Assembly (NCBI GenBank): GCA_000004695.1
Contig: CM000152.2
Location: 2,272,001 to 2,336,000 of the forward strand
DNA: 64,000 nucleotides
Direction of reading: 5' to 3'
Origin: Dictyostelium discoideum
Lineage: Eukaryota
Part shown: positions 1 through 64,000 of the stretch, piece by piece
How positions within the stretch are numbered: position 1 is the stretch's first letter
Layout: each line of letters starts with the position of its first letter
Made by a program: the position numbers and the translations under genes
The notes under the pieces: generated by a model
Databases searched by the model: none
What the model was told of the DNA's origin: nothing
Seen by the model: only the letters and a program-made list of their open reading frames with translations

Positions 1-80
1 AAATAAAAAAAAAAAAAAAAAAATATATAATATAATAAAATATAAATAATACAATTTATAATAAAAAATTAAATAATTTA

Positions 81-1528
81 TTATTGATCCTTTTGTTGTT
101 GTTGTTGTTGGTGTTGATTATAATTATTAATAATTTGTTGATTTTTCATATTTGGTAATGGTAAACCAGTTTGTCTTCTTGGTTCTAATAATAAAGATTT
201 ATCAAACATTTCATCATCATTTAAGATTGGTCTTGATAAGATTTTATCACGTAATGCAACATTTGAAGGCATTGGATAAGGATTTGAACGATATAATCTT
301 AAATTCTTTATAATTAAATGAATTGATCTTAATTTTTCAAAATTAATTAATTGTGTTGATTTATATTCTTCATCATCATCATCATCATCATTATTATTAT
401 TATTATCATTATTATCTAAATTATTTGATTTATTATTTGATTTATCATTATTATTATTATTTATAATTAAAGTTGGATTTGAATCTTCAATAACTAATAA
501 ATCTTTTGTATATAAACCTAAATATGGAATTAAAGGTGGTGAAGATGAATTTAAAACTTCTCTATAATTTTTATGATTTGATTCAGTTGAGAAAATCTTT
601 TGTAATTCTTCAAATTGATTCATTGATTTCTTTGAAATTTTATCCCAAGTTAAATATAATCTTTTAATTGCATAATGATAAATTCCTTGAGTGATAGCAT
701 AACAACAATGGAAATTTTTTAAATTTAAAAGTATGAAAGCAATCTCTATGAATTTTTCAATTACAAGTGCACGTGATGCTGGTGTTGTACAATTTAAAAT
801 CTCTGAACCAACCCAAGAACTCCATCTATTGAATAGTTGTACCATAGATTGAAAGTTTGGTGAAAGATCAGGTCTAACGAATTTCTTTTTCAATAATTCA
901 AAAATTGGTATCATTCTAAATGCTTTCTCATCAATTAATGTAATTTGAATAGCTGCTTGTGTACTATCAATATCACAAAAATTAAATTTCTTTGATGTAG
1001 AATTCTCACCACCACCACCATTCAATGATAATGATGATGTTGTTCTTGATCCACCAAGTATAAAATTATGTAATTGACGTTGCATTAATAATGAATCTGA
1101 ACTAATTCCCATTGGATTTTGTGATAATGATGGTGATAATGTTTGTGGTACTGAATTATTATTATTATTACTATTAATATTATTATTACTATTATTATTT
1201 GTTGTTGTTGTTAATATTGATACTGATGTTGTTGGTGTATTGTTTACAGAAGATAATGGTGAAGAATTTGAAATTAAAGGTGATGAAGAAGATGAAGGGA
1301 ATGGAGGTGGTAAACCACTTGATAATGTTGGAGTTGATGGTGAAGATAAAGCAGTTGGTGTACCAGTTCCACTAAATCCACCAATATTATCATAATAATA
1401 TTGATTATAAGTTTGTGATACTCTTTTACAAAAATCACTAAAAAATTGAAAATATTTAAATTCTTCATTTGGTAATGGTTGAAAATAATTTCTACCATTA
1501 TTATTATTGTTATTGCTATTATTATTAC

Positions 1529-1559
<31 letters not shown>

Positions 1560-1991
1560 TTGAATTGGTTGTTCAAAATATTTTTCAGTAAAATCTTGAA
1601 TTAATTCAACTGATGAATTACATTCTTCAATTTGATTCCAAAACATTGGTTTAAATTCAATTAATGATCTAATTAAAAATAAACATCTCTCTCTAATTTT
1701 CATTCTAAACTCTAATTGAATATTATATAAATTTTCATAATGTTTCTCTTGACTATATATTGATATCAATGACTGAATGTATGATTCAGTAGATAAGAAA
1801 TAATCATTATGACATAAATTTACAATTTCAATAAATGTATCATCCTTATAATAATAATCCATCAATTTCAATAAAATTTGATTAACTGTAACATTCTTTA
1901 CAACTTGATTACCTTTTTTAATTATATAATTTGATTGATCTTTTTCGTTAATCTAAATTAAAAATAATTTATTATATTTTAATATTAATAT

Positions 1992-2022
<31 letters not shown>

Positions 2023-4340
2023 AAAACCTACATCAAATATTTTCTTTAAATTTTTAATTATAAAAAATGTAATTAAAATTGCATTATCATATTGTTGAAT
2101 ACTAGCATCATTATTAATTTTAAATAATATTGGACCAAAAATATTTGAAATTTTATGTTGAATAATTTCTAATTTCTCTTGGTCTTCATAACTTAGAGAT
2201 TCAATTAAATTAATATCAAAACTATTATTATGATTTTCATTTTCATTTTTATCCATTGTATCAATATTATTATTATTATTACTATTATTATTACTATTAT
2301 TATTACTATTATTACTATTATTACTATTATTATTACTATTATTATTATTTTCAATACCAATTTCAATTTGAATTAATTTACAAAGATGTGATAATAATGA
2401 TTTTAAAACTGTCCAATGAATTTGTGGTTGTGAGAATATTATTGAACGTACAAATGATAATTTATATCTTTCATCATTTTCATCGATAATCTTATTAATA
2501 GTTTCAGAAAGTAATACATCTGGTAAAATTGAATTTGGTAATACTTTAAAGAAATGAATTAATAATTCACCCAATACTTGTGGTTCTACCATTTCATTCA
2601 AATTTTTATATGCATCCTCTTTTCCTCTAGTAACTAATTTAATTAATGATTCAATTGTTATTCTATTTCTTGGTGATGATGGTTCAATAATTGTTGTTGT
2701 CATAACAATTGGTTGTGGTTGTGATTGTGGTGGTAGTGGTAGTGGTAGTGGTAGTGGTAGTGGTGGTGGTGGTTGTATATTTCCACTATTTCTTATATTT
2801 GATGTTTGATTGTTATTATCTGTACCAATATTTAAATCTGGTATAGTTATACTATTTCTTATATTTGATGTTTGAATATTATTAATATTATTAATATTAT
2901 TATTATTATTTACATTATTATTACAATTATTTGTATTTGTATTATTGTTACTATTTGATTCGCTGCCGCTGCTGCAAATTTTACTATTATTTGTTGAGGT
3001 AGAAGTTGAATTATTTATATTATAAATAATTTCAATTGATTCTTTAGTTGATTCTAAATGAGTTATTAGATGATGTAAGAAAACAGGATAAGGTGAATCA
3101 CCTAATAATCGCATTGATTCTAAGGGTATACCAAATACATCCTCTTTGAAACAATATTGTTGTACATCACCCCTTGCATTTCTAGTTGTTAACATTTTAC
3201 TTAATGTTGATGCTGCTGCTTCTTTATTTGTATCAACTGTTGATTTTTTACTTGTTTTAAATAATGGTTTAAAAACCAATGCTGTTGTATTTGATCTTTC
3301 TCTAGGTGAGACTGGTACTTCAATATTATCATTATTATTATTACCATTATTATTATTTGTATCAAATCCAATTGTTACATTATTAGCACCATTTTCACTT
3401 GTAAAACGTGGTGATGAAATTGGTGTTGATTGATTTGATGATTCTTTTGAACTAAATAAAGATATTAAAATATTTTGACCAAATGCAATTGATTTATGAG
3501 TTTCTCTACTTGGTTTTCTTGATGCAACACCATTATTATTATTATTGTTATTATTATTTGATTGTTGATTAATTGAAAATTGATTGGTTGAATAGGATCT
3601 TGGTGGTGAATTAGAATAAGGTGAATTTGAAGTTGTAGTTGGGGTTGATGCTGGTGTACTCCCATTACCACTATTAGTAGTAGTAGTTTGAGAGTTTGTT
3701 GCTGTTGTATTATTATTATTATTATCACTATTAATAGAATCTTGATCTTCCTCTGCAGCCAATACAATCTTTGAATCTTTATCTTTTAAAGGTGATAAAA
3801 GATAATTTAAATTATTTGTTTTATTCTTTCTTAATGTTTTACCACCACCACCACCACTGCCACCACTTCCACTACCACCAAATGATGGTAATGAACCACT
3901 TCTACTTCTAGTCTCTGGTTTCAATCTAGATTCTTGATGAACAATATTCAAATTCTTACTTGGTGATGTTGATAATTGTAATGGTGGTATCTTTGGTGGT
4001 GATGATGAAATTTTATCGTCTTCTATTCCGTTGTTATTGTTTTTGTTATTATTATTCTTTGGAATTGGTAATGATGGTGAAGTATTTGTAGTTGTTGTAT
4101 TTTTTGTAGTATTAATAATTGGTGGTGGAGTTGTAACTTCAGTTGTTGTTGGTGTCGATACTATACTTGGAGTTGAAGGAGCAGTATAAGAACCACTATT
4201 ATTATAATTATTATTTATAATGATTGGATGATTTGATTCTTTTAATATTGATTTCGAAGGTGATTGAACAGAAACACTAAAGAAACGATTTCTCTTTTTC
4301 TCAAAGCTACTTGGTTCACCATTAAATGTTAATTTCTTAC

Positions 4341-4387
<47 letters not shown>

Positions 4388-4899
4388 GTATTACTAGTTG
4401 AAACTGATGTTAATCTTGGACTTTGAACTGATAGTTTATGTTGATAAATTAATGCTTGATATGCAGATTCAACATCTTCAAACATTCCAAAAACATATTT
4501 CTTATAAGATGTTGTAATCTCTATAGAATGCCCTAAAATAACTGATGATACTCTTTTAATTGATAATACATTTTTAAAATCTGAATATTTCTTTTGTGAG
4601 AAAAAAAATAAAAAATAAATTATTAATAAATATACGTTAATATAATATATTATTATATAATATTATTATTATATATTAACAACTTACTTTAATTTCCTTA
4701 TTAAAAATTAAACTATAAAAACAAAAATAATTATTTGTAATGAATAATTTACCAGCTTTTGAAACCTTTCTTCTATATGCACAAACATATGGTTGTTCTG
4801 ATACTAATCTCTCAAATTCTGGTAACTCGAATATTTCTAAAATATTAATTGAAAATTTATTTTTAAATGGTACAATAGTATCCTCTGTTGTTTCTTCTA

Positions 4900-4945
<46 letters not shown>

Positions 4946-5554
4946 GTTATTATTATTATTGTTGTTGTTGTTGTTATTATTATTATTATAATTATTATTA
5001 TCTTTAAATATATATTTAACTTTACTTAATAAGGTTTGTCTTCTTCCATTATTGTTAATATTTCCTAATGGTGGTTTTAAAGGTGATGAAGAAGGTGAAC
5101 CAATTGGTGATGATGATTTTCTTACAAAATCTGAATGTGCTTTTTCATTAAGATCATATGAGTATGATGTTGAATTTGGTATTCCATTATTATTACTACT
5201 ACTACTACTACCATTACTAATTGATTGTGATCTAGTTTGTTGCATCGACTCATCGAAATAAAATGTTGCAGGTGGTAACTGTACTTTTAATGGTGCTGCT
5301 GGTGTCATGGTGCTGCTATTTCTTGATGTAGTAGCGTATTTCCATGTTTTATCATTATCATTATTATTTTTATTTTTATTTTTAATTATTTTACCATTAT
5401 TACTTTCTTTTTGAGTCGAAGATGAAGATTCTAAATCAACATCTTCAAAAAATTCTTCCTCTTGATTTTTATTAATACCATTACTACTACTACTAAATGA
5501 TATTGATGTGGATGCGGATTTTTTTAAATTTCCACCATTGTCACCTGAACTCAT
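81..5554 (-). CDS. GRAM / RhoGAP / RasGEF multidomain signalling protein, about 1765 aa, 3 exons: join(5554..4688,4590..2032,1952..81)
   Basis: Seen in sequence: real ATG at 5554-5552. Exon 1 ends ...[13 protein letters not shown] followed by GTAAGT (4687-4682). Acceptor ...cacaaaag|AAATAT at 4591/4590; the reading continues [13 protein letters not shown]...[13 protein letters not shown], which completes a GRAM-domain consensus across the junction (phase 0). A RhoGAP-like block runs from (V)[12 protein letters not shown].. to ..FGPILFK...NLKKIFD, then donor GAT|GTAGGT (2031-2026). Acceptor aatttag|ATTAAC at 1953/1952 (phase 0) joins in frame to [18 protein letters not shown] (RasGEF N-terminal domain). 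The CDC25-type RasGEF catalytic domain is [14 protein letters not shown]...VRPDLSPNF...[11 protein letters not shown]...LGLYTKDL. The 'M' at 1871 in the ORF track is a TTG. Domain calls rest on established family consensus. Introns are 97 bp and 79 bp. Confidence 0.8.
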
Positions 5555-5570
5555 TTTTTATTTTTTTTAT

Positions 5571-5610
<40 letters not shown>

Positions 5611-5821
5611 TTTGTTTATTCTTTTACTTTTTTTTATTTATTTATTTATTTATTTGTTTTTCTTAATGTGTTGTGTCAATCAATTTTTTTTTTTTTTTTT
5701 TATTAATTAATATTTTTTTTTTTTTTTTTTAAATTTTTATTTTAAAAAAAATTTTTTTGGAAAATAATAATAAAAATAAAAATTAAAAAAATAAAAAAAG
5801 TTAAAAGATAATAATATTCAT

Positions 5822-5872
5822 ATGTGTGGGTTGAGTGTTTCAGGGTGTGTGTATATATGTTGGGTTGATTAT
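5822..5872. promoter_or_regulatory. GT-rich (G-box-like, TGTGTGGGTTG / GGGTGTGTG) cluster about 270-320 bp upstream of the GRAM/RhoGAP/RasGEF gene ATG
   Basis: atgtgtgggttgagtgtttcagggtgtgtgtatatatgttgggttg is an island of G+T in poly(A/T) surroundings. Established knowledge: GT/CA-rich G-boxes are developmental promoter elements in Dictyostelium. Applying that here is inference. Confidence 0.35.
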
Positions 5873-6445
5873 TGGAATTCTATTAATTTTTTTAAAAAAA
5901 TAAAAAAAAAAAATTTCTTTTTGTTGCTATCAATATCAAAAAATGAAATTTTTATTTTTTTTTTTTTTTTATTTTATTTTTTTTTTTTTTTTTTATTTTT
6001 TTTTTTTTTATTTTATTTTTTTATTTTAAAATATCTGAATCCTGCAAAAATAATCTGATTTTTATATTTTTTGATTATATTTTTTAATATGTGTTGTCCC
6101 AAGGTTAACCAAATAAAAAGATTTAAAAATAATTTGGTTAATAATAAAAATTAATTGGTAATAAAAAAAAATATAAAATAAAAAAAAACCCAATTTAATA
6201 ATTTATTAATTTTATAAAAAAAAAATTATAAGAAGAGTGGTCGCATTTAAAAAAAAATATAAAATAAAATTAAAATTTTTTAAAATTAATTATTTTTTGA
6301 TTGTTTTTTTTGATTGTTTTTTTGATTGTTTTTTTGATTGTTTTTTTTTTTTTTTTATAAAATTAAAACATCATCAACCACCCAAAGAAATTATTAGAGT
6401 GGAAAGATGGAATTAAAAATAAAAAAGAAAATAAAAAAGAAAATA

Positions 6446-6446
6446 A

Positions 6447-6509
<63 letters not shown>

Positions 6510-6510
6510 A
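6446..6510. repeat. (ATAA)n microsatellite, about 16 units
   Basis: aaataaataaataaataaa... in the intergenic region. Confidence 0.9.
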
Positions 6511-6572
6511 ATTTAATCTTTTTTAAATAAATAAAAAAATAATAATTTGAATAAATTTATTTATTATTTTTA

Positions 6573-8186
6573 TTATAAACCAATTGGTTTATATTGTCTA
6601 TCTCTTTTAACTTTTCTAACAACTAAAACTGCAACTATAACAATTAAGAAAAATCCACCAATGACACCAAATGAAATTCCAACTTTTTGACCAGTTGTTA
6701 ATCCGTTTGTATTATCACTAGAGATTTCGAAATCATCTTTTTCACATTGTAATTTTTTAGATTGATTAATAACAGTACAAAAATATGAAACTGATGGTAA
6801 GCAATCTATACCAAAAGAATTTACAGTATTGGTTTCATTAATTTTAAAAGTAGTACTTGAAAGGTTAATTTTAGAGTTTGTACAATAAACTGAAGGACCA
6901 TGATCATCTTGTTTAGCATAGTTTCCAATGAAGCTAGTACTGTTAATAGTTATACTACTTGAGTAGATATCAATTGCACCACCACTAACTGCTGCGGTAT
7001 TATTAATGAATTGAGATCCAATGATTGTAGTTGGAGTATCGAGAAAAGCATAATTTGAAGAATTTATATTGATAGCACCACCATTTTGGGCAAAGTTATT
7101 GGTGAATATAGAGTTTTTAACTAAACATTCAGTGGCAGTGAGTGAAATAGCACCACCAGAAGAACCTGGTGATTTTTGGTTGTTATTATTTGCAAATAAG
7201 CAACTATCAACTGTAATTAAACCAGAATTTAAACCAAAGATTGGAGCAGTATTTAAATTGTTTACAAAATTACAATTTAAGAAATAAGTCTTTGTAAAAT
7301 AATTTGTGAAAGCAAAACCAATACCACCTAAAGCATTTGTGAAATTTACATTTGTAAATTTGAATTGTGGTGTAGTGAGGAACTCAGATGCTAAAAAGAA
7401 GGCTGCATTAGAAGCAATTGAATCCAATTTTGAATTTGTCATTGTCAATAGACCATTTCTCATATAAATAATACCACCAGATGCTGAGTTTCTAATATTG
7501 CTAAATGAACATTGATCAATTGTAATTACAACATTTAAATCAAAAGCATAAAGTACACCACCGGAAATTTTTGAAGATGTTGAATTATTAAATGTGGTCT
7601 TACTGATATTAATTACACTGTTGGCTGGTGGGTAATCAGATTCGCCATCGGTTGAATCAATTGCAATTGAACCACCACCAATTGTTGCATTATTATTATT
7701 GAATACACAATTATTGATTTCCAATTGTATATTTGATGTACCATTATTGAAAAGTACTGGTCCATATGGTTTATTACCATTTTGAAATGTAATACCAGTG
7801 AATGAAACTATACTTGTGTCATAGATTGATGATGGTTCAATTCTAATAAATGAATCAGTAGCATTTGAAAGATCAATAATTACATCATTGGTTTCTTTAT
7901 TATTATTTACAAGAGTTATAGATTGGTTGGTCACTTTTCCAAATGTTGCTTGATTAATCAAATATGTACCTGGTTCAATATTCATTGTTATGCTTTCAAA
8001 TTGTCCACCACATGATAAAATTGATTGACTAATACTTTGACATGGTGTGGCTGCTGCAGTACCACAATTTTCTGTCAATCCAGATTTTGAGTCTGTATAA
8101 CTAATACATTGTTCTCCTCCCAATACTATATTATCACCAAATATATAAACATATAAAAATAATAATGCAATAATTAATTTATACAT
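6573..8186 (-). CDS. Secreted / type I membrane protein with parallel beta-helix (PMP-type GGAI...FxxN) repeats, 537 aa
   Basis: ATG at 8186-8184. N-terminal signal peptide MYKLIIALLFLYVYIFG. Repeated GGAI / GGSIAI / GGII motifs and Asn-rich beta-helix-like repeats. Single C-terminal TM segment (VGISFGVIGGFFLIVIVAVLVV) followed by a basic tail RKVKRDRQYKPIGL. Continuous ORF with non-AT-biased codon use. Confidence 0.8.
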   Translation of the reverse strand: MYKLIIALLFLYVYIFGDNIVLGGEQCISYTDSKSGLTENCGTAAATPCQSISQSILSCGGQFESITMNIEPGTYLINQATFGKVTNQSITLVNNNKETNDVIIDLSNATDSFIRIEPSSIYDTSIVSFTGITFQNGNKPYGPVLFNNGTSNIQLEINNCVFNNNNATIGGGSIAIDSTDGESDYPPANSVINISKTTFNNSTSSKISGGVLYAFDLNVVITIDQCSFSNIRNSASGGIIYMRNGLLTMTNSKLDSIASNAAFFLASEFLTTPQFKFTNVNFTNALGGIGFAFTNYFTKTYFLNCNFVNNLNTAPIFGLNSGLITVDSCLFANNNNQKSPGSSGGAISLTATECLVKNSIFTNNFAQNGGAININSSNYAFLDTPTTIIGSQFINNTAAVSGGAIDIYSSSITINSTSFIGNYAKQDDHGPSVYCTNSKINLSSTTFKINETNTVNSFGIDCLPSVSYFCTVINQSKKLQCEKDDFEISSDNTNGLTTGQKVGISFGVIGGFFLIVIVAVLVVRKVKRDRQYKPIGL

Positions 8187-8533
8187 TTTTGTTATTTTAT
8201 TTTATTTTATTTTATTTTTTTTTTTTTTGTTATTTGTTTTTTTTTATTTTTATTTGTTTTTTTTTACTGTTTGTTATGTTTAATAAAAATAAAAAAAAAA
8301 ATAAAAAAAAAAAAATAAAAAATAAAAAACAAAAAATTATAACATACTTTGTGACAATAAAAAGAAAAGGAAAAATTCAAATCGAGCTGTGACGTTTTTT
8401 TTCGAGTTTTTAGGTTTTGGGTTTTTTTTTTTTTTTTGTAAAAGGAACTAAAAAATATTAAAAATTTAGGTTACCAGCCGTTTTTCATTTTTTTTATTAT
8501 TTTTTTTTTTTTTTTTTAAATTAATTATATTTT

Positions 8534-11500
8534 TTACAACTGCTCGTCATTACCGTTTGGGGTGTTGAAAGATGAATTATTAGGTGATTCGAAATCATTA
8601 TTAGAATATTCAGAAGGTGAATTTGAGTTTGAATTATTTGAATTTTGGCGAGAATCGCTGATCATTGTTGATAATTTGGTACTGTTTCTATTTTTTGAAC
8701 CTCCGCTATTTGTTGGACTATTATCTGAACTTGTATTAATATTTCTAGCACGTTGTTCAAAACAATACAAAATACTAAATCCAGGAACGATTTCAGTGAT
8801 TATTAAACCAATGAAACTGAATATCATTGAATTTACATTTCCTGCTACTAAAATCAATACAAATACACAATGTAATAAAAATCCAATCGAACATGCAACA
8901 GTGAGTGTAAAAATTTTTCTTTGATGATTTGATTTTGAGCCCACTTTAATATTGGTTGAACGCATAACAATGAATAAACGGCCACCCAAGTAAATGAATG
9001 CTGCACCCATAATTAATGAAATTAATGCTTGAATCACCGCGTAAACAATACTAACTACACGTTGTGGTGTTGAACTTTCCACTGGAATTATAATACGCGA
9101 ACCACAATCATTACTTGGATCGGTATTGGTATATTGGAAAACTAATACAATGGCAATGAATAATAGGTAGAGGAATGCATTGATTACAAATACAATTGTA
9201 AATAATCTCTTTGATAAATTCTCAGCAGATTTATTCTTTTTCAATACCAAGAATACAATGACATACCAAAGTACTAAAAGAATATTAAATGCTGTAAAGT
9301 AAATAAATGTTGGTAATACCACTAGAATGTAATCGGCGATTGGACTATCAGATAAATTACCACTTGGCATAATAAAGAAATAAATGGCTCTAATTGTGAT
9401 AAATAGTGTTACGACACCAATTAAAAGATGGGTTAGTTGGAAATTTCTTTTTTCTGAAACAAACTGAGTTCTAACAATAAGACATAATTCAAATAAACCC
9501 CAAATTGAGACTACTGAAAAGAGAGCACCCAATGTATACATTAATGCTCTTGATGTTGAGTCGAATGCTTGTTTACTTTCATTTTCCCATTCATCCATTC
9601 GATTAATTGGGAAATAAATTGGATTACCACCTTCAATGGTAACAATTGAACATAACATTAAAACTTCATCTTTACCTGCAGTTACACTATCCTTTGAAAT
9701 TTGAGTGAATATTTTATTTGATTGAATTGGAGTTGGTGTTGTTGATTCACCATCGATTTGAACTGCAAAATCTAAAATTGGATATTTTGTGCTAGATAGA
9801 GATATTTTCAAACAAATGGTTGCTTCATTTATACCATCTTGTGATTTAATCATAATACCATCTCCTAATAATGTACCAATGATTGCATCATTAGAGTTTT
9901 TAACACCATATTTATCAGCTTTCTTATAGGATACGAAATTTGATGCTAATGATTCTTTTTGTGCTGATGTATAGATTTCTCTTGAAATTTGTGAAATTGA
10001 TAAAGATTGACAACTTTGAGAGATTGAATCATTTGAAAATTCAATTTTACCATAATCGAATGAAAATGATGAATTTACACCTGCGCATGGTTTAGTTTGA
10101 CCTAATAATGGTGTTGATGCAGTGAAACATTGTGAGCCACCTTTACCTGAACAACTACATGTAATTGAGTTCAAATTTGATTGTAATCTTTCCATACGAC
10201 AATATGCTTCTGAACGGAATAAATCTGCAACTTGAGTTTTTGCTGCTTTTGTAACACTCTTGTAGAATAGTTGATAATTGAATACACTATCGATATCATT
10301 TGGAATGAATGATTTCGCAGTATTCCAAACAATTGGTTTATAAACACCTGGTAACCATGTAGCTGCTTTCCATTGGAATTTATTTGTCCATTTATTGAAT
10401 GAGTCCATACAACCTTCACATAAATCTTGATCCATTTCATTGAATTGGTAGTTGAATGGTAAATTATTAACTGTTATAGTGGATTCTAAAATTTTACAAC
10501 CCATTTGTGATGTACATGAACTTTGATTTCTTGCCGGTATCCACCATACACCACCATCATCTTCACAACTAACTTTACTCAAGTAGTCCAATCCTAATGG
10601 ATAACAACCATTTGGTGAATCTTGTTGGGCATATGGTTCACAACTTATGCCACTAAATTTACCATGTGGGAATAAACATTTACCATATCCATCAGGATAA
10701 TTATAATTTCTTGTAGTGGCTTGATTGAAATAAAATTCATCAGAACAAATACCTGCTGTTAAACATTCTTGTTCAGTTTGACACTCAATTGGTTTTAATG
10801 AGCATAAACTTTGTTGAGCATCTGGACCAATGCATTCACCTTCAAGTTTTGTTGAACAATCTATCCATGTATAACCTGAACCAGCAGTAATACATTGTTG
10901 TTCATCTGTTGCAGATTTTAATATACAAACTTTTGCTTCGGTTGACCATTCAGTTGTACCTACAGGATTATCTAATGCTGCACAATTTGTGCTATTCATT
11001 CCGGTTTGTAAAATTGCACAATAATCATCTTGATTATTTGCTAAACTTGAAGAGCATTCATAACCACATGGTACTGAACATTTACCTTTAGAATTACAAT
11101 TACTTTCGCTTGTTGCTGTTAAATCATATTCACCATTTGGTAAAAGACAAATTTGATTTTGAGTTTGACATGATGTTTGATCTGTAAATTCAGTAGCTAC
11201 ATGACATTGAGTATCTTCATTTGTACAAACACCACAAAAATCTTTTAAAACACAAGCATCTTCACATGACTCTTCAATACCATTTTCAGTATATGTATTA
11301 TCACTGCATGACAAGTATGGACAAATACCCCAAGAAGTACAATTATCAAAATGTGATACTAATCTAAAATCCCAATATAAAAACATACTATCCAAACAAG
11401 TATCATGATGAGAAAGGCATGAACCATCCAAACATCCATTTGTTGAATAACATTGTTCTTTGCTGTATGATACTCTTGACCCCCATGTATATGTAGAACG

Positions 11501-12348
11501 TTCATTTATATCATTTTGACCAATACAATCATCTTTTAAATGTTTATTGAAAACTTTAGTAACAACATCATCATTTACAATGGTTGAACTCTCCAACAAT
11601 GAGAATAATGTACCAGGTGATAAATTTGATAATACACATTTTACATATTCAAAATCGATTTTATTAAAATTTGGTAAACAAGTTCTTGAATATAAATTAC
11701 ATTTACCATCGCCATATCCATTACAATCTGTATCATTTGTACAAAATGATGTTGGTGGTATTAATTTACTCTTGCAATCTCTTAAAACTGTAATTGATGT
11801 TAATTCTAATTTGGTTGGTTCAGTTGATGGCACAGCACAATCATCAATACCATCCAACGAGCTACCATAATCTGATAATACTGATGAGGTACATTCTAGA
11901 CTTGAACATTGTTCACCTACTAAACTTTGATTCACCGATACGAATTGTGTGATGTTAGTTGGAATAATTGATGGATTACAGCATTGATAATAATCCTGAA
12001 TTGGTGAACAACATGGATCAGTTTTATATTCTGGATCAGTACTTAAGTATTGACATAATCTAATTGAAATATTCTTTACAACAGTTTCCATATGTAATAA
12101 TGATAATGCTTTATTACTACAACCTATCCATGCATCACTAATAGTTAATGAATCTAAACTATATCTATAATTATTTAATTCATCAATATCTGATACATTA
12201 AATAATACTTTTTCTGTATTTTCTAACAATTCCAAAACTTGTTGAAATTTATCAGTATCACATTCAATTTCTTTTTCTTTAAATCCAACTTGAATATTAA
12301 TTGGCTAATTAAAAAAAAAAAAAAAAAAAAATGGTTAGTAAATAATAA

Positions 12349-12429
<81 letters not shown>

Positions 12430-13961
12430 CTTACATTATCATTTTCATCAAAAATATTTGAAAGAAATTGTAATTTTGAATTTAAAATTGTTTCAAAATC
12501 AAATACTTTAACTAAATCATTTTTACCAACACTTGAGGAGAGTCTGACAGAAGCTTGAAATGATTTTGGTTTATAGGAACTAAATGAATCCTTTATAATG
12601 TCATCATAAATTAAAAGGTAGTCAAACTTTGGTGTATGGAAAAAGAAGGATGGGACTGGATATAATGGATTAATATCAGTTTGTGGATATAAAATTGTAA
12701 AAGGGTCAGATGCATCAAATGTTGGACCATCATAATATGAAGTTGGGGTATCCAAACGAGCTGTATTTACTAATGATATTGCACCTGCTTGAGTTGTCAT
12801 AAAATTACTTTCATAAAATGAATATCTATATCTATCACCTTGTGTTGTAATTGAAAAAGTATAATTTGTTGAATAAGTTGGTACAGCTGTTATATATATT
12901 GTTGATGGTTCTAAATATAAAACTATATAGTTATCAACTATTTTAAAATAAAAAAAAAATAAAAAAAAACAAATAATAAATATTAAATTAAAAAAAAAAA
13001 AAATTTGTATTAAATTAAAAAAAAAAAAAAACTTACAATCTTCTGATAATTGCCAAAAAGAATCCAATTCTGTTGGCTTTTGAGTTGAATTTGACATATA
13101 ATAAATTACATTTTGGTACATGCATGGGAAATTAAAGTAATAAAATTCTGCTTTATCAACTTGAAAAGAGTAATATTGTGGTTCATATGCCTCTGCCACA
13201 TTATTAATAATTTCACCAGTGGTGATACAAATGTGGTCAGGAGTTGCAGATTGGCAATTTGAAGTATCTACTGTAGCATTTGGTACTTTATTTGTATGAA
13301 GGATTAATGAGAATTTGAAATATTGGCTTTGTGGTACAACATTTATAAAGTAGGTATCTCTAGTCCATGATAATGTATATGAATAATGTTCAGCTACATC
13401 CCAATTATCAGATGGGCAAATATTAAATAATGCCAATCTTTGTGATTTATACTCTGATGAATATCTTTGATAGGTTAATGATGGTGTTGAGCCAATGTAT
13501 GTATCACCATAACCTTCCATTGGAGTGACTTTAAGGAAAACACCATTACAACCAAACGAATCGGCTTTAACCCTAAATCTTTGAATTTTACCACCTGATG
13601 ATTCAAAGCTATATTGTTTATCGAATTCAACCGTTTTCCATTCTCCACTGCATAATTCAATTCCTTCAACGCCAGTTTCGTCACATACATTTGTACAACT
13701 TGGATGACGGATTTTTGGACATTCGTTCATATCTGTATAATCACATGTACAATCAATTTCACTATCACTTGGAATATCTGTACAATTATAGTTTGGACAT
13801 CCCAATGAATCATATTTATAAATATCTTGATCAAATTCGATATCAATCAATGCATATGATAAATCAACACCCAAAACGTTTACATCTTTTTTAACAACTG
13901 TTGATGATTTAACTTCAAAACCTATTTAAAATTATTTTTTATTGTGTTTTTAGAATTTGAG

Positions 13962-13997
<36 letters not shown>

Positions 13998-14201
13998 CAA
14001 TTTCGTAAAACAAAAAATGATCAAATTTGCTTAAAAAAAAAAAAAAAAAAAAAAGACAAATAAAACAAAATAAAATAAAACAAAATAATAATAATATAAA
14101 ATAAAATAAAATAAAATAAAATAAAATAAAATAAAATTACCTTTAATCAAATTTATTATACTCAAAAAAATAAATAGAAATAATAAAAAATTATTCTTCA
14201 T
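8534..14201 (-). CDS. Giant Cys-rich-ectodomain 7TM receptor-like protein, paralog 1, about 1739 aa: join(14201..14141,13921..13037,12937..12435,12304..8534)
   Basis: Seen in sequence. Exon 1 is ATG..(MKNNFLLFLFIFLSIINLIKG), a signal-peptide micro-exon ending G|GTAATT (phase 1). Acceptor aatag|GT at 13922/13921 gives (G)FEVKSSTVVKKDVNVLGVDLSYALIDIEF.. Exon 2 ends ..WQLSED T|GTAAGT (13036-13031, phase 1). Acceptor aaaatag|TTGATAAC at 12938/12937 gives (F)DNYIVLYLEP.. Exon 3 ends ..IFDENDN|GTAAGT (12434-12429, phase 0). Acceptor aattag|CCAATT at 12305/12304 gives PINIQVGFKEKEIECDTDKF..ELLENTEK.. All frames were checked against the ORF-track frames. Exon 4 holds roughly 850 aa of Cys-rich ectodomain and then 7 hydrophobic helices (LMYTLGALFSVVSIWGLFELCLIV ... 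MIFSFIGLIITEIVPGFSILYCF), followed by a Ser/Asn-rich tail. The 'M' of the 1233-aa and 521-aa ORFs are TTG codons inside exons. Exon 1 and the 219-bp intron 1 are less certain than the rest. Confidence 0.72.
12343..12419. repeat. (TAA)n microsatellite in intron 3 of 7TM paralog 1
   Basis: aataataataataat... Confidence 0.9.
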
Positions 14202-14371
14202 TTTTTTAAAAAAGAAAAATTATAAACTATTCTTTTTTTGATGTGAAAAAAAAAAAAAGTGTTTATAAAAATATATTTATAGATTATTATTTGATGAAGG
14301 AAAGATTTATTTCAAGGACCTCTTTTTTTTTTTTTAAATGAATTATATATATTTTTTTTTTTCCTCTTTTC

Positions 14372-14411
<40 letters not shown>

Positions 14412-14693
14412 AAAGTTTGTTTTGATCAAAAAATTTTCGTACGAGAGACCCTAATACTTGCAAGACCGTCCCAAAGATAAAGGGAAAAAAAATAAAAAAA
14501 TAAAAAAAAAAAAAATAAAAAAATTTAAAAAAATGTTTTTAGCTTTTAAGGATAAATCTTTGAACACAGATTTGTGTCAGTTTACTTTAATATCTTTTTT
14601 TCTCAATAAATTAAATTAAAATTTTTTTATTTTTTTTTTTTTTTTGTAAATAAAAAAATGTTTAAAACTAAAAATAAAACCACAATTAATCAA

Positions 14694-14725
<32 letters not shown>

Positions 14726-14921
14726 ATAATTTATATATTCTCAAAAATATCTTATATTTATCAACAAAAAAGAGGTATCTTTAAAAAAAAACAATTTTTT
14801 TAATTTTATTTATTTAATATTTTTTTGTTATATATTTATTTTTAGTTAATTATGTTTTTTTATTTTTATTTTAAATGTACAAAACTTATTTTTTCAATTA
14901 AAAAAAAAAGTTATTTTATTC

Positions 14922-20826
<5,905 letters not shown>

Positions 20827-21477
20827 TTTTTTTTTTTTTTTAATTTTTAATTATTTAAGTTTTGGTATGAATTTTTACCTTTGCGTTTTCTTTATTTTTT
20901 AGAAAAAAAAAAAAAAACAAATAATAATAACTTCATATACGAAGATTATTGTTTTGTAAGCGATAATTATTTAGAAAAACAATTGGAAAAAAAAAAAAAA
21001 AAATTAAAAAAAGAAAAAAAAAATAAATTAAAATAAAAAAAAATTACAAAAAAAAATTTGAGTAGATATTATAATAATTGATTGACGAGGTTTCGACAAA
21101 GGCTATAAAAAAAAAAAAATTCAACCAATCAAATCTTTTGGATATAGATTTTTTTTTTTGAATTTTTACAAAAAAAAAAAAAAAAAATTGAAAAATCTAA
21201 GTATGCTATTAAAATCATTTTAGATGGTCCAATCAACAGATTGTTTTTTAGGTTTAAAAATCATTATCATAATAACCAACTGTTTTTTTTTTTTAAAATT
21301 AAAAAACGTAAGGTGGGCCAAGTTTATTCCTTTTTATTGTAATTTTTTATCACTTTTTTTTTTTCTGACTTTTTATTTTTTTTTTTTTTTTTTTAATTTT
21401 AGCGTACCTAAAACTTTTTTTTAATTTTTATTTTTTTTTTTATTTTTATTTTTTTTTATATTTTTTTTTATTTCGAA

Positions 21478-24400
21478 TCAATCATCATTACTGGTTGGAG
21501 TGTTGACTGATGAATTATTGGGTGATTCGAAATCATTATTTGAATACTCGGATGGTGAATTGGAATTAGTATTAATTGAATTTTGACGAGAATCGCTAAC
21601 CATTGTCGATAATCTCGTTCCTTTTTCTCTCTTTGAGCCACCTCTACTGCTACCCCTAGTTGTTCCACTTGCGGTGTCAGCAACATTATTTTTAGCACGT
21701 TGGTCAAAGCAGAATAAAATACTACATGCTGGAATAATTTCAGTGATTATTAAACCAATGAAACTGAATACCATTGAATTTACATTTCCTGCTACTAAAA
21801 TCAAAACAAAAGCACAATGTAATAAAAACCCAATTGAGCAAACGAATGAAAGTATGAAAATTTTTCTTTGATGATTTGATTTTGAGCCCACTTTAATATT
21901 GGTTGAACGCATAACAATGAATAAACGGCCACCCAAGTAAATGAATGCTGCACCCATAATTAATGAAATTAATGCTTGAATCACCGCATAAACAATACTA
22001 ACTACACGTTGTGGTGTTGAACTTTCAATTGGAATTATAATACGTGAACCACAATCATTGGTTGGATTTGATTTGGTATATTGGAAAACCAATACAATTG
22101 CAATGAATAATAGGTAGAGGAATGCATTGATTACAAATACAATTGTAAATAATCTGTTTGTTAGATTATCAGCAGATTTATTCTTTTTCAATACCAGGAA
22201 AACAATGACATACCAAAGTACTAAAAGAATATTAAATGCTGTAAAGTAAATAAATGTTGGTAATACCACAAGAATGTAATCAATGATTGGACTATCGGAT
22301 AAATTACCACTTGGCATAATAAAGAAATAAATGGCTCTAATTGTGATAAATAGTGTTACGACACCAATTAAAAGATGAGTTAATTGGAATTTTCTTTTAA
22401 TTGATATATTTCTTTGTTTATATCTTGCAATTGCGATTAAACATAGTTCAAATCCACCCCACAACGCGACAACCAAAAAGAAGGTGGCCAATGTATACAT
22501 TAATGCCTTTGATGTCGAGTCGAATGCTTGTTTTCTTTCATCCTCCCATTCATCCATACGATTAATTGGGAAATAAATTGGATTACCACCTTCAATGGTA
22601 ACAATTGAACATAACATTAAAACTTCATCTTTACCTGCAGTTACACTATCCTCTGAAATTTGAGTGAAAACTTTACTTGATTGAATTGGATTTGGTGTTT
22701 TTGATTCAATATCATAACTACCATCATTTATTTGAATTGCAAAATCATAAATTGGATATTTTGAATTATTTGTTCCAGATATTGTTAAACAAATGGTTGC
22801 TTCATTTATACCATCTTGTGATTTAATCATAATACCATCTCCTAATAATGTACCAATGATTGCATCATTAGAGTTTTTAACACCATATTTATCAGCTTTC
22901 TTATAGGATACGAAATTTGATGCTAATGATTCTTTTTGTGCTGATGTATAGATTTCTCTTGAAATTTGTGAAATTGATAAAGATTGACAACTTTGAGAGA
23001 TTGAATCATTTGAAAATTCAATTTTACCATAATCGAATGAAAATGATGAATTTACACCTGCGCATGGTTTAGTTTGACCTAATAATGGTGTTGATGCAGT
23101 GAAACATTGTGAGCCACCTTTACCTGAACAACTACATGTAATTGAGTTCAAATTTGATTGTAATCTTTCCATACGACAATATGCTTCTGAACGGAATAAA
23201 TCTGCAACTTGAGCTTTTGCTGCTTTTGTAACACTCTTGTAGAATAGTTGATAATTGAATACATCTCTATTTTCATTTGGAATGAATGATTTTGCAGTAT
23301 TCCAAACAATTGGTTTATAAACACCTGGTAACCATGTGGCTGCTTCCCATTGGAATTTATTTGTCCATTTATTGAATGAATCTATACATGCTTCACATGT
23401 TTCTTGGTTCATTTCATTAAAATGGAAGTTGTATGGTAAATTGGTTTCATATGATTCTAAAATTTTACAACCCATTTGTAATGTACATGAACTTTGATTT
23501 CTTGCTGGTGTCCACCATACACCACCATCATCTTCACAATCGATTTGAGTTAAAACCATTGGATTAATAGAGTAGCAACCATTTGGTGAATCTTGTTGTT
23601 CAGACTCCTTACATGAAATTAAATATTGATAATTATCATGTGGGAACACACATCTACCCAATCCAACAGGATAATGATTATTTGCAAGAGAACTAAAGTA
23701 AAAGTCATCGGAACAAGTACCTGCTGCTGTTAAACATTCTTGTTCAGTTTGACATTCAATTGGTTTTAGTGAACAAAGTTTTACATTATTTAATGGTCCA
23801 GAACATTCACCTTCAAGTTTTGTTGAACAATCTATCCATGTATAATTTGTACCAGTGGCAGTACATTGTTGTTCATCCGTTGCAGATTTTAATATACAAA
23901 CATTTGCTTCGGTTGACCATTCAGTTGTACCTACAGGATTATCTAATGCTGCACAATTTGTGCTATTCATTCCGGTTTGTAAAATTGCACAATAATCATC
24001 TTGATTATTTGCTAAACTTGAAGAGCATTCATAACCACATGGTACTGAACATTTACCTTTAGAATTACAATTACTTTCGCTTGTTGCTGTTAAATCATAT
24101 TCACCATTTGGTAAAAGACAAATTTGATTTTGAGTTTGACATGATGTTTGATCTGTAAATTCAGTAGCTACATGACATTGAGTATCTTCATTTGTACAAA
24201 CACCACAAAAATCTTTTAAAACACAAGCATCTTCACATGACTCTTCAATGCCATTTTCAGTATATGTATTATCTTTGCAAGACAAGTATGGACAAATACC
24301 CCAATCAGTACAATTATCAACATGAGAAACTAATCTAAAATCCCAATGTGCATAAATTGACTCAATACAAGTATCATGATAGGTAATACATGATTCATCA

Positions 24401-26845
24401 ATACATTCTTGATGTTGAACTGCATAACAATCATCTACTTGGAATCCTGGTGACCAAATAAATGTTGAACGATCTTTAATATAATTATGACCAATACAAT
24501 CCTCTCTTATATGGTTATTGAAAACTTTAGTTACAACATCATCATTTACTGTTGTTGAACCTTCTAACAATGAGAATAATGTACCAGGTGATAAGTGTAA
24601 TAGTACACATTTTACATATTCAAAATCGATTGTATCAAAATCTGGTATACAAGTTCTTGAGTATAAATTACATTCACCATTTCCATATCCATTACAATCT
24701 GTATCATTTGAACAAAATGGTGATACTAATTTACTCTTGCAATCTCTTAAAACTGTAATTGATGTTAATTCTAATTTTTTAGGTTCAATTGATGGCACAG
24801 CACAATCATCAATACCAGTTAACGAACTACCATAATCTGATAATACTGATGAGGTACATTCTTGACTTGAACATTGTTCACTTACTAAACTTTTATTCAC
24901 CGATATGAATTGTGTAACATTTTTTAAAACAATTGATGGATTACAACATTGATAATATCTAGCCAATTCTGAACAACATGGGTCAGTTTTATATTCTGGA
25001 TCAGTGACGAAATGTGAACAATATTTTGTTGATATATTCTTTGCAACAGTTTCCATATGTAATAATGATAATGCTTTATTACTACAACCTATCCATGCAT
25101 CACTAATAGTCAATGAATCTAAACTATATCTATAATTATTTAATTCATCAATATCCGAAACATTAAATAGTGTTGTCTCTGTTTTTTCAATAAGTCCCAA
25201 AACTTTTTCAAATTCTGTATTATTACATTCTAAATTTTTTTCTTTAAAATTAATAGTTAAATCAATTGGCTAAAGTAATAATAATAATAATAATAAAAAA
25301 TAAATGTTAATAATTTTTTAAAAAATAAATGTTAATAATTTTTTAAAAAATAAAAATAAAAATTTAATATTATTATTTACATTATTATTTTCATCAAAAA
25401 TAGTTCCAAGGAATTGTAAAGATGATTCTAAAATTGTTGAATAATTTTCAATAAAATCACCACCAACTGAAAGAATAAATGCAACTTGAAATGATTTTGG
25501 TTTAAAAGTATTTAATGGTGGCTGTAAAATATTTAAATAGTTAAATGAAGTTGAATCAATGAAACGAGCAGATACTGGCCATAATGGATTTATATCGTAT
25601 TGTGGATAAATTGCGGTGAATGTAGTGCTAGTTGTAAAAGCTGCTGAATCATAATCAATAGTTGGCAAACGTAAACGTACACTATTAACCAATGCTAAAG
25701 TACCAGGTTGTGTTGATAATGATCCCAATGAATATCTATACCTATTACCTTGATTTGTAATTGAAAATGAATAATCTGTTTCATAAACTGTATATACACT
25801 TAAATAAATAATTAATGGTGTTGTACTATCAACTGGTTCCAAATATAATACCATATTATTTTCATCTAAAAAAAAAATAAAAAATAAAAAATAAAAAAAC
25901 AATTAATAAATTAATAAATTAATAAATTAATAAAATTATTATTATTTAAATACGTTACAATCTTGTTCTAATTTCCAAGTTGTATAACTGGCATTTGGAA
26001 ATATATATTCGTTTGAAATAAATATTGAAGTACTTTGAAAAATTGAAGGGAAATTAAAATAATAGAAACCAGCATTTTCAACTTGAAATGAATAATGTTG
26101 ATATTGATTATCTGTTAAGAAACCATAGACAACTTGACCAATAGTTACACATATATGGTCAGATGATACTGGTTGACAATTTGAAGTGTCGACAGGTTCA
26201 CTTGGTACATCATTTGAACGAATGATCATTTTAAAAGTATAATTGTTACTAAGTGGTTGAATTCTTAAAAAGTAAGTGTCACGACTCCAAGAATCTGTGA
26301 ATGTAAAATGTTCAGTTCTATTCCAATTATCTGATGGACATATATTGAATAACATATTTCTTTCAGGTGAAAAACCAGATGAATAACGTGAATAGCTTGA
26401 TGATGGTGTTTTACCATTAATATAAACTTGACCATATCCAGAGATTGGTAAAACTTTTAAAAATAAACCTTTACAACCAAATGAATCGGCTTTCATTCTA
26501 AAAAATAGATCCTCTGATGTAGTATAGATTTTTTCTGTATCCGATTCAATAGTTGTCCATTCGCCATTACAAATATTCTCAGTGACATTACATGCATTTG
26601 TACAACTTGGATCACGGATTTTCGGACATTCGTTCATATCTGTATAATCACATGTACAATCTATATTCTTATCACTTGGAATATCTGTACAATTATAGTT
26701 TGGACATCCCAATGAATCATATAAATAAATATCTTGATCAAATTCAACATCAATCAATGCATATGATAAATCGGTTCCCAATAAGTTAACATCTTTTTTT
26801 ATAATAGTTGACGATTTAACTTCAATACCTATTTACAATTATTTT

Positions 26846-26899
<54 letters not shown>

Positions 26900-27214
26900 G
26901 TATTTTTAGAATTTTTGATTTTCACGTTTTACAAAAAAAAAAAATAGTGCGAAAAAAAAAAACAGTGCGAAAAAAAAACAGTTCGAATTGTTTTTTTTTT
27001 TTTTTTTTCAGATTCCGTGTGGTAAAATAATTATAATTGTTTATTTTTTGATCTTCGTAAAAATAAAAAAAAATAAAAATAAAACAAAAAAGATAAAAAT
27101 AAAAAAAATAATAATAATGAAAAAAGAAATTAATTTACCTCTGATTTTATTTATAAAAAAAAGATGGAACGAAAATAAGAAAATGTAAAATATTACAATA
27201 TTTTTAACATTCAT
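21478..27214 (-). CDS. Giant Cys-rich-ectodomain 7TM receptor-like protein, paralog 3, about 1740 aa: join(27214..27139,26828..25959,25865..25381,25269..21478)
   Basis: Exon 1 ATG(27214)..MNVKNIVIFYIFLFSFHLFFINKIR(G), donor G|GTAAAT (27138). Acceptor aaatag|GT at 26829/26828 gives (G)IEVKSSTIIKKDVNLLGTDLSYALIDVEFDQDIYLYD.. Exon 2 ends ..WKLEQD T|GTAACG (25958-25953, non-canonical 4th-6th positions; the least certain junction). Acceptor ttttag|ATGAAAAT at 25866/25865 gives (Y)ENNMVLYLEPVDSTT.. Exon 3 ends ..TIFDENNN|GTAAAT (25380). Acceptor ctttag|CCAATTG at 25270/25269 gives PIDLTINFKEKNLECNNTEF..TTLFNVSD.. Seven TM helices and an S/N-rich tail as in paralogs 1 and 2. Intron 1 is unusually long (310 bp). 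Confidence 0.68.
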
Positions 27215-27628
27215 TTTTTTTTTTTTTTTAATTTTTTTTTTTTTTTTTTTTTTTTTCTACAGTACAATTATAATTATTTTATTACTTCACATTAAAAAAA
27301 AAAAAAAAAAAAAAAATAAAAAAAAAAAAAAAAGTAAACTCTTGAAAAAAGAAAAAATACAAAATTAAAAAAATAAAATATTTTAAATTTAAATAAAAAA
27401 ACTTTAAAAAAAATATTTTTATGGAAATCTTAGGAATCGCAGGAATTTTTTTAAATTTAAGAAAAATTTATTTTTATGCAGATCAGTTGTGCCGAACAAA
27501 TTTAAATAATCATTGGCTACTTATTTTTGATCAACGTTTAACATTAAGTTGGATTATTTTTTTTTTTTTCCTCATCTTTTGAGAAAGATATTTTTAAATG
27601 TTATTAATTATAAATACATTTTTCATTG

Positions 27629-27660
<32 letters not shown>

Positions 27661-28678
27661 CAAAGCATTTTTTTTTTTTTTTTAATTCGATCTCACCTAA
27701 AATCTTTTCAAAGAGTTTTGGTAATTTTATTTGATCATGAGATGTATGATAGATTTTTTGTTAGGTTTGATGATCATAATTCTCCACACCAAAAAAAATA
27801 AAATAATAAGAATTTATTCATTCTGGTTACAAAACAAAAAATTGAACAAAAATAATTATAAAGGAATTTCACTTTTTAATTTTTTTTTTTTTTTTTTTTT
27901 TTTTCGGATGAATTGTTTTATTAGAAAAAAAACATGTGGGTCAGAAAACAAAAAAAAAAGACTATAAATACTATTTTAAAATTAATTTTTTTTATTTTTT
28001 TTTTATTTTGAGGGGCGAAAAAAAAAAAGATATTTTTGATAAGAACATTTCAATTTAAATTTTTAATTTTTCTTTCACCTTTTTTTTTTTTTTTTTTAAT
28101 TATTAATTTATATTTTTCTTTTTTTCCTTGTTTTTTTAAGAAAGCATTTTTTAATTTTTTAATATCAATTTTTTATTAATTTATATATTTTTTTTTTTCT
28201 TGTTTTTTTTTTTTTTTTTGGTCTACCAATTTTTTTTATATTTTTTTTTTTAAATATTAAAAGATTAATATTTAAAGGAATTTAATAGTGTCTTTTTTTT
28301 TTTTTTTTTTTTTTTTTTTTGGCGTATTCCAAAAGTCTAAGAATCTCTTCAAGAATTTGATAGGGTTATAAAAAATAAAATAAGAAAAACGATTCACGCT
28401 TTACAGCATTCATATAATATTAATTGTGTGTTCCTTTATTTATTATGATCAATAATACATTAAAAAAAAAGAAAAAAATAAAAAAAAAATAAAAAAATAA
28501 AAAATAAAACAAAAGGACAACTCGCGAAGGGTTTTTTTTTGGAGAAAAATTCAGAGTAATTGCTGTAAGGCGAGCTTATTTAAAAATTAAAAAAAATCTA
28601 TTAATTAGTAAAAAAAATTTTAATAATAAAATTTTTATGGGATTTTTTTTTTTAATTTTTTTTTTTTGCCTCAGCTCC

Positions 28679-28718
<40 letters not shown>

Positions 28719-30145
28719 TTATTTAAAACAAATTAATAAACTATTTTTATTTGTATAAATGAAATTGAAAGTAGATTGTATTCTAGTTTATCATTTGATA
28801 AATGATATTTTAGTTAATTGTAATATTGAAAATCATGATTCAACTTTTTAAATGCCCCATGTTATAACTAAATAAATGTGGTGTTGGGATAATTACAAAC
28901 TATGAATTTGTAACTACCATAATATTAGGTTTCAAACCACTAACACCAAAATCGCTTGCACAATATGCGTCGATACCACATGATTGGATAATATCACCAA
29001 ATGCAGTTTAACATAACCAACAATATCGGATTCTGTGGAGCAAGGGAGGTAACTTCCATTTCTAAGAGACTTCCATATTAAATTGGTGCATGGAAGTGGT
29101 TTTATATCGATATAAAATTTCAAAACTTTTCGATACCAAAGTTGCTGGTTGATGATTTTTCGCAACAGATTGGATATGATATGATTGAGCCCGACCTCTC
29201 ACCCAAAGGAGGTAAAGCATGTTCAAAAATTTTCATCTTTGCTTCTGTATTATGTAAATTGTATATTAGTTAAAAAGTTTTGAAATTAATTTAAATTTTA
29301 AAATCATATTTTAAAAGGGATTGACATACCATATAAAACATAAAGATGAGTTGGAATATTGTTTTCATTTAATTTGGTTTCAATATCTAATTCATTTTCG
29401 CCCAATCCACAACCTACTGGTTGTTTATCGAAAATTGATAAATCTTTTGTTTTATATTGTTTTTCATCATTGCTAATATATTCTGCTATTATTTTTAAAA
29501 CATCAAATATTGTATTTACTGATTCAAATTTAAATTTGATCTTTTTTTTTATTTAAAAAAACAAAACAACTGAAAGAAACCATTATTATAATTACTATTT
29601 TATAAAATAGTTGAAAAGAAATTTGAAATATTAAAAAAAAACAATAAAAATTAAAAACCAATCCAAATAATTTAAATGAAGAGTTTCTTTTTTTTTTTTT
29701 TTTTTGATATTGACCAGTTAGGATTTCTAGCCGACTTGCATGTAATTCCCCAATTGTGTTTTTATGGACCTCGTTAATTCGTGGGAAGACCAAGATTAAA
29801 AAATTCACATCAAAACTCTTTTCTTATTTGATTATTTAATTTTTAAAAAAAGAAAAACAAATACAAAAAAAAAAAAAGGTATCGATAGTTGAGATATTTC
29901 CAACAATTGTTTGATTTTTAAAAAAATATTGCAAAATGTTTTTTTTTTTTTTGAGTGAATTGTTTTATTAGAAAAAAAAAAAAGTGGTTCAGAAAAAATG
30001 AAAAAAAAAAAATCTATAAATATTTTAATTTTTTTTTTTTTATTTTTTATTTAATTCGAGGTTTTGGGTGAAAAAAAAAAAAAAAGATATTTTTGATCAC
30101 AAATATTTGCAGAACAAAACATTTTCTTTTTTCTTTCTTTCTTTT

Positions 30146-30176
<31 letters not shown>

Positions 30177-30295
30177 GGTTAATAATTTATATATTTTTTT
30201 TCATTGTTTTAAGAAAACATTTATTAATAAATAAAAATATTATTGATATCCTGTAACATAATAAAAAAATAAAAAAATAAAAAAAATAAAAAAAA

Positions 30296-33061
30296 ATGGA
30301 AGATGAAGTCACTAAACATAAGGCAATTATATCAAATAATGAAGCCTATGCAATTATTAGAGCGATATTATGTTTATATTCAGTGAATAAAACAGAAGAA
30401 TTTAAAAATAGTGCCAATGAAAAAACAATGGGACCAGTATTAAAGAAAGCATTTGGATTATCAGATGAACAATATAATGAAATCAGTGAAAAGATATTAG
30501 AATATTCTACAGAAGAAATTACAATCTCTGAATTACAATTAAGATATGCTTGGAAAGATAATCATCCAATTTATAAAAGTAAAGCATTCAAAGATCCAGA
30601 TGGACATACTAAATGGCAAAAAAAAGAATTTCAAGATATTAAAAAATTATTAAAAGATCCATCACTTTTAGATTTAAATACAAAATTACAATTAAATGAA
30701 AAAAACAATAATAATAATAATAACAATGAAAATAATTTAAAACCCTCAATTCAAGATGTATTTAATATTACATTAAAAAAACATACAATTGAAAAATCAA
30801 ATGGTGGTAAAGATAATATTCATATTGGTTATAAGATATTAGTTAATGCATTCCTTCAATATAGTTCACAAGAAGTTTATAGAGAAGATAGACAACATCC
30901 GATTAAATCATCATTATTAAAATCAAATGATTTATTTAATCTTGGTTTATTACCAGAGTTTACATGGATTTTAAATGAATATTCAATACTCTATGGTATT
31001 AGAGATTTCTATAGATTGCTTGTAATTTTCGATGTCCTAACAACTAGATTCGATGATAATTTAAATCAATTAAATTTATTATCAAATTGTTTTAAAAAAT
31101 TACAATCAATTAGAAAATTAATTCAAAATAATGAAACAATTGATGGTAGTGGTGGTAGTAATGGTATTAATTTAAATAATCAAAATGATTTTATAACTGA
31201 AGATGAAAATGATTTATTTAATAAAATTTCATCAAATTTATTTAATAATTTATTAATTAGAATTGGTAATTATAGAATTTGTTTTACACCAAATCAAGTT
31301 GAAAAATTACCACAACGCCAATCACAACATTATCAAAGATTAATTAAATCAATACCATTAACATTTGCATTAAATTTAATGAAATATATTGTTGATGAAT
31401 TATTCTCTGATTTAATTGATTTTCAAAGTGTACTTAAAAAAGCAATCATTGAAGCCAATGAAAAAGAATACATTAGATCAATGGAACATTTAGAAGCATT
31501 ATATAATGGTCAATTAAATTCAAATTATCAACAAATATTTTTATTATCAAAAGTTATAAATGATATAATTGATAAATGGTTTGATTGGGAAATTTATTAT
31601 TTTGATTTATCATTTTCTGAATTTTTAAAATTAAATAATAATCAAAATAATAATAATAACCAAAATAATAATAATCAAAAAATTCATTTAGAAATTATAT
31701 TTGAAACATTTTCAAATTTTATAAATAAATCAGTTTTAAATATTTATAAACGTTATTCAAATGAAGAACATACAGTTAGAAATAGTAAAAGTGGTAAATT
31801 GGAAGCTGCACCATGGATAACATGTTTATTTTCAGAGTTAATACCATCTTTGGTCAAATATAATGAGATTGTATTTGGTTTGTTTAAAAAGAAACCAATA
31901 CCATTAGAAGGTGAAATTAGTTTTTTAACAGGTCAGTTCATTTTAAATAGAATTTCAATTTTAAATACAAATATTAAACATTTAATAAAACATCAAGAAT
32001 GGAAACCAAATGGTAAAGGTGTCTTTCATAGTTCTTGTCCTATTGATTTCTTTGAATTCTTAACTCAATGTTATAGTGGTATTCAATCTTTGGAAATTAA
32101 ACTATCAATTCCATCCAATCCAATGACCAGATCATTTGGTACTAATCTAGGTGACACTTTCTTATTCTTTGTTAAAGGTATAAGAGCAGTGATTTTGGAA
32201 GATTTACCAATTGATCAACAAAAAATCATTTCAAATGTAATTGATAATGCAATCTCAAATCAAGTTACACCTAAACAGCTATTCCAAACATTGGTTGAAA
32301 ATGTTAGATTGCCAAAGTTATCAAGTTATAATATCACCGAGAGAATGTGTTTACAAATTAATGATATTGAACAATCTCGTGGTTTACTCTTGGATTTTGA
32401 TGATAAATATAATAATATCTTTAGAAATTCATTAAATGAATTATTCACAACTTTAAAAGATCATTGGAATTGTCTCTTGACTTATTATGTCTACAAAATG
32501 AATTGCTATATTAAACCAATCATTCAAAGCATTTCATTATCTTTGAATGATAATTCAACATCAAACTATACCAAAGAGTTATCCAATTTCATCGAAATTA
32601 ATCTTTCATTATCAAATAAAAAATTACAAGCAAATTTATTCCCTGTATTATTAAAAAGGTTATTTCAAAGTATTGTAAATAATATGTTGGAAATCATTTT
32701 ACCACCAAATAAAAAGAACTATAATAAAATGGTTGTTGAAAAATCACTATCAAATTTTAAAGGTTTAATGGATGAATTAACAAAAGTTTTCCATGGTGAA
32801 GGCGATAAAACAAGTTCCTATTTCGAATTAACTCTTGATGATTATACAAGAATTAAAAAAGTTATTGAACTCTACTCTTTCGAACCTCAACAACTCATTG
32901 AATTTCATAAAATACTTTTACGTTCTCATTCAAAATCAATTATCACCGAAAATGAAATTTCAAATTCAAATAATCTTTTAGATGAATCTTTTACAATTAT
33001 GATCTTTAAAAGAAGTGAAAGTAAAGAAATTGATAATTATTTAAAAAATTCAAATAAATAA
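30296..33061 (+). CDS. Hypothetical large (921 aa) predicted all-helical cytosolic protein, function unknown
   Basis: Single continuous ORF with a real ATG in an A-rich context (aaaaaaaATGG), balanced amino-acid composition and only short poly-N stretches. No domain recognisable from memory. Confidence 0.75.
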   Translation: MEDEVTKHKAIISNNEAYAIIRAILCLYSVNKTEEFKNSANEKTMGPVLKKAFGLSDEQYNEISEKILEYSTEEITISELQLRYAWKDNHPIYKSKAFKDPDGHTKWQKKEFQDIKKLLKDPSLLDLNTKLQLNEKNNNNNNNNENNLKPSIQDVFNITLKKHTIEKSNGGKDNIHIGYKILVNAFLQYSSQEVYREDRQHPIKSSLLKSNDLFNLGLLPEFTWILNEYSILYGIRDFYRLLVIFDVLTTRFDDNLNQLNLLSNCFKKLQSIRKLIQNNETIDGSGGSNGINLNNQNDFITEDENDLFNKISSNLFNNLLIRIGNYRICFTPNQVEKLPQRQSQHYQRLIKSIPLTFALNLMKYIVDELFSDLIDFQSVLKKAIIEANEKEYIRSMEHLEALYNGQLNSNYQQIFLLSKVINDIIDKWFDWEIYYFDLSFSEFLKLNNNQNNNNNQNNNNQKIHLEIIFETFSNFINKSVLNIYKRYSNEEHTVRNSKSGKLEAAPWITCLFSELIPSLVKYNEIVFGLFKKKPIPLEGEISFLTGQFILNRISILNTNIKHLIKHQEWKPNGKGVFHSSCPIDFFEFLTQCYSGIQSLEIKLSIPSNPMTRSFGTNLGDTFLFFVKGIRAVILEDLPIDQQKIISNVIDNAISNQVTPKQLFQTLVENVRLPKLSSYNITERMCLQINDIEQSRGLLLDFDDKYNNIFRNSLNELFTTLKDHWNCLLTYYVYKMNCYIKPIIQSISLSLNDNSTSNYTKELSNFIEINLSLSNKKLQANLFPVLLKRLFQSIVNNMLEIILPPNKKNYNKMVVEKSLSNFKGLMDELTKVFHGEGDKTSSYFELTLDDYTRIKKVIELYSFEPQQLIEFHKILLRSHSKSIITENEISNSNNLLDESFTIMIFKRSESKEIDNYLKNSNK

Positions 33062-33470
33062 ATAAATTTTTTTTTTTTTTTTAAAAAAATAATTTTGTTT
33101 AATTTTTTATTTTTATTTTTAGGATTTGGTTAATTTTTACACCCAAATTCGTAATTTGTAAAAAGATATCAAAATATTACCCCCAAAATAATTAAAAAAA
33201 AAAAAAAAAATTACACCCCCACACATCCCCAAAGTAATAAAAAAAAAAAAAAAAAAAAAAAAATTGTTGTGTTTTTATTTGATATTTTTTTTTTATTTTC
33301 CTAAATAAAAAAAAGAAACACTAACTCGCACCCCATTTAAAACCAGTAATAAAACAAAAAAAAAAAAAAATAATTAAAAAAAAAAAAAATATATTGAAAA
33401 AAAAAAAACAATATAAAAAAACAAACTAAAAATTTACTACATTAAAATAAAACCAAAAAAAATAAACATA

Positions 33471-33517
<47 letters not shown>

Positions 33518-33569
33518 AAATAATAATACTATTAAAATACTAAAACAAATAAGTAAATAAATAATAAAA

Positions 33570-33612
33570 TAATTAAATAATTAAATAATTAAATAATTAA
33601 ATAATTAAATAA
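33570..33612. repeat. (AATTAAAT)5 octamer tandem repeat, preceded by an (AAAT)n run at about 33470-33520
   Basis: aattaaataattaaataattaaataattaaataattaaat. Confidence 0.85.
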
Positions 33613-33661
33613 AAAGAAAAACAAAAAAAATTAATGGGTAAAACTATTAAAAACTATAAAT

Positions 33662-34772
33662 ATGAAAATTATTTTAAATATTATTTTTATTATTTTAATT
33701 TCTATTAAAATAATAAATGGTGAGCTATTAGTAATACCATCCATACAAGATCCTCATCAAAAGCAACTTGATCAAATAAAACAAGCACTATATTGTTTAA
33801 TAGAGCCAGGTTTAAATTTCAAAACCTATAGTTCACCAACAGTAAAAAATATAAATTCATACACATTCTCAAACCACAACAATGAAGGCCCCAACAATGA
33901 AGAAATGGAATTTTCAAGCAACACTGATACCACCACCACCACCACCACCACACTAGCGTCATCATGTTATAGATATAATCATAGTAGTATGGTAACATTA
34001 AATTGTGAAGGTGATAGAAATCAAGAATGGAAGAAAAATCAAAATAGTTTATTTAGTATTGACCAATACATATTAGTTGAAGATGTACTTTTAGATGAAA
34101 CAAACAATATATCCCATAAACTCATTACAATAGAACAAAGATTTAAAACCATACCATCAGAGAATGGTTCTGTCATTATTAATAATGTTAATGAACATAT
34201 TGCATACTTTCAAGCTTCATTTAATATTGAAAATAATTTACAACCTATAAATCCAAATGATGATAAGAAAAAAATAGTACAATTATCATTCTACAACTAT
34301 ACAGATCCATATGATAATCATTATAATACTGGTAATAATAACAACAACAACAATAAAAATAATAATAATAATGAATGGGACATTTCATTAAATTATAATA
34401 AAGAAAAGGATAGTTTAGCTTTTTTGTATTACCAAAAGAATCCAATTGATACAATGACTTCAACACCTGATAATATAAAACAATGGTTTAAAGAATCAGC
34501 TAGAAAAATGAAAACTGGAAAACATATTGCACCAATCTCATTCACTGGTATTGATGGATTTGTTACCTCCAAATGGATTGTACCATCTGATGTTGATTCA
34601 ATACTATTAAATGTAACCTATACAAGTACTATGGCTGATATTGTATTAAGTTTTCGTCACATTGAAAATAATAGTTATAAACTTGTTGAATTTGGTTTCC
34701 ACGATATTAAAAAATTGGATTTAAAAACTGGTTCAATTATACCAATTGAAAAACAATATTTTAATAGAAAGC

Positions 34773-34840
<68 letters not shown>

Positions 34841-34846
34841 AAATAA
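33662..34846 (+). CDS. Secreted hypothetical protein with signal peptide, poly-Thr linker and C-terminal poly-Gln (394 aa)
   Basis: ATG at 33662. N-terminal hydrophobic signal peptide MKIILNIIFIILISIKIINGE. Continuous ORF. The C-terminus is a (CAA)n run encoding about 30 Gln. Confidence 0.65.
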
Positions 34847-35295
34847 TTATTTTTGTTGTTGTAGTAATTACATAATAATATTTTATAATTTAATAAATAA
34901 ATAAAAAAGTTTATTTCAATTTATTTAGCATTTTTCTATTTTCATTTTACTTGAGTAGTTTTAAATAGAAATAGTGAAATAAATTAAAATATATTTATTT
35001 TTTTTTAAAAAAAGTTTGGAATCATTAATTAATGCTTTTTTTTATTTATTTATTTTATTTTATTTTTTAACTATATAATAATGAACCTCCACGACAATCA
35101 AAAATGACTGTATAAAATATTAAATGCTCCAAAATTGACTAACACCCAAAAAATGGATTTAATACATTAAAATTATAAAATATATTAAATACAGAATGTT
35201 TACATTCATTTTTTTATATTTTATATCATTTCGTGTATTTTTCAGTGTTCTATTTTTATACAATATTTTCATATTAAAAATATAAAATTAAATCA

Positions 35296-35331
<36 letters not shown>

Positions 35332-35457
35332 AAAATAAGTGTCGTTTTTTTTTTTTTTAAAGAAAAAAATTAAAAAAAATAAAATTAATTCACACCTCGG
35401 ACGATTTTTTTTTTTTTTTTTTTTATTTTTCAGAAATTTAAAAAATAAATAAAAAAA

Positions 35458-36309
35458 ATGGCAAACAAAGAGATAAAAAGAAAAACTACTGAACCAAAAA
35501 AAGAAATAATAAAAGAAGATGATAAAAAGAAAAAAATAGATGTTGTAGTATCAAAAAATAAAAAACAAAAAGTTGAATCACCACCATCTTCTGAAAGCGA
35601 ATCAGAAAGTGAATCAGAGTCAGAATCATCAGAATCAGAATCAGAATCAGAATCAGAATCAGAATCAGAATCAGAATCAGAATCAGAATCAGTTGAAAGT
35701 GAATCCTCAGAATCTGAATCTGAATCATCAGAATCTGAACAATCTGAAAGTGAATTAGAAAAAAAAAAAGAAAAAGAAAGAAAAGCATTTGAAAAATTAT
35801 CACCAAAAGAAAAAATTGATTATCAAAAGAAACAAATTGAAAAAGAATTTAAAGTACAAGAAAAAGAGAAAAAGAGAGAAAAAGAAAAGAAATTATTAAA
35901 GCAAGAGAAAATTAAAAAAGAATTGGAAGAAAAGAAATTAAAATCAAAAAATTCAGAGATTTTAATGTATTTAGATACTTGGAAAAATGATAAATCAAGT
36001 TGGAAATTTGAAAAGAATACTCAAGTTATTTTAATTAAAAATATTTATTCAATAGATACATTACCAGAGAAATATTTCAAAATCGCATTAGAATATTTAG
36101 CACCACTAAGAGGTTTAATTAAAGATAGAACTGTTGATGAAGCAAAACAAGTTATTACAAAATATAAAACAAGTCAAACTAAAAAGAAATTACCAAAATC
36201 TAAAACTGATAGTGATGATGAAAGTGATGATGATGATGATGAAATTGAAAAAGAAGATAAAATTAAATTCGAAAGAGCTCAAAGTATAATAGAAACTTTA
36301 GTTAAATAA
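35458..36309 (+). CDS. Acidic Ser/Glu-repeat, lysine-rich, nucleolar-type protein, 283 aa; possible C7orf50/DUF2373-like C-terminal domain (low confidence)
   Basis: ATG at 35458. (GAATCA)n encodes an (ES)n tract. KKEKE basic/acidic charged blocks. The C-terminal block DTWKNDKSSWKFEKNTQVILIKNIYSIDTLPEKYFKIALEYL resembles the WKFnK..Q.WLL motif of the C7orf50 family as I recall it, not verified. Confidence 0.65.
   Translation: MANKEIKRKTTEPKKEIIKEDDKKKKIDVVVSKNKKQKVESPPSSESESESESESESSESESESESESESESESESESVESESSESESESSESEQSESELEKKKEKERKAFEKLSPKEKIDYQKKQIEKEFKVQEKEKKREKEKKLLKQEKIKKELEEKKLKSKNSEILMYLDTWKNDKSSWKFEKNTQVILIKNIYSIDTLPEKYFKIALEYLAPLRGLIKDRTVDEAKQVITKYKTSQTKKKLPKSKTDSDDESDDDDDEIEKEDKIKFERAQSIIETLVK
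35630..35692 (+). repeat. Perfect (GAATCA)n hexamer repeat encoding (ES)n, inside the CDS at 35458-36309
   Basis: gaatcagaatcagaatca... about 10 units, with imperfect copies on both sides. Confidence 0.9.
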
Positions 36310-36569
36310 AAATTAATAAAAAAAAATAAAAAATAAAAAATAAAAAATAAAAAAGACTTGTAATATTTATCTAAAAGAAAATATATTTATTTTTATTTAC
36401 AACTTTTTATTTCGATTATTATTATTATTTTTTTTTTTTTTTTTTTTTGGATTTTTTTTTTTTTCTTTTTAATTATAAAAGAGCCTTATTATTTTTGGAA
36501 AATTATTTCTGGTTTGATTTTTTTTTTTTTTTTTTTTTATTATTATTATATTTTAATTAATTATTTGAC

Positions 36570-36570
<1 letters not shown>

Positions 36571-36614
<44 letters not shown>
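36571..36614. repeat. (GATT)11 microsatellite immediately 3' of the JmjC gene stop codon
   Basis: gattgattgatt... x11, ending 4 nt before the TAA (36621-36619, minus strand). Confidence 0.95.
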
Positions 36615-36618
36615 AATA

Positions 36619-37756
36619 TTAAATTATTTTTTTATTATTATAAAGTTCTTGTTTTACATATAAACCTTCTTCTTTTTCTTCAATTTGATTTTTATAGTTA
36701 AAGGCAGCAATATCTTTTTTCATGGCAATTTCAGGTTCAGTAGTATTGAATAAATCCTCCAATTGAGCGAGAGGAACCTCACCACATTTTAAGAGGAGAG
36801 TTTGATTAACTTCATCGAAACTAAATATTGATTTCTTACCTACGATACCTACGTACTCTTCTTGATCTTGGTCACCGAAAAACAAAACAACAATCTTTTT
36901 ACCTTGAATCAATGATGGGAGTAATTTAGTGTTTGGAGGAATTACAGATAAATCTTTAACCCAAATACATGGTAACAATGGACAACTATTTGTCTTTGCC
37001 CATAAAACACCACCGAAAGCTTTTCTTTGACTGAGATACAATTGAACTAAGGGAGGTAAATTTTCAATTGGCTTATAGTGTGGATTTGGTTTACCCAAGA
37101 TTGCATTATTAGAGGATCTAAACAATTCAATCAATGAAATAATAAATTTATGAGTTGATGTCCATTCTTTTAAATTCTTTGGTGGTCTACCTTTTGGTTT
37201 ATCATTATCTAAAACAATTGGTCTTTTCTTGGAATGCACATCCATTGGTTTTTGTGTTGATGTTGATGAAGAAGATAATGAAGTTGATAAACTTGAAAGT
37301 GATGATGTTGTTGGATTATTATTGTTATTATTATTATTATTGTTATTATGATGATGATGTGACATCATATGATGATTATTATTATTATTATTATTATTGT
37401 TATGATGATTATTGTTATTATTATTATTACCAGAAAAATGAGACATTAAACCATCATCACCACCATTACGTGGTCTTGGTTTTGTTGGTGTTGAGTTTGA
37501 TGATCCTGATCCTGATGATGATGATTGTTCATCATCATATTGACGTCCAGATTTTAAAATTTGAATATGACCATTATTATTATTGTTATTGTTATAATTA
37601 TTATTATTATTATTATTGTTATAATTATCATAACTACCATATGATTGTTGTTGAGAGAGTGAAGATAAAGCATTTAATGAAGAATATGATGAATTTAAAT
37701 TATTATTACCGTTATTATTATGATGATTATTATTATTAATATTGTTATTATTAATA

Positions 37757-37791
<35 letters not shown>

Positions 37792-37829
37792 ACTATTGTT
37801 GTTATTCATATTATTATTGTTATTATTAA

Positions 37830-37863
<34 letters not shown>

Positions 37864-39790
37864 ATTATTGTTGTTATTATTATTACTATTATTATTATTA
37901 TTATAAGGTAAACCAAGTTGTTGATTATTATTTAAAATACGTGGATGATTTGAAGAATTTGAATTACTAGTACAATTTGAACAATCGCAAAGTCCTTTAC
38001 AACAGAAACATTCCCATTCATTTCTTTTCATTAAAACTTGAAAGTTTTGACCAAAAGTATTGACTACACATTGTTCACAGAAACGAGCGTTACAATTGGT
38101 ACAAAAGATGATTGAAAACTTTTTAAAACGTTTTTCACATCTATGACATTTGATCTTCTTTTGAGAGGAATAAAAGACTACATGATAAGCGACAGTTGCA
38201 GTTGTAAGGAAACCACATTCATCAGAGACACGATCGGTTGATTTGGTGATGATATCATCGACTTCCTTTGGACGACGACCACTATGAGCCAATAGATTCT
38301 TGTAGATTTCATAGAAACTACTCAATTCTTTCTTTAATTTGCTATGAGAGATGAATTCTTTGAGTACCATAACCTTGAAATGGAATTCACAACCGATACC
38401 AGACGAGACACAATCGAAACAGAAATCCTTACCTTGACCATCATCGGTTTTACAAGTTTCACAATGGTAACAACGATTGAAGATATCAGAGTTACAATGA
38501 TCACAACGACGATCTTGAATACGGTCGCCATTAAAGTATTTGAAAGGTTGAAGGAATGGTATGGTTTCACCATTACAATAGGGATAGTTTGGTTTTGGGA
38601 TTAGGATGGACTCAGTTTGTAAAATGTTATGAAATATCTCCAACAATGGTGCAATGATATCGATGACATCGTTTACATCGATCGTATTGAAATTGGTATT
38701 CTCTACATCACCCATAATCTTTCTAAGGGTGTAATAAGCGATGGCTTTAATTCTAAAGAGTTCTGGTTTTGCCATTCTTCTTGTATGAGGTAATGATGAA
38801 AAGTAAGAGATTGGCAAAGACTTTAAAGAGATACTATTCCATGCTACCTTTGTTGAAATGCCTGGACCACAGTTTACCACTTGATGTACGGAATCGGGTG
38901 GAACGAAAATGAAATCTCCTGGACGTTGTTTAAATACGTATATTGGAAATGGAGCACCCAAAAGATCGATTGGTCTAATGAATCTTGATTCGTTGTAAAC
39001 GTCACCTCCCTTGTCACCCCAAAACTTTAATGCCTCATCTTTGTATTCAGTTGGAACTATAAACCACCATGCAAAAGCGTCTTGGTCACTTGATACCATA
39101 AGGTTTTGACTAAGACTGCCACACATATCGATATGGCCTGGTGTATAGGTACCATTGCTACCAATATAAACTAACAATGTCTCTGGTTGTAAATAATCTG
39201 GTAAATGTGATACTAAATCGAATCTACTCTTGTATGAATATTGTGGTTGAAGTTTATGTGAAAGATATTCTTGCCATTCGCGTGGACATGCTATATCTTT
39301 ACCATATAAATGTTTTGGATTTCTTTCTTCTGGTGAAACTTGTAAATATGATATAAAATCTTTCATTCTCCATCCTTGTAAATCTGTATGAGTTTCATTA
39401 TTTCTTGGTGAATTAATTAATTCCATTTCTGAATATCTTTCCTATTTTTTTTTTTTTTTTTATAATTTATTTAAAAAAAAAAAAAAAATAAAAAAAAAAA
39501 AGTTAGTATTTAAAACATTTTTTTTTTCTTTTTAAATTTAACCATATAGTGATATTGTTTATAATTTATTATTTATTTATTTTTTTTATTATTATTTGAT
39601 AAGATGATTTTTTTTTTTTTTTTTTTTTTTTTTCATTTGATTTAAAAAAAATTTAATTTAAAAAAAAAAAAAAAATTAATTTGAAAAAAAAAAAAAAAAT
39701 AAAAATTCTGATACGAAATAGTGATATTTTTAAATTGAAATTAAAAAACAAAAAATAAAATAAAATAAAATATTTTTTAATTTAAAAAAA

Positions 39791-39822
<32 letters not shown>

Positions 39823-40107
39823 TGAATAATAATGATGATAATAATAACTTACAGATAAAAAGTCAAGAGTAAACATATTACTTCTTGACCAACCTTGAGT
39901 TGTACCTGTTAATACAAATGGTTGACCTCTTTTTATTATATAATCCTCTACTATTTCTGGACTAGTTGTTTGGTATGGTTGGTTTGACATTATTATGAAA
40001 TTCGAATTTGGTGCCTTTATTAATTCTTCCATATTAAAATTAAGTATATTATCAACACTAGGAAGATACATTGGGAATTCTATATTTCTAGTTGTATCAA
40101 CTTGCAT
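36619..40107 (-). CDS. JmjC-domain (KDM3/JMJD1-like) protein with Cys-rich zinc fingers and C-terminal PWWP domain, about 1025 aa: join(40107..39853,39441..36619)
   Basis: Seen in sequence: the 125-aa ORF (ATG 40107) ends ..GQPFVLTGTTQGWSRSNMFTLDFLS|GTAAGT (39852-39847). An in-frame phase-0 acceptor aaaaatag|GAAAGATATTCAGAA sits 15 nt upstream of the ATG at 39426, giving ..DFLS|ERYSEMELINSPRNNETH.. Established knowledge supports the join: in KDM3-type proteins a W-containing block directly precedes the JmjC core, as here with (H..D...S...G.K.W..HQVVNCGPGISTKVAWN). Two C-rich fingers follow (CDHCNSDIFNRCYHCETC.., CHRCEKRF..CTNCNARFCEQC). After a poly-N/H region comes a PWWP-like block VLWAKTNSCPLLPCIWV...KKIVVLFFGDQDQEEY. 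The 411-bp intron is long for this genome, hence moderate confidence in the first exon. Confidence 0.7.
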
Positions 40108-40299
40108 CTTTTAAGATATATATATATATGTGTGTGTGTGTGTGGTATAGTTTTTATAAATGTATTATGTATATATTTATATAAGTTATTTATAAATATG
40201 TGTGTTTTTTTTATTTTTATTTTTATTTTTTTATTTTTATTTTTATTCGTTTTGTTTTTGCTGTAATTATTAACTATTAATTCTTTTATTTGTTTGATT

Positions 40300-40740
<441 letters not shown>

Positions 40741-40747
40741 AAACACT

Positions 40748-40847
40748 NNNNNNNNNNNNNNNNNNNNNNNNNNNNNNNNNNNNNNNNNNNNNNNNNNNNN
40801 NNNNNNNNNNNNNNNNNNNNNNNNNNNNNNNNNNNNNNNNNNNNNNN
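40748..40847. other. Assembly gap (100 N)
   Basis: Exactly 100 n characters. Confidence 1.
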
Positions 40848-40970
40848 TAAAAAAAATAAAAATAAAGAAAAAAAAAAAAAAAAAAAAAAAAGAATTCAAG
40901 ATAAAGATTATTATATTTGATTATCACTTTTTAAACCATAATAATTTAAAAAAAAAAACACTATCCTACG

Positions 40971-41014
<44 letters not shown>

Positions 41015-41264
41015 TTTTATTATTATTTTTTTTTTTTTTTTATTTTTTTTTTTTTTATTTTTTTTTTTTTTTTATTTTTTTTTTTTTTATTTTTTATTTT
41101 TTTTTCTCAAATTATTTTTTTAAAAAAAAAAGAAACACTCTTGGACCTTTTCTTAATGTTCAATCTATGGACAATAAATCTATTTTAACTAAATATCTAA
41201 TTTTTTAATTATTATTTTTTTTTTTTTTTAATTAAATATTTATTTTTATTTTTTTTTTTTTTTT

Positions 41265-42626
41265 TTAATAAAATAACACCATAGTATCTAGCAAATCAGA
41301 TAAAAAAGGAAGATGAATTGAATCTAAACCCTTTTTCCAAGCATTTGTAGTACTATCGACTTTAACTAAATGTCTAAGTTTCTCTTTGGTATCGGATAAT
41401 ATTGAGATAGAGATTCGACTAATTATTAATTGTACACCTTGAATTATACCACGTTGTATTGAGATACCACAAGAGGAGGATAGATTAATTTTATAAGATT
41501 TTGATATACTTTCTCTCATCTTTTTAATTTGATTTGATTCGATATTTGGTCTTTTAAAAAGTGCATACAATATAGACTTTACTCGAGTAATATATTTCCT
41601 ATAGCCAATTGTGAAACTACTATTATTTATACATGTTACATTTGAATTCATTAAAGAAATATACCACCCATTCCTATTTGGTATATCATAGAATAGTATA
41701 TTTGAAAAATGACTACTAACATTATCCCAAATCAATGGCAATCTATCACTATTATTACAAAATATATCAAATGCAATAACTTGACCCAACTGATTCAATT
41801 TCTTTTCACCACCATACCCTGAAAAGTATTCTTTATAATCTAAATCTTTAAATGATTTACCATTTGGTGCATATTCCATAACTATTTATTTTTTTAAAAA
41901 AAAAAAAAAATAATAAAATATTATTAGTATTAATGTTTTTTTTTTTTTTTTATTTTTTATTTTTTTAAAAAAAAAGAACTTACTTAAAAAAAATGATTTT
42001 AATAATTCCAATTTAATATAATCATATAAACTTTTATTAGTTTTTGAAGATATTGTTAAAAGTGATCTTGACATTTGAATATATTCATCATTTGAGTATT
42101 CTAATAATCTCATTTCGGGTATTGGTAATTTTAAGATACTTTCTAAAACAGATGCATAAACTTCTTGAACAATAGTTGTTGATGATTTTAATAAAACTTG
42201 ATTGTACTCACATTTATTATTTAAAAATGTTGCAATTAAAAATATATTTGAACTACCTAAATCAAGTTTATCAACACTAATTAATGATGACCAGTCAATA
42301 CAATGTATATTTGAATATTGAATCATTGGAATATATGAATTATTATTTTTATTTTTATTTTTATTATTATTATTATTATTATTATTTATTGAATTATTAT
42401 TATTATTAATATTATTATTATTTACACTATTATTACCAATATTAATATTATTATTATTTTCTATATTTTCTTCATTTATTTTATTCTCAATTATTATATT
42501 ATTTTTTATATCAGTACAAGTATTAGAGGTTGAATCATTTGTTGATTTTTTAATTTCTATATTATTTTTCTTATTTTTTATCTTTTCAAAAAAAAAGTTT
42601 TTTTTAAACACTTTTATTTTATTCAT
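41265..42626 (-). CDS. Actin-fragmin-kinase-like / atypical-kinase-like protein, about 419 aa: join(42626..41984,41881..41265)
   Basis: ATG 42626. Exon 1 ends ..LLKSFFL S (TTA A|GTAAGT, 41983-41978, phase 1). Acceptor aaataaatag|TT ATG at 41882/41881 (phase 1) gives ..SFFL-I-MEYAPNGKSFKDL.. The motif QLGQVIAFDIFCNNSDRLPLIWDN resembles the catalytic-loop region of actin-fragmin kinase family members (recalled, not verified). 102-bp intron. Confidence 0.6.
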
Positions 42627-43034
42627 TTTATTTTATTTTTAGTAATTACAAAAAAAAATACTGGTTTATTTAAAAATTGTCGGATTTGGGATTAATTTTA
42701 TTATTATTATTTTCCTTTCCCCCAAAAAAAAAAAATTGGTTAAAATTTTTTTAAATTTAAAAAATTAAATAAATAAATAAATAAATAAATTTTTAATATT
42801 AAATATGTGTCAATTATAATTGTGAATCAACTATAAATTATTCGTATTATATATATATATATATTTTTTTTTTTTGATATTTTTTTTTTTGAGTTAAATT
42901 TAAAAATAGATTATTGGATATATGTTGCTATTGTTATAAATAGATTTTTTTTTTTTGGGTTTGAATGTGTGTTTTTCTTTATTTTTACAGTGATATTAAT
43001 CTTATTTTATTTATTTAAATCTAAATCTTTAAGG

Positions 43035-43067
<33 letters not shown>

Positions 43068-43337
43068 AAAAAAAATAAAAAAATAAAAAATACTAATTTA
43101 AAATGTAATCTTTTAAAAAAAAATAAAAAATAAAAAAAATAAAAAAAATGAATAAAAAAATAATATTGAGAATGCAAATAAAAAAAACAATTGCCATATG
43201 CTAATATAGACTCACACCTCCAATTTAAATAAAAACACCATAACACACTACCCACACTATTAAACCACACCCTTAATAATTTTCTAAAATTATTTTATGT
43301 ATGATAAAATACTTCCCTTAAATAGTTCATACTCATA

Positions 43338-43396
43338 ACACTTACTTCTCTCTCTCTATTTCTCTCTCCCACACACACACACACAAACACACACTT
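43338..43396. repeat. Compound (CT)n / (CA)n dinucleotide microsatellite
   Basis: ttctctctctctatttctctctcccacacacacacacacaaacacacac. Confidence 0.85.
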
Positions 43397-44339
43397 TTAT
43401 ATATATATTGTTAATAAAAGTCGAAAACAATTCATTTTTTGTAATAAAAAATTTTAATTCAAAGTATTTCTGTTATAAAATAAATTACGATTATTTTTCA
43501 AAAAATGACAACAAATATGTCAAGTATGTTGTCAAATTATTATAATAACACTAACACTAAAAAAAAAAAAAAAAAAAATTAAAAAAAAATAAATAAAAGT
43601 AATAATAAAAAAAAAAAAAAAAAATTAAATATATAATTTGTTTAAAATTTAGTGTGGATGTGGGTAAAATAATTAACAAAATTTAAAATTTATATATTTA
43701 TATTTAAATTTAAAATGAAAAAAATAAAATAATAATTGATTCTTTAAAAAAATTAATTGCCATATCTGGATCAAAAATAATTTGATTAAGGATTTGTTTT
43801 TTTTTTTCATCTGTATTTTTATTTTATTTTTTACTTTCTTATTTATTATATCGTATCTAATTTACAAAGATTAATTTTTAAATTTGTCCAATGGAATTTT
43901 TATTTTTTTTTTTTTCAAATTAATTTTGTAATAATCAGTGCAATATTTAAGGATATTATCCTATATGAATATATATTTTAAAATATTATTTAAATATCAT
44001 GAACTATAAAATATTTTATTGTTTTTGAATTTTTATTTTATGGATGTTTTGAAATGTGACTACTGAATTATTAATATTATTATTTAAAAAAAAAAAAAAA
44101 ACTAATAAATAAATTTTTGAGAGAGTGATAAAAATGATTATATAATGGTTAGCGCGCACTATTATAATGGTTATAACTTTTTATTTTTTTTTTTTTTTAT
44201 AAAAAATTTTTTATTTTATTTTATTTTATATACATATAAAAATAAATATTTATTGTTCATAAAATAAAAAAGAAAAAGATTTTGTGGAAAAAAAATAAAA
44301 AAATAATAAAAATTATTATAATAATAAAAAATAATTAAA

Positions 44340-44847
44340 TTAGTTTGATTTTGATTTTGGTTTTGATCTTTCTTTATAAGTTCCTAATAATTTATCTAAA
44401 TAAGTGAATCTTGAACCATAGTTGCATGTAAACTCTTTATGATGATAATCATGGAAAGATGTACCACCATAGTATGGCATGAAATTGAATGGGAAAACAT
44501 CAATATCATAACCAGAGTGAGTTAAAACGGCATCTAATTGACGAACGACAAACCATGAATAAAAAGTGAGATAATGTGGTCTAATAATTAAAACTGGTGC
44601 GAATGTGGCAATACCTAAAAATACAACTTCAACTGGATGTGCATATGAAGCTGTAAATCCAAATGGTGCTGAATAGTAGTGATGTTCCTTATGAATATTT
44701 TTATAGAACCATGGAGTATGGAAAAATCTATGCATAAAATAATGGAAGAAATCTTCACCAATTAAACAAAGGAAAATATCAAATAAAAATTTCCAACTAT
44801 TATAATAATAATGATTATTTATGTTAATAATATATTTTTTAAATAAT

Positions 44848-44890
<43 letters not shown>

Positions 44891-45367
44891 CATACACTGA
44901 TGGTAATGGTAAATCATAACTCATTCCTAAAACTTTTGAAAATGGGAAAAATACAACACCCAATGGTAAAATAACGAAAATATAATTTAAAACTAAATTA
45001 TTAATACATCTTTTAATATCTTGAGATGATGGATATTTCTAAAATAATATTAGTGTATGTTAATATTTATTTTTTTTTTTATTTATTTATTTTTTAAATT
45101 ATTTTTTTTTTTTACACATACAGTAACTTGAAGTTTTAACTTTGGGAAAAGTTTATATTTGTCAAATAAATGGAAGACAATTGCACTAAGGGCATAAAGG
45201 ATAGCCATTGAGATATAAAAAATTAAGAATAAACCAAATTCACCATAACTTTGAAGAATCCATGACCAACCATATTCAATTGAATTGGTTGGTTGTGGGT
45301 CGAGTTGGTCAATGTTATAGTTTTTTTCTGATTTGAAAAAACTTAAAATATTTCCTAATTTCATCAT
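44340..45367 (-). CDS. Methylsterol monooxygenase (ERG25/SC4MOL-type; fatty-acid hydroxylase superfamily), 281 aa: join(45367..45122,45038..44896,44796..44340)
   Basis: Histidine boxes HRFFH, HKEHHYYSAP and HDYHHKEF..NYG, plus the AHP(V)E and HSGY motifs typical of ERG25 (established family consensus). Exon 1 ends ..KLQVT|GTATGT. Exon 2 runs from acceptor ttttag|AAATAT at 45039/45038 (KYPSSQDIKRCINNLVLNY...) to ..LPLPS GT|GTATGT (phase 2). Exon 3 starts at acceptor tataatag|T TGG at 44797/44796, giving (V)WKFLFDIFLCLIGEDFFHYFMHRFFH. Introns are 83 bp and 99 bp. Confidence 0.85.
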
Positions 45368-45849
45368 TTTTTATTAATTGTTATTTTATTTTTATGAAGT
45401 ATTTTTTTTTTTTTTTCCCGAATAATATAAAAAAAAAAAAAAAAAAACTCGAGTATAAAATAAACAAATTATTGAAGTAATAAATTAAATATGATGGTGA
45501 TGATTAACTTTTTTTAAAAAAAAAAAAAATACTAAAAAAAAAAAAAAGCTCTAAGCTGCAAAAAATTAAAATAAATAAAAAAGAAATTAAAAAAAAAATA
45601 AAAAAAAATAAAAATCAGAAAAAAAAAAAATAAAAAAAAAAAAAAGAATAAAAAAAATAAATAATTCGGTTTTTTTTTTAATGGTTTTTTATATGAATTA
45701 TTTAAGCCCTAGTCTCGCCTAACACGAATTTTGATTTTCAAAATATCACAAAACATTTTTTTTTAATTTTTTTTCTTTTTTTTTTTTAACAGCACTGTTT
45801 TTTTTTTTTTTTTTTTAGCGAGATTTCAAAATCCAATCAATTTTTTTTT

Positions 45850-45893
<44 letters not shown>

Positions 45894-45987
45894 CTAACCA
45901 TCGTCACCTTTATTATTAATAAAACAACTAATTTATAAATTTCAATCCAGCGAATTTATTATTCATCAAGTTGATTTATTACTAAAA

Positions 45988-47847
45988 ATGGAAAATAGTC
46001 ATTCTCAATGCATCTTTAAGAATGCAAAGGATTTTTTGACTGCCAACAATGCACTTATTTATCAAGTAGTTGTTGCAATCTTATCCATTGCTTTTTTATA
46101 TAAAATTCTTTTCAATAGAAAGAATATTACTAAAAGAGCAAAGAGAGATATTGGTATTTCACCAGCATCAAATGGTACCGGTCAAAAAATTGATTGTGTT
46201 AATCCAGCAACTGGAAAATCAATGGGTATTGTAAATTCATTAAAACCAGATGAAGTTAAAACTTGTTTAGAAGCTGCTCAAAAAGCTCAAGTTGAATGGG
46301 GTCAAACAACTTTTGATGAAAGAAGACAAATCTTACAAGATTTCATTGATATGTTTATTAAACATGAAAATGAATTAGTTGAAGCATCAATGAGAGATAC
46401 TGGTAAAACAAGTAAGTTTAAATTTTATATATATTTTATTTTTTTTTTTTTAAAAAAAAGATTATCGTTTATTAATAAATTTTTTTTTTTTTCTTAAAAA
46501 GGATTTGAAGCAATGTTTGGTGAAATTTTAACAAGTTGTGAAAAATTAAGATATTTAATTCAAAATGGTGAAAAAGCATTAAAAACTGAAGATAGAATTG
46601 TACCAATGTTAATGGGTACAAAATCAGCAAGATTAGAATATCATCCATTAGGTGTAATTGGTATTATTATTCCATGGAATTATCCAATTCATAGTATTAT
46701 TTCAGCAGCAGCAGCAGCAATTTTTGCAGGTAATGCAGCATTGGTAAAGGTATCAGAATGGTCAACTCATTCAAAGATTCTTTTTGAACATCTTTTAAGA
46801 AAAGTTTTATCCAATAGAGGTTATGATCCAAATTTGATTCAAATTCTTCCAGGTATGGGTGAAACTGGTGAAGCATTAGTTCGTAGTGGTGTCGATAAGA
46901 TTTTATTCATTGGTTCACCAGGTACTGGTAAACGTGTTATGAAAGCTGCAAGTGATAGTCTCACTCCAGTTATTTTAGAACTCGGTGGTAAAGATCCAAT
47001 GATTGTTTTCGATGATGTTGAATTGGATTGGGCATTAGCAATTGTACAAAGAGGTTGTTTCATTAATTTAGGTCAAAATTGTATTTCATCAGAGAGAGTA
47101 TTTGTTCATGAGAAGATCTATGATCAATTCTGTAAACAAATGGCTGATAAAATCAATTCTCTCAAACAAGGTCCACCAGAAGAAGGTCATTTCGATTTTG
47201 GTTCAATGACTATGCCAGCACAGGTTGATAAGGTTGAACATCTCGTTGGCACCGCCATCAAAGAGGGTGCCACATTATTAGCTGGTGGTAAAAGAAATCC
47301 AGCTTATCCAAAGGGTAACTATTTCCTTCCAACCGTTTTAGCAAATGTCACTGAAAATATGACAATTTTCCAAGAGGAAGCTTTTGGTCCAGTTTGTAGT
47401 ATCATTAAATTCTCTGATGAACACGATCTCATTCGTAAGGCCAATGGCACTGCTTTTGGTTTAGGTTGTTCAATCCTCAGTAGTGACATTAAAAGAGCTG
47501 AACGTATAGGTAGCAAAATCTCAACTGGTATGTTAACTATCAATGATTATGGTGCATCTTATTTAATTCAAGATCTTCCATTTGGTGGTTGTAAAGAATC
47601 TGGTTTCGGTCGTTTCAATGGTCCAGAAGGTCTTAGAGGTTTCTCACGTGAAGTTTCTATCCTCACTGATCGTTTTGGTATTAAAACTCCAGTTCCACGT
47701 CTTATTCGTTATCCAATTGATCCAGCTTCAGTTGGTATCATTCGTCAAGCTATCTATATGATTTATCAAAGAGGTATTGTCAATAAATTAAGAGCTGCTT
47801 TAAATTTTACTTCTCAAGTTATTAAAAATCCAAAATTATTATTATAA
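45988..47847 (+). CDS. Aldehyde dehydrogenase family protein with N-terminal membrane anchor, 589 aa: join(45988..46411,46502..47847)
   Basis: Exon 1 (ATG 45988) has a TM helix LIYQVVVAILSIAFLYKILF and ends ..MRDTGKT A|GTAAGT (46412-46417). Acceptor cttaaaaag|GA at 46501/46502 (phase 1) gives (R)FEAMFGEILTSCEKLRYL.. ALDH signatures are present: IIPWNYP, ELGGKDP, catalytic Cys in LGQNCISSERVFVHE, and the C-terminal EAFGPV / FGGCKESGFGRFNG. Confidence 0.85.
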
Positions 47848-47867
47848 GAAATTTTAAATAAAATACT

Positions 47868-47899
<32 letters not shown>

Positions 47900-48141
47900 T
47901 TAAAAAAAATAATAAATACAAATATGTAATATTATATTAATATTTCAATTTTATTATTTTATTATTTTTTTAGTTTTTTTTTAATTATTAAAAATATAAT
48001 AATTATTATTAAGTATCTATTTTTATGTTTTAAGTAATTATAATTAAAAATTAAATTTGCGTGTCATATTTTTTTTATTTTTTTTATTATTTTATTTTTT
48101 TTTGGTTTTGTAATAATGATTAGATCTTGAAAAAGTTAAAC

Positions 48142-48172
<31 letters not shown>

Positions 48173-48204
48173 TGAAATGATGATTAGCAAGATTGTGTAT
48201 TTGA

Positions 48205-48236
<32 letters not shown>

Positions 48237-48737
48237 AAAAATATAAAAAAAAAAGGTTTATAAAGGGGTATGTGGGGGTTGTTGATTTTTTTTTATCAAA
48301 ACTACCTTTATCTTTTTTTTTTTTTTTTTTTTTTAAGTTATCTTATTAAATCTAACTTTATCTGTCCAATTTTTAAAATTTTTTTTTTTAAAAAAAAAAC
48401 AAGAATTTATAAATCTGTCAAACGGATGATGGATGGATATTTTATATTTGTATTCTGTATTTACATTGTTAATTTTTATAATGTTTTTTTTTTTTTTATT
48501 AATTTTTTTTAAAAAAAAAAAAAAATATAAATAATAAAAGAAATTATTTTTTATTTTCATTATTAATCTTCTTTTAATAGTTATCAACAAACAAAAAAAA
48601 AAAAGTATTTAAAATACTTGAGTATATAATTTCAATATTATTATCTCAAAAAATTTAATAAAAATATATATTAATTTTTTATTTTTTTTTTCAATTATTT
48701 ATTTTTTTATTATAGAATTTAAATTTTTTACAAAAAA

Positions 48738-49070
48738 ATGGCAGCATTAGAAAATTTTTTAATTTTAAGAGATGGAATTAACCAATCAAAATTTATGGAA
48801 ATGTTTGAAAAATTTTTTCATGAAAATGTTGTAATGATCCAAAATGGAGCCATCATAGAGGGAAAAGCCAAAAATAGAGAAATCCAAGAAAACTTTATTA
48901 AAAACTCTGTTATTCATGAAATTAAAATTGTTTCATTTGAAGAAAGGGGAGACACTATTGTTTATCAAATGGTAATGAATTTTGAAATTGGTGGTCATGT
49001 AATTAACAAAAACCAAGAGGTTCATCAAACTTGGGAATATGATAAAGTTATTAGAGAATTATATGTTTAG
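48738..49070 (+). CDS. Small hypothetical protein (110 aa), possibly NTF2/SnoaL-like fold
   Basis: ATG in an A-rich context. The ORF has normal composition and sits in an otherwise AT-extreme region. No recognised motif; the fold guess is weak. Confidence 0.5.
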   Translation: MAALENFLILRDGINQSKFMEMFEKFFHENVVMIQNGAIIEGKAKNREIQENFIKNSVIHEIKIVSFEERGDTIVYQMVMNFEIGGHVINKNQEVHQTWEYDKVIRELYV

Positions 49071-49488
49071 AAAAAAGTAAAAAAGAAAAAAAAAGTAAAA
49101 ATTAATAATTTTATATAAAATTAAATAAAAATATCATTTGAATTTATTTTTAAATGATTTAATAATTAAATAAAAAAAAAAAAAAAAAAAAAAAAAAAAT
49201 AAAAATAATCTTTAAGAAAGCTAAAAAAAACATTGATAATTTTTTTTTTTTTATGGATCCTATTCTTATTAATATCCAAAAAAACAAAAAAACGTTTAAA
49301 AAAAAAAAAAAAAAAAAAAAAATAAAAATAAACAAAAAATAAGGATAAAAATAACTTTTTTTTATGGGGGTTACAATTAATTTTTAATAGGGGGTTGGAA
49401 AAAATAAAAATAAAAATAAAAATAAAAATAAAAATAAAAATATAAAATATTAATAATTTAATTTTTTAAAAAAGATATACGTGGATAA

Positions 49489-49758
49489 TTAAATTTTTAT
49501 TAAACACAAAACATTCTTTTTCATTGTTTTTGAAATCGATATAATTTTTTTTTCACTTAAAAAGCTTTTTTTCTTTAATTTAAAATTTGATTTGCCAATA
49601 TTATTATTTAAGGTTTTCTTAACTTTTGGAATTTTGATTTTACCCTCTCTTTCTAATTTTCCTAAATGATTTCTAATATTTTCAATTGGACAATTATTTA
49701 TATTATTATTATTATTATTTATTTGGTCATTATTTATTTGGTTATTATTATTAATTTG

Positions 49759-49830
<72 letters not shown>

Positions 49831-50121
49831 TTCATTTTTAATATTTTCATTTTGTGGTAGAGGATTTAAAGATGGATTAAAGGTCGAACATGGAATATTA
49901 GAAGGACGGAAAATAAATTCGGAACTATATCTTATATTGGCATTATGATAAAAATTTAATTCTTGATCATCGAGAGAATCATCGTCATCAACACCTTCAA
50001 ATTCAAAAACCAATGGCTGGGTCGATAGAAATTGTCTTTGTTCGAGGAGATGACTAGTTGTATTTAAGCATGTTGGATGAATTAATGATATAGTTTCAAA
50101 TTCTGGTAATAAACTTTCCAT
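49489..50121 (-). CDS. Small Asn-rich protein of the 'MESLLP(E/Q)F.TISLIHP' family, divergent paralog, 210 aa
   Basis: ATG 50121-50119. The N-terminus MESLLPEFETISLIHP..SHLLEQRQFLSTQPLVFEFEGVDDDDS..QELNFY and the C-terminus NIRNHLGKLEREGKIKIPK are collinear with the three tandem copies at 53.5-57.9 kb. A central (AAT)n tract is present. Confidence 0.6.
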
Positions 50122-50226
50122 TTTTTTTTTTTTTTTTTTTTTTTTAATTAACTAATTTTTTTAAAATAAAATGAAAACTGTTTTTTTTTTTTTTGGAAAA
50201 AAAATAATAATTATTTTAATATGTGA

Positions 50227-50261
<35 letters not shown>

Positions 50262-50279
50262 CTTTTAGAAAAAAAAAAT

Positions 50280-50314
<35 letters not shown>

Positions 50315-50662
50315 CCTTTTTATTTTATATATGTTACCTTAATTTTTTTTTTTTTTTTTTTATTTTTATATAAATAACTGTTTATGGTGGTTAGAAATTT
50401 TTTTTTTTGTTTTCTTTTATTTTGATTTTTATATTATCGTGATGGTGAGGATGAAATAAAAAGAAATGAAAAAAAAAAAAAAAAAAAACAAAAAAAACAA
50501 AACAAAAATAAACAACACAAAAAAAAAAAAATAATAATAATAAATATATAAAAAATAAAAAAAATAAAAATAAAATAAAAAATTTAAAAATAAAAAAAAA
50601 AAAAAAAAAAAAAAAACAATTTAAATATGTAAAAATAAAATTTAATTAAATCTCGACATTAC

Positions 50663-50770
50663 GATCACCATGGGTGATAATTAATTGTATCCGAATAATA
50701 ATGTGGGTGTATAAATTATAATAGTATTAATAATAATAGTGCGTGGTGTGGGTGTGAATGTGTGTTGAAT
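50663..50770. promoter_or_regulatory. Inverted repeat ATCACC-ATG-GGTGAT, then a GT-rich G-box-like cluster (gtgggtgt, gtgcgtggtgtgggtgtgaatgtgtgttg), about 550-650 bp upstream of the divergent MESLL paralog
   Basis: Seen in sequence. The GGGTGATAAT core recurs at 54888 and 56830 inside tandem units A and B. Confidence 0.3.
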
Positions 50771-51649
50771 AATATCCAAAATGATTGGCTTAATAAATTA
50801 TCTTTTTTATTATTACTATTTTTATTTTATTTTATTTTATTATTAATTTAATTTTTATTTTTATTATTTTTAATAGTTATTGTATTGTTGATGGAAAATG
50901 GTGGTGTTGGATTATAATTTAAAATAACTATTTCTACAACAACAACAACAACAACAACAACAAAAAAAAAAAAAAAAAAAAATACAATAAAAAAAAAAAA
51001 AAAATCAAAAATAACAACAACACATATTTTTTTTTAAATCTAATAAAAAAAAACTTTTTGAAATTTATATTTTTTTTAATCTTTTTGGCGAGAGATTTGT
51101 ATTTGAAAATTATTTTCCACCAAATGAGATTCAAATCAACTCCCCCCACCACTACAACCACACATGAAAATTAAAAAAAAAAAAAAAAAAAAATTTAATT
51201 AGGGGGGTCTGTTAACTAAATTACATATATATATATACATTTTTCATATGTAAATGATCTTAGGGTAAAATTAAAAGTAATAATATACTTTTTTATGTAA
51301 TTAAAATGAGTGTGAAAGTGGGTTGTTTTGTAAACTTGTTTTTTTTTTTTTTTTTACTTGTTATTGTAACATTTTGGTGATCTAAAAATATAAATGAATT
51401 TTTAAAATTAAATATCATACCATTAACTATATATTTTTTTAAATAAGTGGGTGAATTTGAATGTTGGTGAGTGTGTGTGAGAGTGGGTTATTATGTATTA
51501 AACTTGTTTAGAGAAAAAAAAAAAAAAAAATAAAAAAAAAAAAAGGTGGTTGTGTGTGTAAATGGTGTGGGGAAATTAAATTAAAAAATGGCTTGAAATA
51601 GAAAAAGTATAGAGTTATTCTATATACATTTGTGTAAAAATTTATTTCC

Positions 51650-51688
<39 letters not shown>

Positions 51689-52465
51689 TGCCAATGAGAA
51701 CTTTTATTTTAAAATTTTTATCTTATATTAAATTAATACTAATATTAGATCTAAAAAAATTGGTATTTTAAGGGAATAAAAAAAAAAAAAAAAAACTGTT
51801 TTAATAAAGTCATATCATATAAATTTCCAAATTACTCTACTTTAATTTTATTTTTTTTATTTTTTAAAAATTTTAATTTGTTAGGTAACAATAAATATTT
51901 CATTTATTTGAAAAATTAATTCATAAAATAGACTTGAAATCAAAAAAACGTCAAAAAAGATAATAGTGATTTTTTTTTTTTATTTTTAGATTTTATTATT
52001 TGCCAATTGTAAATGGTGTGGGGGAAAAAATGTTTTTCATTATTTTTTATTTTATTTTTTCCACTTTTAAAAAAACAGTAAAGTTTATTTGTAGCGACAA
52101 TTTTAAAAAAAAAAAAAACAAAACAAAATTTTATAAAATAATAGTTTTTGAATTAAGATTTTAAAACATGTCTCCATTTGATCGAAATTTTTATATAAAT
52201 TAATAAAATTTAATTTTAGATCAATTAAAAATAGTAAAAATGAAAGATAAAAAACTTTTTTAAAAAAAAAATAAATAAAAAATAATAATGATACATAAAC
52301 CTCATATAATTCAATGGTGTTGATGATGATATAAATTAATGTCAATACAATAAAAACTTTGGGAATAGGGAGTATTTCATAAACCTCTTAATTTTTGAAA
52401 AATAATTAGAAAAAAAAAAAAAAAAAATTTATAAATTAGTTTTGTGTGTACGTGTCTGTGTATGG

Positions 52466-52503
<38 letters not shown>

Positions 52504-53509
52504 AAGATGATATTGTTATTATTGATTGTAAATTAAGGTTGGATGATTTAAAATTTTTATTAAACTCCAATTACTACATTTGATAATCTATTATTAATAA
52601 TATTTATGAGAAATAATCACATTTAATCTATTGAAATCTTGATAATTCTTTTTCTTTTTACTACCAAAAAAAACAACCACATCTTTTATTCATTTTTTTT
52701 TTTTTTTATACAAAAATAGGTTTTATCTTCCTCAAATCATTTATTTCTCAACTCTCATGACATTAGATTTTATTTTTTATAGATTAAAATTAAACCAATA
52801 ATAATAAACTTCCTTTTTTATATTTTTATTAAATCATGAATGTTTTTTATTTTTTTTAAAAAATGTTTTTATTGTTAATTTAAAATTTGTATTGTATAAA
52901 TATGTACAAATGGGTGTGTTATCTATTATTCCTAATAAAGTATTGTTAAATTTGTAATTCAATAATTGGGTAACACAAAACAAAGTTTCTAATATTGAAA
53001 AAACCATACCCCAAAAAAAAGTATTTAAATTAAACTTATGGGGGCAGTGTTTATTTCATTCTTAACTAATTTTTTATCTAATTATTATTTTATTAATAAA
53101 AAAAAAAAAAACACCAATTCAAAATTTGTCGTTATTTCATTTCCATAAAAAGGTGTTTTATTGTTAATTTTTTTTTTTTTTTTATTTTTTAAAAAAAATA
53201 AAAAATAAATCACAAATAAATAAAAAATAGAAAATTAAAAAAAAAAAAAATAAAAAAAAAATTAAAATAAAAAAATTAAAATAAAAAAATTTCCCTAAAA
53301 AAGTTAAAATTAATTTGTTTATTTTTTTAATTTTTTTTGTTTTTTTTTTTTTTTTTTTTTATCTGAAAAAAAAAAATCAAAATAATTTCAAGGAAAACAC
53401 TGGGGGTAGTTAATTGAAAAAAAAAAAAAAAAAAAAAATATGAACAATCTTTTGTTCATATTTTTTTTTTTTGAGAATATTTTATATTAAAAAAAAGAAA
53501 TAACTTTAT

Positions 53510-53742
53510 TTATTTTATTAAGCAATGAAACATATTTTTTTTCATTGTATTTGAAATTGAAATGAACTTTTTATCCCTTATAAAACTATTTTTTTTAATT
53601 TGAAAACCAGATTGATGGCTTTTATGAGAATTTAAACTTTTAGGAATTTTAATATGACCCTCTTTTTCTAAATTCTTTAAATGATTTGTAATATTTTCAA
53701 TTTGGTAATAATTATTTATATTATTGGTTTCATTTGAAATTA

Positions 53743-53821
<79 letters not shown>

Positions 53822-54037
53822 TTGTTTTAATGTTTGATCTGGTTTAAAATTATTATTATAAAAATTTAATTCTTGATCGAGAGTATCATCGGATTCGTCA
53901 TCATCCCAAACACCTTCAAATTCAATTACTAATGGTTGAGTTGATAGAAATTTTCTTTGTTCAAGGAGATGACTAGTTGCAGAACTCATTGGATGAATTA
54001 ATGATATTGTATTAAATTGTGGTAATAAACTTTCCAT
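53510..54037 (-). CDS. Small Asn-rich 'MESLLPQFNTISLIHPMSSATSHLLEQR..' family protein, tandem copy A, 175 aa
   Basis: ATG 54037. About 90% identical at nucleotide level to copies B and C outside the poly-N tract. Acidic block VWDDDESDDTLDQELNFY. C-terminus HLKNLEKEGHIKIPKSLN.HKSHQSGFQIKKNSFIRDKK.ISISNTMK. Confidence 0.65.
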
Positions 54038-54069
54038 ATTTTTATTATTAATTTTATTATTACTATTAT

Positions 54070-54110
<41 letters not shown>

Positions 54111-54342
54111 TAATTACTATGATACTATTTTTTTTTTTTTTTTTTTAAAAATTTTTTTTTTTTTTTCTTGCTTGTCTTATTATTTTTTATTTTTATTTTT
54201 TTTTTATACAAATAAAATAAGATTTGATTTGTTTTGTTTTTTTAAAAAAATGAAATTAAAAAAAAAAAAAAAAAAAAGAAAAGGAAAAAAAAAAAAGGGT
54301 AATAATGTAAAAAATTAAAATAAAAGTTTTTTTTTTTTTTTC

Positions 54343-54410
54343 ACACCGTCAGGTGAAATGAATTTATTTAAGAATTTCGCCAACAAAGATCTTTTTAGAT
54401 TGTTGTGATT
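54343..54410. promoter_or_regulatory. Conserved upstream module (copy A) with perfect 10-bp palindrome AAAGATCTTT (54385-54394), about 310-370 bp 5' of the gene ATG at 54037
   Basis: ..gtcaggtgaaatgaatttatttaagaatttcgccaacAAAGATCTTTttagattgtt.. The same block is at 56365-56440 (palindrome 56410-56419) and 58160-58230 (palindrome 58201-58210). Confidence 0.5.
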
Positions 54411-54695
54411 ATTTTGCGAATTAAAAAAAAGTTTTTTTTATTTTTTATTTTAATTTTATTTTTTTTTTATTTTAATTTTTTTTTTTTTTTTTTTTTTTAT
54501 AAAAATTTGCACATATGCATCGACGGGTAAGGTGCTCTAAATCAAATTTTTTTAATTTTATTTTTTTTATTTTTTAATTTTATTTTTTTATTTTTTTTTT
54601 TTTTTTTGTTTATTTATTTTTATTTGAATAATTTAAATGGATTGAACCATTTTAAATTTCTTTTGGATTGAACCATTTTTTTTATTTTTTTTTTA

Positions 54696-54726
<31 letters not shown>

Positions 54727-54848
54727 AATAACTCTATTTTATTATATTTTAAATTTTATATTAAAATTATTTTTAAAATAATAAAGAATATGATCTAATT
54801 CACTGTCTAATCGTCTCTAAAAAATTCAAACGTTAATGGGCGAAAGAC

Positions 54849-54881
<33 letters not shown>

Positions 54882-54989
54882 GTGTTGGGTGATAATATCT
54901 TTAAAGTAAGTATAAATTAAATATCATTGGCGGGTGTTTTTTTTTTTTTTTTTTTGAAAAAACTATATATTTGAAAATTTCAATCTGAT

Positions 54990-55133
54990 TAATCTCAAAC
55001 AACCAATATTGCTGTTAATAAATTAATGTGAAAAGTTCGCCCCCCTTTTGCCATCGTTAGTTACAAACTCCATCAAAACTAAAAAGCTTGACAATCGGAG
55101 GATCTGACAAAGATACACAAACATATGTTTATG
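54990..55133. other. Conserved about 140-bp non-coding element (copy 1 of 2) inside the tandem unit
   Basis: ctgttaataaattaatgtgaaaagttcgccccccttttgccatcgttagttacaaactccatcaaaactaaaaagcttga...ggatctga.aaaga.acacaaa.atatgtttat recurs at 56925-57068 with only a few substitutions. It is GC-richer than its surroundings and has no ORF. Confidence 0.5.
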
Positions 55134-55561
55134 AAAAAAAAAAAAAATAAAATAAAAAAAATAATAATAGCAAAATAAAACAATAATAATAATAATTATA
55201 ATAATTGGCCAAAAAAAAATAAAATAAAATAAAATAAAAATAAAAATAAAAATAAATTGCAAACCCTTTTTTTTAATCCCAAAATAAAAAAAAAAAAAAC
55301 GTGTCCAAAATTTGCAAATTTTACATTTTTTTTATTTTTTTATTTTTTTGTTTTTTTTATTTTTTTGTTTTTTTTGGGCCAAAAAAATCTAAATTTCGAA
55401 ATAATTTTTCGAGGAAGATGGTGAGTGGTCAATCCAAAAATTTTTTTTTTACAAAAAAAAAAAAAATATTAAAAAAAGATACCCACACAAAAAAAAAATA
55501 TAAAAACAGTATGGGGTGATTAAAATAATTAAAAAAAAAAGAAAAAAAGAAATAATTTTAT

Positions 55562-55791
55562 TTATTTTATAAAGCAATGAAATATATTATTTTTCATTGT
55601 ATTTGAAATTGAAATTAATTTTTTATCCCTTATAAAACTATTTTTTTTAATTTGAAATCCAGATTGATGGCTTTTACGAAAATTTAAACTTTTAGGAATT
55701 TTAACATGACCTTCTTTTTCTAATTTTTTTAAATGTTTTTTAATATTTTCAATTTGATAATTATTTATATTATTGGTTTCATTTGAAATTA

Positions 55792-55873
<82 letters not shown>

Positions 55874-56077
55874 TTGAATTTGTTTAAAATTATTATTATA
55901 AAAATTTAATTCTTGATCTAAAGTATCATCGGATTCGTCATCATCCCAAACACCTTCAAATTCGATTACTAGTGGCTGGGTTGATAGAAATTGTCTTTGT
56001 TCAAGGAGATGACTAGTTGCAGAACTCATTGGATGAATTAATGATATTGTATTAAATTGTGGTAATAAACTTTCCAT
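55562..56077 (-). CDS. Same family, tandem copy B, 171 aa
   Basis: ATG 56077. See copy A. The copies differ mainly in poly-N length. Confidence 0.65.
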
Positions 56078-56364
56078 TTTTTTTTTTTTTATTATCGTTA
56101 TAGTTTTTTTTTTTTTTTTTATTTATATTTAATTTATTTTAATATATTTATATTTATTTTATTTTTTAATAGGAAAATATTTTTATATTTAAATTTTTAT
56201 TATTATTATTTTATAACAAATGAAATATTTTTTGATTTGTTTTTTTTTAAAAAAAATGAAGAAAAAAAAAAAAAAAAAAAAGAAAAGAAAAAAAGAAAAA
56301 AAAAAAAAAAAGGGTAATAATGTAAAAATAAATTAAATTTAAATAAATTTTTTTTTTTTTTTTA

Positions 56365-56440
56365 AACCGGGTCAGTGACTAAATGAATTTATTAAAGAAT
56401 TTCGTCAACAAAGATCTTTTTGGATTGTTTGTGATTATTT
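56365..56440. promoter_or_regulatory. Conserved upstream module (copy B) with AAAGATCTTT palindrome
   Basis: gggtcagtgactaaatgaatttattaaagaatttcgtcaacAAAGATCTTTttggattgtt; about 290-360 bp 5' of the ATG at 56077 (minus-strand gene). Confidence 0.5.
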
Positions 56441-56875
56441 TTTTTAATTTGCGACCTAAAAAAAAGGTTTTTTTTTTTTATTTTTCTTTTTTTATTTTTT
56501 ATTTTTTTTATTTTCAAAAAATATTTAGGATTGCACCATTTTAAATTTCTTTTAATTTTCCACCATTTTTTTTTTATTTTGTTTTTAACTTAAAGTTATT
56601 ATTGTAATTGATTAATATCTTTTTTTTTTTTTTTTTTTATCTAATTTATAAATTTTATTAAAATTATTTTTTATAAAAAAAATTATAAATTTAAGTTTCC
56701 AGAAAAATAATTTCCATAAAAGGAAAAAAAACTATAAAAAAAAAAAAAAAAAAAAAATAGAAAAATATAAAAAAAAAAAAAAAAAATAGAAAAATATAAA
56801 AAAAAAAAAAATTTGCCCTTTAACAGTTGGGTGATAATATCTTAGATAGGTAAGTATAAATTAAATATCGTTTGT

Positions 56876-56920
<45 letters not shown>

Positions 56921-56924
56921 AAAA

Positions 56925-57068
56925 AAACTATACATTACAAACAACCAATGTTGCTGTTAATAAATTAATGTGAAAAGTTCGCCCCCCTTTTGCCATCGTT
57001 AGTTACAAACTCCATCAAAACTAAAAAGCTTGATAATAAAAGGATCTGATAAAGACACACAAATATAT
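56925..57068. other. Conserved about 140-bp non-coding element (copy 2)
   Basis: See 54990-55133. Confidence 0.5.
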
Positions 57069-57429
57069 GTTTATATTAAAAAAATAAAAAAATATAAAAA
57101 AAATAAAAAAATAATAACAATAATAAAATAAAACAATAATAAAAATAATAATGGTCAATTAACCAAAAAAAAAAAAAATAAATAAAAAAAAAAAAAAATT
57201 AATTACAGCGCAAATTTTACAATTTCAATTTTTTATTTTTTTGTTTTTTTTTATTTTTTTTTTTTGTCCAAAAAAAATCTAAATAATTTTTCAAGGAAGA
57301 AGGTGAGTGGTCAATCCAAAAATTTTAAAAAAAAAAATTTTAAAAAAAAAAAAAATATGAAAAAAATAGATGCACACAAACAGTGCGGGGTGATTTAAAA
57401 TTATTAAAAAAAAAAAGAGATAACTTTAT

Positions 57430-57918
57430 TTATTTTATTAAGCAATGAAATATATTATTTTTCATTGTATTTGAAATTGAAATTAATTTTTTATCCCTTA
57501 TAAAACTATTTTTTTTAATTTGAAATCCAGATTGATGGCTTTTACGAAAATTTAAACTTTTTGGAATTTTAATATGACCTTCTTTTTCTAATTTTTTTAA
57601 ATGTTTTGAAATGGTTTCAATTTGATAATTATTTATATTATTGTTTTCATTTGAAATTATATTGTTATTATTATTATTATTATTACTATTATTATTATTA
57701 TTATTATTTATATTTTGTGTTTGTTTAAAATTATTATTATAAAAATTTAATTCTAGATCTAGGGTATCTTCAGATTCGTCGTCGTCCCAAACACCTTCAA
57801 ATTCGATTACTAATGGTTGAGTTGATAGAAATTGTCTTTGTTCAAGGAGATGACTAGTTGCGGAACTCATTGGATGAATTAATGATATTGTATTAAATTG
57901 TGGTAATAAACTTTCCAT
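57430..57918 (-). CDS. Same family, tandem copy C, 162 aa
   Basis: ATG 57918. See copy A. Confidence 0.65.
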   Translation of the reverse strand: MESLLPQFNTISLIHPMSSATSHLLEQRQFLSTQPLVIEFEGVWDDDESEDTLDLELNFYNNNFKQTQNINNNNNNNSNNNNNNNNIISNENNNINNYQIETISKHLKKLEKEGHIKIPKSLNFRKSHQSGFQIKKNSFIRDKKLISISNTMKNNIFHCLIK

Positions 57919-58159
57919 ATTTTTATTATTATTATTATAATTAATTTTTTTTATTTTATTTTATTTTTATTTTTATTTTTATATTTATTAGAAAATTTTT
58001 TTATTATTCTATTACAAATAAAATATTTTTTGATTTGTTTTTTTTTTTAAAAAAAATGAACAAAAAAAAAAAAAGAAAAAAAAAAAAAAAAGAAAAAAAG
58101 AAAAAAAAAAAAAAGGGTAATAATTTAAAAAATAAATTAAATTTAAATAAATTTTTTTA

Positions 58160-58230
58160 AACCGGGTCACCAAATGAATTTATAAAAGAATTTCGTCAAC
58201 AAAGATCTTTTTAGATTGTTTTGTGATTAT
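58160..58230. promoter_or_regulatory. Conserved upstream module (copy C) with AAAGATCTTT palindrome
   Basis: gggtcaccaaatgaatttataaaagaatttcgtcaacAAAGATCTTTttagattgtt; about 240-310 bp 5' of the ATG at 57918. Confidence 0.5.
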
Positions 58231-58676
58231 TTTTTTTTTTTTTAAAATTTGCGACCCAACCATTCCACAAACAAATGGTTTTTTTTTTTTTTTTTAATTT
58301 TGATTTTTTTAATATTTTTTATTTTTATTTTTATTTTTATTTTTATTTTTATTTTTTTTTATCGATACGAATTATTCCAAAAACAAATGGGTTTTTTTTA
58401 TTTTTCTTTTTTTATTTTTTATTTTTTTTTTATTTTTAATTTTATTTTGGCAAGTGGATTTTGCACCATTCAAAATTTTGACCTTTTTTTTTTTTTTTTT
58501 TATTTTTTTTGTTTTTTAAGTTATTATTATAATTGATTATTATCTTTTTATTAATACTAATTCTATTACTTTTATTTAAATCTATTTTTTATTATAAATA
58601 ATTTTAAGTCTCACAAAACTTTTTACTTAAAAAGGAAAAAGCCGAGAATAGCTAAAAATTTTAAATTTCATCAATA

Positions 58677-58748
58677 GTTTCGATAGCTCAGTGGAAGAGC
58701 AAGCGACTGCAAATCGTTAGGTCGCCAGTTCAATCCTGGTTCGGAACT
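58677..58748 (+). tRNA. tRNA-Cys (anticodon GCA), 72 nt
   Basis: The cloverleaf folds by hand: acceptor GTTTCGA/TCGGAAC (one G-T wobble). D-stem GCTC/GAGC with loop AGTGGAA. Anticodon stem AGCGA/TCGTT with loop CTGCAAA, anticodon GCA. Variable loop AGGTC. T-stem GCCAG/CTGGT with loop TTCAATC (B-box-like). Discriminator T. Followed by a T-run. Confidence 0.9.
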
Positions 58749-58751
58749 TTC

Positions 58752-58758
58752 GTTTTTG
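58752..58758 (+). terminator. Pol III oligo-T terminator downstream of tRNA-Cys
   Basis: TTTTT run within cgtttttgtt immediately 3' of the tRNA. Confidence 0.6.
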
Positions 58759-59116
58759 TTTGAGATGGGGTCTCCGAACTTCGTATTTTATAAAAAATTG
58801 TTATTTTCGTCTTGGTAGCCATAAACATACAATAAAAACCAATGGCTACTACATTTTAAAATTAAAATTCTTTTTTTAGTTTAAATTACCAAATAACTAC
58901 TTTACTTTTTAAAATTAGAATTAATAAATAAACTATTAATTATTGTTTATTTCCTTTAATGGATAAACACTGATTAATCAATATTAATAAAAAAAAAAGA
59001 AAAAAAAAACACAATTGGTGGACTGCAAATTAACGTGGTCCATAATTCATTTAATTAATACAGTTTTATTAATTGATTAATTTATCAAATTTTTAAATAC
59101 TGCATTAAAATGTAAT

Positions 59117-59147
<31 letters not shown>

Positions 59148-59596
59148 TAATAATAACACAAGGTATATAAATATATATAACAGTTTTCTATTTAATTTAT
59201 AGACATTTTATTTAGAATTTTTATTACAATTGTTTACTTTTTTTTATTTAATTTAATTTATTTAGTTTTTTTTTTATTTTTTTATTTGGTTTTAAATATA
59301 GCACCAATTCAATTAACAGTATTTTGTCGACATGACTCAAAAGATAAAGATTTTTTTTTTTTTTTTTAAAAAAAAAAAATTCTTTGAAAATTATTAAATT
59401 AATTTTTTTTTTTTTTTTTTATTAAAAAATTAAGAATTGTTTAAAAAAAAAAAAACAATAAAAAGAAATTTTTTTTATTTATTTTTTTATTAATAACAAC
59501 AATTTAAAATTATTATTAAAATCATTTGTTTATTTATTTGTTTATTTATTTATTTATTTATTTATTACTTATTTATTTTTAATTATAAAATATTAA

Positions 59597-60754
<1,158 letters not shown>

Positions 60755-61647
60755 AAAAAAATAAAATAAAATCAAACTGCCATATTGTATAATTAATTTT
60801 TCTTTTTTCCATTCGATTTATTATATGATAAATTGTAATATTTTTTTTTTTTTTTTTTTTTCTTTAAATTTATTTTTAAAATATTATACATGTTTTCTTT
60901 ATTTTTTTTATTTTATTTTTTTATTTTATAAAACCAAATGAATTCTAATGTTTGATTAATGGCTATAAACACACTGACACTATTAAAGAGTGAAAAATTT
61001 CTTTTCTTGATAAACGAAATGGATATTGGTGAACTTCTAATTAATTGATTTTTTGGGTCATGTATATCAAAATTTAAATATTTAATATTATTAAAAAAAC
61101 TTTAAGAATTGGGAATTGACCAAGAGAGGAGCTATTCTTGATTGTATAAGGAATAAACTTAATGATTTTTGGTTTTGAAACAGGTGAGGCAGTATATCTT
61201 GGGGTTAAAATACTTTGCATTTTTTTTTTTTTTTTTTAATTGTTATTTGTTATTGTTTTAGTTTGTTTGTTAATGAAAAAAATTATAAATTTCCCTCATT
61301 TTATACTAAATAATTTTGTTAATCAAATAACACTGACTATTTTAAAAACTGGCACTGACACTGACCCCTTAATTGAAAAAAAAAAATAGCTGGAAAAAAA
61401 AAAAAAAAAAATTGAAAAAAAAGTTGAAAAAAATATCTGATAATAAGAATGTCAATGCAAAAAAAAAAAAAAAAAAAAATTAATAATATTAATTGTCACA
61501 CACAAACTTGAAGTGAATTAATAAAACCATGAGAAAATAAAATTTAAAAAACTAGTTTTAATAGAATAACAAATTACTAATTACAAATGAAACAAATTTT
61601 AATTTTATATTATATTTTATTATCTACACTTTTTTTTTTTACTTTAA

Positions 61648-61680
<33 letters not shown>

Positions 61681-61693
61681 TATTTTTTTTAAA

Positions 61694-62224
61694 TTATATT
61701 TTTTTAAATTGGTCAGTATCTATTTTTTTACCAATTTGCATTGATTCTTCAATCTCTTTTTGAATTCTTCTATCTCTATCTTCAGGCCATTCTGGAACAG
61801 TTAAACCAACTCTATTTGAAGATTTTTCAACTCTTTGTCTTGATGAAAGACCAATATTATATGAATCCAAAAGTTCCTACATAAATATATTTATATAAAA
61901 TATTAATATTGTTTATTTGTATAATTTTTTTTTTTTTTTTTTAATTATTAATTATTAATTATTAATTAATAATTTTTTAAACTTTTCCTAATTTATTCAT
62001 ACACTTAAATCTTTTGAACTTTTAATTAAATATCTATATGATTTAACCTTATCTTGTAATGATCTAATTTCATTTGGATCAGTAACATCTTTATTATCTC
62101 TGAATAATTGAATAACATTTGTTCTCCACCATGGATCATATTTAAATGTATTATATCTTGTACCTTCTCTAATTAATCTTCTAAATAAAACCATTGAAGA
62201 TGTTGTTATTGTATTAGTTGTCAT
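61694..62224 (-). CDS. LYR-motif (Complex1_LYR) protein, LYRM4/ISD11- or NDUFB9-like; exon 1 is firm (62224..62003), proposed exon 2 is 61876..61694
   Basis: Exon 1 SMVLFRRLIREGTRYNTFKYDPWWRTNVIQLFRDNKDVTDPNEIRSLQDKVK follows the L-YR...F / FR(E/D)NK.V.DP.EI pattern of LYRM4 (established family pattern, recalled). It ends ..SSKDLS|GTATGA (62002). An AT-rich 126-bp interval ends tttatgtag|GAACTT (61877/61876, phase 0). The downstream exon has coding-like composition and reads ELLDSYNIGLSSRQRVEKSSNRVGLTVPEWPEDRDRRIQKEIEESMQIGKKIDTDQFKKI*. Its VPEW motif recalls NDUFB9. Exon 2 is an inference. Confidence 0.55.
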
Positions 62225-62390
62225 TTTATTTAATTTTTTTCTTTTTTTTTTTTGCTTATGTTAAACACAAATATGCAATCACTTTTTTATTCGTTTTTTT
62301 AAAAAAAAAAAAAAATGAAAATAATTTCCCACAAAAAAAAAAAAATAAAAAAAAAAAAAAAAATTAAAAAAAAACTTTTATTTAAATATT

Positions 62391-62440
<50 letters not shown>

Positions 62441-63028
62441 AAACCATGTAAAACCTAAAAAAGTGATTTAAATTTATAAATCTTTTTTTTTTTTTTATTT
62501 AATATTAAAATTAAACACAAAATTTTAATTGGGTATTCAATTTTTTAAAAAAAAAAAAATATCCAATATTTTTTATAATTTTTTATATACCACATTTTTT
62601 ATTAACTTTATCTTTTTTTTTTTTTTTTTAATAATTTATTTTCAAAATATTATAAAATCATTTTTATTTACTCTTTTTTTTTGATTAATAATTTTGTTTT
62701 TAAAGGAAAAATAAAAATAAAAAAATAATTATAAAATATAATCGCATATGCAAAGTTAATTAGTTTATTAAAAATAGTAAATAAATTTTATTTTAAAGAT
62801 GATTATTTTGATAATGTATATAAATTTTATGTACAATAAGAAAAGAAAAAAAAAAAAAAAAAGTGGTAGACATGACAACTTCACAAATGTTCTGAGTTTG
62901 AGAACTTCATTCCTTTCTTCATTTTTTTTCTTTTTTTTGATTTTTTTTTTTTTTTTTGTGATTTGGAAAAAAAGGTGGAAAATAAAATAAAAAACTTGGA
63001 AAAAAAAAATGATGATATATATATTTCA

Positions 63029-63066
<38 letters not shown>

Positions 63067-63073
63067 GAAAAAC

Positions 63074-63933
63074 TTAATTAATGATACATTTTGACTTATT
63101 ATGTGGAGATTCAAAAGTAATTTTTGGCCTTCTATTACTTGAATTTCTTAAAGGTGGTTGAGGTGAAGAACGGTTTGGATTAAATTCAACTTTTGGAGAA
63201 GTGGAATTATTATTATTATTATTACTACTACTATTCTTTCTTTTACTTGATCTTGAACTCTTATCACGTGAGCCAACTCTATCAGCACGGTGGTGGTGGT
63301 GATTTGTTGGATTTAAATCTTCACCACTAATTTCATTATCATCTGAATAGTCTTCATCATCTTGACCACTACTAGCATCATTATCAGAGCATATATAATT
63401 CTCACGAATTAAAGCCACATCAGAAATATTTGTACCAATTGAACTCTTTTTAATATTTACAGGGTCGAGTTCAATTGGGTGCACTGGTAAACCATTAATT
63501 AAATGTTCATTATTATTTGTATTAAATAATAAATTATTATTTGAATCAAATATTAAATTATTATTTGAATCAAATAATAAATTATTATCTCCATTACCAT
63601 GAAATTGTTGTGATTGTTGTAGTTGCTGTTGTTGTTGTTGATGTTGATGTTGGTTATTATGATGATGATGATGATGATGATCACTACTATGTAATATTGG
63701 AGTTGATGGTGGTTGATCACCCACTGATATAGAGGGTATATATTCTGGATCTTGTAAATCTATTGTATTTCCATCATTTTCATAACCAAAAATAAGTTCA
63801 TCATCTCCTCCTCCTCCTCTACCACCTCCACCATCATCACCTTCATCATCACCATATGCCATCTCTAATGGTAAAAATTTACTTTCTTCTAATAATGGCA
63901 CAAATGGTTCTACCTCTGGTATATATTTAATAC
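63074..63933 (-). CDS. Low-complexity (Gly/Asp, poly-His, poly-Gln, Asn-rich) hypothetical protein, 5'-incomplete in window or with an upstream exon
   Basis: The ORF-track 'M' at 63901 is a GTG. The frame stays open upstream (..HKFRWCIKYIPEVEPFVPLLEES..) to an aatttag acceptor-like site near 63934. Either an upstream exon lies beyond the window or the 5' end is not defined here. Confidence 0.45.
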
Positions 63934-64000
63934 ACCACCTAAATTTATGAAAATAAAAAAAAAGGTATTAATATTTATCTCTCTCTTATCTATTTAAATA

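Follow-up and report, generated by a model that had tools for sequence, protein, structure and literature searches.

A 64,000-nucleotide stretch of Dictyostelium discoideum DNA (the window) carries three open reading frames (ORFs) on its minus strand, at 4676–5554 (292 aa), 1972–4485 (837 aa) and 81–1871 (596 aa). This raises the question of whether they specify a single signalling protein and, if so, whether that protein switches Rho-family GTPases off while switching Ras-family GTPases on. The reading proposed here, with a probability of about three in four, is of one three-exon gene for a 1765-aa GRAM/pseudoRhoGAP/REM/CDC25 regulator, most likely gflD, which would act as a Ras/Rap GEF with a non-catalytic RhoGAP-like module.

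Gene structure and domain order

All features lie on the minus strand. Exon 1 (4688–5554; start ATG 5554–5552) encodes aa 1–289. It contributes a low-complexity N-terminal stretch that includes a poly-Asn run, together with the first half of GRAM; intron 1 (4591–4687; 97 bp, GTAAGT...AAAAG, phase 0, 9% GC) cuts this domain after ...FNKEIK. Exon 2 (2032–4590; aa 290–1142) supplies the second GRAM half and the RhoGAP-homology domain, with a long linker of low complexity between them in which basophilic Ser/Thr motifs are conserved. Intron 2 (1953–2031; 79 bp, GTAGGT...TTTAG, phase 0, 8% GC, with an A25 tract) comes after ...KKIFD and separates the RhoGAP-like domain from REM, and exon 3 (81–1952) encodes REM and the CDC25 RasGEF domain (aa 1143–1765) and ends in a TAA stop at 83–81. 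Every exon length is divisible by three, and the joined coding sequence of 5298 nt translates into 1765 aa with no internal stop; together with the phase-0 GT..AG introns, this bears out the proposal of the first-pass annotation that the three ORF fragments form a single polypeptide. The protein order is low-complexity N-terminus, GRAM, long Ser/Thr/Asn-rich linker, RhoGAP-homology, REM and CDC25, and in a Pfam scan of the joined translation GRAM, RhoGAP and CDC25 RasGEF all scored above their thresholds, in line with that annotation. The composition is about 22% GC, with poly-Asn tracts, as suits D. discoideum.

The GRAM (PH-GRAM) domain (aa 240–337; 4447–4837, intron 1 included) matches Pfam PF02893 with an E-value of 1.6e-13 (50.9 bits against a cut-off of 23.6, profile positions 5–104 of 112), and the orthologues score 63–68 bits. 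Two motifs in the linker that follows have cores identical in all orthologues, and these are candidate PKB/Akt-type and 14-3-3 sites. The first, RSRSGSLPS (3883–3909; aa 517–525), retains RSRSGS in 6/6 aligned GRAM-clade sequences and fits both the RxRxxS (PKB/Akt-type) and the RSxSxP (14-3-3 mode 1) consensus, the match to consensus being what suggests a kinase/14-3-3 role. The second, an R[ED]RS motif that here reads RERSNT (3286–3303; aa 719–724), has an R-x-R-S core identical in the same 6/6 sequences, and the window version fits RxRxxT and may be functional. The SLPS part of the first motif shows conservative changes in some orthologues, and positions 2, 5 and 6 of the second are variable. 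The GRAM domain and linker are predicted to target or regulate the protein at membranes.

The CDC25-homology RasGEF domain (171–992; aa ~1463–1736) has a Pfam core at aa 1476–1683 (330–953) that matches PF00617 with an E-value of 2.1e-49 (168.3 bits against a cut-off of 23.1), and the domain aligns to the RasGRF1 Cdc25 domain with an E-value of 5.5e-31. Its predicted structure matches RasGRF1 (2ije) with a TM-score of 0.92 and an rmsd of 1.7 Å. The helical-hairpin motif (P[FY].G.Y...L...E[ED]..P), which aligns to RasGRF1 PYLGMYLTDLVFIEEGTPN, is kept, and we infer its mapping to SOS residue numbers; a 37-aa Asn/Asp-rich insert (aa 1640–1676; 351–461) occupies the loop after the motif helix. As modelled, the CDC25 domain is apparently intact, superposing on RasGRF1 and SOS, and the protein is predicted to have a Ras- or Rap-family GTPase as its GEF substrate.

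The RasGEF N-terminal domain (REM; 1566–1928; aa ~1151–1271) proposed earlier did not reach the Pfam threshold for RasGEF_N as a single sequence (17.5 bits against a cut-off of 28.3) but was recovered by family profile and predicted structure. The REM region of the Polysphondylium violaceum orthologue scores 32 bits, and the alignment of the family profile with SOS1 runs from REM through Cdc25. In the AF2 model of exon 3 the domains have a pLDDT of 85–97 (REM about 85–93), and the model matches the SOS REM-Cdc25 and yeast Cdc25 REM and catalytic structures with TM-scores of 0.69–0.78. A REM domain is therefore present upstream of CDC25, on which it packs in the predicted structure.

Identity among Dictyostelium relatives

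The combination of RhoGAP and RasGEF domains in Dictyostelium has already been published (Wilkins et al., 2005, PMC1273635; Senoo et al., 2016, PMC4865317), and exactly three proteins are listed as carrying it: GflB, GflD and GefD (Senoo et al., 2016, PMC4865317). The window protein holds both domains in one D. discoideum polypeptide and is most likely GflD, by elimination against the other two members of this trio. GflB is 1601 aa long with other landmarks. The gfl genes were defined by RasGEF_N not being detected, which the sub-threshold REM of the window fits, and GRAM was mentioned only for RasGEFU and not for RasGEFD (GefD; PMC1273635). GflD shares with the window protein the RhoGAP and RasGEF domains and a CDC25 domain for which no RasGEF_N was detected, whereas RasGEFD, which also has RhoGAP-homology and RasGEF domains, counts as a complete RasGEF, its N-terminal domain having been detected, and has no reported GRAM. 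P0107, a short RhoGAP-RasGEF protein from D. purpureum (607 aa, partial), is probably of the RasGEFD type. GflD (UniProt Q54WL2; PMC7888446) was named by Wilkins et al. (2005, PMC1273635), who state that they left it unstudied, and by Senoo et al. (2016, PMC4865317); no functional study of GflD was found in the literature searched.

GflB is the better-known paralogue, a Gα2-stimulated Rap1 GEF and RacE-binding protein (PMC4865317, PMC5997169), with its Rap1 GEF action described in PMC5997169. It is up-regulated in development, whereas GflD and GefD are not (PMC4865317). GflB and the window protein share a C-terminal module of RhoGAP-homology, REM and CDC25 domains, a long low-complexity N-terminus and an N-terminal membrane- or lipid-targeting region. 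In GflB, however, the N-terminus binds phosphatidylserine and F-actin and has no Pfam GRAM, and the CDC25 regions of putative GflB-clade proteins are just ~27% identical to that of the window protein.

The gene model and three-domain architecture were known already, from a related strain annotated at NCBI and from dictyostelid orthologues, and papers on chemotaxis cite the trio. The value for annotation is small; the useful part is a functional correction, which concerns the RhoGAP-homology domain.

The RhoGAP-homology domain and its arginine-finger position

The RhoGAP-homology domain (VFGIPLE...KKIFD; 2032–3138; aa 774–1142) is interrupted by two low-complexity inserts, at aa 816–931 (2665–3012) and aa 1037–1086 (2200–2349). 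The native sequence matches Pfam PF00620 at aa 932–1040 with an E-value of 1.8e-10 (41.3 bits against a cut-off of 24.5, profile positions 28–131), and removal of the inserts raises the score to 56.3 bits across profile positions 1–146 of 148. The RhoGAP family profile matches ARHGAP15 with an E-value of 1.4e-25. The predicted model of the region is poor (mean pLDDT 45), and nearly all its Foldseek matches are RhoGAP-domain structures. A RhoGAP fold is present in the window protein.

The catalytic residues are another matter. Alignment to ARHGAP15 and p190 (GIYR), and hmmalign (column 53), place Asn813 (codon 3019–3021) in the column where the arginine finger truly belongs, that of the R in GI[FY]R; given the poor model of this region, the assignment rests on sequence and profile alignment. 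The same column is non-Arg in 30 of the 31 related RhoGAP-RasGEF proteins examined: the other orthologues of the GRAM clade have L or I there, and more distant relatives V, I, T, N, S, G or others; in the putative GflB-clade proteins P0067 and P0102, which also lack the finger Arg, that place reads LFT[RK]. An 11-residue motif whose Arg had been flagged as the possible finger aligns instead with non-catalytic positions, the Arg corresponding to Cys in ARHGAP15 and Val in p190. Three residues past Asn813 the first low-complexity insert begins (116 aa). Further on, the NLAxVFGP motif reads HKISNIFGP, with Lys1102 in place of the conserved Asn (R, K, Y or Q in orthologues), and the positions equivalent to p50RhoGAP K122, R126 and N194, the last of which we take to be the conserved Asn of NLAxVFGP, vary in alignments of the GRAM clade.

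The first-pass annotation had paired loss of the catalytic Arg with failure at the HMM threshold as grounds for doubt, and the two come apart here: the Arg is absent, but the domain scores well above the cut-off. Its view that the domain turns off Rho GTPases is not supported, in view of Asn813 and Lys1102. Because Asn stands at the finger column and because the loss recurs in nearly all relatives, the RhoGAP-like domain of the window is most likely a pseudoGAP, as judged from these alignments. It would carry out no GTP hydrolysis on Rho and is instead a putative non-catalytic Rho/Rac-binding or intramolecular regulatory module. From such a module it would follow that Rho/Rac feeds into Ras/Rap activation, rather than Rho being turned off while Ras is turned on.

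Comparable domains occur in other systems. The OCRL1 RhoGAP-like domain and the PI3K p85alpha BH domain, both matched by the family profile in the PDB, have the RhoGAP fold without an effective arginine finger; they are inactive and serve as binding modules, OCRL binding Rho. They differ from the window protein in having no RasGEF fusion. Bem2, which differs in domain order, is an active Rho GAP. This Saccharomyces cerevisiae protein combines RasGEF-like and RhoGAP domains, and RhoGAP-homology domains are in some cases part of effectors; the RhoGAP domain of RasGEFD was itself suggested to be possibly effector-like (Wilkins et al., 2005, PMC1273635).

An alternative that we consider unlikely is a dual-activity enzyme, in which the RhoGAP domain inactivates Rho/Rac while CDC25 activates Ras, making the protein a reciprocal cross-talk node. 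The domain does clear the Pfam threshold with and without its inserts, its fold was matched against many active RhoGAPs, and in reviews the paralogue GflB is said to balance Ras/Rap1/Rho activation (PMC9630474). A non-canonical finger could also be supplied by R784 (...LESMRLL...), identical in five aligned GRAM-clade orthologues, together with the clade-specific RGKED, both near the finger loop in sequence. Nevertheless, the canonical finger position and the conserved Asn are both substituted, the former almost throughout the family, and a long insert follows close upon the finger position. Moreover, GflB binds RacE whatever the nucleotide state, through the region bearing the RhoGAP and RasGEF domains, as well as Rac1A and RacB (PMC4865317), and such nucleotide-independent binding is not GAP-like.

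It is similarly improbable that the domain binds no Rho GTPase at all and is a structural or autoinhibitory scaffold for REM-CDC25, or an insertion-tolerant linker. The two long inserts within the domain and the divergence of several contact and catalytic positions from canonical RhoGAPs would suit such a role, as would its position, always directly upstream of REM-CDC25 across Amoebozoa, as expected of a co-evolving intramolecular unit. Yet the helical core motifs LP.PLL, YK.S..RS.I.SQ and IFGP are strongly conserved in dictyostelids, implying selection on a surface, and it is the GflB fragment with the RhoGAP-homology domain that pulls down RacE, Rac1A and RacB (PMC4865317).

The pseudoGAP reading of the window protein bears on its relatives, which form an amoebozoan family with a RhoGAP-homology domain fused upstream of a REM-CDC25 exchange module. 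We suggest tentatively, as a possibility a little short of an even bet, that this domain is a catalytically dead Rho/Rac-binding module throughout the family (GflB, GflD and GefD, and the proteins of Balamuthia, Thecamoeba, Stenamoeba, Luapelamoeba, Clastostelium and dictyostelids); no statement of a family-wide arginine-finger loss was found in the literature searched. If so, the family would comprise Rho-family effectors or coincidence detectors that relay Rac/RacE status to Ras/Rap activation, and not reciprocal GAP/GEF switches. GflD would be its GRAM-targeted version, so far found only in dictyostelids, with a linker that may be PKB/14-3-3 gated (R517–S525, R719–T724). The name RhoGAP suggests that Rho is switched off, a reading carried into reviews of GflB. 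Since this protein and almost all relatives examined lack the arginine finger, models of Ras/Rap–Rho cross-talk in Dictyostelium chemotaxis or macropinocytosis should regard such domains, until they are shown to be active, as candidate Rho-binding pseudoGAPs.

Comparative evidence for splicing

The exon junction at aa 289/290 falls inside the GRAM domain. ORF1 alone covers profile positions 5–53 (39 bits) and the start of exon 2 alone gives no match, while the spliced product extends to position 104 with its full score; the claim that the 97-bp intron splits GRAM and that splicing restores it therefore stands. PH-GRAM structures in the PDB match weakly, spanning the junction.

When the gene was aligned with its collinear counterpart in a related D. 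discoideum assembly, 20/20 exonic indels were multiples of three, compared with 0/4 intronic indels (10 and 16 nt in intron 1, 32 and 2 nt in intron 2). Substitutions amount to 2.4% in exons against 16% in intron 1 and 7.8% in intron 2, and the GT and AG of the introns are kept. The NCBI-annotated protein of the related strain (P0001; 1761 aa) has both junctions identical. Introns lie at exactly ...EIK|... within the GRAM domain of Heterostelium album, the position of intron 1, and at exactly ...IF(D/N)|... in P. violaceum, the position of intron 2, and both junctions are read through continuously in orthologues. The splice model is thus supported by the indel pattern, the intron positions in other dictyostelids and the P0001 junctions, and on this comparison the three ORFs are one correctly spliced three-exon Dictyostelium gene.

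That they are instead separate genes or a decayed pseudogene with coincidental splice sites is scarcely credible: an ATG does open ORF2, but the gaps span just 97 and 79 bp, have a GC content of 8–9% and carry consensus GT..AG at their ends, GRAM is complete only once spliced, indels between strains preserve codons, intron positions are conserved, and orthologues in four other dictyostelid species and the related D. discoideum strain are single polypeptides. The warning that the locus is easily mis-annotated as separate genes was not borne out, the related-strain annotation and the four dictyostelid orthologues all being single-gene models with the same three domains. The window product is 91% identical to a D. 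discoideum protein, which together with the collinear locus supports an origin in D. discoideum, and the N-terminus encoded by exon 1 matches that of P0001.

Gene model and conservation of splicing

The window is AT-rich (GC ~22% overall), with poly-Asn-rich open reading frames (ORFs) typical of Dictyostelium. The first-pass annotation had joined three such ORFs of 292, 837 and 596 aa (81-5554) into a single spliced polypeptide; all three match the ORF list exactly, and joining the three exons gives a coding sequence of 5298 nt and a protein of 1765 aa with no internal stops. The exons, all on the minus strand, are each divisible by three (exon 1, 5554-4688, 867 nt; exon 2, 4590-2032, 2559 nt; exon 3, 1952-81, 1872 nt). 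They are separated, on the same strand, by intron 1 (4687..4591; 97 bp, GTAAGT...CACAAAAG, 9% GC) and intron 2 (2031..1953; 79 bp, GTAGGT...AATTTAG, 8% GC).

Splicing of this gene was judged by comparative tests drawing on annotation, indels, orthologues and intron positions. A homology search returned the NCBI-annotated 1761-aa protein of a related D. discoideum strain (P0001), which is 91% identical, differs mostly in repeat lengths, and whose annotation uses both junctions. The window and the corresponding locus (L001) are collinear. When the gene was aligned globally between them, the 20 exonic indels were all multiples of three, including those in the Asn/Thr/Pro repeat tracts (3-45 nt), and none of the four intronic indels was (10, 16, 32 and 2 nt). 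The 10- and 16-nt indels lie in intron 1; intron 2 carries an A25 homopolymer, a tract approximately twice as long in the related strain, and the aligner placed the 32-nt insertion nearby. Substitutions amount to 2.4% in exons and to 16% and 7.8% in the introns, and the GT and AG intron ends are kept.

Orthologues from Polysphondylium violaceum, Heterostelium album, Acytostelium subglobosum (two copies), Synstelium polycarpum and one other dictyostelid dataset were also compared. All align without gaps across junction 2, and the same is true of junction 1 except in the Synstelium model, which carries a deletion at that point. Furthermore, an H. album intron falls precisely at ...FNSEIK|EHQAF..., within its GRAM domain and at the position of intron 1, and a P. 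violaceum intron falls precisely at ...NEIFN|DNDD..., the position of intron 2. Thus, each intron is matched in position and phase by one from another genus. The three-exon model is as firmly grounded as sequence comparison alone allows.

Domain architecture and identity

A Pfam scan of the joined translation recovered the three domains named in the first-pass annotation: GRAM (aa 240-337, E 1.6e-13, profile 5-104), RhoGAP (aa 932-1040, E 1.8e-10, profile 28-131 only) and RasGEF (aa 1476-1683, E 2.1e-49). The GRAM domain is indeed split by an intron, as had been claimed; on its own, ORF 1 matches profile positions 5-53 and the start of exon 2 matches none, and the spliced product matches 5-104. 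The RhoGAP match is partial because the domain is interrupted by two low-complexity inserts (aa 816-931 and 1037-1086), and with these removed it scores 56.3 bits over profile positions 1-146 of 148. A ten-member family profile matches ARHGAP15 (E 1.4e-25) as well as p190, DLC1, GRAF, p50RhoGAP and others across the whole RhoGAP domain. An AF2 model of the RhoGAP region, built from a five-sequence alignment, has a mean pLDDT of 45; Foldseek matches to this low-confidence model all have E >=0.08, yet nearly all are RhoGAP-domain structures. The model was taken as weak support, and the finger residue was placed by sequence and profile alignment.

The proposed RasGEF N-terminal domain (RasGEF_N, or REM) had a more mixed outcome. 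The Pfam scan of the spliced product gave no RasGEF_N match, the region scoring 17.5 bits against a cut-off of 28.3, compared with 32 bits in the P. violaceum orthologue. The family profile and structure do support it. The profile aligns with SOS1 from the REM domain through Cdc25, and the AlphaFold model of the exon 3 product (mean pLDDT 71; structured parts 85-97) matches SOS REM-Cdc25 with TM 0.69-0.78, the yeast Cdc25 REM and catalytic domains with TM 0.77, and the RasGRF1 Cdc25 domain with TM 0.92 (rmsd 1.7 A). The Pfam, family-profile and model matches therefore give the architecture GRAM, RhoGAP-homology, REM, CDC25.

The gene itself is known and annotated, and proteins of this kind have been described before. 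The gflA-D genes were defined by a CDC25 domain without a detected RasGEF_N, and RasGEFD was described with a RhoGAP-homology domain (Wilkins et al. 2005, PMC1273635). GflB, GflD and GefD were later given as the three Dictyostelium proteins with both RhoGAP and RasGEF (Senoo et al. 2016, PMC4865317), and gflD is listed as Q54WL2 (PMC7888446). GflB is 1601 aa long, with landmarks unlike those of the present protein, and GefD is described as having a detected RasGEF_N but no GRAM, whereas the present protein combines GRAM with a sub-threshold REM. By elimination against GflB and GefD, the gene is thus most likely gflD. Homology searches found GRAM-containing orthologues in dictyostelids only; versions of the RhoGAP-like, REM, CDC25 module that lack GRAM are present in Balamuthia, Clastostelium, Luapelamoeba, Thecamoeba and Stenamoeba, as well as in other dictyostelid paralogues. 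A short RhoGAP-RasGEF protein of D. purpureum is probably of the GefD type. A profile search with a trimmed orthologue alignment returned one unrelated-looking 524-aa RasGEF and missed the known orthologues, probably owing to residual homopolymer words.

Arginine finger and proposed function

The arginine that the first-pass annotation had flagged as the possible catalytic finger, in ...LESMRLLG..., was rejected for that role, given that profile alignments pair it with non-catalytic residues of solved RhoGAPs. The finger Arg of ...GIYRVSG... (ARHGAP15, p190) instead pairs with the residue after a conserved (I/L)(Y/F), which in this protein is Asn813, in ...IEIIYNINN.... This column was read from 31 RhoGAP-RasGEF proteins aligned to the family HMM, comprising the window protein and members found among the closest CDC25 relatives. 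It is occupied by a residue other than Arg in 30 of them, the sole Arg being in one poorly aligned sequence. Both this protein and its related-strain counterpart have N, the other GRAM-containing dictyostelid orthologues have L or I, and the more distant sequences have V, I, T, N, S, G, D, M, Q and others. In addition, the Asn of the NLAxVFGP motif is replaced by Lys1102 and is variable among orthologues. With Asn813 and Lys1102 at these positions, the suggested Rho-inactivating activity is unsupported. Since the domain passes the HMM threshold and the catalytic residues are absent, it appears best described as a pseudoGAP.

No mention of a family-wide missing arginine finger was found in the searchable Dictyostelium RhoGAP/RasGEF literature, full text included, and it is the only point here not found there. 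This family-wide loss argues against the usual label of "combined RhoGAPs and RasGEFs".

The intact REM-CDC25 module suggests that the protein would act as a GEF for a Ras- or Rap-family GTPase; its paralogue GflB is a Rap1 GEF (PMC5997169). The RhoGAP-like domain would most likely serve in Rho-family binding or GEF regulation rather than in catalysis of hydrolysis, and such a non-catalytic role agrees with the binding of RacE by GflB independently of nucleotide state (PMC4865317). The GRAM domain and linker may contribute targeting and regulation. Two linker motifs, RSRSGSLPS (3883-3909, minus strand; aa 517-525) and RERSNT (3286-3303, minus strand; aa 719-724), lie in a low-complexity region that otherwise evolves fast. 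All six aligned sequences of the GRAM-containing clade share the same motif cores, RSRSGS and R-x-R-S, and the flanks vary. Both motifs fit RxRxx(S/T) (PKB/Akt-type), the first matches the RSxSxP 14-3-3 consensus as well, and they are candidate regulatory sites.

Neighbouring genes

The gene directly upstream (6573-8186, minus strand) encodes a protein of 537 aa that has a hydrophobic N-terminus, a C-terminal hydrophobic segment, Asn/Ser/Thr-rich repeats and no Pfam match; the gene is conserved at the equivalent position of the related strain (535 aa, L001 513-2120). Beyond it lie three tandem paralogous ORFs of ~1240 aa each (8534-12235, 14922-18683 and 21478-25200, all minus strand), which look like the product of local expansion of a gene family. 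Each combines a large N-terminal region with no Pfam match and a C-terminal THH1/TOM1/TOM3-type multi-pass membrane domain (PF06454, E 1e-10 to 1e-14).

From ~40000 to 58000, GC is 15-17%, compared with 21-33% in most of the remaining window; long ORFs are few, and several of 160-210 aa have no Pfam match. An actin-fragmin-kinase catalytic domain (PF09192; 41265-42626, minus strand) is divided between two neighbouring ORFs in the same frame (profile 2-123 and 125-282). A pseudogene reading, based on the in-frame stop at ~41.88 kb, was rejected because the stop most probably falls within a short intron that is extremely rich in AT and ends ...AAATAG at ~41881; this is probably an ordinary two-exon gene. 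An aldehyde dehydrogenase likewise extends over two plus-strand ORFs (45988-46497 and 46513-47847; profile 5-84 and 88-457), likely with a short intron between them. A tRNA-Cys(GCA) gene (58676-58749, plus strand) is followed ~860 bp downstream by a penta-ubiquitin gene (59609-60754, plus strand; 381 aa, five Pfam ubiquitin repeats). The window also encodes a WKF-domain protein (35458-36309, plus strand) and a 935-aa JmjC and zf-4CXXC_R1 protein (36619-39426, minus strand).

Follow-up and report, generated by a model that had tools for sequence, protein, structure and literature searches.

Evidence for a non-processed DUF5898-family pseudogene in an intergenic spacer of Dictyostelium discoideum

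DUF5898 (PF19250) is a domain of the Pfam PKinase clan (PMC9758233). The Dictyostelium genes compared here as parents are ~1.8 kb long, contain two introns, and encode proteins of ~540 aa. The AX4 member, DDB_G0271368, is annotated as a 305-aa hypothetical protein on an 8.48-Mb chromosome. A search with the full-length family protein P0002 returned only 17 proteins, from D. discoideum strains, D. cf. discoideum, D. purpureum, one EukProt entry, and a few metagenomic sequences. Alignment of the family revealed the conserved E, PD, and E-V-K columns of a PD-(D/E)xK-type nuclease, followed by kinase-like motifs. In the AlphaFold model of the parent (mean pLDDT 73), residues 1-112 were of low confidence (pLDDT <50), residues 113-260 formed an alpha/beta domain, and residues ~310-540 adopted a protein-kinase fold, for which the best PDB match was Rio2 (E 1e-5). 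The parents also showed a weak match to the HSDR_N restriction-enzyme domain (E 3e-4 to 7e-4, below the Pfam cut-off). The predicted layout of the parent protein is a poorly structured N-terminal region of ~110 aa, a PD-(D/E)xK-type nuclease-like domain, and a C-terminal kinase-fold DUF5898 domain. A second known system that bears on this locus is that of the Dictyostelium Class I RNAs (RF01414), whose genes are expected to have a DUSE promoter element ~60 nt upstream (PMC7919456).

The window (the whole 64,000-nt stretch of D. discoideum DNA that was analysed) contains a 3.5-kb spacer with a GC-richer patch. The spacer lies between the last 7TM (THH1/TOM1-3) gene, on the minus strand with its first exon ending at 26781, and a gene with a 921-aa ORF (30296-33061) whose product is an MHD2-domain protein. 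An exact coding match to this ORF lies on the 6.43-Mb contig CM142509.1 (GCA_054883475.1). The original prediction described 28860-29830 as an island of 35-40% G+C. The segment is indeed richer in G+C than its flanks (13.5-16%), but its overall value was 26.9%. In 200-nt windows, G+C peaked at 0.36-0.37 only at 28900-29199, reached 0.25-0.27 at 29600-29899, and dropped to 0.145-0.24 between these two stretches. The prediction left four alternatives unranked: a decayed gene, a transposon fragment, a structured non-coding RNA locus, and an unannotated small gene with non-canonical exons.

When the joined minus-strand fragments were searched against 5.8 billion proteins, six DUF5898-family proteins were matched, all from Dictyostelium, with E values from 7e-56 to 6.5e-19. 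The coding-like signal is thus far beyond chance, and homologs of the segment exist. PF19250 was present at the C-terminus of all five matched proteins longer than 305 aa (Pfam). Frameshift-aware protein-to-DNA alignment covered 186-196 residues, with P0003 matched at 77% identity and P0004 at 70%; it began at the family initiator MVSFSC (window MVSFSCFVFLNKKKDQI, family MVSFSCIVYLNNKKDEI), and the homology ended at family residue ~198. No DUF5898 domain was detected by Pfam in any frame of the relic itself. For comparison with the parents we used the genomic loci of five family members (L002-L006), among which L002 and L003 are the parent locus and its ortholog from two other D. discoideum strains. 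Splicing of L002 exons 6001-6253, 6332-7416, and 7502-7786 gave the exact P0002 translation. By blastn, window 29656-28903 (minus strand) was 81% identical to L002 5914-6672, and the orthologous locus L003 matched at 82-85% in two pieces. The AX4 parent of the relic is DDB_G0271368. These findings make it very probable that the minus strand of window 28694-29676 holds a non-processed pseudogene, copied at the DNA level from the Dictyostelium DUF5898 family. A decayed gene was thus the correct one of the four alternatives, as the DUF5898 homology, the frameshifts, and the deletion described below indicate. Coordinates of the relic and of the features around it are given in Table 1.

Table 1. 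Features of the relic and of the surrounding spacer (window positions)
Feature	Position	Strand	Basis or remark
Copied 5' flank, promoter-proximal	29584-29676	-	blastn to L002 5914-, L003 5920-, L004 5909-
Exon 1 remnant	29330-29583	-	tblastn; frameshift-aware alignment to P0003/P0004
Intron 1, 85 nt, GTATGT...ACAG, phase 1	29245-29329	-	three-way DNA alignment
Exon 2 remnant, first 341 nt	28904-29244	-	81-85% nucleotide identity to L002/L003
Deletion junction, ~1.15 kb of parent missing	28903-28904	-	alignment to L002, L003
Copied parent 3' flank, ~210 nt	28694-28903	-	blastn to L003 and L002
Class I RNA gene	28518-28575	-	RF01414, 43.6 bits vs gathering score 41.5, full-length match
DUSE promoter element TCCCATAA	28635-28642	-	60 nt upstream of Class I RNA start
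R1, upstream copy of ~290-bp direct repeat of 921-aa gene promoter region	27892-28155	+	blastn
R2, downstream copy, contiguous with 921-aa MHD2-domain gene	29939-30228	+	blastn
Second GC-rich block, 38% G+C	29704-29800		inside 28860-29830, not part of pseudogene

Alignments of the 5' flank to L002, L003, and L004 started at window 29656, 29657, and 29676, which correspond to 86-92 nt upstream of the parents' ATGs. Exon 1 opens with the ATG at 29583-29581 (MVSFSCFVFLNKKKDQI), is interrupted by a +1 frameshift (an extra T at 29534), and continues as IKFKFESVN...THLYVLY; frame 0 reads MVSFSCFVFLNKKKDQI and then a stop codon. Intron 1 of the relic aligned with L002 intron 1 (6254-6331), exactly at the parental position. 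Window 28904, at the deletion junction, aligned with L002 6672, and 28906 onwards aligned with L003 from 7776, which lies 38 nt past the stop codon. The deletion comprised 1,030 nt of coding sequence, intron 2, and ~37 nt past the stop, so that neither the E-x-K motif of the nuclease nor any of the kinase-like DUF5898 domain is left. Beyond the junction, window 28906-28721 was 84.4% identical to L003 7776-7953 (E 4e-51), and window 28819-28694 was 79.5% identical to L002 7781-7904 (E 2e-23). Parental non-coding flanks were therefore copied along with the gene, and there is no poly(A) tail at the 3' end, as in a pseudogene that arose by duplication of DNA.

Comparison with the L002 coding sequence revealed four frame-breaking indels (+1 at 29534, +1 at 29171, +1 at 29112, and -1 at 29008) and two in-frame indels (+3 at 29185-29183 and -3 at 29056). 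Because translation from the retained ATG (29583) ends after 17 codons, no family-like protein can be made. As for the nuclease motif set, STESD is kept, PD has become PN (KPNIMV), and E-V-K fell within the deletion. Substitutions relative to L002 were spread evenly over the codon positions (14.0/13.0/14.6%), with low power since only ~80 substitutions were available; the paralogs L004-L006 showed a third-position excess (~20/15/26-29% by codon position). The even pattern points to relaxed constraint with little power, the N-terminal region being fast-evolving family-wide and the test correspondingly weak. The relic is probably without function, although a transcript from the retained promoter-proximal region may have a non-coding or regulatory role. 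The indels were seen in one assembly, so that assembly error could be suspected as the source of the frameshifts. This is unlikely, because the neighbouring ORFs of 921, 1240, and 1253 codons are intact and three of the four frame-breaking indels lie outside homopolymer runs; moreover, the 1.15-kb deletion is independent of the frameshifts.

The sequence contains all features listed in the original prediction, with some numbers and positions slightly corrected. A minus-strand exon had been placed at 29345-29560, ending in TATG before a GTATGT donor. Its stop-free stretch, IKFKFESVNT...THLYVLYG, was found and extends from stop to stop over 29552-29307. Both end motifs are there, with the donor at 29329-29324, but the true exon end is 29330 and not 29345. 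The AG-bounded continuation, predicted at about 29250, is EAKMKIFEHALPPLGERSGS... and begins at 29244. The strand and the exon 1 frame agree, like the GTATGT donor and the AG acceptor, with the position of intron 1 in the parent gene. The tail of the predicted second exon, ICCEKSSTSNFGIEKF followed by a stop, is out-of-frame sequence past a frameshift and no true C-terminus. The minus-strand ORFs of 77 aa (28932-29165) and 92 aa (29530-29808) belong to the same interrupted coding sequence, read in shifted frames, and they overlap because the family frame jumps among all three reading frames. The predicted hairpin is there too: copies of CTTCCAT stand at 29052-29058 and 29071-29077, and ATGGAAG stands at 29091-29097, 13 nt past the second copy. 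The codons of the continuation, described as atypical and GC-rich, are inherited from the parent, which has GAG AAG TCA GGC at the same place. A horizontal origin was considered from these codons and rejected: the parent coding sequence has 30.7% G+C (GC3 23.5%), within the 23-31% of neighbouring Dictyostelium genes. G+C content was 35.8% in the exon 2 remnant, 38.1% in the 29704-29800 block, and only 22% in exon 1. The GC-normal composition of 28904-29244 is that of former coding sequence which has not yet decayed to spacer composition.

Other sources of the coding-like signal were sought in the window. Thirty-two six-frame fragments searched against the rest of the window gave a best E value of 0.17 (tblastn), and a fragment of a neighbouring gene was rejected. 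Neither a second copy of the core (blastn) nor any other part matching the DUF5898 family (tblastn) was found elsewhere in the window, the range over which further copies were looked for. A plus-strand match to the Dcp2 box A domain (PF05026) was sub-threshold (E 0.005, 17.5 bits vs a cut-off of 28). Its top two PDB matches were both Dcp2 (E 0.58 and 1.5). This candidate was rejected, since a stop codon interrupts its frame, no Nudix domain follows it, and the strongly supported coding remnant runs antisense to it.

The second GC-rich block is separated from the 5' flank of the pseudogene by an A18 run (29686-29703). It had no significant match to L002-L006; the best match, 26 nt to L003, was equalled by 14 of 500 shuffles. 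No match to the block was found in the corresponding spacer of D. firmibasis or in Rfam. An 18-nt motif of the block, AATTAACGAGGTCCATAA (29779-29762), recurs at 59028-59045 with 17 of 18 positions identical, accompanied by a 14-nt match at 59005-59018; these lie ~260-300 nt downstream of a tRNA-Cys gene. The block may be a fragment of a dispersed repeat.

Outside 28860-29830, 120 nt beyond the 3' flank of the pseudogene, lies a Class I RNA gene containing the 11-nt motif CCUUACAGCAA. This gene and the tRNA-Cys at 58676 were the only RNA genes found in the window by ARAGORN and Rfam. No Class I RNA adjoined the parent loci or occurred in the D. firmibasis spacer. R1 and R2 were 72-75% identical (blastn, E 9e-42) and stand either side of a ~1.8-kb block, 28156-29938. 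An apparent third copy at 41896-41993 was low-complexity intron sequence and was rejected.

Gene order is shared with D. firmibasis, in which THH1/TOM1-3 genes also precede the MHD2 gene (88% identical at the amino-acid level). The orthologous spacer of this species is 1.1 kb long, has a single copy of the R sequence, and gave no DUF5898 match. The whole of 28156-29938, with the Class I RNA gene, the pseudogene, and the 29704-29800 block, is absent from it. These observations agree with an insertion of ~2 kb, accompanied by a duplication of spacer sequence, in the D. discoideum lineage; they would agree equally well with a loss in which R1 and R2 recombined in D. firmibasis. At the D. purpureum locus, gene order is not conserved and alpha-kinase genes lie upstream, and this species does not decide between insertion and loss. 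Divergence between pseudogene and parent was 15-19%, similar to the 17-18% between D. discoideum and D. firmibasis in the adjacent coding sequences, which suggests that the duplication dates from around or after the split of the two species. We infer the following order of events. A DUF5898 gene copy, flanked by ~90 nt of parental sequence on the 5' side and by at least 200 nt on the 3' side, would have landed in the 7TM-MHD2 spacer. The landed copy would then have lost ~1.15 kb internally, including the E-x-K motif and the whole kinase-like domain, and would also have gained the four frame-breaking indels and the PD-to-PN change.

A live small gene would have its exons 1 and 2 encode a shortened, N-terminal DUF5898-like product, with the frameshifts explained as assembly errors or bypassed. 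The ATG, ~90 nt of upstream flank, and canonical splice signals are kept, the exon 1 frame is open over 72 codons, and an automated gene call on the source assembly reaches window 29591. Against this, the stop after 17 codons is accompanied by four frame-breaking indels within ~600 nt, three of them non-homopolymer, and by a flat substitution pattern across codon positions. A repaired product would be mainly the part modelled as disordered plus half of the nuclease domain with its PD aspartate mutated, and the automated model is plainly an artefact, a 5,288-residue fusion with the neighbouring 7TM genes. With the stop after 17 codons and ~63% of the coding sequence deleted, a live gene is extremely improbable, and the predicted small gene with non-canonical exons is not supported. 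A structured non-coding RNA locus with functional hairpins is barely credible. The minus strand of 28990-29160 folds better than its shuffles (z = -2.7; 1 of 200 as good), and a genuine Class I RNA gene lies close by. But this was the only one of four folds to stand out: the plus strand gave z = -0.8, and the 29700-29830 segment gave +0.5 and +1.6. The predicted hairpin, found here with a 9-bp stem, occurs only in the window copy and is absent from the homologous L002 and L003 segments, so that the hairpin is not conserved in the parent copies. Inside 28860-29830, ARAGORN found no tRNA and Rfam found no known RNA family at gathering scores; the one Rfam match at E ≤ 10 was a snoRNA at chance level (22.5 bits vs a gathering score of 50). 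No DUSE stands at the right distance from any candidate start in the region, and the sequence is wholly accounted for as former coding sequence.

A reading of the DUF5898 unit, or of all of 28156-29938, as a piece of a mobile element is also very improbable. Family copies occupy unrelated loci, and several are themselves degenerate. Units of ~2.1 kb that are 93% identical occur at three loci of D. cf. discoideum, with one genome contributing two. The block has direct repeats either side and is missing in D. firmibasis, and 29704-29800 ends in an A18 run and shares its 18-nt motif with sequence downstream of the tRNA gene. On the other hand, the only Pfam matches in the family were DUF5898 and the sub-threshold HSDR_N, and domains of a transposase, integrase, or reverse transcriptase were missing from the six family proteins and the window fragments alike; a transposon fragment is accordingly not borne out for the pseudogene part. 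The relic is not a retrocopy, because introns are retained, and the points at which the paralogs cease to align showed no terminal inverted repeats. As D. firmibasis carries one copy only of the local promoter region from which R1 and R2 come, the two repeats are duplicated target sequence and not element termini. To our knowledge, a 290-bp duplication far exceeds any transposon target-site duplication. A broader proposal, which we regard as improbable, is that the DUF5898 nuclease-plus-kinase-like genes are a selfish or conflict-related family (mobile, defence, or self-recognition) and that the relic is one of its insertions. The ~2.1-kb unit would then spread and turn over fast, with closely related species differing in whether they carry it, and the relic, which the ~290-bp host duplication encloses along with the Class I RNA gene, would have been inserted by an unusual repair- or replication-based mechanism.

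The relic is very probably an ordinary pseudogene, formed by duplication and disabled by an internal deletion and frameshifts, rather than a new gene, an RNA, or a recognisable transposon. Its relevance is mainly to annotation. It accounts for the compositional anomaly and several spurious ORFs, it shows how an automated call can fuse a dead exon to the 7TM genes in a single model, and it is worth flagging as a pseudogene. It also provides a dated case of spacer growth in D. discoideum (~3.5 kb vs 1.1 kb in D. firmibasis), since the longer spacer is due to the ~2-kb block with the gene relic and the Class I RNA gene. The relic further points to a small, uncharacterised, fast-turnover family of nuclease-plus-kinase-like proteins. 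The residual interest lies in this parent family and in the lineage-specific block between duplicated spacer sequences.

Among known systems, the closest are the DUF5898 genes themselves: DDB_G0271368, KAM9969105.1 (P0002), KAM9972606.1 (P0003), and DICPUDRAFT_158253. The start MVSFSC is common to these genes and the relic, as are the first ~200 codons (70-77% amino-acid and 81-85% nucleotide identity), the position of the phase-1 intron, and homologous 5' and 3' flanks. In contrast to these genes, the window copy carries four frameshifts and is missing 63% of the coding sequence, with neither the E-x-K motif nor the kinase-like domain left. It lies at a different locus, on the chromosome-3-sized contig CM142509.1, whereas the AX4 parent is on chromosome 2. 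The likeness to the PD-(D/E)xK superfamily and the PKL fold belongs to the parent proteins and is predicted from sequence and model; of the nuclease-like domain the relic retains just the first half, in which PD has become PN. The neighbouring gene at 28518-28575 has the full model, the motif of 11 nt, and the DUSE of the Dictyostelium Class I RNAs, and shares no sequence with the pseudogene. Like non-processed pseudogenes generally, the relic keeps an intron and flanks, bears several disabling mutations and even codon-position substitutions, and is absent from the orthologous site of a sister species. It is unusual only in its setting, a ~1.8-kb block with ~290-bp host duplications either side and a Class I RNA gene as neighbour.

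The gene call of GCA_054883475.1 in this region (1-5296 of L001, the source-assembly locus matching the window; equivalent to the window up to 29591) is a single 5,288-residue product that joins the 7TM (THH1/TOM1-3) genes to the first exon of the DUF5898 pseudogene. The relic gave rise to this fusion model, which is an annotation artefact. The 7TM array consists of 1253- and 1240-codon ORFs plus upstream exons, and is retained in D. firmibasis. On the plus strand, antisense to pseudogene exon 2, the stretch at 29082-29270 (KRLPY*IGAWKWFYIDI) resembles Dcp2 box A ERLCFQIEQAHWFYEDF; the match was sub-threshold and was judged to be due to chance.

DUF5898 is a family of few members that occupy scattered loci (parents and paralogs, L002-L006) and are frequently degenerate. 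Some ~53 residues are missing from family protein P0003, the PD...ExK motif among them; P0005 and P0006 each show truncation or rearrangement; and the AX4 model, DDB_G0271368, comes to just 305 aa. A ~2.1-kb unit, with 93% identity, is common to three D. cf. discoideum copies at unrelated loci. No D. firmibasis protein was found among the 17 DUF5898-family hits. Upstream of the parent gene, the two D. discoideum strains diverge (L003 5545-5914 vs. L002 5701-5914): L003 is longer by ~150 bases, which include GGTTCGATTCC, a B-box-like sequence, as well as an A22 run; ARAGORN called no tRNA there.

The block at 29704-29800 (38% G+C) adjoins an A18 run and contains a motif, AATTAACGAGGTCCATAA, that is found again with 17/18 matches at 59028-59045; a further occurrence of AAAAACACAATTGG lies at 59005-59018, and both sites are downstream of tRNA-Cys. 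A weaker stretch resembling the block, followed by an A-run, is present at L003 5800-5870. The block may be a piece of a dispersed repeat.

Coordinates of features in and around the spacer
Feature	Location	Strand	Remarks
7TM genes	window 14922-26781	-	tandem paralogs, THH1/TOM1-3 domains
~290-bp direct repeat	window 27892-28155 and 29939-30228; L007 (comparison locus) 9676-9990		promoter region of 921-aa gene
Class I RNA gene	window 28518-28575	-	RF01414, 43.6 bits (gathering score 41.5)
[quoted passage not shown]
tRNA-Cys	window 58676-58749

A Class I RNA gene containing the CCUUACAGCAA motif lies ~120 nt past the 3′ flank of the pseudogene. No such gene was found in the orthologous spacer of D. 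firmibasis or at the DUF5898 parent loci.

Copies of the ~290-bp direct repeat, whose motifs include TATA-like CTATAAATA and GAATTGTTTTATTAG among others, flank a ~1.8-kb block on both sides. D. firmibasis has a single repeat copy and lacks the block, so the spacer has either expanded by ~2 kb on the D. discoideum branch or become shorter in D. firmibasis.

Follow-up and report, generated by a model that had tools for sequence, protein, structure and literature searches.

A two-exon cbfA gene and a DNA-binding tail that looks like a degenerate PWWP domain in Dictyostelium discoideum

What protein is encoded on the minus strand between positions 36,619 and 40,107 of the window, and where does it begin? 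(The window is a 64,000-nt stretch of D. discoideum contig CM000152.2, and all coordinates are given on it.) A first-pass annotation described a JmjC gene that gains an upstream exon through a 411-bp intron and that combines a KDM3-type demethylase with a PWWP chromatin reader. The locus is cbfA (C-module-binding factor A), a well-studied D. discoideum gene with two exons. The joined 1025-aa product is 100% identical over its entire length to D. discoideum KAM9949415.1, and the 1000-aa CbfA reference (O97101.2 / XP_641715.1), which falls in the same 90% cluster, matches its residues 26-1025 exactly. Also, R837 minus 25 gives R812 of the literature numbering, which agrees with this identity. 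Because KAM9949415.1 and O97101.2 are identical across the junction, the splice is already in the public annotation. Thus, the upstream exon and the intron are real but already known, and this gene model was re-derived rather than discovered; the gene "gains" nothing. Modest novelty lies only in the DNA-binding tail of CbfA, which looks like a degenerate PWWP domain. Taken as a whole, the best explanation is a two-exon cbfA that is translated from Met1, with a PWWP-like tether and a JmjC domain of the CbfA-like/DMM-1-like lineage, to which we assign a rough probability of 0.88.

CbfA, a nuclear regulator, uses an AT-hook to bind the A+T-rich C-module of the retrotransposon TRE5-A (PMC2661138, PMC4559204). 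The roles of the AT-hook in DNA binding, in nuclear localization, and in vivo were shown by experiment, and DNA binding by the C-terminal domain (CTD) was attributed to it (PMC2661138). By itself, the CTD accounts for most of the gene-regulatory activity, such as the repression of the Argonaute gene agnC, which supports TRE5-A amplification, while the JmjC/zinc-finger part is needed for a smaller set of genes (PMC2661138, PMC4559204). The protein described here has the same splice junction, JmjC domain, two zinc-finger regions, Asn-rich domain, and AT-hook (DKPKGRPPKNLKEW) as published CbfA. Only the start codon of the curated 1000-aa model is different (Met26 instead of Met1).

Exon 1 (39853..40107, minus strand, 255 nt) contains codons 1-85 (MQVD...FTLDFLS) and is identical in KAM9949415.1. 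Exon 2 (36619..39441, minus strand) contains codons 86-1025 and the TAA stop (36621..36619) and is identical to the public CbfA models. Joining codon 85 to codon 86 gives a coding sequence of 3078 nt, or 1025 aa. The intron between them (39442..39852, minus strand, 411 nt) has a GTAAGT donor at 39852 and a TAG acceptor that ends at 39442, in phase 0, and from the acceptor to the ATG at 39426 the frame stays open over 15 nt (GAA AGA TAT TCA GAA). The exon, the intron, and the acceptor all lie where the first-pass annotation had placed them. A branch-point-like TACTAAC motif (39502..39508, minus strand), whose function is putative, precedes the acceptor by about 61 nt, with a T-rich tract after it. 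The intron has a GC content of 7.1%, as compared to 29-35% in the exons, and contains several in-frame stops; at the other end of exon 1, GC is 25-31% within the exon and 6-14% upstream of it. Ten GT..AG pairs in the interval would keep the frame open, but only 39852/39442 matches the sequence and length of the orthologs, whose alignment has no indel at the exon junction. Another assembly (GCA_054883475.1) has a 404-nt intron (two T and five A fewer in homopolymer runs) between two identical exons; as this 7-nt difference is not a multiple of 3, it supports the splice. On the evidence of homology, of the public gene models, and of signals in the sequence, splicing takes out the 411-nt intron in phase 0.

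An alternative would be an intronless gene whose product begins at Met91 (39424..39426, minus strand), the ATG that comes first in the long single ORF; the 125-aa ORF upstream would then be either non-coding or a small gene of its own. The resulting 935-aa ORF is the longest continuous ORF at the locus, and its ATG had been described as an annotated-looking start, but it is not the public start: exon 1 is present in both public models. Furthermore, homology to JMJD6 and to all of the orthologs does not stop at Met91 but extends upstream through exon 1. The JMJD6 alignment starts at residue 47, places exon 1 against JMJD6 residues 54 to about 95, and is unbroken across the junction (...FTLDFLS joined to ERYSE...). 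In the AF2 model of the whole catalytic fold (about residues 47-303; pLDDT 84.7, pTM 0.84), exon 1 forms integral and confidently predicted N-terminal strands and helices (pLDDT 81-94), and a helix at residues 81-87 spans the junction. A start at 39426 would cut into the fold, as the first-pass annotation had argued. Given also that the composition and the splice signals at 39442..39852 fit a real intron, the intronless reading is hardly credible. A different version of the protein, the 1208-aa UniParc entry UPI000052A128, raised the possibility of one more exon upstream. By tblastn, no part of the 64-kb window encodes its 193-aa N-terminus, and the entry also has a frameshifted stretch that corresponds to an alternative-frame ORF at 38334..38573; we set it aside as outdated or wrong. 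The other question about the start is whether, with the splice as described, translation begins at Met26 (40030..40032, minus strand), in which case the first 75 nt would be 5' UTR. The curated 1000-aa CbfA uses Met26, all of the CbfA papers number residues by that form, and its calculated mass of 114.3 kDa fits the 115-kDa band on western blots. However, the 117.2 kDa calculated for the Met1 form is equally compatible with that band, and the newer NCBI model (KAM9949415.1) starts at Met1. More importantly, residues 1-25 are conserved as protein in the two dictyostelid orthologs P0003 and P0004 (13/25 and 7/25 identical), both of which begin with MQ and have Ile in place of Met26. The GC content of codons 1-25 is exon-like (25%, as compared to 14% upstream), which argues against a 5' UTR. 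So, a start at Met26 seems rather unlikely. The ortholog conservation of residues 1-25 favors translation from the ATG at 40107, which has an in-frame TAA two codons upstream (40113..40111), and the N-terminal peptide expected from this start is MQVDTTR.../IEFPMYLPSVDNILNFNMEELIK. The curated 1000-aa CbfA therefore probably lacks its first 25 residues, and the published residue numbers would all shift by 25.

The JmjC core (PF02373, aa 176-286; 38839..39171, minus strand) is recognized by Pfam with E = 2.8e-25 (89.4 bits, with a cut-off of 24), and the catalytic domain as modelled has the cupin/DSBH fold of 2-oxoglutarate/Fe(II) oxygenases. The first-pass annotation had pointed to HIDMCG and HQVVN as the places to look for the Fe(II)-binding triad, and both motifs are present: they supply H188, D190, and H271, an intact triad that aligns to H187, D189, and H273 of JMJD6. 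Of 8 homologs, 7 keep the triad; in the other, P0002, two of its residues are replaced by N and Y. The counterparts of T184 and N197 of JMJD6 are T185 and N198, and K283 is invariant. Lysines K204 of JMJD6 and K1381 of KDM6B, which bind 2-oxoglutarate in these enzymes, align to Ala209 and Gly179, so that catalysis by the JmjC domain is putative.

The best matches of the JmjC domain, by both sequence and structure, are to JMJD6 and KDM6A/B/UTY. A profile search of the PDB gave JMJD6 (2.9e-10), KDM6B (2.8e-9), and then KDM3B (2.6e-6); Foldseek gave KDM6B/UTY, then JMJD6, and then KDM3B, with similar TM-scores and with E-values of 1e-15 to 1e-12 (1e-15 to 1e-14 for the JMJD6 and KDM6 matches). 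The TPGH-x-[DE]...S-x-N...W-F-[IV]-VP core of CbfA resembles KDM6, and the JMJD6 alignment is the one that takes in the segment encoded by exon 1. Still, CbfA is only about 20% identical to JMJD6 and KDM6 in this domain, and the accessory parts are unlike those of CbfA, with a GATA-like zinc domain and TPRs in KDM6 and no accessory domains in JMJD6.

Downstream of the JmjC domain are two Cys-rich fingers. Finger 1 (aa 398-439; 38380..38505, minus strand) has the pattern CDHC...CYHC..C...CFDC......C and is the "ZF" region of the literature, at 373-414 (PMC2661138). Its cysteines at 398, 401, 412, 426, 429, and 436 are invariant in 8 homologs. No Pfam family matched it above threshold (DZR only, at E = 0.22). 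We considered calling it ZZ-like, but it has no ZZ match in Pfam, and we left it as a Cys-rich finger. Finger 2 (aa 510-595; 37912..38169, minus strand) is a diverged zf-4CXXC_R1 domain of the CDCA7 type (PF10497, E = 5e-9 to 9e-10, 36.6-39 bits with a cut-off of 22.7), and it matched CDCA7 chains in the PDB at 1.5e-4. It shares the Cys pattern ...W-x-C-x2-C-x-G-x-C-[DN]-C-S-x-C with the zf-4CXXC_R1 domain of CDCA7, a hemimethylated-CpG sensor, but CHQCR, RGQFC, and CLRNRYG of CDCA7 correspond to CHRCE, NARFC, and CVVNTFG in CbfA. These include the positions that are mutated in ICF (human R274, G294, and R304), which read E, A, and V in CbfA. As the ICF positions are not conserved, finger 2 is a diverged, class III-type domain without the class I signature. 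Similarly, the class III-type fingers of IBM1 and DMM-1 do not have the ICF residues (bioRxiv 2023.01.30.526367). Finger 2 is followed in the translation by an Asn-rich low-complexity linker (about aa 596-812; 37261..37911, minus strand), which contains AAT/ATT repeats (TRF) and is the Asn-rich domain of PMC2661138.

An N-terminal JmjC domain followed by two Cys-rich domains, of which the second is a diverged zf-4CXXC_R1, is the CbfA-like/DMM-1-like order. The CbfA-like family was described previously, and the C-terminal domains of its members are unrelated (PMC2661138). The pairing of an N-terminal JmjC domain with a diverged zf-4CXXC_R1 is found in fungi (DMM-1), Amoebozoa, and Naegleria (bioRxiv 2023.01.30.526367). 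D. discoideum CbfB, DMM-1 of Neurospora crassa (which we compare by its description), and other fungal proteins share the domain order of CbfA. Our searches found homologs at 26-36% identity in Arcella, Acrasis, Neoconidiobolus, and Mortierellomycota, and the fungal relatives (Neoconidiobolus, Mortierellomycota, and Glomeromycota) matched with E-values of 1e-43 to 1e-73. A profile search for distant named JmjC relatives brought up nothing but unnamed CbfA-like proteins from early-diverging fungi and gave no placement with KDM3, KDM6, or JMJD6. We infer that the JmjC part of CbfA belongs to the CbfA-like/DMM-1-like lineage and not to KDM3. The loss of the triad in P0002 and the absence of the CDCA7 signature from the zf-4CXXC_R1 domain fit the view of DMM-1 and Epe1 in which this lineage may act largely non-enzymatically.

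The tail of CbfA includes the AT-hook DKPKGRPPKNLKEW (aa 832-845; 37162..37203, minus strand), which includes R837 (R812 in the 1000-aa numbering) and overlaps a bipartite nuclear localization signal. It is followed by a PWWP-like region (about aa 893-1000; 36697..37020, minus strand) with the motif P906-L-L-P909. In the predicted structure, the CTD has a five-stranded beta-barrel and then a helical bundle, as in the PWWP fold. The PWWP label is absent from the precomputed Pfam annotation of the CTD, and we did not find it in published descriptions of CbfA. The residues that form NSD2's aromatic cage (Y233, W236, and F266) align to C905, L908, and F939, so that CbfA has neither the P-[WH]-W-P motif nor the full cage, and the Leu of PLLP is conserved in all three of the CTD homologs. 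Because two of the three cage positions are Cys and Leu, the barrel is probably not a canonical methyl-lysine reader. AT-hooks and PWWP domains occur together in other proteins (LEDGF/p75 and the HDGF family, which we compare along with NSD2 PWWP1, BRPF1, ZMYND11, and DNMT3B). Unlike in these proteins, the AT-hook of CbfA precedes the barrel, the motif is PLLP with Cys and Leu in the cage, and the Pfam score is below threshold. By analogy to LEDGF/HDGF-type proteins, the PWWP-like barrel and the adjoining AT-hook would together form a DNA or nucleosome tether.

How much should be read into this likeness? Rather than a PWWP domain, the CTD might be a lineage-specific fold, with the resemblance arising from an AlphaFold artefact of a shallow alignment plus a chance match to Pfam. 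The PF00855 scores are indeed below the gathering score of 25.6 bits (18.4 for the full protein, 20.3 for the isolated CTD, and 19.5 for P0002), and the homolog P0012 has no Pfam PWWP match. The E-values against PWWP domains are only 0.1-0.5 for PDB sequences and 0.05-0.3 for Foldseek. Also, an exhaustive search of 1.84 billion representative proteins with the CTD found only P0001, P0002, and P0012 and a spurious repeat protein (P0013), and the AF2 model was built from an alignment of just 3 sequences. However, independent weak signals agree. The best 10 PDB sequence matches of the CTD are all to one PWWP domain, over the diagnostic G-x-(L/V)-V-W-A-K...P-x-x-P-C...(V/L)-F-F-G-D blocks, and 4 of the 5 AF2 models concur (pLDDT 73-76). 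We consider a non-PWWP fold to be quite unlikely. At the other extreme, CbfA could be a KDM3/JMJD1-type H3K9me1/2 demethylase that is targeted by a canonical methyl-lysine-reading PWWP domain, much as the first-pass annotation had it. KDM3B is a significant, full-length match (profile positions 14-266; Foldseek TM 0.66-0.69), the KDM3/JMJD1 proteins (human KDM3A/B and JMJD1C; plant IBM1/JMJ25) have the same HxD...H triad, and the HQVxN...K[VI]A motif past the second His of CbfA resembles KDM3. Yet KDM3 enzymes have a zinc finger upstream of the JmjC domain, in plant members as well, whereas both Cys-rich regions of CbfA are C-terminal to it, and the KDM3/JMJD1 proteins do not have an AT-hook or a PWWP-like tail. 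The pairing of JmjC with a class III zf-4CXXC_R1 is also seen in the plant KDM3-class proteins IBM1 and JMJ24 (bioRxiv 2023.01.30.526367), and of the cage residues the third, F939, remains within the predicted PWWP fold. Nevertheless, KDM3B is a distant match that is outscored by JMJD6 and by KDM6B/KDM6A/UTY (by profile and Foldseek ranks, not by phylogeny), the other two cage residues are replaced, P0002 is missing two Fe ligands, and no demethylase activity was detectable for DMM-1, a related protein with an N-terminal JmjC domain (PMC9023284). The KDM3-like demethylase is thus very unlikely: the resemblance to KDM3 is there but is not specific, and the order of JmjC, C-rich fingers, and PWWP-like domain holds up only with the last as a fold-level match. 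We lean towards describing the CTD as a dictyostelid-specific, cage-degenerate PWWP domain which, with the AT-hook and nuclear localization signal, would be a LEDGF-like tether on a JmjC protein. Such a JmjC-PWWP architecture would have no second case among the 1.84 billion representatives, in which the combination of AT-hook and PWWP-like tail turned up in dictyostelid CbfA orthologs alone. If so, the main regulatory part of CbfA, noted until now just for the AT-hook, becomes a PWWP-like barrel beside an AT-hook.

A (GATT)11 microsatellite (36571..36614, plus strand) lies near the stop codon and would give (AAUC)n in the 3' UTR. The first-pass annotation had it abutting the stop codon, but it is 4 nt downstream. 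TRF reports 12.5 copies at 36565..36614, and since its output for the window has 229 tandem-repeat rows, this repeat is ordinary for this genome. Finally, two adjacent actin-fragmin-kinase ORFs upstream might seem to be a stop-interrupted gene; we rejected this, as a small AT-rich intron lies between them, and the other assembly calls a single 419-aa gene.

The gene at 36619..40107 on the reverse strand is cbfA, which encodes the C-module-binding factor A (CbfA). The joined product of its two exons is 100% identical, over its full length, to D. discoideum KAM9949415.1, and it falls in one 90% cluster with O97101 / XP_641715.1, "C-module-binding factor A". The curated 1000-aa CbfA corresponds to residues 26-1025 of the joined protein and has the same junction (between ...FTLDFLS and ERYSEMEL...), which means that public annotation already included exon 1 and the intron. 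Indeed, the public models differ from each other in the start codon alone. This gene was known before, as were its intron, JmjC/zinc-finger/AT-hook architecture, and biology. What is new is minor: a probable 25-residue N-terminal extension, a PWWP-like C-terminal domain (CTD) with a degenerate cage, and an ortholog that has lost Fe ligands.

The first-pass annotation deduced the upstream exon from the raw sequence, and its gene model was right: the borders, the phase, and the open frame are all present. Exon 1 has 85 codons, from the ATG at 40107 (with an in-frame TAA two codons upstream) to 39853; GTAAGT, a consensus donor, begins at the next nucleotide (39852). The 411-nt intron (39442..39852, reverse strand) contains several in-frame stops and ends in ...A17-TAG at 39442; its G+C content is 7.1%, as compared to 29% for exon 1 and 35% for the first 1.5 kb of exon 2. 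A TACTAAC motif and then a T-tract can be read about 61 nt before the acceptor. The 15 nt between the acceptor and the ATG at 39426, where the 935-codon long ORF starts, are open, and the exons join in phase 0 to give 1025 aa. Ten GT/AG pairs would keep the frame open in this interval, and only 39852/39442 gives the sequence and spacing of the orthologs. In phmmer, residues 47-303 of the joined protein form one continuous alignment to human JMJD6, across the junction (QPFVLTGTTQGWSRSNMFTLDFLSERYSE lies opposite 29 residues of JMJD6), and none of the homologs (dictyostelid, Arcella, Acrasis, and fungal) has an indel at the junction. When residues 40-345 are modeled by AlphaFold2 from an 8-sequence alignment (pLDDT 84.7, pTM 0.84), the junction falls within a confident helix, and the exon-1 residues are built into the catalytic domain as strands and helices.

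Another D. discoideum assembly (GCA_054883475.1) has both exons identical to ours and an intron of 404 nt (L001 3256..3659), shorter by 2 T and 5 A within homopolymers. This 7-nt difference is not a multiple of three, and it could reflect either polymorphism between strains or assembly noise in the homopolymers. Also, the gene model for the EukProt ortholog P0003 diverges from all other homologs exactly at the junction (39853/39441), with FLKVWVVESMEYTQEG where the others have FL.E.Y....LINSPRN. This suggests that the position of the intron is conserved and that the splice site was mis-called in that model.

Translation is likely to start, as the first-pass gene model had it, at the ATG at 40107 rather than at Met26, because residues 1-25 (MQVDTTRNIEFPMYLPSVDNILNFN) align to MQVDFSRYLEYPQFVPSVESLLNFD and MQSINLKTLDYPLFVPPVESLVNFD in two orthologs, because Met26 is replaced by Ile in both, and because codons 1-25 have a G+C content of 25% (vs. 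14% for the preceding 150 nt). The newer NCBI model also begins there. With this start, published CbfA residue numbers would be off by 25 (e.g., AT-hook R812 would become R837). An obsolete version of the CbfA sequence (UPI000052A128, 1208 aa) has a 193-aa N-terminus that is encoded nowhere in the 64-kb window. Relative to 40003..40107, it departs just before an EcoRI site (GAATTC, codons E10-F11), and a stretch of it across zinc finger 1 (38334..38573) is in the wrong frame. The probable explanation is a chimeric clone plus frameshifts from sequencing.

The order of domains was also read correctly: JmjC (aa 176-286, Pfam E = 2.8e-25, above the cut-off), then two Cys-rich regions, and then the PWWP-like domain. 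The label of KDM3-type did not hold up as a claim of membership. Among relatives with solved structures, a single-sequence search ranks JMJD6 (5e-9) and KDM6B (1e-8) highest and finds no KDM3 at E ≤ 1; an 8-sequence profile gives JMJD6 2.9e-10, KDM6B 2.8e-9, and KDM3B 2.6e-6 (full length); and Foldseek of the AlphaFold2 model gives KDM6B/UTY ~1e-15, JMJD6 1e-14, and KDM3B 2e-13, with TM-scores of 0.6-0.7 for all of the matches. So the JmjC domain is roughly equidistant from several JmjC subfamilies. A distant affinity to KDM3 is conceivable, as the HQVxN...KVA motif of CbfA is similar to that of KDM3. Also, zf-4CXXC_R1 fingers occur in plant KDM3s as well (bioRxiv 2023.01.30.526367). However, besides JMJD6 and KDM6B ranking above KDM3B, the fingers of CbfA are downstream of JmjC, which differs from the order in KDM3. 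By published descriptions of their architecture, the "CbfA-like" proteins found in Amoebozoa and fungi, among them DMM-1 of Neurospora, share the arrangement of JmjC first and fingers after it (PMC2661138; bioRxiv 2023.01.30.526367).

The H-x-D...H triad that the first reading pointed out is present: H188, D190, and H271 align to H187, D189, and H273 of JMJD6, and the first His is invariant across eight homologs. K204 of JMJD6, which is the 2-oxoglutarate lysine, lies opposite Ala209, so the catalytic competence of CbfA is putative. The dictyostelid ortholog P0002 (from EukProt), which is 53% identical and also has the CTD, keeps just one of the three Fe(II) ligands (HMN...IYQVLN vs. HID...HQVVN; opposite codons 188-190 and 271, at 39127..39135 and 38884..38886). 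This suggests a non-catalytic JmjC domain in that species.

The first Cys-rich region (aa 398-439) has six invariant Cys among the homologs and matches no Pfam family. The second (aa 510-595) is a zf-4CXXC_R1 finger (E = 5e-9 to 9e-10, above the cut-off) that aligns to CDCA7 (E = 1.5e-4). It does not have the three ICF-associated residues, so we group it with class III. Diverged class III fingers are described in IBM1 and DMM-1 (Funabiki et al., bioRxiv 2023.01.30.526367). The protein's Asn-rich linker, NLS, and AT-hook (DKPKGRPPKNLKEW) match the published description (PMC2661138).

For the CTD, the first-pass annotation proposed a PWWP chromatin reader. We believe that the fold is PWWP-like (probability about 0.8) and that the reader role was over-read. 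The Pfam PWWP match (aa 897-965, E = 3e-3 to 8e-4) scores 18.4-20.3 bits, below the cut-off of 25.6; the 10 best matches among PDB sequences are all NSD2 PWWP1 (E = 0.1-0.5), with fGGvlWaKtnscPllPCiw...vvlFFGD opposite vGdlvWsKvsgyPwwPCmv...vqFFGD. This sequence support is weak but consistent. When 1.84 billion representatives were searched exhaustively, only three true homologs of the CTD came up, all dictyostelid-like. Structure prediction gives a clearer signal than sequence: an AlphaFold2 model built from these three sequences alone has a confident core (pLDDT 85-91) of five strands and then helices, and its Foldseek matches are weak (E = 0.05-0.3). The cage residues of NSD2 (Y233/W236/F266) correspond to C905, L908, and F939, and the central Leu is common to all three homologs. 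As the aromatic cage is not intact, canonical reading of methyl-lysine seems unlikely. The CbfA papers that we read do not mention PWWP and characterize the CTD by its AT-hook alone, and the precomputed Pfam annotation has JmjC and zf-4CXXC_R1 only. In the third CTD homolog (P0012, 196 aa), the core is PWWP-like and the first cage residue is Tyr (YPILP). This homolog lacks the GRP core of the AT-hook (it reads NRRPKHTPEW), so the AT-hook is not universal in this domain family.

CbfA is nuclear, and in vitro the CTD, which bears the AT-hook, binds the A+T-rich C-module of TRE5-A. By itself, the CTD enters the nucleus and rescues the expression of most genes that depend on CbfA, with repression of agnC among the restored effects; this repression permits TRE5-A amplification, and the JmjC/zinc-finger part is required by a smaller set of genes (PMC2661138, PMC4559204). 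By analogy to LEDGF-type proteins, the PWWP-like barrel might provide a second contact to DNA or the nucleosome beside the AT-hook. The JmjC/finger module may act on chromatin either catalytically or, as is reported for DMM-1 and Epe1 (PMC9023284), with no detectable demethylase activity.

The (GATT)11 tract (36571..36614) is present, as first noted, but it lies 4 nt past the stop codon of cbfA instead of abutting it. It is unremarkable because the window's G+C content (22.5%), poly-Asn tracts, and 229 tandem-repeat rows are typical of D. discoideum. The convergent downstream neighbor (35458..36309, forward strand) encodes a Ser/Glu-rich protein of 283 aa with a WKF domain (PF10180, 4.5e-23). 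The stop codons of this neighbor and of cbfA are only about 310 nt apart, which puts (GATT)11 in a short intergenic stretch common to both 3' UTRs. About 640 nt upstream of the start codon is an assembly gap of 100 N (40748..40847), so the promoter is partly unresolved in this assembly. Very long poly(A)/poly(T) tracts border the gap, among them a 195-nt A-run (40522..40716). Further upstream (41265..42626, reverse strand), two adjacent ORFs correspond to the halves of an actin-fragmin kinase catalytic domain (PF09192, profile positions 2-123 and 125-282). A short AT-rich intron with a TAG end near 41882 separates them, and GCA_054883475.1 annotates both as a single 419-aa gene.

Follow-up and report, generated by a model that had tools for sequence, protein, structure and literature searches.

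A family of small Asn-rich dictyostelid genes, its tandem expansion in Dictyostelium discoideum and a candidate promoter block upstream of the tandem copies

Four small Asn-rich genes lie on the minus strand of Dictyostelium discoideum chromosome 3 (reference AX4), in a stretch of 64 kb that was analysed as a whole (the window), and three of them form a tandem array with conserved modules in the DNA between them. The locus raises the question of what these genes are, how the array arose, and whether the similarity of its non-coding DNA reflects recent duplication, concerted evolution or functional elements, the explanations that the original prediction had offered. The picture that we consider probable, though well short of certain, joins an orphan family that is real and expressed, an old expansion from a gene of the type called copy D below, and one upstream block, U1, that would be a constrained promoter element.

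The genes and their family

All four predicted open reading frames are present in the ORF list exactly where expected, and all are single-exon. The ancestral-type copy D (210 aa) occupies positions 49489–50121 on the (-) strand, and the tandem-type copies A (175 aa), B (171 aa) and C (162 aa) occupy 53510–54037, 55562–56077 and 57430–57918, respectively, also on the (-) strand. Copy C is an exact match to DDB_G0279623 (Q54WJ4); DDB_G0279617, DDB_G0279619 and DDB_G0279621 were assigned to copies D, A and B solely by gene order. The same 175-aa gene as copy A is called in an independent assembly (L003), and all four copies are already annotated, as hypothetical proteins. They are real protein-coding genes under purifying selection, with dN/dS below 1 and reading frames intact in several taxa. 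Over 129 non-poly-Asn codons, dN/dS was 0.11–0.5 in 43 of 45 pairs, and the two values above 0.5 both involve cf_3, a copy of D. cf. discoideum with a frameshifted C-terminus; for copy D and its D. citrinum ortholog, the ratio was 0.20. A stop codon overlapping AATAAA is found in all three AX4 tandem copies and is aligned in 7/8 tandem copies across taxa.

The alignment of the four proteins confirmed that conserved N- and C-terminal parts flank a variable poly-Asn core. An acidic N-terminal part of ~60 aa (net charge ~ -11) is joined by a poly-Asn linker, whose length varies, to a C-terminal part of likewise ~60 aa that is rich in Lys (~ +11). Together with the low confidence of the AlphaFold2 model (pLDDT 41), this describes proteins that are small, predicted to be largely disordered, and charge-segregated. 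The family was said to be unrecognised, and this holds in so far as no Pfam or PDB match was obtained; the genes are nevertheless annotated, and the family spans all Dictyostelia. No Pfam-A family reached its gathering cut-off with the window proteins (best 13–17 bits versus cut-offs of 22–30), nothing relevant was found in Pfam for the longer dictyostelid homologs, and in a profile search of solved structures in the PDB the best match, Nup205 (E = 0.0096), covered the poly-Asn segment, with no other better than E = 0.02. A profile search of 1.84 billion representative proteins gave 8 hits, and a profile re-search gave 12 clusters, all from Dictyostelia and all unnamed. As judged from these searches, the family is confined to dictyostelid social amoebae.

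Copy D keeps RYSSEFIFRP, a motif common to the distant dictyostelid homologs, and the KKRKR motif of those homologs is absent from the D. discoideum copies. Copies A–C end in C[LF]IK and copy D in CLIKI, while in the Tieghemostelium and P0013 homologs CLIKP is followed by ~10 further residues. CaaX-box prenylation was considered for this terminus and rejected, as the Cys does not lie at a conserved four-residue distance from the C-terminus across the family. That the proteins might act as nuclear regulators or adaptors via short linear motifs is a guess, to which we attach low confidence.

History of the tandem array

The arrangement of three copies in direct repeats was borne out by self-blastn and by a three-unit alignment. 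The array extends over 53190–58640 (-), with unit A at 53190–55183, unit B at 55184–57094 and unit C at 57095–~58640; ATG-to-ATG spacing is 2040 and 1841 nt. Unit C is truncated at its upstream end, where it adjoins tRNA-Cys(GCA) (58676–58749, (+) strand, Rfam scan), the upstream boundary of the array. It is a genuine tandem duplication, as indicated by the divergence of the copies, an independent chromosome assembly (99.29% identity over 16.6 kb, the same four genes) and related genomes. D. cf. discoideum carries three array copies, positionally matching those of AX4, and D. citrinum carries two; the spacer is homologous.

Copy D is convergent to an aldehyde dehydrogenase gene (Aldedh), as in Tieghemostelium and Acytostelium. 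Since the distant dictyostelid relatives occur in single copy next to this Aldedh gene, comparative gene order, together with the shared motifs, identifies copy D as the ancestral gene and copies A–C as a shortened, lineage-specific tandem expansion. It can be proposed that copy D has retained this position since the dictyostelid ancestor and that the lineage of D. discoideum and D. citrinum gained, just upstream of this gene, a shorter derivative that had lost the middle region and RYSSE.IF.P. Tandem duplication of the derivative would then have led to the two copies of D. citrinum and the three of D. discoideum, with the coding sequences under purifying selection and apparently partly homogenised by gene conversion.

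The suggestion that the duplication is recent did not survive: AX4 paralogs differ by dS of 0.16–0.22, and the array is also found in D. cf. discoideum and D. citrinum. Concerted evolution fared better in one taxon than in another. The D. citrinum pair differs by dS of 0.17 and each member by 0.37–0.46 from every AX4 copy, which supports it, whereas it is not evident in AX4; D. cf. discoideum copies show a weak contrast (0.09–0.13 among themselves versus 0.12–0.22 to AX4). All these dS comparisons are based on only ~70 synonymous sites. An old tandem triplication of this kind is ordinary gene-family evolution.

Spacer modules, the U1 block and rival explanations

The intergenic DNA had been described as about 90% conserved, which overstates the similarity. 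The units are 73–78% identical in blastn, and 90% or more is reached in discrete blocks only. The two complete AX4 spacers share 77% identity at aligned bases, or 60% when gaps count; megablast cores that include the coding sequence are 83–86% identical, and the coding sequence outside poly-Asn is ~92–95% identical (derived from difference counts). The best 40-column alignment window reaches 92% identity over four spacers from three taxa. The similarity is nevertheless far beyond chance, as 24-mers taken from the blocks are found two or three times where 0.00–0.01 occurrences are expected.

Spacer alignment resolves several modules on the (-) strand. M2 (56938–57057, second copy 54996–55115) is GC-richer and contains CAGATCC and a 16-codon ORF, MEFVTNDGKRGANFSH; it is confined to AX4 and D. 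cf. discoideum, being degenerate in D. citrinum. M3 (54884–54936), with two CACCC boxes, and M4 (54786–54848), with TTAGATCAT, together span 54786–54936, and M4 is common to D. cf. discoideum and partly to D. citrinum. There is also a direct repeat in two copies, AAATGGTTCAATCC (54639–54678; equivalent in the C–B spacer, 56528–56568), and a 3'-flank block downstream of copy B, TTGGATTGACCACTCACC (55420–55437; copy C equivalent, 57302–57319). The long single-copy spacer upstream of copy D (50122–53189, (-)) has its own conserved blocks, at 50213–50230 (AAGATCACAT), 50373–50397 and 50425–50454 (CACGATAATAT), and seven GATC sites, of which four to five are conserved in three taxa. Most of the conserved non-coding modules are best read as residual similarity from a moderately old duplication, and they owe their prominence to the A/T runs around them, where slippage makes decay faster. 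The proposal of functional non-coding elements can be kept for the upstream block U1, while most other modules are indistinguishable from leftover similarity.

U1 is a block of 35–70 nt around the palindrome AAAGATCTTT, invariant or near-invariant in 8/8 tandem copies from three taxa. On the (-) strand it lies at 58161–58229 in copy C (TAATCAC..AACAATCTAAAAAGATCTTTGTTGACGAAATTC..TGACCCGGT; palindrome at 58201–58210), at 56366–56437 in copy B (palindrome at 56410–56419) and at 54343–54411 in copy A (palindrome at 54385–54394), and these three sites are the only occurrences of AAAGATCTTT in the 64 kb. It is located ~280–360 nt before each ATG. A TATA-like A/T box, which ends in TTACCC and is followed by an oligo-T run (58101–58151 in copy C; 56296–56347 in B; 54285–54324 in A; all (-)), begins ~50–60 nt downstream of U1. 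By analogy with the usual Dictyostelium promoter layout, this box and T-run may be taken as the core promoter, and the 5' UTR may begin with the conserved block ACAAATCAAAAAATATTTTATTTGT after the T-run (58014–58038, (-); equivalents 56216–56240 and 54208–54232). U1 itself would be a promoter or enhancer element common to the tandem copies.

When all eight copies are compared, U1 shows no difference from third codon positions (47/67 versus 79/113 invariant columns), and its core, with 30/35 invariant columns, is only marginally above them (p = 0.08), so that the argument for constraint depends on comparing species. For the core, a window chosen post hoc, AX4 and D. citrinum are separated by a p-distance of 0.074, versus ~0.31 at synonymous sites, and the positional orthologs AX4_A and cit_2 differ at 0/35 aligned bases. 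These data support constraint on U1, the one block that is set apart from the other modules, which is probably a promoter element and a GATA-factor site.

The main rival is a neutral history, in which every module, U1 included, is a leftover of duplication and gene conversion with no cis-regulatory function. We consider this unlikely, but it has to be taken seriously: the 77% spacer identity at aligned bases is near that predicted from dS of 0.16–0.22, U1 as a whole is conserved like third codon positions across the eight copies, the gene conversion indicated in the coding sequence could reach upstream, and the modules are simply the non-low-complexity portions of the spacers. It is harder to reconcile with the slow divergence of the U1 core from D. 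citrinum and the full identity of AX4_A and cit_2, as gene conversion is a within-genome process and cannot explain identity between species. Flanking bases in the same spacers are down to 36–48% identity in all four spacers, U1 contains a GATC palindrome, and the target sheets of PMC4506546 report the promoters as GtaC-bound. A function of another kind, quite improbable in our view, would be that the modules, M2 above all, code for a product of their own, be it a micro-peptide (MEFVTNDGKRGANFSH), a small non-coding RNA or part of a transcript as its terminal exon. No stop interrupts the 16-codon ORF in any of the four copies from AX4 and D. cf. discoideum, its changes are two synonymous ones, one in-frame 3-nt deletion and one Ala-to-Val, and a splice-acceptor-like TTTTTAG precedes it. 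The coding signal, however, amounts to about 4 changes among four closely related copies, conservation of M2 does not extend to D. citrinum, none of four annotated assemblies has a gene call at this place, and there was no Rfam family match for the modules and neither a DUSE nor a Class I 11-nt motif in 49–59 kb.

A further rival would see in the reading frames no functional genes but pseudogenes in decay, or ORFs open by chance in DNA rich in Asn codons, as might be suspected from the missing recognisable domain, the very low structure confidence and the frameshifted D. cf. discoideum copy. Intact frames in three taxa, retention of the family across Dictyostelia, dN/dS far under 1 in almost every comparison and the differential expression given in published RNA-seq lists make this highly improbable. 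The original prediction had also left room for an assembly duplication artefact, which is excluded: units that differ by 22–27% are not collapsible duplicates, the array is reproduced in the independent assembly, and two other taxa carry orthologous arrays. The array abuts tRNA-Cys, and tRNA genes are targets of Dictyostelium TRE elements, both of which speak for a transposable-element-derived repeat, but no transposon-like ORF and no further unit copies were found in the 64-kb window. Artefact or transposon origin can hardly be entertained.

Developmental expression and comparison with known systems

If U1 is a promoter element, then its most likely binder would be a GATA-type factor such as GtaC, an assignment that we offer tentatively. 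GtaC is a GATA-type zinc-finger factor whose DNA-binding domain prefers GATC (Santhanam et al. 2015, PMC4506546). In the same source, DDB_G0279617 is a top-ranked putative GtaC target (rank product 3.9e-5, binding score 18.9 at late aggregation), with differential-expression scores between the complemented strain and the knockout of 3.49 at early and 1.36 at late aggregation, and this gene is listed in the high-confidence target set, its induction apparently GtaC-dependent (PMC4506546). DDB_G0279619, DDB_G0279621 and DDB_G0279623 appear in the 'direct target genes' sheet, a long list with an unsorted tail (PMC4506546), and here the ChIP-seq reads multi-map, so that near-identical paralogs are not cleanly told apart. 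The local non-coding DNA has 13 GATC sites versus 3.1 +/- 1.7 expected; besides AAAGATCTTT in each U1, GATC is also present in M2, M4 and the blocks upstream of copy D. A description of the AAAGATCTTT palindrome as a GtaC element was not found in the literature search. GtaC at U1 would link the family to the early phase of development that cAMP pulses drive.

The differential-expression lists of PMC4403905 contain all four gene IDs, and on this evidence the genes are developmentally regulated. The lists differ (PMC4403905): D is UP on filters, A is UP in suspension, and B and C are DOWN in suspension, and a single shared regulator does not explain everything. One can imagine a dictyostelid-specific developmental regulator, disordered, charge-dipolar and probably nuclear, induced by GtaC in cAMP-pulse signalling, whose tandem copies gained a palindromic GATC enhancer and diverged in timing. 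We regard this full scenario as rather improbable. If true, B and C would fall at starvation and A and D rise in aggregation, the array would help to time aggregation, and U1 would be a composite GtaC/GATA site of a new type. Apart from that scenario, an unnamed Dictyostelia-wide family is now defined by short motifs that are clear and by the genomic position that it has kept, and the locus offers a compact natural experiment, with one ancestral and three derived copies under different promoters and, it appears, differently timed in development. In Dictyostelium, few transcription-factor binding sites are known at base resolution, and AAAGATCTTT within U1 is a sharply delimited candidate cis-element, directly testable as a GtaC/GATA site.

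The spacer modules resemble Class I ncRNA genes (PMC7919456) in being short conserved islands in AT-rich intergenic DNA, and TTAACAGCAA of M2 resembles the Class I 11-nt motif CCTTACAGCAA (PMC7919456). Class I genes are defined by a DUSE, [AT]CCCA[CT]AA, ~60 nt upstream of the RNA start and by CCTTACAGCAA beside a terminal stem. The nine DUSE matches in the window all lie outside 45.3 to 62.3 kb, no match to CCTTACAGCAA within 2 mismatches was found in 49–59 kb, and the Rfam scan returned tRNA-Cys only. The modules were rejected as Class I RNA genes, with the stem, terminal nucleotides, T-run layout and DUSE all missing. A real Class I-like gene is present elsewhere in the window, at ~28.5 kb. 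With GtaC direct targets, the genes have in common that all four IDs are in the target sheets (PMC4506546) and that the promoters have conserved GATC cores.

On the protein side, a short helix, HLKKLEKEGHIKIPK, weakly matches the L..LE.EG.I segment in the models of the winged-helix families HTH_34, BLACT_WH and DUF2513, below threshold. The matches score 12–17 bits versus cut-offs of 22–30 over only ~15–45 residues, nothing else of the fold is present, and AlphaFold2 gives an unstructured model. Lineage-specific tandemly duplicated gene families are reportedly a general feature of the AX4 genome, as described in the D. discoideum genome paper. As in such families, the copies lie head-to-tail ~2 kb apart, copy number varies between close relatives, there are signs of gene conversion, and the cores are Asn-rich and of low complexity. 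Unlike in those families, there is no named domain, one ancestral single-copy member is position-conserved across Dictyostelia, and the promoter of the expansion copies differs from that of ancestral copy D. The case is tidy but ordinary: a taxonomically restricted family, expanded by tandem duplication.

Organization of the array and its flanks

In the window, where G+C content is ~22% and poly-Asn tracts are present, ORF calls placed four single-exon minus-strand genes exactly at the positions originally predicted, and the four align as described there: the separate copy D (49489-50121, 210 aa) and the tandem copies A (53510-54037, 175 aa), B (55562-56077, 171 aa), and C (57430-57918, 162 aa). 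Copy C is an exact match to DDB_G0279623 (Q54WJ4) of D. discoideum AX4, on a chromosome of 6.4 Mb; judging from gene order, D, A, and B would be DDB_G0279617, DDB_G0279619, and DDB_G0279621, respectively. Self-comparison of the window bears out the claim that three copies sit in direct repeats, with units at 53190-55183, 55184-57094, and 57095-~58640, and limits the sequence that copy D has in common with the others to the CDS and ~100-150 nt of flank. Upstream, the tandem array is bounded by a tRNA-Cys(GCA) gene (58676-58749, plus strand) that sits exactly at its edge, and the third unit is truncated beside it, ending just before that gene. The polyubiquitin gene at 59609-60754 (plus strand) consists of five head-to-tail ubiquitin repeats, with 92-95% DNA identity across four full units. 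[quoted passage not shown] Inverted repeats and a 66-nt "palindrome" in the 3′ flanks were rejected as A-run/T-run complementarity only, as was an apparent inverted match of 52406-52498 to the D. cf. discoideum locus (L002).

The tandem array is not an assembly artefact. A duplication introduced by assembly, one of the outcomes that were to overturn the original prediction, is ruled out by a second, independent D. discoideum assembly at chromosome scale (GCA_054883475.1), which is 99.29% identical to the window across 16.6 kb (12 mismatches and small indels) and whose gene calls, of 162, 171, 175, and 210 aa, follow the same order. Syntenic loci carry two tandem copies and one D-type copy in D. 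citrinum (cit_1, cit_2, cit_D) and three tandem copies and one D-type copy in D. cf. discoideum (cf_1 to cf_3, cf_D); by their flanks, C corresponds to cf_1, B to cf_2, A to cf_3 and cit_2, and D to cf_D and cit_D. In D. cf. discoideum, an unrelated ~3.5-kb insertion (L002 12360-15849) lies between copies 2 and 3, and the C-terminus of the third copy, cf_3 (L002 15850-16413), is frameshifted. The insertion holds two unrelated ORFs, at 13617-14232 (minus strand) and 14597-15076 (plus strand), the latter with an acidic C-terminus.

The protein family and its range

The genes are functional coding genes under purifying selection: over 129 non-poly-Asn codons, dN/dS was 0.11-0.5 in 43 of 45 comparisons, and both exceptions include the frameshifted cf_3. 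No Pfam family scored above cut-off in the window proteins or in the longer homologs, the sole hints being sub-threshold winged-helix matches to HLKKLEKEGHIKIPK. AlphaFold2, run on a 10-sequence family alignment, gave a mean pLDDT of 41 with one short helix, at HLKKLEKEGHIKIPK; a fold search was left out because at this pLDDT matches would be meaningless. A profile search of PDB sequences returned poly-Asn noise only. Among 1.84 billion representative proteins, the profile search found eight matches, and a broadened search twelve clusters, all of them "hypothetical" and either dictyostelid or unlabelled; among them are Tieghemostelium lacteum DLAC_01635, Acytostelium subglobosum SAMD00019534_045300, and Heterostelium album PPL_09113. 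The family is a Dictyostelia-restricted orphan. No mention of the gene IDs, the UniProt ID, or the homolog locus tags was found in the main texts of the literature, and the gene IDs are not in the supplements of the multicellularity-genes paper. Members A, B, D, cit_1, and cf_2 were missing from the searchable protein collection, though genes are called at their loci, and all of them have an extended run of Asn (24-27 residues for the AX4 copies); this looks like the effect of a low-complexity filter and not of missing annotation, and because of such a filter comparable searches could overlook Asn-rich proteins of Dictyostelium.

By motif comparison, the distant members are similar to copy D. 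They have in common with it the N-terminal motif M[ED]S.L.E[LF]…LIH[PS]TC..TT.H.L.QRE.L..QPL, the motif G.I.IPK, and R[RY][YF]SSE.IF.P, which is lost from A-C. In Tieghemostelium and Acytostelium, the family gene is single-copy and convergent to a gene for a ~600-aa aldehyde dehydrogenase, and copy D in the window is likewise convergent to an aldehyde dehydrogenase gene. This common arrangement identifies D as the ancestral gene and A-C as a shortened expansion specific to the lineage. Distant members have the C-terminal motif ISKTM..N.F.CLI[KE]P; a CaaX box at the C-terminal CLIK was rejected, since these proteins run ~10 residues past the motif. In most of the longer distant homologs, KKRKR precedes an acidic run, an arrangement resembling a nuclear-localisation signal; KKRKR is missing from the D. 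discoideum copies. All four window proteins (20-26% Asn overall) show charge segregation, with ~-11 in the first 60 residues and ~+9 to +16 in the last 62. Disorder, charge segregation, and the KKRKR motif of the distant orthologs allow a low-confidence guess at a nuclear regulatory role mediated by short motifs.

Duplication history and the non-coding modules

The non-coding DNA of the repeats, originally described as about 90% conserved, does show real similarity, but its extent was overstated. Whole units are 73-78% identical (blastn), megablast cores, CDS included, reach 83-86%, and the two complete AX4 spacers align globally with 77% identity at aligned bases, or 60% counting gaps. For comparison, synonymous divergence between the AX4 paralogs is 0.16-0.22, and the single-copy intergenic DNA upstream of D is 79-91% identical between AX4 and the two sister taxa. 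Most of the spacer similarity is therefore roughly the residue to be expected from a moderately old duplication. The "modules" correspond to stretches of some sequence complexity, and the A-/T-runs between them are scrambled by slippage.

Two histories of the tandem copies can be considered, independent duplications or a single old duplication with gene conversion afterwards. Between the two D. citrinum copies dS is 0.17, and from them to any AX4 copy it is 0.37-0.46; for the D. cf. discoideum copies it is 0.09-0.13 among themselves and 0.12-0.22 to the AX4 copies. The D. citrinum and AX4 spacers have a common block order (3′ flank, M2 start, M4, GGT..CAATCC repeat). This order together with the dS pattern, based on ~70 synonymous sites, favours one old duplication and subsequent gene conversion among the tandem copies, so that the orphan family would have undergone an old, gene-converted tandem expansion.

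Of the spacer modules, M2 (54996-55115 and 56938-57057) is GC-richer and contains a 16-codon ORF, and the few changes in M2 that separate AX4 from D. cf. discoideum all keep the reading frame; the D. citrinum counterpart is degenerate, and none of the annotations has a gene at M2. M3, M4, a duplicated AAATGGTTCAATCC motif, and the 3′ block TTGGATTGACCACTCACC are each present in some copies only. Like M2, they may be further putative regulatory sites or residual similarity. In all three AX4 tandem copies, an AATAAA signal overlaps the stop codon, and it aligns in 7/8 tandem copies. Class I or DUSE non-coding RNA within the modules was rejected: features were checked as in PMC7919456, and neither a DUSE element nor a Class I RNA motif was found in 49-59 kb, and across 47.8-59.7 kb, scanned against Rfam by E-value, tRNA-Cys was the only match. 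Elsewhere in the window, 28515-28642 (minus strand) is a probable Class I non-coding RNA gene by its sequence features, with the DUSE TCCCATAA at 28635-28642, AAGCTCG and the perfect 11-nt motif CCTTACAGCAA (28560-28570) ~60 nt past it, and then ...CGCGAGTTGT and a T-run. A weaker Class I-like candidate (45181-45300, minus strand) has CCTTAGTGCAA at 45181-45191 and the DUSE ACCCACAA ~100 nt upstream (45293-45300). The recurrence every ~6.47 kb of ACCCATAA (9005/15480/21952, plus strand) and CTTTACAGCAT (9289/15764/22236, minus strand; also inverted at 28399, plus strand) suggests a large ~6.5-kb tandem repeat in three copies at ~9000-28400.

The upstream block U1 and its candidate factor

When 520 nt upstream of all copies were aligned, one block, U1 (TAATCAC-AAACAATCTAAAAAGATCTTTGTTGACGAAATTCTT.ATAAATTCATTT…TGACCCGGT), was found in 8/8 tandem-type copies of the three taxa and was absent from the D-type copies. 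An objective scan for conservation in all eight copies recovered the U1 core only, and U1 is the top 40-column window of the four-spacer alignment (92% identical in all four vs 17-76% elsewhere). U1 is conserved between species: the AX4-D. citrinum p-distance comes to 0.074 in the core and 0.135 over the whole of U1, compared with ~0.31 at synonymous sites (21.5 of 69). The positional orthologs AX4_A and cit_2 have 0 mismatches in 35 aligned bases of U1, for which the probability at the neutral rate of 0.31 is ~2e-6, or ~1e-4 allowing for ~40 possible windows. Across the eight copies, whole U1 shows no excess of invariant columns over third codon positions (47/67 vs 79/113), and the core is marginally above them (30/35, p = 0.08). 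One putative promoter block is under constraint, and the array can be read as ordinary gene-family evolution together with a neat, testable cis-element. The U1 core contains a 10-bp palindrome, AAAGATCTTT, found within the 64-kb window only at the three U1 sites; no AGATCT palindrome element in Dictyostelium promoters was found in the literature.

U1 is plausibly a candidate GATA-factor site, with GtaC as the predicted binding protein. Local non-coding DNA has 13 GATC sites where a first-order Markov model predicts 3.1 ± 1.7; they are mostly [AT]AGATC[AT], and as duplicated ones are not independent, ~10 independent sites remain. They lie in U1, M2, and M4, and seven are in the spacer upstream of D, where 4-5/7 are conserved in three taxa vs 35% for comparable 4-mers. 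This spacer (50122-53189) is unusually long (3.4 kb) and gene-free, with no gene called in any assembly; its single-copy DNA is alignable across the three taxa, the AX4 sequence matching D. cf. discoideum at 91% of aligned bases and D. citrinum at 79%. One of the ranked putative targets of GtaC is DDB_G0279617, with a rank product of 0.0028 at early and 3.9e-5 at late aggregation, a differential-expression score (complemented strain vs knockout) of 3.49 early and 1.36 late, and a GtaC binding score of 18.9 at late aggregation (Santhanam et al., 2015, Supplementary Data 2, PMC4506546). DDB_G0279619, DDB_G0279621, and DDB_G0279623 are in the long unsorted part of the "direct target genes" sheet, after the ranked set (PMC4506546). 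All four IDs are also among the differentially expressed genes of Rosengarten et al. (2015, PMC4403905, Additional file 7): DDB_G0279617 as filter_UP (about 7-8 h by column count), DDB_G0279619 as suspension_UP, and DDB_G0279623 and DDB_G0279621 as suspension_DOWN. Statements about individual copies are tentative, because near-identical paralogs are not cleanly resolved by short reads.

Downstream of U1 come, in this order, a TATA-like A/T stretch that ends in TTACCC, a long T-run, and the conserved block ACAAATCAAAAAATATTTTATTTGT; from the T-run to the ATG the distance is 180-250 nt. The usual Dictyostelium core promoter has a TATA box and then an oligo-dT stretch before the start site, and the TATA-like stretch and T-run downstream of U1 would form a putative core promoter of this kind.

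What the first reader, a model, noticed from the sequence alone, without database searches (positions are those of the whole stretch)
54343..58230. Conserved about 65-bp upstream module with a perfect 10-bp palindrome AAAGATCTTT about 300 bp 5' of each tandem MESLL gene
The block ..(gtcaggtga|gtcagtgac|gtcacc)aaatgaatttat.aaagaatttcg.caacAAAGATCTTTtt.gattgtt.. is present at 54343-54410, 56365-56440 and 58160-58230, at a fixed distance from each ATG. It contains a self-complementary decamer and a GTCAC/GTGAC half-site pair. It looks like a dimeric transcription-factor binding site or promoter core for this gene family. A short ATG-initiated reading frame inside it is not conserved (copy C has a stop at codon 4), arguing against a uORF or peptide.
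Basis: seen in the sequence. Interest (0 to 1): 0.6.

Follow-up and report, generated by a model that had tools for sequence, protein, structure and literature searches.

The report
Conserved GATC-palindrome promoter element, Dictyostelium genes
A short DNA block about 300 bp upstream of three tandem orphan genes in the social amoeba Dictyostelium discoideum is a real, selectively conserved promoter element, most likely a docking site for a GATC-reading GATA-type transcription factor such as GtaC; this is a useful but ordinary kind of regulatory site.

Summary
The window is Dictyostelium discoideum. Three tandem minus-strand "MESLL" genes (A, B, C; C = DDB_G0279623) each carry a 56-58 bp block with the perfect palindrome AAAGATCTTT, 287-352 bp upstream of the ATG. 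The gene plus about 1.2 kb upstream is one duplicated unit, so three copies at similar spacing prove nothing by themselves. Orthologous loci do. The block lies upstream of all 11 A/B/C-type genes in four genomes, including D. citrinum. Its distal half (TAATCAC...AAAAGATCTTTGTTG) has 2 substitutions in 24 columns against 11 expected at the synonymous rate. It is also the most conserved noncoding window of the 520-bp upstream alignment. There is no conserved ORF, RNA structure or Rfam hit. The best reading is an upstream transcription-factor site. GATA-type zinc fingers, including Dictyostelium GtaC, are reported to prefer GATC. The published GtaC ChIP-seq supplement lists all four MESLL genes. 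GATC sites in this cluster's promoters are retained between species more than composition-matched 4-mers. The "dimeric", "promoter core", "fixed distance" and "GTCAC/GTGAC half-site" parts are not supported. The diverged paralog at 50121 lacks the module. It is a new instance of a known kind of element and of modest interest.

The parts
54356..54411 (-). Module copy A (gene orientation TAATCAC...AAAAAGATCTTTGTTGGCGAAATTC...AAATTCATTT), upstream of gene A
56381..56437 (-). Module copy B, upstream of gene B
58172..58229 (-). Module copy C, upstream of gene C (DDB_G0279623)
54382..54395 (.). Invariant 14-mer AACAAAGATCTTTT (gene orientation AAAAGATCTTTGTT) containing palindrome 54385-54394; identical in all 11 copies of 4 genomes
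56407..56420 (.). Invariant 14-mer with palindrome 56410-56419
58198..58211 (.). Invariant 14-mer with palindrome 58201-58210
54405..54411 (-). Invariant TAATCAC (GTGATTA on + strand), distal end of module A; possible second factor site
56431..56437 (-). Invariant TAATCAC, module B
58223..58229 (-). Invariant TAATCAC, module C
56367..56373 (-). GACCCGG block just gene-proximal of module B (also 58162-58168 in C; replaced by CCTGACGG at 54346-54353 in A); present in 8 of 11 copies
56449..56456 (-). GGTCGCAA block just distal of module B (58249-58256 in C; ATTCGCAA at 54414-54421 in A); conserved in most copies
56312..56327 (-). TTTTACATTATTACCC block followed, in gene orientation, by a 40-70 nt T-run (also 54297-54312 and 58115-58130); inferred TATA-like/oligo-T core promoter downstream of the module
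   Evidence: the role is inferred from general knowledge of Dictyostelium promoters and was not tested
56216..56240 (-). Conserved inverted repeat ACAAAT(N13)ATTTGT about 140-170 bp upstream of the ATG (also 54208-54232 and 58014-58038); probably near the transcription start or in the 5' UTR
53510..54037 (-). MESLL gene A (175 aa; inferred to be DDB_G0279619)
55562..56077 (-). MESLL gene B (171 aa; inferred to be DDB_G0279621)
57430..57918 (-). MESLL gene C (162 aa; DDB_G0279623, exact match)
49489..50121 (-). Diverged paralog Z (210 aa; inferred to be DDB_G0279617). It lacks the module; its 3.4-kb promoter instead has 7 GATC sites, at least 5 of them positionally conserved in all 4 genomes

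Best explanation
The block is an upstream cis-regulatory module of the promoters of a young, tandemly expanded orphan gene subfamily (MESLL A/B/C) in the D. discoideum species complex. Its functional core is the distal half, TAATCAC-(9-10 nt)-AAAAGATCTTTGTTG. The invariant GATC-centred palindrome is most likely bound by a GATC-preferring GATA-type zinc-finger factor. The leading candidate is GtaC, which would switch these genes on during aggregation. TAATCAC and/or CTTTGTTG may bind a partner factor. Shown here: the sequence, its purifying selection, the absence of coding or RNA-structure signals, and preferential retention of GATC in the cluster's promoters. Taken from a paper: GtaC's GATC preference and the gene-level listing of these genes in the GtaC ChIP-seq supplement. 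Inferred: that binding happens at this palindrome, and that the module lies about 110-170 bp upstream of the transcription start.
For: 1) The module lies upstream of all 11 A/B/C-type genes in 4 genomes (AX4-like window, a second D. discoideum strain, D. cf. discoideum, D. citrinum). The orthology groups A, B and C predate the strain and cf. discoideum splits.
2) Minimum substitutions per site are 0.083 in the distal half, against 0.467 at codon position 3 and 0.164 at positions 1 and 2 of the same genes (Poisson P = 1e-3). Other upstream columns show 0.72-1.1.
3) An unbiased 20-column scan puts the least-substituted noncoding windows exactly on AATCAC...AAAAGATCTTTGTT (1 substitution; median upstream window 11).
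4) Six of the 9 invariant G/C columns in the 520-bp upstream alignment fall in the module.
5) D. citrinum copy 1 keeps 31 nt of the distal half unchanged while the proximal half has diverged.
6) There is no conserved ORF on either strand, no fold signal (z from +0.5 to -1.7) and no Rfam hit.
[quoted passage not shown] GATC-preferring GATA-type fingers are also reported for AtTIFY1 (PMC3795721) and for the GATA2/3 N-finger (cited in PMC8844375).
8) In that paper's Supplementary Data 2, DDB_G0279617 (inferred Z) is one of 561 direct targets. Its late-aggregation binding score is 18.9 and its complemented-versus-knockout expression score is +3.5. DDB_G0279615 is also a target, and 619, 621 and 623 (A, B, C) are listed in the same sheet. 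About 17% of genes are bound overall.
9) GATC sites in this cluster's promoters are retained between D. discoideum and D. citrinum in 8 of 10 cases, against 33% for 4-mers of the same composition (P = 0.004). Without the module sites it is 6 of 8 against 37% (P = 0.04). Canonical GATA is not distinguishable from background.
Against: No position-resolved binding data were available, so GtaC occupancy at the palindrome itself is not shown.
- Genes A, B and C sit in an unheaded continuation of the 'direct target genes' sheet. I take that to be the GtaC-bound list from the file caption and its size, but this is an inference.
- The mapping of 617, 619 and 621 to Z, A and B rests on consecutive accession numbers.
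- The ChIP-derived motif in the paper is described as 'GATA-like', not GATC.
- Adjacent, cross-mapping paralogs are not independent ChIP observations.
- The strongest ChIP target, Z, lacks the module.
- GATC density is only mildly above expectation.
- Dictyostelium has many other GATA-type factors.
- The invariant core also matches an HMG/Sox-type AACAAAG word and contains a homeodomain-like TAAT core.
- The phylogenetic depth is shallow: third-position identity to D. citrinum is 0.79-0.84, and all the statistics rest on small counts.
Confidence: 0.55

Rival explanations
1. It is a real cis-regulatory module, but the palindrome and its flanks are read by a different factor class. Candidates are an HMG-box/Sox-like protein on AACAAAG (CTTTGTT), a homeodomain protein on TAATCAC, or a bZIP protein on TGACG. 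The GtaC listing would then reflect other sites in the intergenic regions.
For: The invariant run extends asymmetrically into CTTTGTTG, and TAATCAC is invariant in 11 of 11 copies. TTGACGAA is present in 8 of 11 copies. ChIP assignment is per whole intergenic region, and a second GATC (GGATCTGA) lies about 700 bp further upstream in units A and B.
Against: The GATC core is invariant in all copies, and GATC is preferentially retained across the cluster's other promoters that lack these flanks. TGACG becomes TGGCG or is rearranged in 3 copies. No sequence-specific HMG-box or homeodomain motif of this form was found for Dictyostelium in the searches made.
Confidence: 0.28
2. There is no function. 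The similarity is the residue of recent tandem duplication and gene conversion, and the non-low-complexity stretch simply aligns better than its poly-A/T surroundings.
For: The whole 1.2-2 kb unit is duplicated. Low-complexity flanks inflate the apparent divergence elsewhere. The sample is small and the lineages are closely related.
Against: The core evolves 5-6 times more slowly than synonymous sites in the same units, and more slowly than codon positions 1 and 2. It is retained in D. citrinum, where other complex intergenic blocks (for example 54960-55140) are no longer detectable. G/C positions are invariant even though the surrounding intergenic DNA is about 85% AT.
Confidence: 0.06
3. The block is transcribed and acts as RNA or as a peptide: part of a long 5' UTR, a uORF, or a divergent or antisense small transcript.
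For: An ATG-initiated antisense frame of 26 or more codons is open in 7 of 11 copies (16 codons in an eighth). The transcription start is not known.
Against: That frame stops after 3-6 codons in 3 copies and varies in length elsewhere. The sense frames carry stops or shift through indels. There is no significant fold and no Rfam match. A TATA-like block and a long T-run lie between the module and the ATG. No transcript contigs were found for these proteins.
Confidence: 0.07

Closest known systems
GATC-core binding sites of GATA-type zinc-finger factors (Dictyostelium GtaC by protein-binding microarray; Arabidopsis AtTIFY1 on TGATCA; vertebrate GATA2/3 N-finger on GATC)
   Same: It has an invariant GATC core in a palindromic context, sits in promoters of genes listed in the GtaC ChIP-seq supplement, and GATC rather than GATA is preferentially retained in the cluster's promoters.
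   Different: The flanks are AAA/TTT rather than T/A. Binding at this site has not been measured. The ChIP-derived GtaC motif was reported as GATA-like. The module has further invariant parts (TAATCAC, CTTTGTTG) that a single GATA finger does not explain.
Palindromic double GATA sites that need two fingers or a dimer (vertebrate GATA-1 promoter site; Drosophila Serpent)
   Same: It is a palindromic arrangement around a GAT core, and such sites are reported to stabilise binding (PMC8844375).
   Different: Those sites are two GATA motifs in inverted orientation. Here a single GATC is its own palindrome, and no evidence for dimeric or two-finger binding was obtained.
Phylogenetic footprints in AT-rich Dictyostelium promoters (islands of complex sequence upstream of a TATA box and oligo-T run)
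   Same: It is a short G/C-containing island in intergenic DNA that is about 85% AT, upstream of a TATA-like block and T-run, and conserved across species.
   Different: The sequence does not resemble the classic Dictyostelium elements I know of (G-box/CA-rich GBF sites, STAT TTGA repeats, CArG box). That comparison is from memory and was not tested.
HMG-box/Sox-LEF consensus (A/T)(A/T)CAA(A/T)G
   Same: AACAAAG lies inside the invariant 14-mer.
   Different: This is only a word match recalled from memory. No Dictyostelium factor with this specificity was identified here.

Membership tests
GATA-type zinc-finger (GtaC) binding site | GATC (or GATA) core present and conserved | tested here: met
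   GATC is invariant in 11 of 11 copies. GATC retention in the cluster's promoters is above the composition-matched background.
GATA-type zinc-finger (GtaC) binding site | In vivo occupancy by the factor at this position | tested here: inconclusive
   Only gene-level lists were available. 617 and 615 are among the 561 direct targets; 619, 621 and 623 are in the same sheet under a lost heading. No peak coordinates were available.
GATA-type zinc-finger (GtaC) binding site | Factor-dependent expression of the adjacent genes | tested here: inconclusive
   617 has complemented-versus-knockout expression scores of +3.49 (early) and +1.36 (late), and 615 has +5.96 (late). Values for A, B and C are not in the stored part of the supplement.
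GATA-type zinc-finger (GtaC) binding site | Core mutation abolishes binding or activity | not testable with these tools
   Needs a gel-shift assay or a reporter experiment.
Selectively constrained cis-regulatory element (phylogenetic footprint) | Substitution rate below the neutral (synonymous) rate across orthologs and paralogs | tested here: met
   0.083 against 0.467 per site, P = 1e-3, and the lowest window in an unbiased scan.
Selectively constrained cis-regulatory element (phylogenetic footprint) | Lies upstream of the transcription start | not testable with these tools
   No transcript data. Inferred from the TATA-like block and T-run between the module and the ATG.
Dimeric (two half-site) transcription-factor site | Symmetric conservation of both half-sites beyond the core | tested here: not met
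   The proximal CTTTGTTG is invariant. The distal AATCTA has a substitution in win_B and is deleted in dd2_1. The palindrome does not extend beyond 10 bp.
uORF or small peptide | Open frame and length conserved across copies | tested here: not met
   The frame stops after 3-6 codons in three copies and varies in length elsewhere.
Structured non-coding RNA | Stable or covarying fold, or a match to a known family | tested here: not met
   z-scores from +0.49 to -1.74. The only Rfam hit in 49000-59500 is tRNA-Cys.
Dispersed repeat or transposon end | Copies elsewhere, unlinked to the gene family | tested here: not met
   All 11 occurrences of the 10-mer in about 125 kb from four genomes are in the modules. 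The whole genome could not be scanned.

The most novel reading that the evidence does not exclude
The module is a composite enhancer in which a perfect GATC palindrome is a natural high-affinity GtaC site working with a partner factor on TAATCAC or CTTTGTTG. It would then be a defined in vivo example that reconciles the in vitro GATC preference of GtaC with the GATA-like ChIP motif. It would also show how a newly expanded orphan gene family was wired into the aggregation-stage programme with an element that the ancestral paralog does not carry.
Probability: 0.25. Interest if true: 0.45.

Novelty: new member of a known kind. Interest (0 to 1): 0.3.

Why it matters
It gives a compact, sequence-defined candidate regulatory element with three natural copies per genome and natural variants: a spacer deletion in one strain and a decayed proximal half in one D. 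citrinum copy. These belong to genes already listed in the GtaC ChIP-seq supplement. That makes the open question of which core GtaC uses in vivo, GATC or GATA, directly testable with a few probes and reporters. Beyond that it is an ordinary promoter element of an uncharacterised, lineage-restricted gene family.

Tried and rejected
- Rfam scan of 49000-59500 found only tRNA-Cys.
- RNA folding of the module on both strands gave no signal.
- The uORF/peptide reading was rejected.
- The GTCAC/GTGAC half-site idea holds only for B-type copies.
- A search for the module or a degenerate copy upstream of paralog Z in four genomes found none.
- Simple GATC density enrichment is only mild and not significant.
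- Transcript contigs to locate the transcription start: none found, only genome assemblies.
- Literature search on AGATCT plus Dictyostelium returned BglII primer sites.
- A search for AGATCTTA plus GATA, to verify a recalled alternative GATA-2/3 consensus, found nothing relevant, so that recollection is not used.
- Searches for the gene IDs in paper texts found nothing.
- Pfam scan of the MESLL proteins found no domain.
- The distant homolog P0014 has no contig on record.
- The T. lacteum ortholog's upstream region has no GATC enrichment, only an isolated ACAAGATCTTGT palindrome in a shared divergent promoter, which is too ambiguous to use.
- The first blastn run without a low-complexity filter produced mostly poly-A/T noise.
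- A genome-wide motif count was not possible, because no Dictyostelium genome collection can be searched with these tools.
Full report
**What the window is.** The sequence is Dictyostelium discoideum. Gene C (57430-57918, minus strand) is an exact match to DDB_G0279623. The 110-aa gene at 48738-49070 is DDB_G0279615. Four minus-strand paralogs begin MESLLP: Z 49489-50121, A 53510-54037, B 55562-56077 and C 57430-57918. A tRNA-Cys lies at 58676-58749 and a five-unit polyubiquitin gene at 59609-60754.

**Checking the observation.** A 41-nt consensus of the block matches only at 54356-54396, 56381-56421 and 58172-58212, with 0-1 mismatch. AAAGATCTTT occurs three times in 64 kb, all inside the block, against 0.49 expected.

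The three copies are not independent evidence, however. Pairwise and multiple alignment show that the gene plus about 1.2 kb upstream (about 1.95 kb between A and B) is one tandemly duplicated unit. Z aligns only over its coding part and the first 130-140 bp or so upstream. The distance from palindrome to ATG is 352, 337 and 287 bp, so it is approximate and inherited, not an independent positional signal. The module is absent upstream of Z.

**Independent copies.** The protein family is restricted to the D. discoideum complex and D. citrinum. I fetched syntenic loci from D. citrinum (L001), D. cf. discoideum (L002) and a second D. discoideum strain (L003).

The module sits 267-366 bp upstream of every one of the 11 A/B/C-type genes. 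All 11 occurrences of the 10-mer in about 125 kb are in these modules. The upstream alignment shows orthology groups (A with cfd_3 and dd2_3; B with cfd_2 and dd2_2; C with cfd_1 and dd2_1). The triplication therefore predates the splits within the complex.

**Is it conserved beyond neutral?**
- Across the 11 genes, minimum substitutions per site are 0.467 at third codon positions and 0.164 at positions 1 and 2, with the poly-Asn columns excluded.
- The distal half of the module (AATCAC...AAAAGATCTTTGTTG) has 2 substitutions in 24 ungapped columns (0.083 per site; Poisson P = 1e-3 against the third-position rate).
- The proximal half has 13 in 25, driven by one aberrant D. citrinum copy. Without that copy the whole module has 6 in 49.
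- Other upstream columns show 0.72-1.1.
- I chose the distal half after seeing the alignment, so I also ran an unbiased 20-column sliding scan. The least-substituted noncoding windows are exactly AATCAC...AAAAGATCTTTGTT, with 1 substitution. That ties with the start-codon region, while the median upstream window has 11.
- Six of the nine invariant G/C columns of the 520-bp upstream alignment are in the module.
- D. citrinum copy 1 keeps 31 nt of the distal half unchanged while its proximal half has decayed.
- Other complex intergenic blocks, such as 54960-55140, are shared within the D. discoideum complex but are not detectable in D. citrinum.

**What it is not.**
- The antisense ATG frame stops after 3-6 codons in three copies and varies in length elsewhere. 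The sense frames have stops or are shifted by indels.
- RNA folds of either strand are no better than shuffles (z from +0.49 to -1.74).
- Rfam finds only the tRNA in the region.
- The GTCAnTGAC palindrome is confined to B-type copies; the shared feature at that end is GACCCGG, in 8 of 11 copies.

**Promoter layout.** In gene orientation the order is:
1. GGTCGCAA
2. the module
3. GACCCGG
4. an A-run
5. TTTTACATTATTACCC
6. a 40-70 nt T-run
7. an inverted repeat ACAAAT(N13)ATTTGT
8. an A-rich stretch, then the ATG

From general knowledge of Dictyostelium promoters (a TATA box followed by an oligo-T run just before the start site), I infer that the start lies near the end of the T-run. That places the palindrome roughly 110-170 bp upstream of it. 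This is an inference and was not tested.

**Which factor?**
- *Published specificity.* PMC4506546 states that protein-binding microarrays show the GtaC DNA-binding domain prefers GATC to GATA. GATC-preferring GATA-type fingers are also documented for Arabidopsis AtTIFY1 (TGATCA, PMC3795721) and for the GATA2/3 N-finger (cited in PMC8844375).
- *ChIP listing.* In the GtaC paper's Supplementary Data 2, DDB_G0279617 is one of the 561 direct targets. Its late-aggregation binding score is 18.9, as high as any in the parts of the table I read, and its complemented-versus-knockout expression score is +3.49. DDB_G0279615 is also a target. DDB_G0279619, 621 and 623 are listed in the same sheet, in a continuation whose heading is lost. 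From the file caption and the list size I take that continuation to be the GtaC-bound set, which is about 2,090 of 12,435 genes (17%; my inclusion-exclusion from the table).
- *ID mapping.* 615 and 623 are fixed by exact protein matches. Exactly three consecutive accessions and three genes lie between them, so I infer Z = 617, A = 619 and B = 621. All four MESLL genes being listed is notable, but adjacent cross-mapping paralogs are not independent observations.
- *Sequence-level support.* Z lacks the module, but its 3.4-kb promoter has 7 GATC sites, mostly AGATCA[C/T]. At least five are positionally conserved in all four genomes, including a 28-nt block identical in D. citrinum. The single GATC in the 615 promoter keeps its core while its flanks vary.
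- *Retention test.* Across the cluster's promoters, GATC is retained between D. discoideum and D. citrinum in 8 of 10 cases, against 33% for 4-mers of the same composition (P = 0.004). It ranks first among them. Without the two module sites it is 6 of 8 against 37% (P = 0.04). Canonical GATA is at 56% against 45% (P = 0.19).
- *A weaker result.* Simple GATC density is only mildly above expectation.

**Limits.**
- I have no peak coordinates, so binding at the palindrome itself is inferred.
- The ChIP motif in the paper is called GATA-like.
- Dictyostelium has many GATA-type factors.
- The invariant core also contains AACAAAG (an HMG/Sox-type word) and TAATCAC (a homeodomain-like core), so a different or additional factor is a serious rival.
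- 'Dimeric' is not supported. GATC is self-complementary, A/T flanks pair by chance fairly often in this genome, conservation is asymmetric around the palindrome, and one strain has a 6-bp deletion in the distal flank.

**Deeper relatives.** A profile search found a syntenic Z-like homolog in Tieghemostelium lacteum, next to the same aldehyde dehydrogenase gene, and a EukProt protein with no contig on record. Z-type is therefore ancestral, and A/B/C with their module are a recent expansion. The T. lacteum upstream region has no GATC enrichment, only an isolated ACAAGATCTTGT palindrome and two GATCAC sites in a shared divergent promoter, which is too ambiguous to use.

**Verdict.** It is a real, selectively constrained upstream promoter module, and I am about 85% confident of that general statement. 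It is most likely read by a GATC-preferring GATA-type factor, with GtaC the leading candidate; I put about 55% on the full statement. It is a new instance of a known kind of element and of modest interest.

Noticed in passing
window 50651-50678 (Z promoter, about -545 from the ATG at 50121): The 28-nt block TCTCGACATTACGATCACCATGGGTGAT is identical in all four genomes, including D. citrinum. It contains the inverted repeat ATCACC-CAT-GGTGAT overlapping a GATC. Other conserved AGATCA[C/T] sites lie at about -107, -1138 and -1261.
   Followed up: partly
window 54960-55140 and 56938-57084: A second complex intergenic block (…GTTCGCCCCCCTTTTGCCATCG…GGAGGATCTGACAAAGA…) lies between the tandem genes in units A and B. 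It is 88-92% conserved in the D. discoideum-complex loci but not detectable in D. citrinum. No Rfam hit; function unknown.
   Followed up: partly
window 56216-56240 (also 54208-54232 and 58014-58038): A conserved inverted repeat ACAAAT(N13)ATTTGT lies about 140-170 bp upstream of each ATG, probably near the transcription start or in the 5' UTR.
   Followed up: no
window 49489-50121, 53510-54037, 55562-56077, 57430-57918: The MESLL proteins are an orphan family with no Pfam domain: an acidic conserved N-terminus, a poly-Asn tract of variable length, and a basic C-terminus ending C-L-I-K (CaaX-like). In T. lacteum and a EukProt homolog the CLIK is internal (…NCLIKP…), so the CaaX resemblance may be accidental.
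   Followed up: partly
window 58676-58749: A tRNA-Cys(GCA) gene lies right where the third repeat unit's upstream homology ends (about 58602-58620), which suggests the tandem array is bounded there.
   Followed up: no
window 8534-12235, 14922-18683, 21478-25200 (with 12309-13874, 19565-20197 and 25942-26781): Another tandem triplication: three genes for cysteine-rich multi-pass membrane proteins of about 1,240 aa, each preceded by a related upstream ORF.
   Followed up: no
window about 40450-40930: ORF translations here show runs of X, which indicates a run of N (an assembly gap or masked stretch) inside a poly-A/T region.
   Followed up: no
L005:3270-3281 (T. lacteum): A perfect 12-bp palindrome ACAAGATCTTGT, plus two GATCAC sites, lies in the divergent promoter shared by the Z-like homolog and a zf-MYND gene. 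It resembles the D. discoideum core, but GATC is not enriched there.
   Followed up: partly
window A, B and Z proteins versus the protein collections: The exact A, B and Z protein sequences are not in the 15-billion-sequence collection, and no AX4 reference proteins for 617, 619 or 621 appeared in either homology search. Yet B is found on the GCA_054883475.1 chromosome. The window seems to come from a newer assembly whose gene products differ from, or are missing in, the indexed AX4 proteome.
   Followed up: partly

Follow-up and report, generated by a model that had tools for sequence, protein, structure and literature searches.

Concerted evolution of tandem duplicates, driven by gene conversion or by unequal crossing-over, is a general phenomenon. 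It provides a close parallel to the locus described here, in which two near-identical non-coding segments lie within a tandem gene array of Dictyostelium discoideum. Several classes of RNA and one class of protein-binding site described for this organism also have to be considered. Long non-coding RNAs (lncRNAs) were catalogued from strand-specific, rRNA-depleted RNA-seq data. Intergenic models had to be at least 200 nt long, wholly intergenic and without a tiling path to their neighbours; just 2 raw reads were needed to pass the filter, only uniquely mapped reads were used, and the fragments measured 150-200 bp (Rosengarten, 2017; PMC5295588). Class I RNAs are defined by a terminal stem, an 11-nt motif and a length of ~42-65 nt, together with a DUSE ([AT]CCCA[CT]AA) located ~60 nt 5' of either the start or a TGTG box, and candidates lacking a DUSE were reported as not expressed (Kjellin et al., 2021; PMC7919456). 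In D. discoideum, box C/D snoRNAs are listed at 47 loci (Diesend et al., 2022; PMC8817022). GtaC, a GATA factor of Dictyostelium, binds GATA-like motifs in vivo; in vitro, the sequence preferred by its DNA-binding domain is GATC (Santhanam et al., 2015; PMC4506546).

The tandem array and its element copies

The window, i.e. the whole stretch of DNA that was analyzed, comprises 64 kb of D. discoideum chromosome 3 (chr3:2,272,001-2,336,000). Three paralogous genes are arranged in tandem on its minus strand, g1 (53510-54037, 175 aa), g2 or DDB_G0279621 (55562-56077, 171 aa) and g3 or DDB_G0279623 (57430-57918, 162 aa), and the element occupies the two spacers between them; its restriction to two copies follows from the fact that three genes have two inter-gene spacers. 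It was not found beside the divergent fourth paralog g0 (49489-50121, minus strand, 210 aa), nor upstream of g3 or downstream of g1. The array consists of head-to-tail gene-plus-spacer units of ~1.9-2.05 kb each, an architecture that recurs in four other genomes. A three-unit alignment reveals unit-wide homology: the entire spacer aligns, with the element being just a part of it. Each unit also contains a promoter-proximal block (54296-54425, 56311-56450 and 58115-58250; strand unassigned) that is 88-94% conserved in Dictyostelium citrinum and served as the internal yardstick of real constraint.

By BLAST and nhmmer, 54996-55133 and 56938-57074 are 94% identical over 137 nt. Including their 5' extensions, copy a (54978-55133, plus strand) lies between g2 and g1, and copy b (56935-57074, plus strand) between DDB_G0279623 and DDB_G0279621. 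A stretch of 23 nt at the 5' side of copy a is missing from copy b, and the longest perfect run between them, 83 nt, forms a core at 55009-55091 and 56951-57033, respectively. The GC content amounts to 0.35 and 0.31 in the two copies, compared with 0.14-0.16 in the spacers and 0.19-0.21 in the flanking coding sequences (CDS). Across a scan of 9 kb, the element is the GC-richest intergenic island, reaching 0.40 in 100 nt. In these respects the first-pass annotation was accurate: it had described two GC-enriched, near-identical copies of ~140 bp, a C6 run, which is indeed found in the element of the reference genome, and a location ~430 bp 3' of a gene stop, for which 429 nt were measured between the end of copy a and the stop of g2. 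A 26-nt core probe has exactly two sites in the 64 kb, copies a and b, and none in shuffled sequences; BLAST and nhmmer likewise yielded no further copy in the window. No match to a 23-nt core was detected among JGI metagenome contigs.

A tRNA-Cys gene had been proposed to occupy the position of the element in the third unit. The only tRNA gene reported by ARAGORN (58676-58749) does lie at a similar distance from its gene, but the third-unit sequence beyond ~58250 no longer aligns with the other units. The tRNA sits in non-homologous sequence, and kinship between it and the element was rejected.

Identity between copies within a genome

The identity of the two element copies is not exceptional within the repeat unit. 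Perfect runs between units 1 and 2 reach 114 nt, 84 nt (5' end of the CDS) and 83 nt (element), so that, on the measure by which the element was to stand out, it is conserved no better than the rest of the unit. Like concerted tandem duplicates elsewhere, the array combines head-to-tail units with a mosaic of perfectly identical tracts amid 8-13% diverged sequence, and paralogous copies within one genome have lineage-specific variants in common. TCG plus C6 is present in both copies of the reference genome and in no other genome, D. cf. discoideum has five private variants and a 3-nt deletion common to both of its copies, and strain L005 has TTG plus C4 in both. The variants specific to the reference strain point to gene conversion, and we infer that conversion, rather than independent parallel change, accounts for the shared variants. 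The 3' part of the element clusters by position: the b copies of the window and of L005 differ from each other at 1 of 32 sites, as against 6 of 32 between copies a and b of the window. Concerted evolution extends to the CDS of the paralogs, with two D. citrinum copies being 97.9% identical to each other and 87-91% identical to D. discoideum. Nothing tested departs from the pattern of concerted evolution, the conversion events being read from four genomes rather than directly observed.

Divergence between strains and species

Orthologous comparison gives a different picture from the identity within one genome. Between strains, the element is 8.9% and 8.1% diverged with 1-3 indels, compared with 2-7% for the flanking CDS and 3% for the third codon positions of the neighbouring aldehyde dehydrogenase gene. 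Against D. citrinum, 62-65% of the element positions match, with 13-14 gaps; the promoter-proximal block reaches 88.5% in this comparison, the CDS 87-92% and the third positions of the aldehyde dehydrogenase gene 87%. Strain L004 has a copy b that is interrupted by an inversion and a ~40-nt deletion. Judged from these alignments, the element is estimated to evolve at or above the synonymous rate, with the caveat that third codon positions may give too low a value for the neutral rate, and no sign of evolutionary constraint is apparent. The spacer as a whole apparently evolves neutrally. The GC richness of the island does not fit easily with neutrality, as a purely neutral island should decay under a strong AT mutation bias.

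Within the element, the short blocks AAATTAATG, ACTAAAAAGYTT and GGATCTGA are invariant across the copies of the D. discoideum complex (the last as GGATCTGA(T)AA; 7 copies) and recognisable in D. citrinum, and could be candidate binding sites. The element might then be a distal cis-regulatory module, i.e. an enhancer or upstream promoter element that binds factors at these blocks and gives rise to a weak plus-strand RNA as a by-product. It would act on the paralog ~0.9-1.0 kb downstream (in gene orientation), or else on how the 3' end is formed in the paralog lying 430 nt upstream. The location in the spacer fits a promoter-distal element, and the best-conserved block, GGATCTGATAA, resembles GtaC sites in combining a GATC core with a canonical WGATAR site, a likeness that at this locus consists of a motif match alone. 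AGATCT also occurs in the promoter-proximal block of the units. However, these motifs are 4-10 nt long and were picked post hoc without an enrichment test, and copy a of the reference genome reads GACA for GATA. Copy b of L004 has lost the GGATCTGA block, the segment as a whole has the rapid divergence described above, and neither g0 nor the outer flanks of g1 and g3 are accompanied by an element. A regulatory role is regarded as unlikely.

The minus-strand reading frame

The element had also been described as free of open reading frames. Strictly, this does not hold, since a short open frame on the minus strand ends at 55023 in copy a and at 56965 in copy b; the frame is not conserved. A small coding exon or short ORF (..LSSFLVLMEFVTNDGKRGANFSH*), possibly a decayed piece of the neighbouring paralog, would agree with the same TAA ending the frame in both copies and with a resemblance by eye to the N-terminal region of the paralog (QILRLSSFLVLMEF versus QFLSTQPLVIEFEG). 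That resemblance is equalled by 1646-3673 of 5000 shuffles (33-73%; Smith-Waterman), the ATG start of copy a is replaced by ATA in copy b, and the frame is broken by indels of 1, 2 and 3 nt among strains and by a 13-nt deletion in D. citrinum. Moreover, no gene is called at the site in five annotated genomes, and the exact peptides are not on record in public assemblies. A conserved coding unit is already refuted, and the coding reading is given hardly any credence. Its variant as a pseudo-exon of the paralog was rejected, with shuffled peptides scoring as high; when the paralogs were compared with the spacers by tblastn, low-complexity poly-N and poly-K matches dominated and nothing usable emerged.

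A published transcript over copy b

Transcription of copy b at a low level is already known from the published catalogue, which contains the single-exon lncRNA CUFF_2354_1 / DDB_G3972143 of 221 nt at chr3:2328953-2329174 on the plus strand (Rosengarten, 2017; PMC5295588, Files S4 and S6). With an offset of 2,272,000 between chromosome and window coordinates, fixed by two flanking genes, the model corresponds to 56953-57174 and spans copy b together with a further 100 nt rich in A. The match came from the supplementary tables; in the main texts of the literature, no mention of DDB_G0279623 or DDB_G3972143 was found. Like other lncRNAs of the catalogue, the copy b transcript is intergenic, short and single-exon, has a GC content above the intergenic background and a very low abundance, and runs antisense to both neighbouring genes. 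It differs in that the model extends 100 nt past the conserved element and in that the comparative data speak for no constraint; the catalogue's definition of an intergenic lncRNA applies to copy b only, and copy a has no entry. The Spearman coefficient of DDB_G3972143 with both neighbours is -0.308607, which is what a profile with a non-zero value at only 1 of 13 time points would give, and the RNA was apparently detected at a single one of the 13. Two observations run against a neutral reading of the locus: the short blocks are invariant within the complex, and the sole intergenic lncRNA model in the 64-kb window, within the stretch of the coordinate-sorted File S4 that was covered, falls on the element.

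The first-pass annotation had suggested a plus-strand non-coding transcript of which the element and the recurring donor-like blocks might together be exons and splice donors. The transcript itself is corroborated by the catalogue, as a single-exon model over copy b with no signal of structure or constraint. The blocks do recur. The first (..TATCTTTAAAGTAAGTAT..; plus strand, 54880-54935 in copy a and 56826-56880 in copy b) is 87% identical between 54880-54935 and 56826-56872. The second (GGTGAGTGGTCAATCC; plus strand) is 94% identical between 55395-55445, located 117-167 nt beyond the stop of g2, and 57278-57326. Their assignment as exons and splice donors is unsupported, since the catalogue model has one exon and excludes both. 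D. citrinum retains the GT[AG]AGTAT of the first block and has lost the GTGAGT of the second.

Tests for known RNA classes

A cmscan of 52000-59500 against Rfam returned no match to the element at E<=10, the only hit being the tRNA; the same library detects a Class I RNA at 28518-28575, which served as positive control. A structure analysis, proposed earlier as a check, gave z-scores of +0.89, -1.00, +0.48 and +0.55 when each copy was folded on each strand, and neither stable hairpins nor a fold beyond that of shuffled sequence, as expected of a box H/ACA snoRNA or another structured RNA, was found on either strand of either copy. Of the predicted pairs, 22 on the plus and 33 on the minus strand, none is compensatory and some are broken, with low power in an alignment of 7 sequences at ~90% identity.

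The element shares with Class I RNAs its restriction to dictyostelids, its multi-copy and intergenic nature, and an AATGTG that resembles the TGTG box. In contrast to these RNAs, it has no covariance-model match (RF01414), DUSE at -60, terminal stem or 11-nt motif and is about twice as long, and this class was rejected. The DUSE has 9 exact matches in the window, none of them between 45301 and 62326; the one at 28635-28642 precedes the control Class I gene by 60 nt. A Pol III promoter of the tRNA type was rejected as well: the B-box-like AGTTCGCCCCC (B box, GGTTCGANNCC) occurs in the reference genome alone, with GTTTGCCCC, GTTAACCCC or GTTAGCCCC in its place elsewhere. A scan for promoters and terminators of the bacterial type is uninformative for a eukaryote.

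With the box C/D snoRNAs of D. discoideum, the element has in common an intergenic position, a GC content of ~35%, an invariant CTGA and ~100 nt between candidate boxes. A snoRNA gene of this class, or its decaying remnant, could account for the D box CTGA within GGATCTGA, which is the same in every full copy and in D. citrinum, and for a perfect C box, AATGATGA, ~80 nt upstream of CTGA at the orthologous spot in D. citrinum. But the C box RUGAUGA is absent from D. discoideum, where AATGTGA stands in its place in each of the 7 full copies and AATGAGA in the broken copy of L004. A box C/D guide is a conserved antisense segment of 10-21 nt, complementary to rRNA, upstream of box D or D'; here the 15-20 nt that immediately precede the D box vary more than any other part of the element (GACAATCGGAG / GATAATAAAAG / GGTAATCGAAG / GATAATCAAAG) and are deleted in D. 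citrinum. Direct reading of the sequence discloses no convincing terminal stem, no Rfam snoRNA matches, and neither copy is among the 47 catalogued loci, whether compared by coordinates or by sequence strings (PMC8817022). The box C/D reading is already largely refuted and retains only a very faint chance.

A further reading takes the element as a two-copy, lineage-restricted ncRNA gene of the D. discoideum complex, with a plus-strand product of ~120-220 nt that would act via its primary sequence and have no stable fold. The transcript model covers copy b on the appropriate strand, begins 2 nt inside the identical core, and has TATA-like (CTATACATTA / CTATATATTT) and CCAAT sequences 20-40 nt ahead of its start. 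The mapping rules of the catalogue would suppress its reads, as unique mapping together with fragments of 150-200 bp leads to under-counting of a short RNA from two near-identical genes. On the other hand, no DUSE lies within 150 nt, where the Class I gene of the window has one at exactly -60, and the searches for an Rfam family and for a thermodynamic or covariation signal came out empty. Divergence is fast and indel-rich, a natural strain has lost one copy, the RNA was apparently detected at one time point, and the gene is not among the 47 box C/D loci. Such a gene is considered quite improbable. A more specific version, in which the gene is under-counted by the dropping of 83-nt-core reads as multi-mapping and its sequence is maintained by possibly GC-biased gene conversion rather than purifying selection, appears very improbable.

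Discussion

The reading judged on balance probable is that of an ordinary duplicated spacer island in a young array, kept alike by conversion and transcribed weakly and adventitiously. The element would be the most sequence-complex spacer island in a young head-to-tail array of the DDB_G0279621 / DDB_G0279623 family. Its copies would look 'conserved' as a consequence of recent duplication and repeated patch homogenisation by gene conversion or unequal exchange, which together make purifying selection unnecessary to explain their identity. A short, unspliced intergenic RNA would arise from the plus strand at very low level and be recorded as DDB_G3972143 over copy b. This transcription is most likely adventitious, originating from a mappable, GC-richer island, and not that of a working RNA; we infer that it has no function.

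For comparative work in D. discoideum, the locus entails a caution. The genome is ~85% AT outside genes, and any complex island in a duplicated spacer resembles a conserved element. Identity between paralogous copies tells little where gene conversion is active, and here the appearance of constraint was removed by orthologous comparison with four related genomes. For DDB_G3972143, a comparative context is added, namely the existence of a second, unannotated and near-identical copy. This second copy, an evolution at least as fast as that of synonymous sites and the disruption in one natural strain argue against a conserved function of DDB_G3972143.

The tandem array and its spacer element

Three paralogous minus-strand genes, g1 (53510-54037), g2 (55562-56077) and g3 (57430-57918), are arranged in head-to-tail units of ~2052 and 1868 nt, in which homology spans gene plus spacer; a fourth, divergent paralog, g0, is called on the same strand at 49489-50121. 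The published chr3 coordinates of DDB_G0279621 (g2; chr3:2327562-2328077) and DDB_G0279623 of D. discoideum AX4 (g3; 162 aa; chr3:2329430-2329918) agree exactly with the window genes in length and spacing (Rosengarten et al., 2017; PMC5295588), which places the window at chr3:2,272,001-2,336,000. Its low GC, a Class I RNA gene and a polyubiquitin gene likewise identify it as dictyostelid DNA. No Pfam domain exceeds the threshold in the four paralogs; the only resemblance, a faint winged-helix-like one, sits close to the C-terminus. Matches to the family (7 hits) are confined to the D. discoideum/D. citrinum group; its poly-Asn tract varies in length and its copy number varies among genomes.

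The three genes enclose two spacers, each harboring one plus-strand copy of a GC-enriched element, copy a (54978-55133) and copy b (56935-57074). That these copies are near-identical, as the first-pass annotation held, is borne out by pairwise alignment (94% identity over 137 nt, with a perfect run of 83 nt, 55009-55091 = 56951-57033), and a 26-nt core probe matches only copies a and b in the 64-kb window (shuffles: 0). The donor-like blocks described beside them likewise recur in both units. GC content is 0.35 in copy a and 0.31 in copy b vs 0.14-0.16 in the spacers and ~20% in the window. Nearby spacer contains comparable, though weaker, GC islands at a density of roughly one per 2 kb. Two further islands (0.32-0.33) lie between g0 and g1, at 50649-50791 and 51059-51225, the second carrying a C6 run (~51143) and a G6 run (~51204); neither has detectable similarity to the element. 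A tRNA-Cys gene had been thought to occupy the element's place in the third unit. It lies past ~58250, where the alignable part of that unit ends, and is no replacement for the element.

Probable concerted evolution of the copies

The identity between the copies is not special within their unit: the same unit pair also shares one perfect run of 114 nt and another of 84 nt, which lies where the coding sequence has its 5' end, and units 2 and 3 have a 122-nt run in common. The remaining alignable spacer blocks are 87-94% identical between units. Conservation of the proposed ncRNA or regulatory element is thus no higher than that of the rest of the unit.

Searching for exact matches to the paralog proteins yielded syntenic 20-kb loci from five assemblies. 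These are a second assembly of D. discoideum (99.3% identity to the window), the D. discoideum strain loci L004 and L005, D. cf. discoideum (L003) and D. citrinum (L002). In none of the five is a gene annotated at the element's position. Two full copies, in equivalent spacers, are present in L003 and likewise in L005, L004 has a single full copy beside a second that is inverted and truncated, and a similarity search of the D. citrinum locus gave no significant match. TCG plus a C6 run is present in both reference copies and in no other genome compared; the D. cf. discoideum pair has in common a 3-nt deletion and five substitutions seen nowhere else, and the pair in L005 is marked by TTG plus C4. 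The 3' third groups by position, window b differing from L005 b at 1/32 sites and window a from window b at 6/32. The paralog coding regions follow the same concerted pattern. As read from these alignments, such a mosaic of genome-shared and position-shared variants appears to be the signature of gene-conversion tracts, which would explain the perfect 83-nt run. In the reference-specific changes that the two copies have in common, AT has given way to GC; speculatively, this would fit GC-biased conversion.

Copy b of L004 is split by an inversion of ~0.26 kb (L004 9108-9330), which also inverts the donor-like block, and has lost ~40 nt including CTCCATCAAAACTAAAAAGCTTGATAATCnAAGGATCTGA and GGATCTGA. 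It is a natural knockout of an element copy.

The polyubiquitin gene adjoining the array, starting at 59610 in the window, differs in repeat number among genomes (L001 5342-6487, 381 aa; L003 6838-7755, 305 aa; L005 7508-8425, 305 aa; L004 6066-6755, 229 aa). A DDE_3 transposase gene near the Complex1_LYR gene in L004 (2680-3668) and L005 (4003-5287) has no counterpart in the reference window, L003 or D. citrinum.

Divergence and constraint

Between the window and L005, substitutions amount to 8.9% in copy a of the element and 8.1% in copy b, with 1-3 indel events besides, vs 3.0-6.7% in the three paralog coding sequences and 3% at third codon positions of the neighboring aldehyde dehydrogenase gene. 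Only 62-65% of its positions can be matched to D. citrinum, with 13-14 internal gaps; the corresponding values are 88.5% for a promoter-proximal block of the same unit, 87-92% for coding sequences and 87% for the aldehyde dehydrogenase third positions. We conclude that the element appears to evolve without detectable constraint. The main rival reading, a cis-regulatory module working via a few invariant short blocks, is unlikely. Among these blocks, GGATCTGATAA joins GATC and GATA cores, which are recognised by the Dictyostelium GATA factor GtaC (PMC4506546).

The promoter-proximal block itself (AAGGGTAATAATGTAAA ... AAATGAATTTAT..GAATTTCGYCAACAAAGATCTTTTTAGATTG..TTTGCGA; 54296-54425, 56311-56450, 58115-58250; L002 9640-9800) lies 260-390 nt upstream of every paralog ATG in all three units and shows 88-94% identity to D. 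citrinum. It is a much better candidate for a constrained cis-regulatory element.

RNA class and coding capacity

An Rfam search of 52000-59500 at E<=10 returned the tRNA alone and nothing over the element, and the DUSE consensus [AT]CCCA[CT]AA (PMC7919456) is absent between 45301 and 62326. As a positive control, Rfam recovered a Class I RNA gene (RF01414; 28518-28575, minus strand; 43.6 bits) with an exact DUSE, TCCCATAA, 60 nt upstream at 28635-28642 (minus strand), the textbook arrangement. Compared with shuffles, both copies on both strands fold with no extra stability (z +0.89, -1.00, +0.48, +0.55). Consensus folds of seven copies, of limited power at ~90% identity, have weak energy and 0 compensatory changes on both strands.

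A box C/D snoRNA was rejected: CTGA is invariant, but all full copies in the D. discoideum complex have AATGTGA where the C box should stand, and the stretch that would serve as guide varies most of all and has been deleted from D. citrinum. The locus is also absent from the 47 catalogued D. discoideum snoRNA genes (PMC8817022). In the D. citrinum counterpart (L002 ~8935-9020, minus strand of the locus), a perfect C box, AATGATGA, precedes the conserved CTGA by ~80 nt. This C box is missing from the D. discoideum copies; it may be a coincidence of AT-rich sequence or belong to a snoRNA-like gene peculiar to that species. A tRNA-like reading fails: the B-box-like GTTCGCCCC occurs in the reference genome and in no other genome compared. 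A minus-strand open frame has no ATG in copy b, is disrupted among strains by indels of 1, 2 and 3 nt, and resembles the paralog N-terminal region no better than chance. The element thus falls short of what defines a Class I RNA, a snoRNA, a tRNA-like element or a coding exon.

A published transcript over copy b

An intergenic lncRNA, CUFF_2354_1, was reported at chr3:2328953-2329174 (plus strand), between DDB_G0279623 and DDB_G0279621 (File S6, PMC5295588), and the File S4 entries listed include DDB_G3972143, a 221-nt single-exon lncRNA at the same coordinates. In the window it occupies 56953-57174 (plus strand); its start falls 2 nt into the core that copy b shares with copy a, and its end 100 nt beyond the element, in A-rich sequence. 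Among the File S4 entries listed, it is the sole intergenic lncRNA inside the 64-kb window, and copy a has no lncRNA entry. The proposal of an unannotated plus-strand non-coding transcript is therefore supported in part, by RNA over copy b that was already catalogued; the exons and splice donors proposed for the donor-like blocks are unsupported, DDB_G3972143 being unspliced with neither block inside it. File S4 names this interval CUFF_2310_1, and its ID column does not follow chromosomal order, apparently through mis-sorting. A published antisense RNA model, CUFF_2352_1 (48581-49195, minus strand; chr3:2320581-2321195), overlaps DDB_G0279615 (48738-49070, plus strand; 110 aa), which has weak similarity to SnoaL-like domains.

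The support behind the DDB_G3972143 model is thin. Only uniquely mapped reads were used and two raw reads at any time point sufficed (PMC5295588); its length approximates one sequenced fragment. Its Spearman correlation with either neighbor (-0.308607) is the exact value for a profile that is non-zero at 1/13 time points, a quantised value with 26 occurrences in the correlation file. Since unique mapping and fragment-size selection would under-count a short RNA from two near-identical genes, a better-expressed small RNA is compatible with the data; on the same grounds a genuine RNA gene restricted to this lineage is conceivable, though improbable.

Interpretation

The element may best be regarded as a sequence-complex island within a duplicated spacer, whose two copies would be held near-identical by recent duplication and gene conversion, and which seems to give rise to trace amounts of plus-strand RNA. 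We lean towards this transcription being, most likely, without function. The transcript over copy b had already been catalogued, and the repeat itself is what tandem duplication ordinarily yields.
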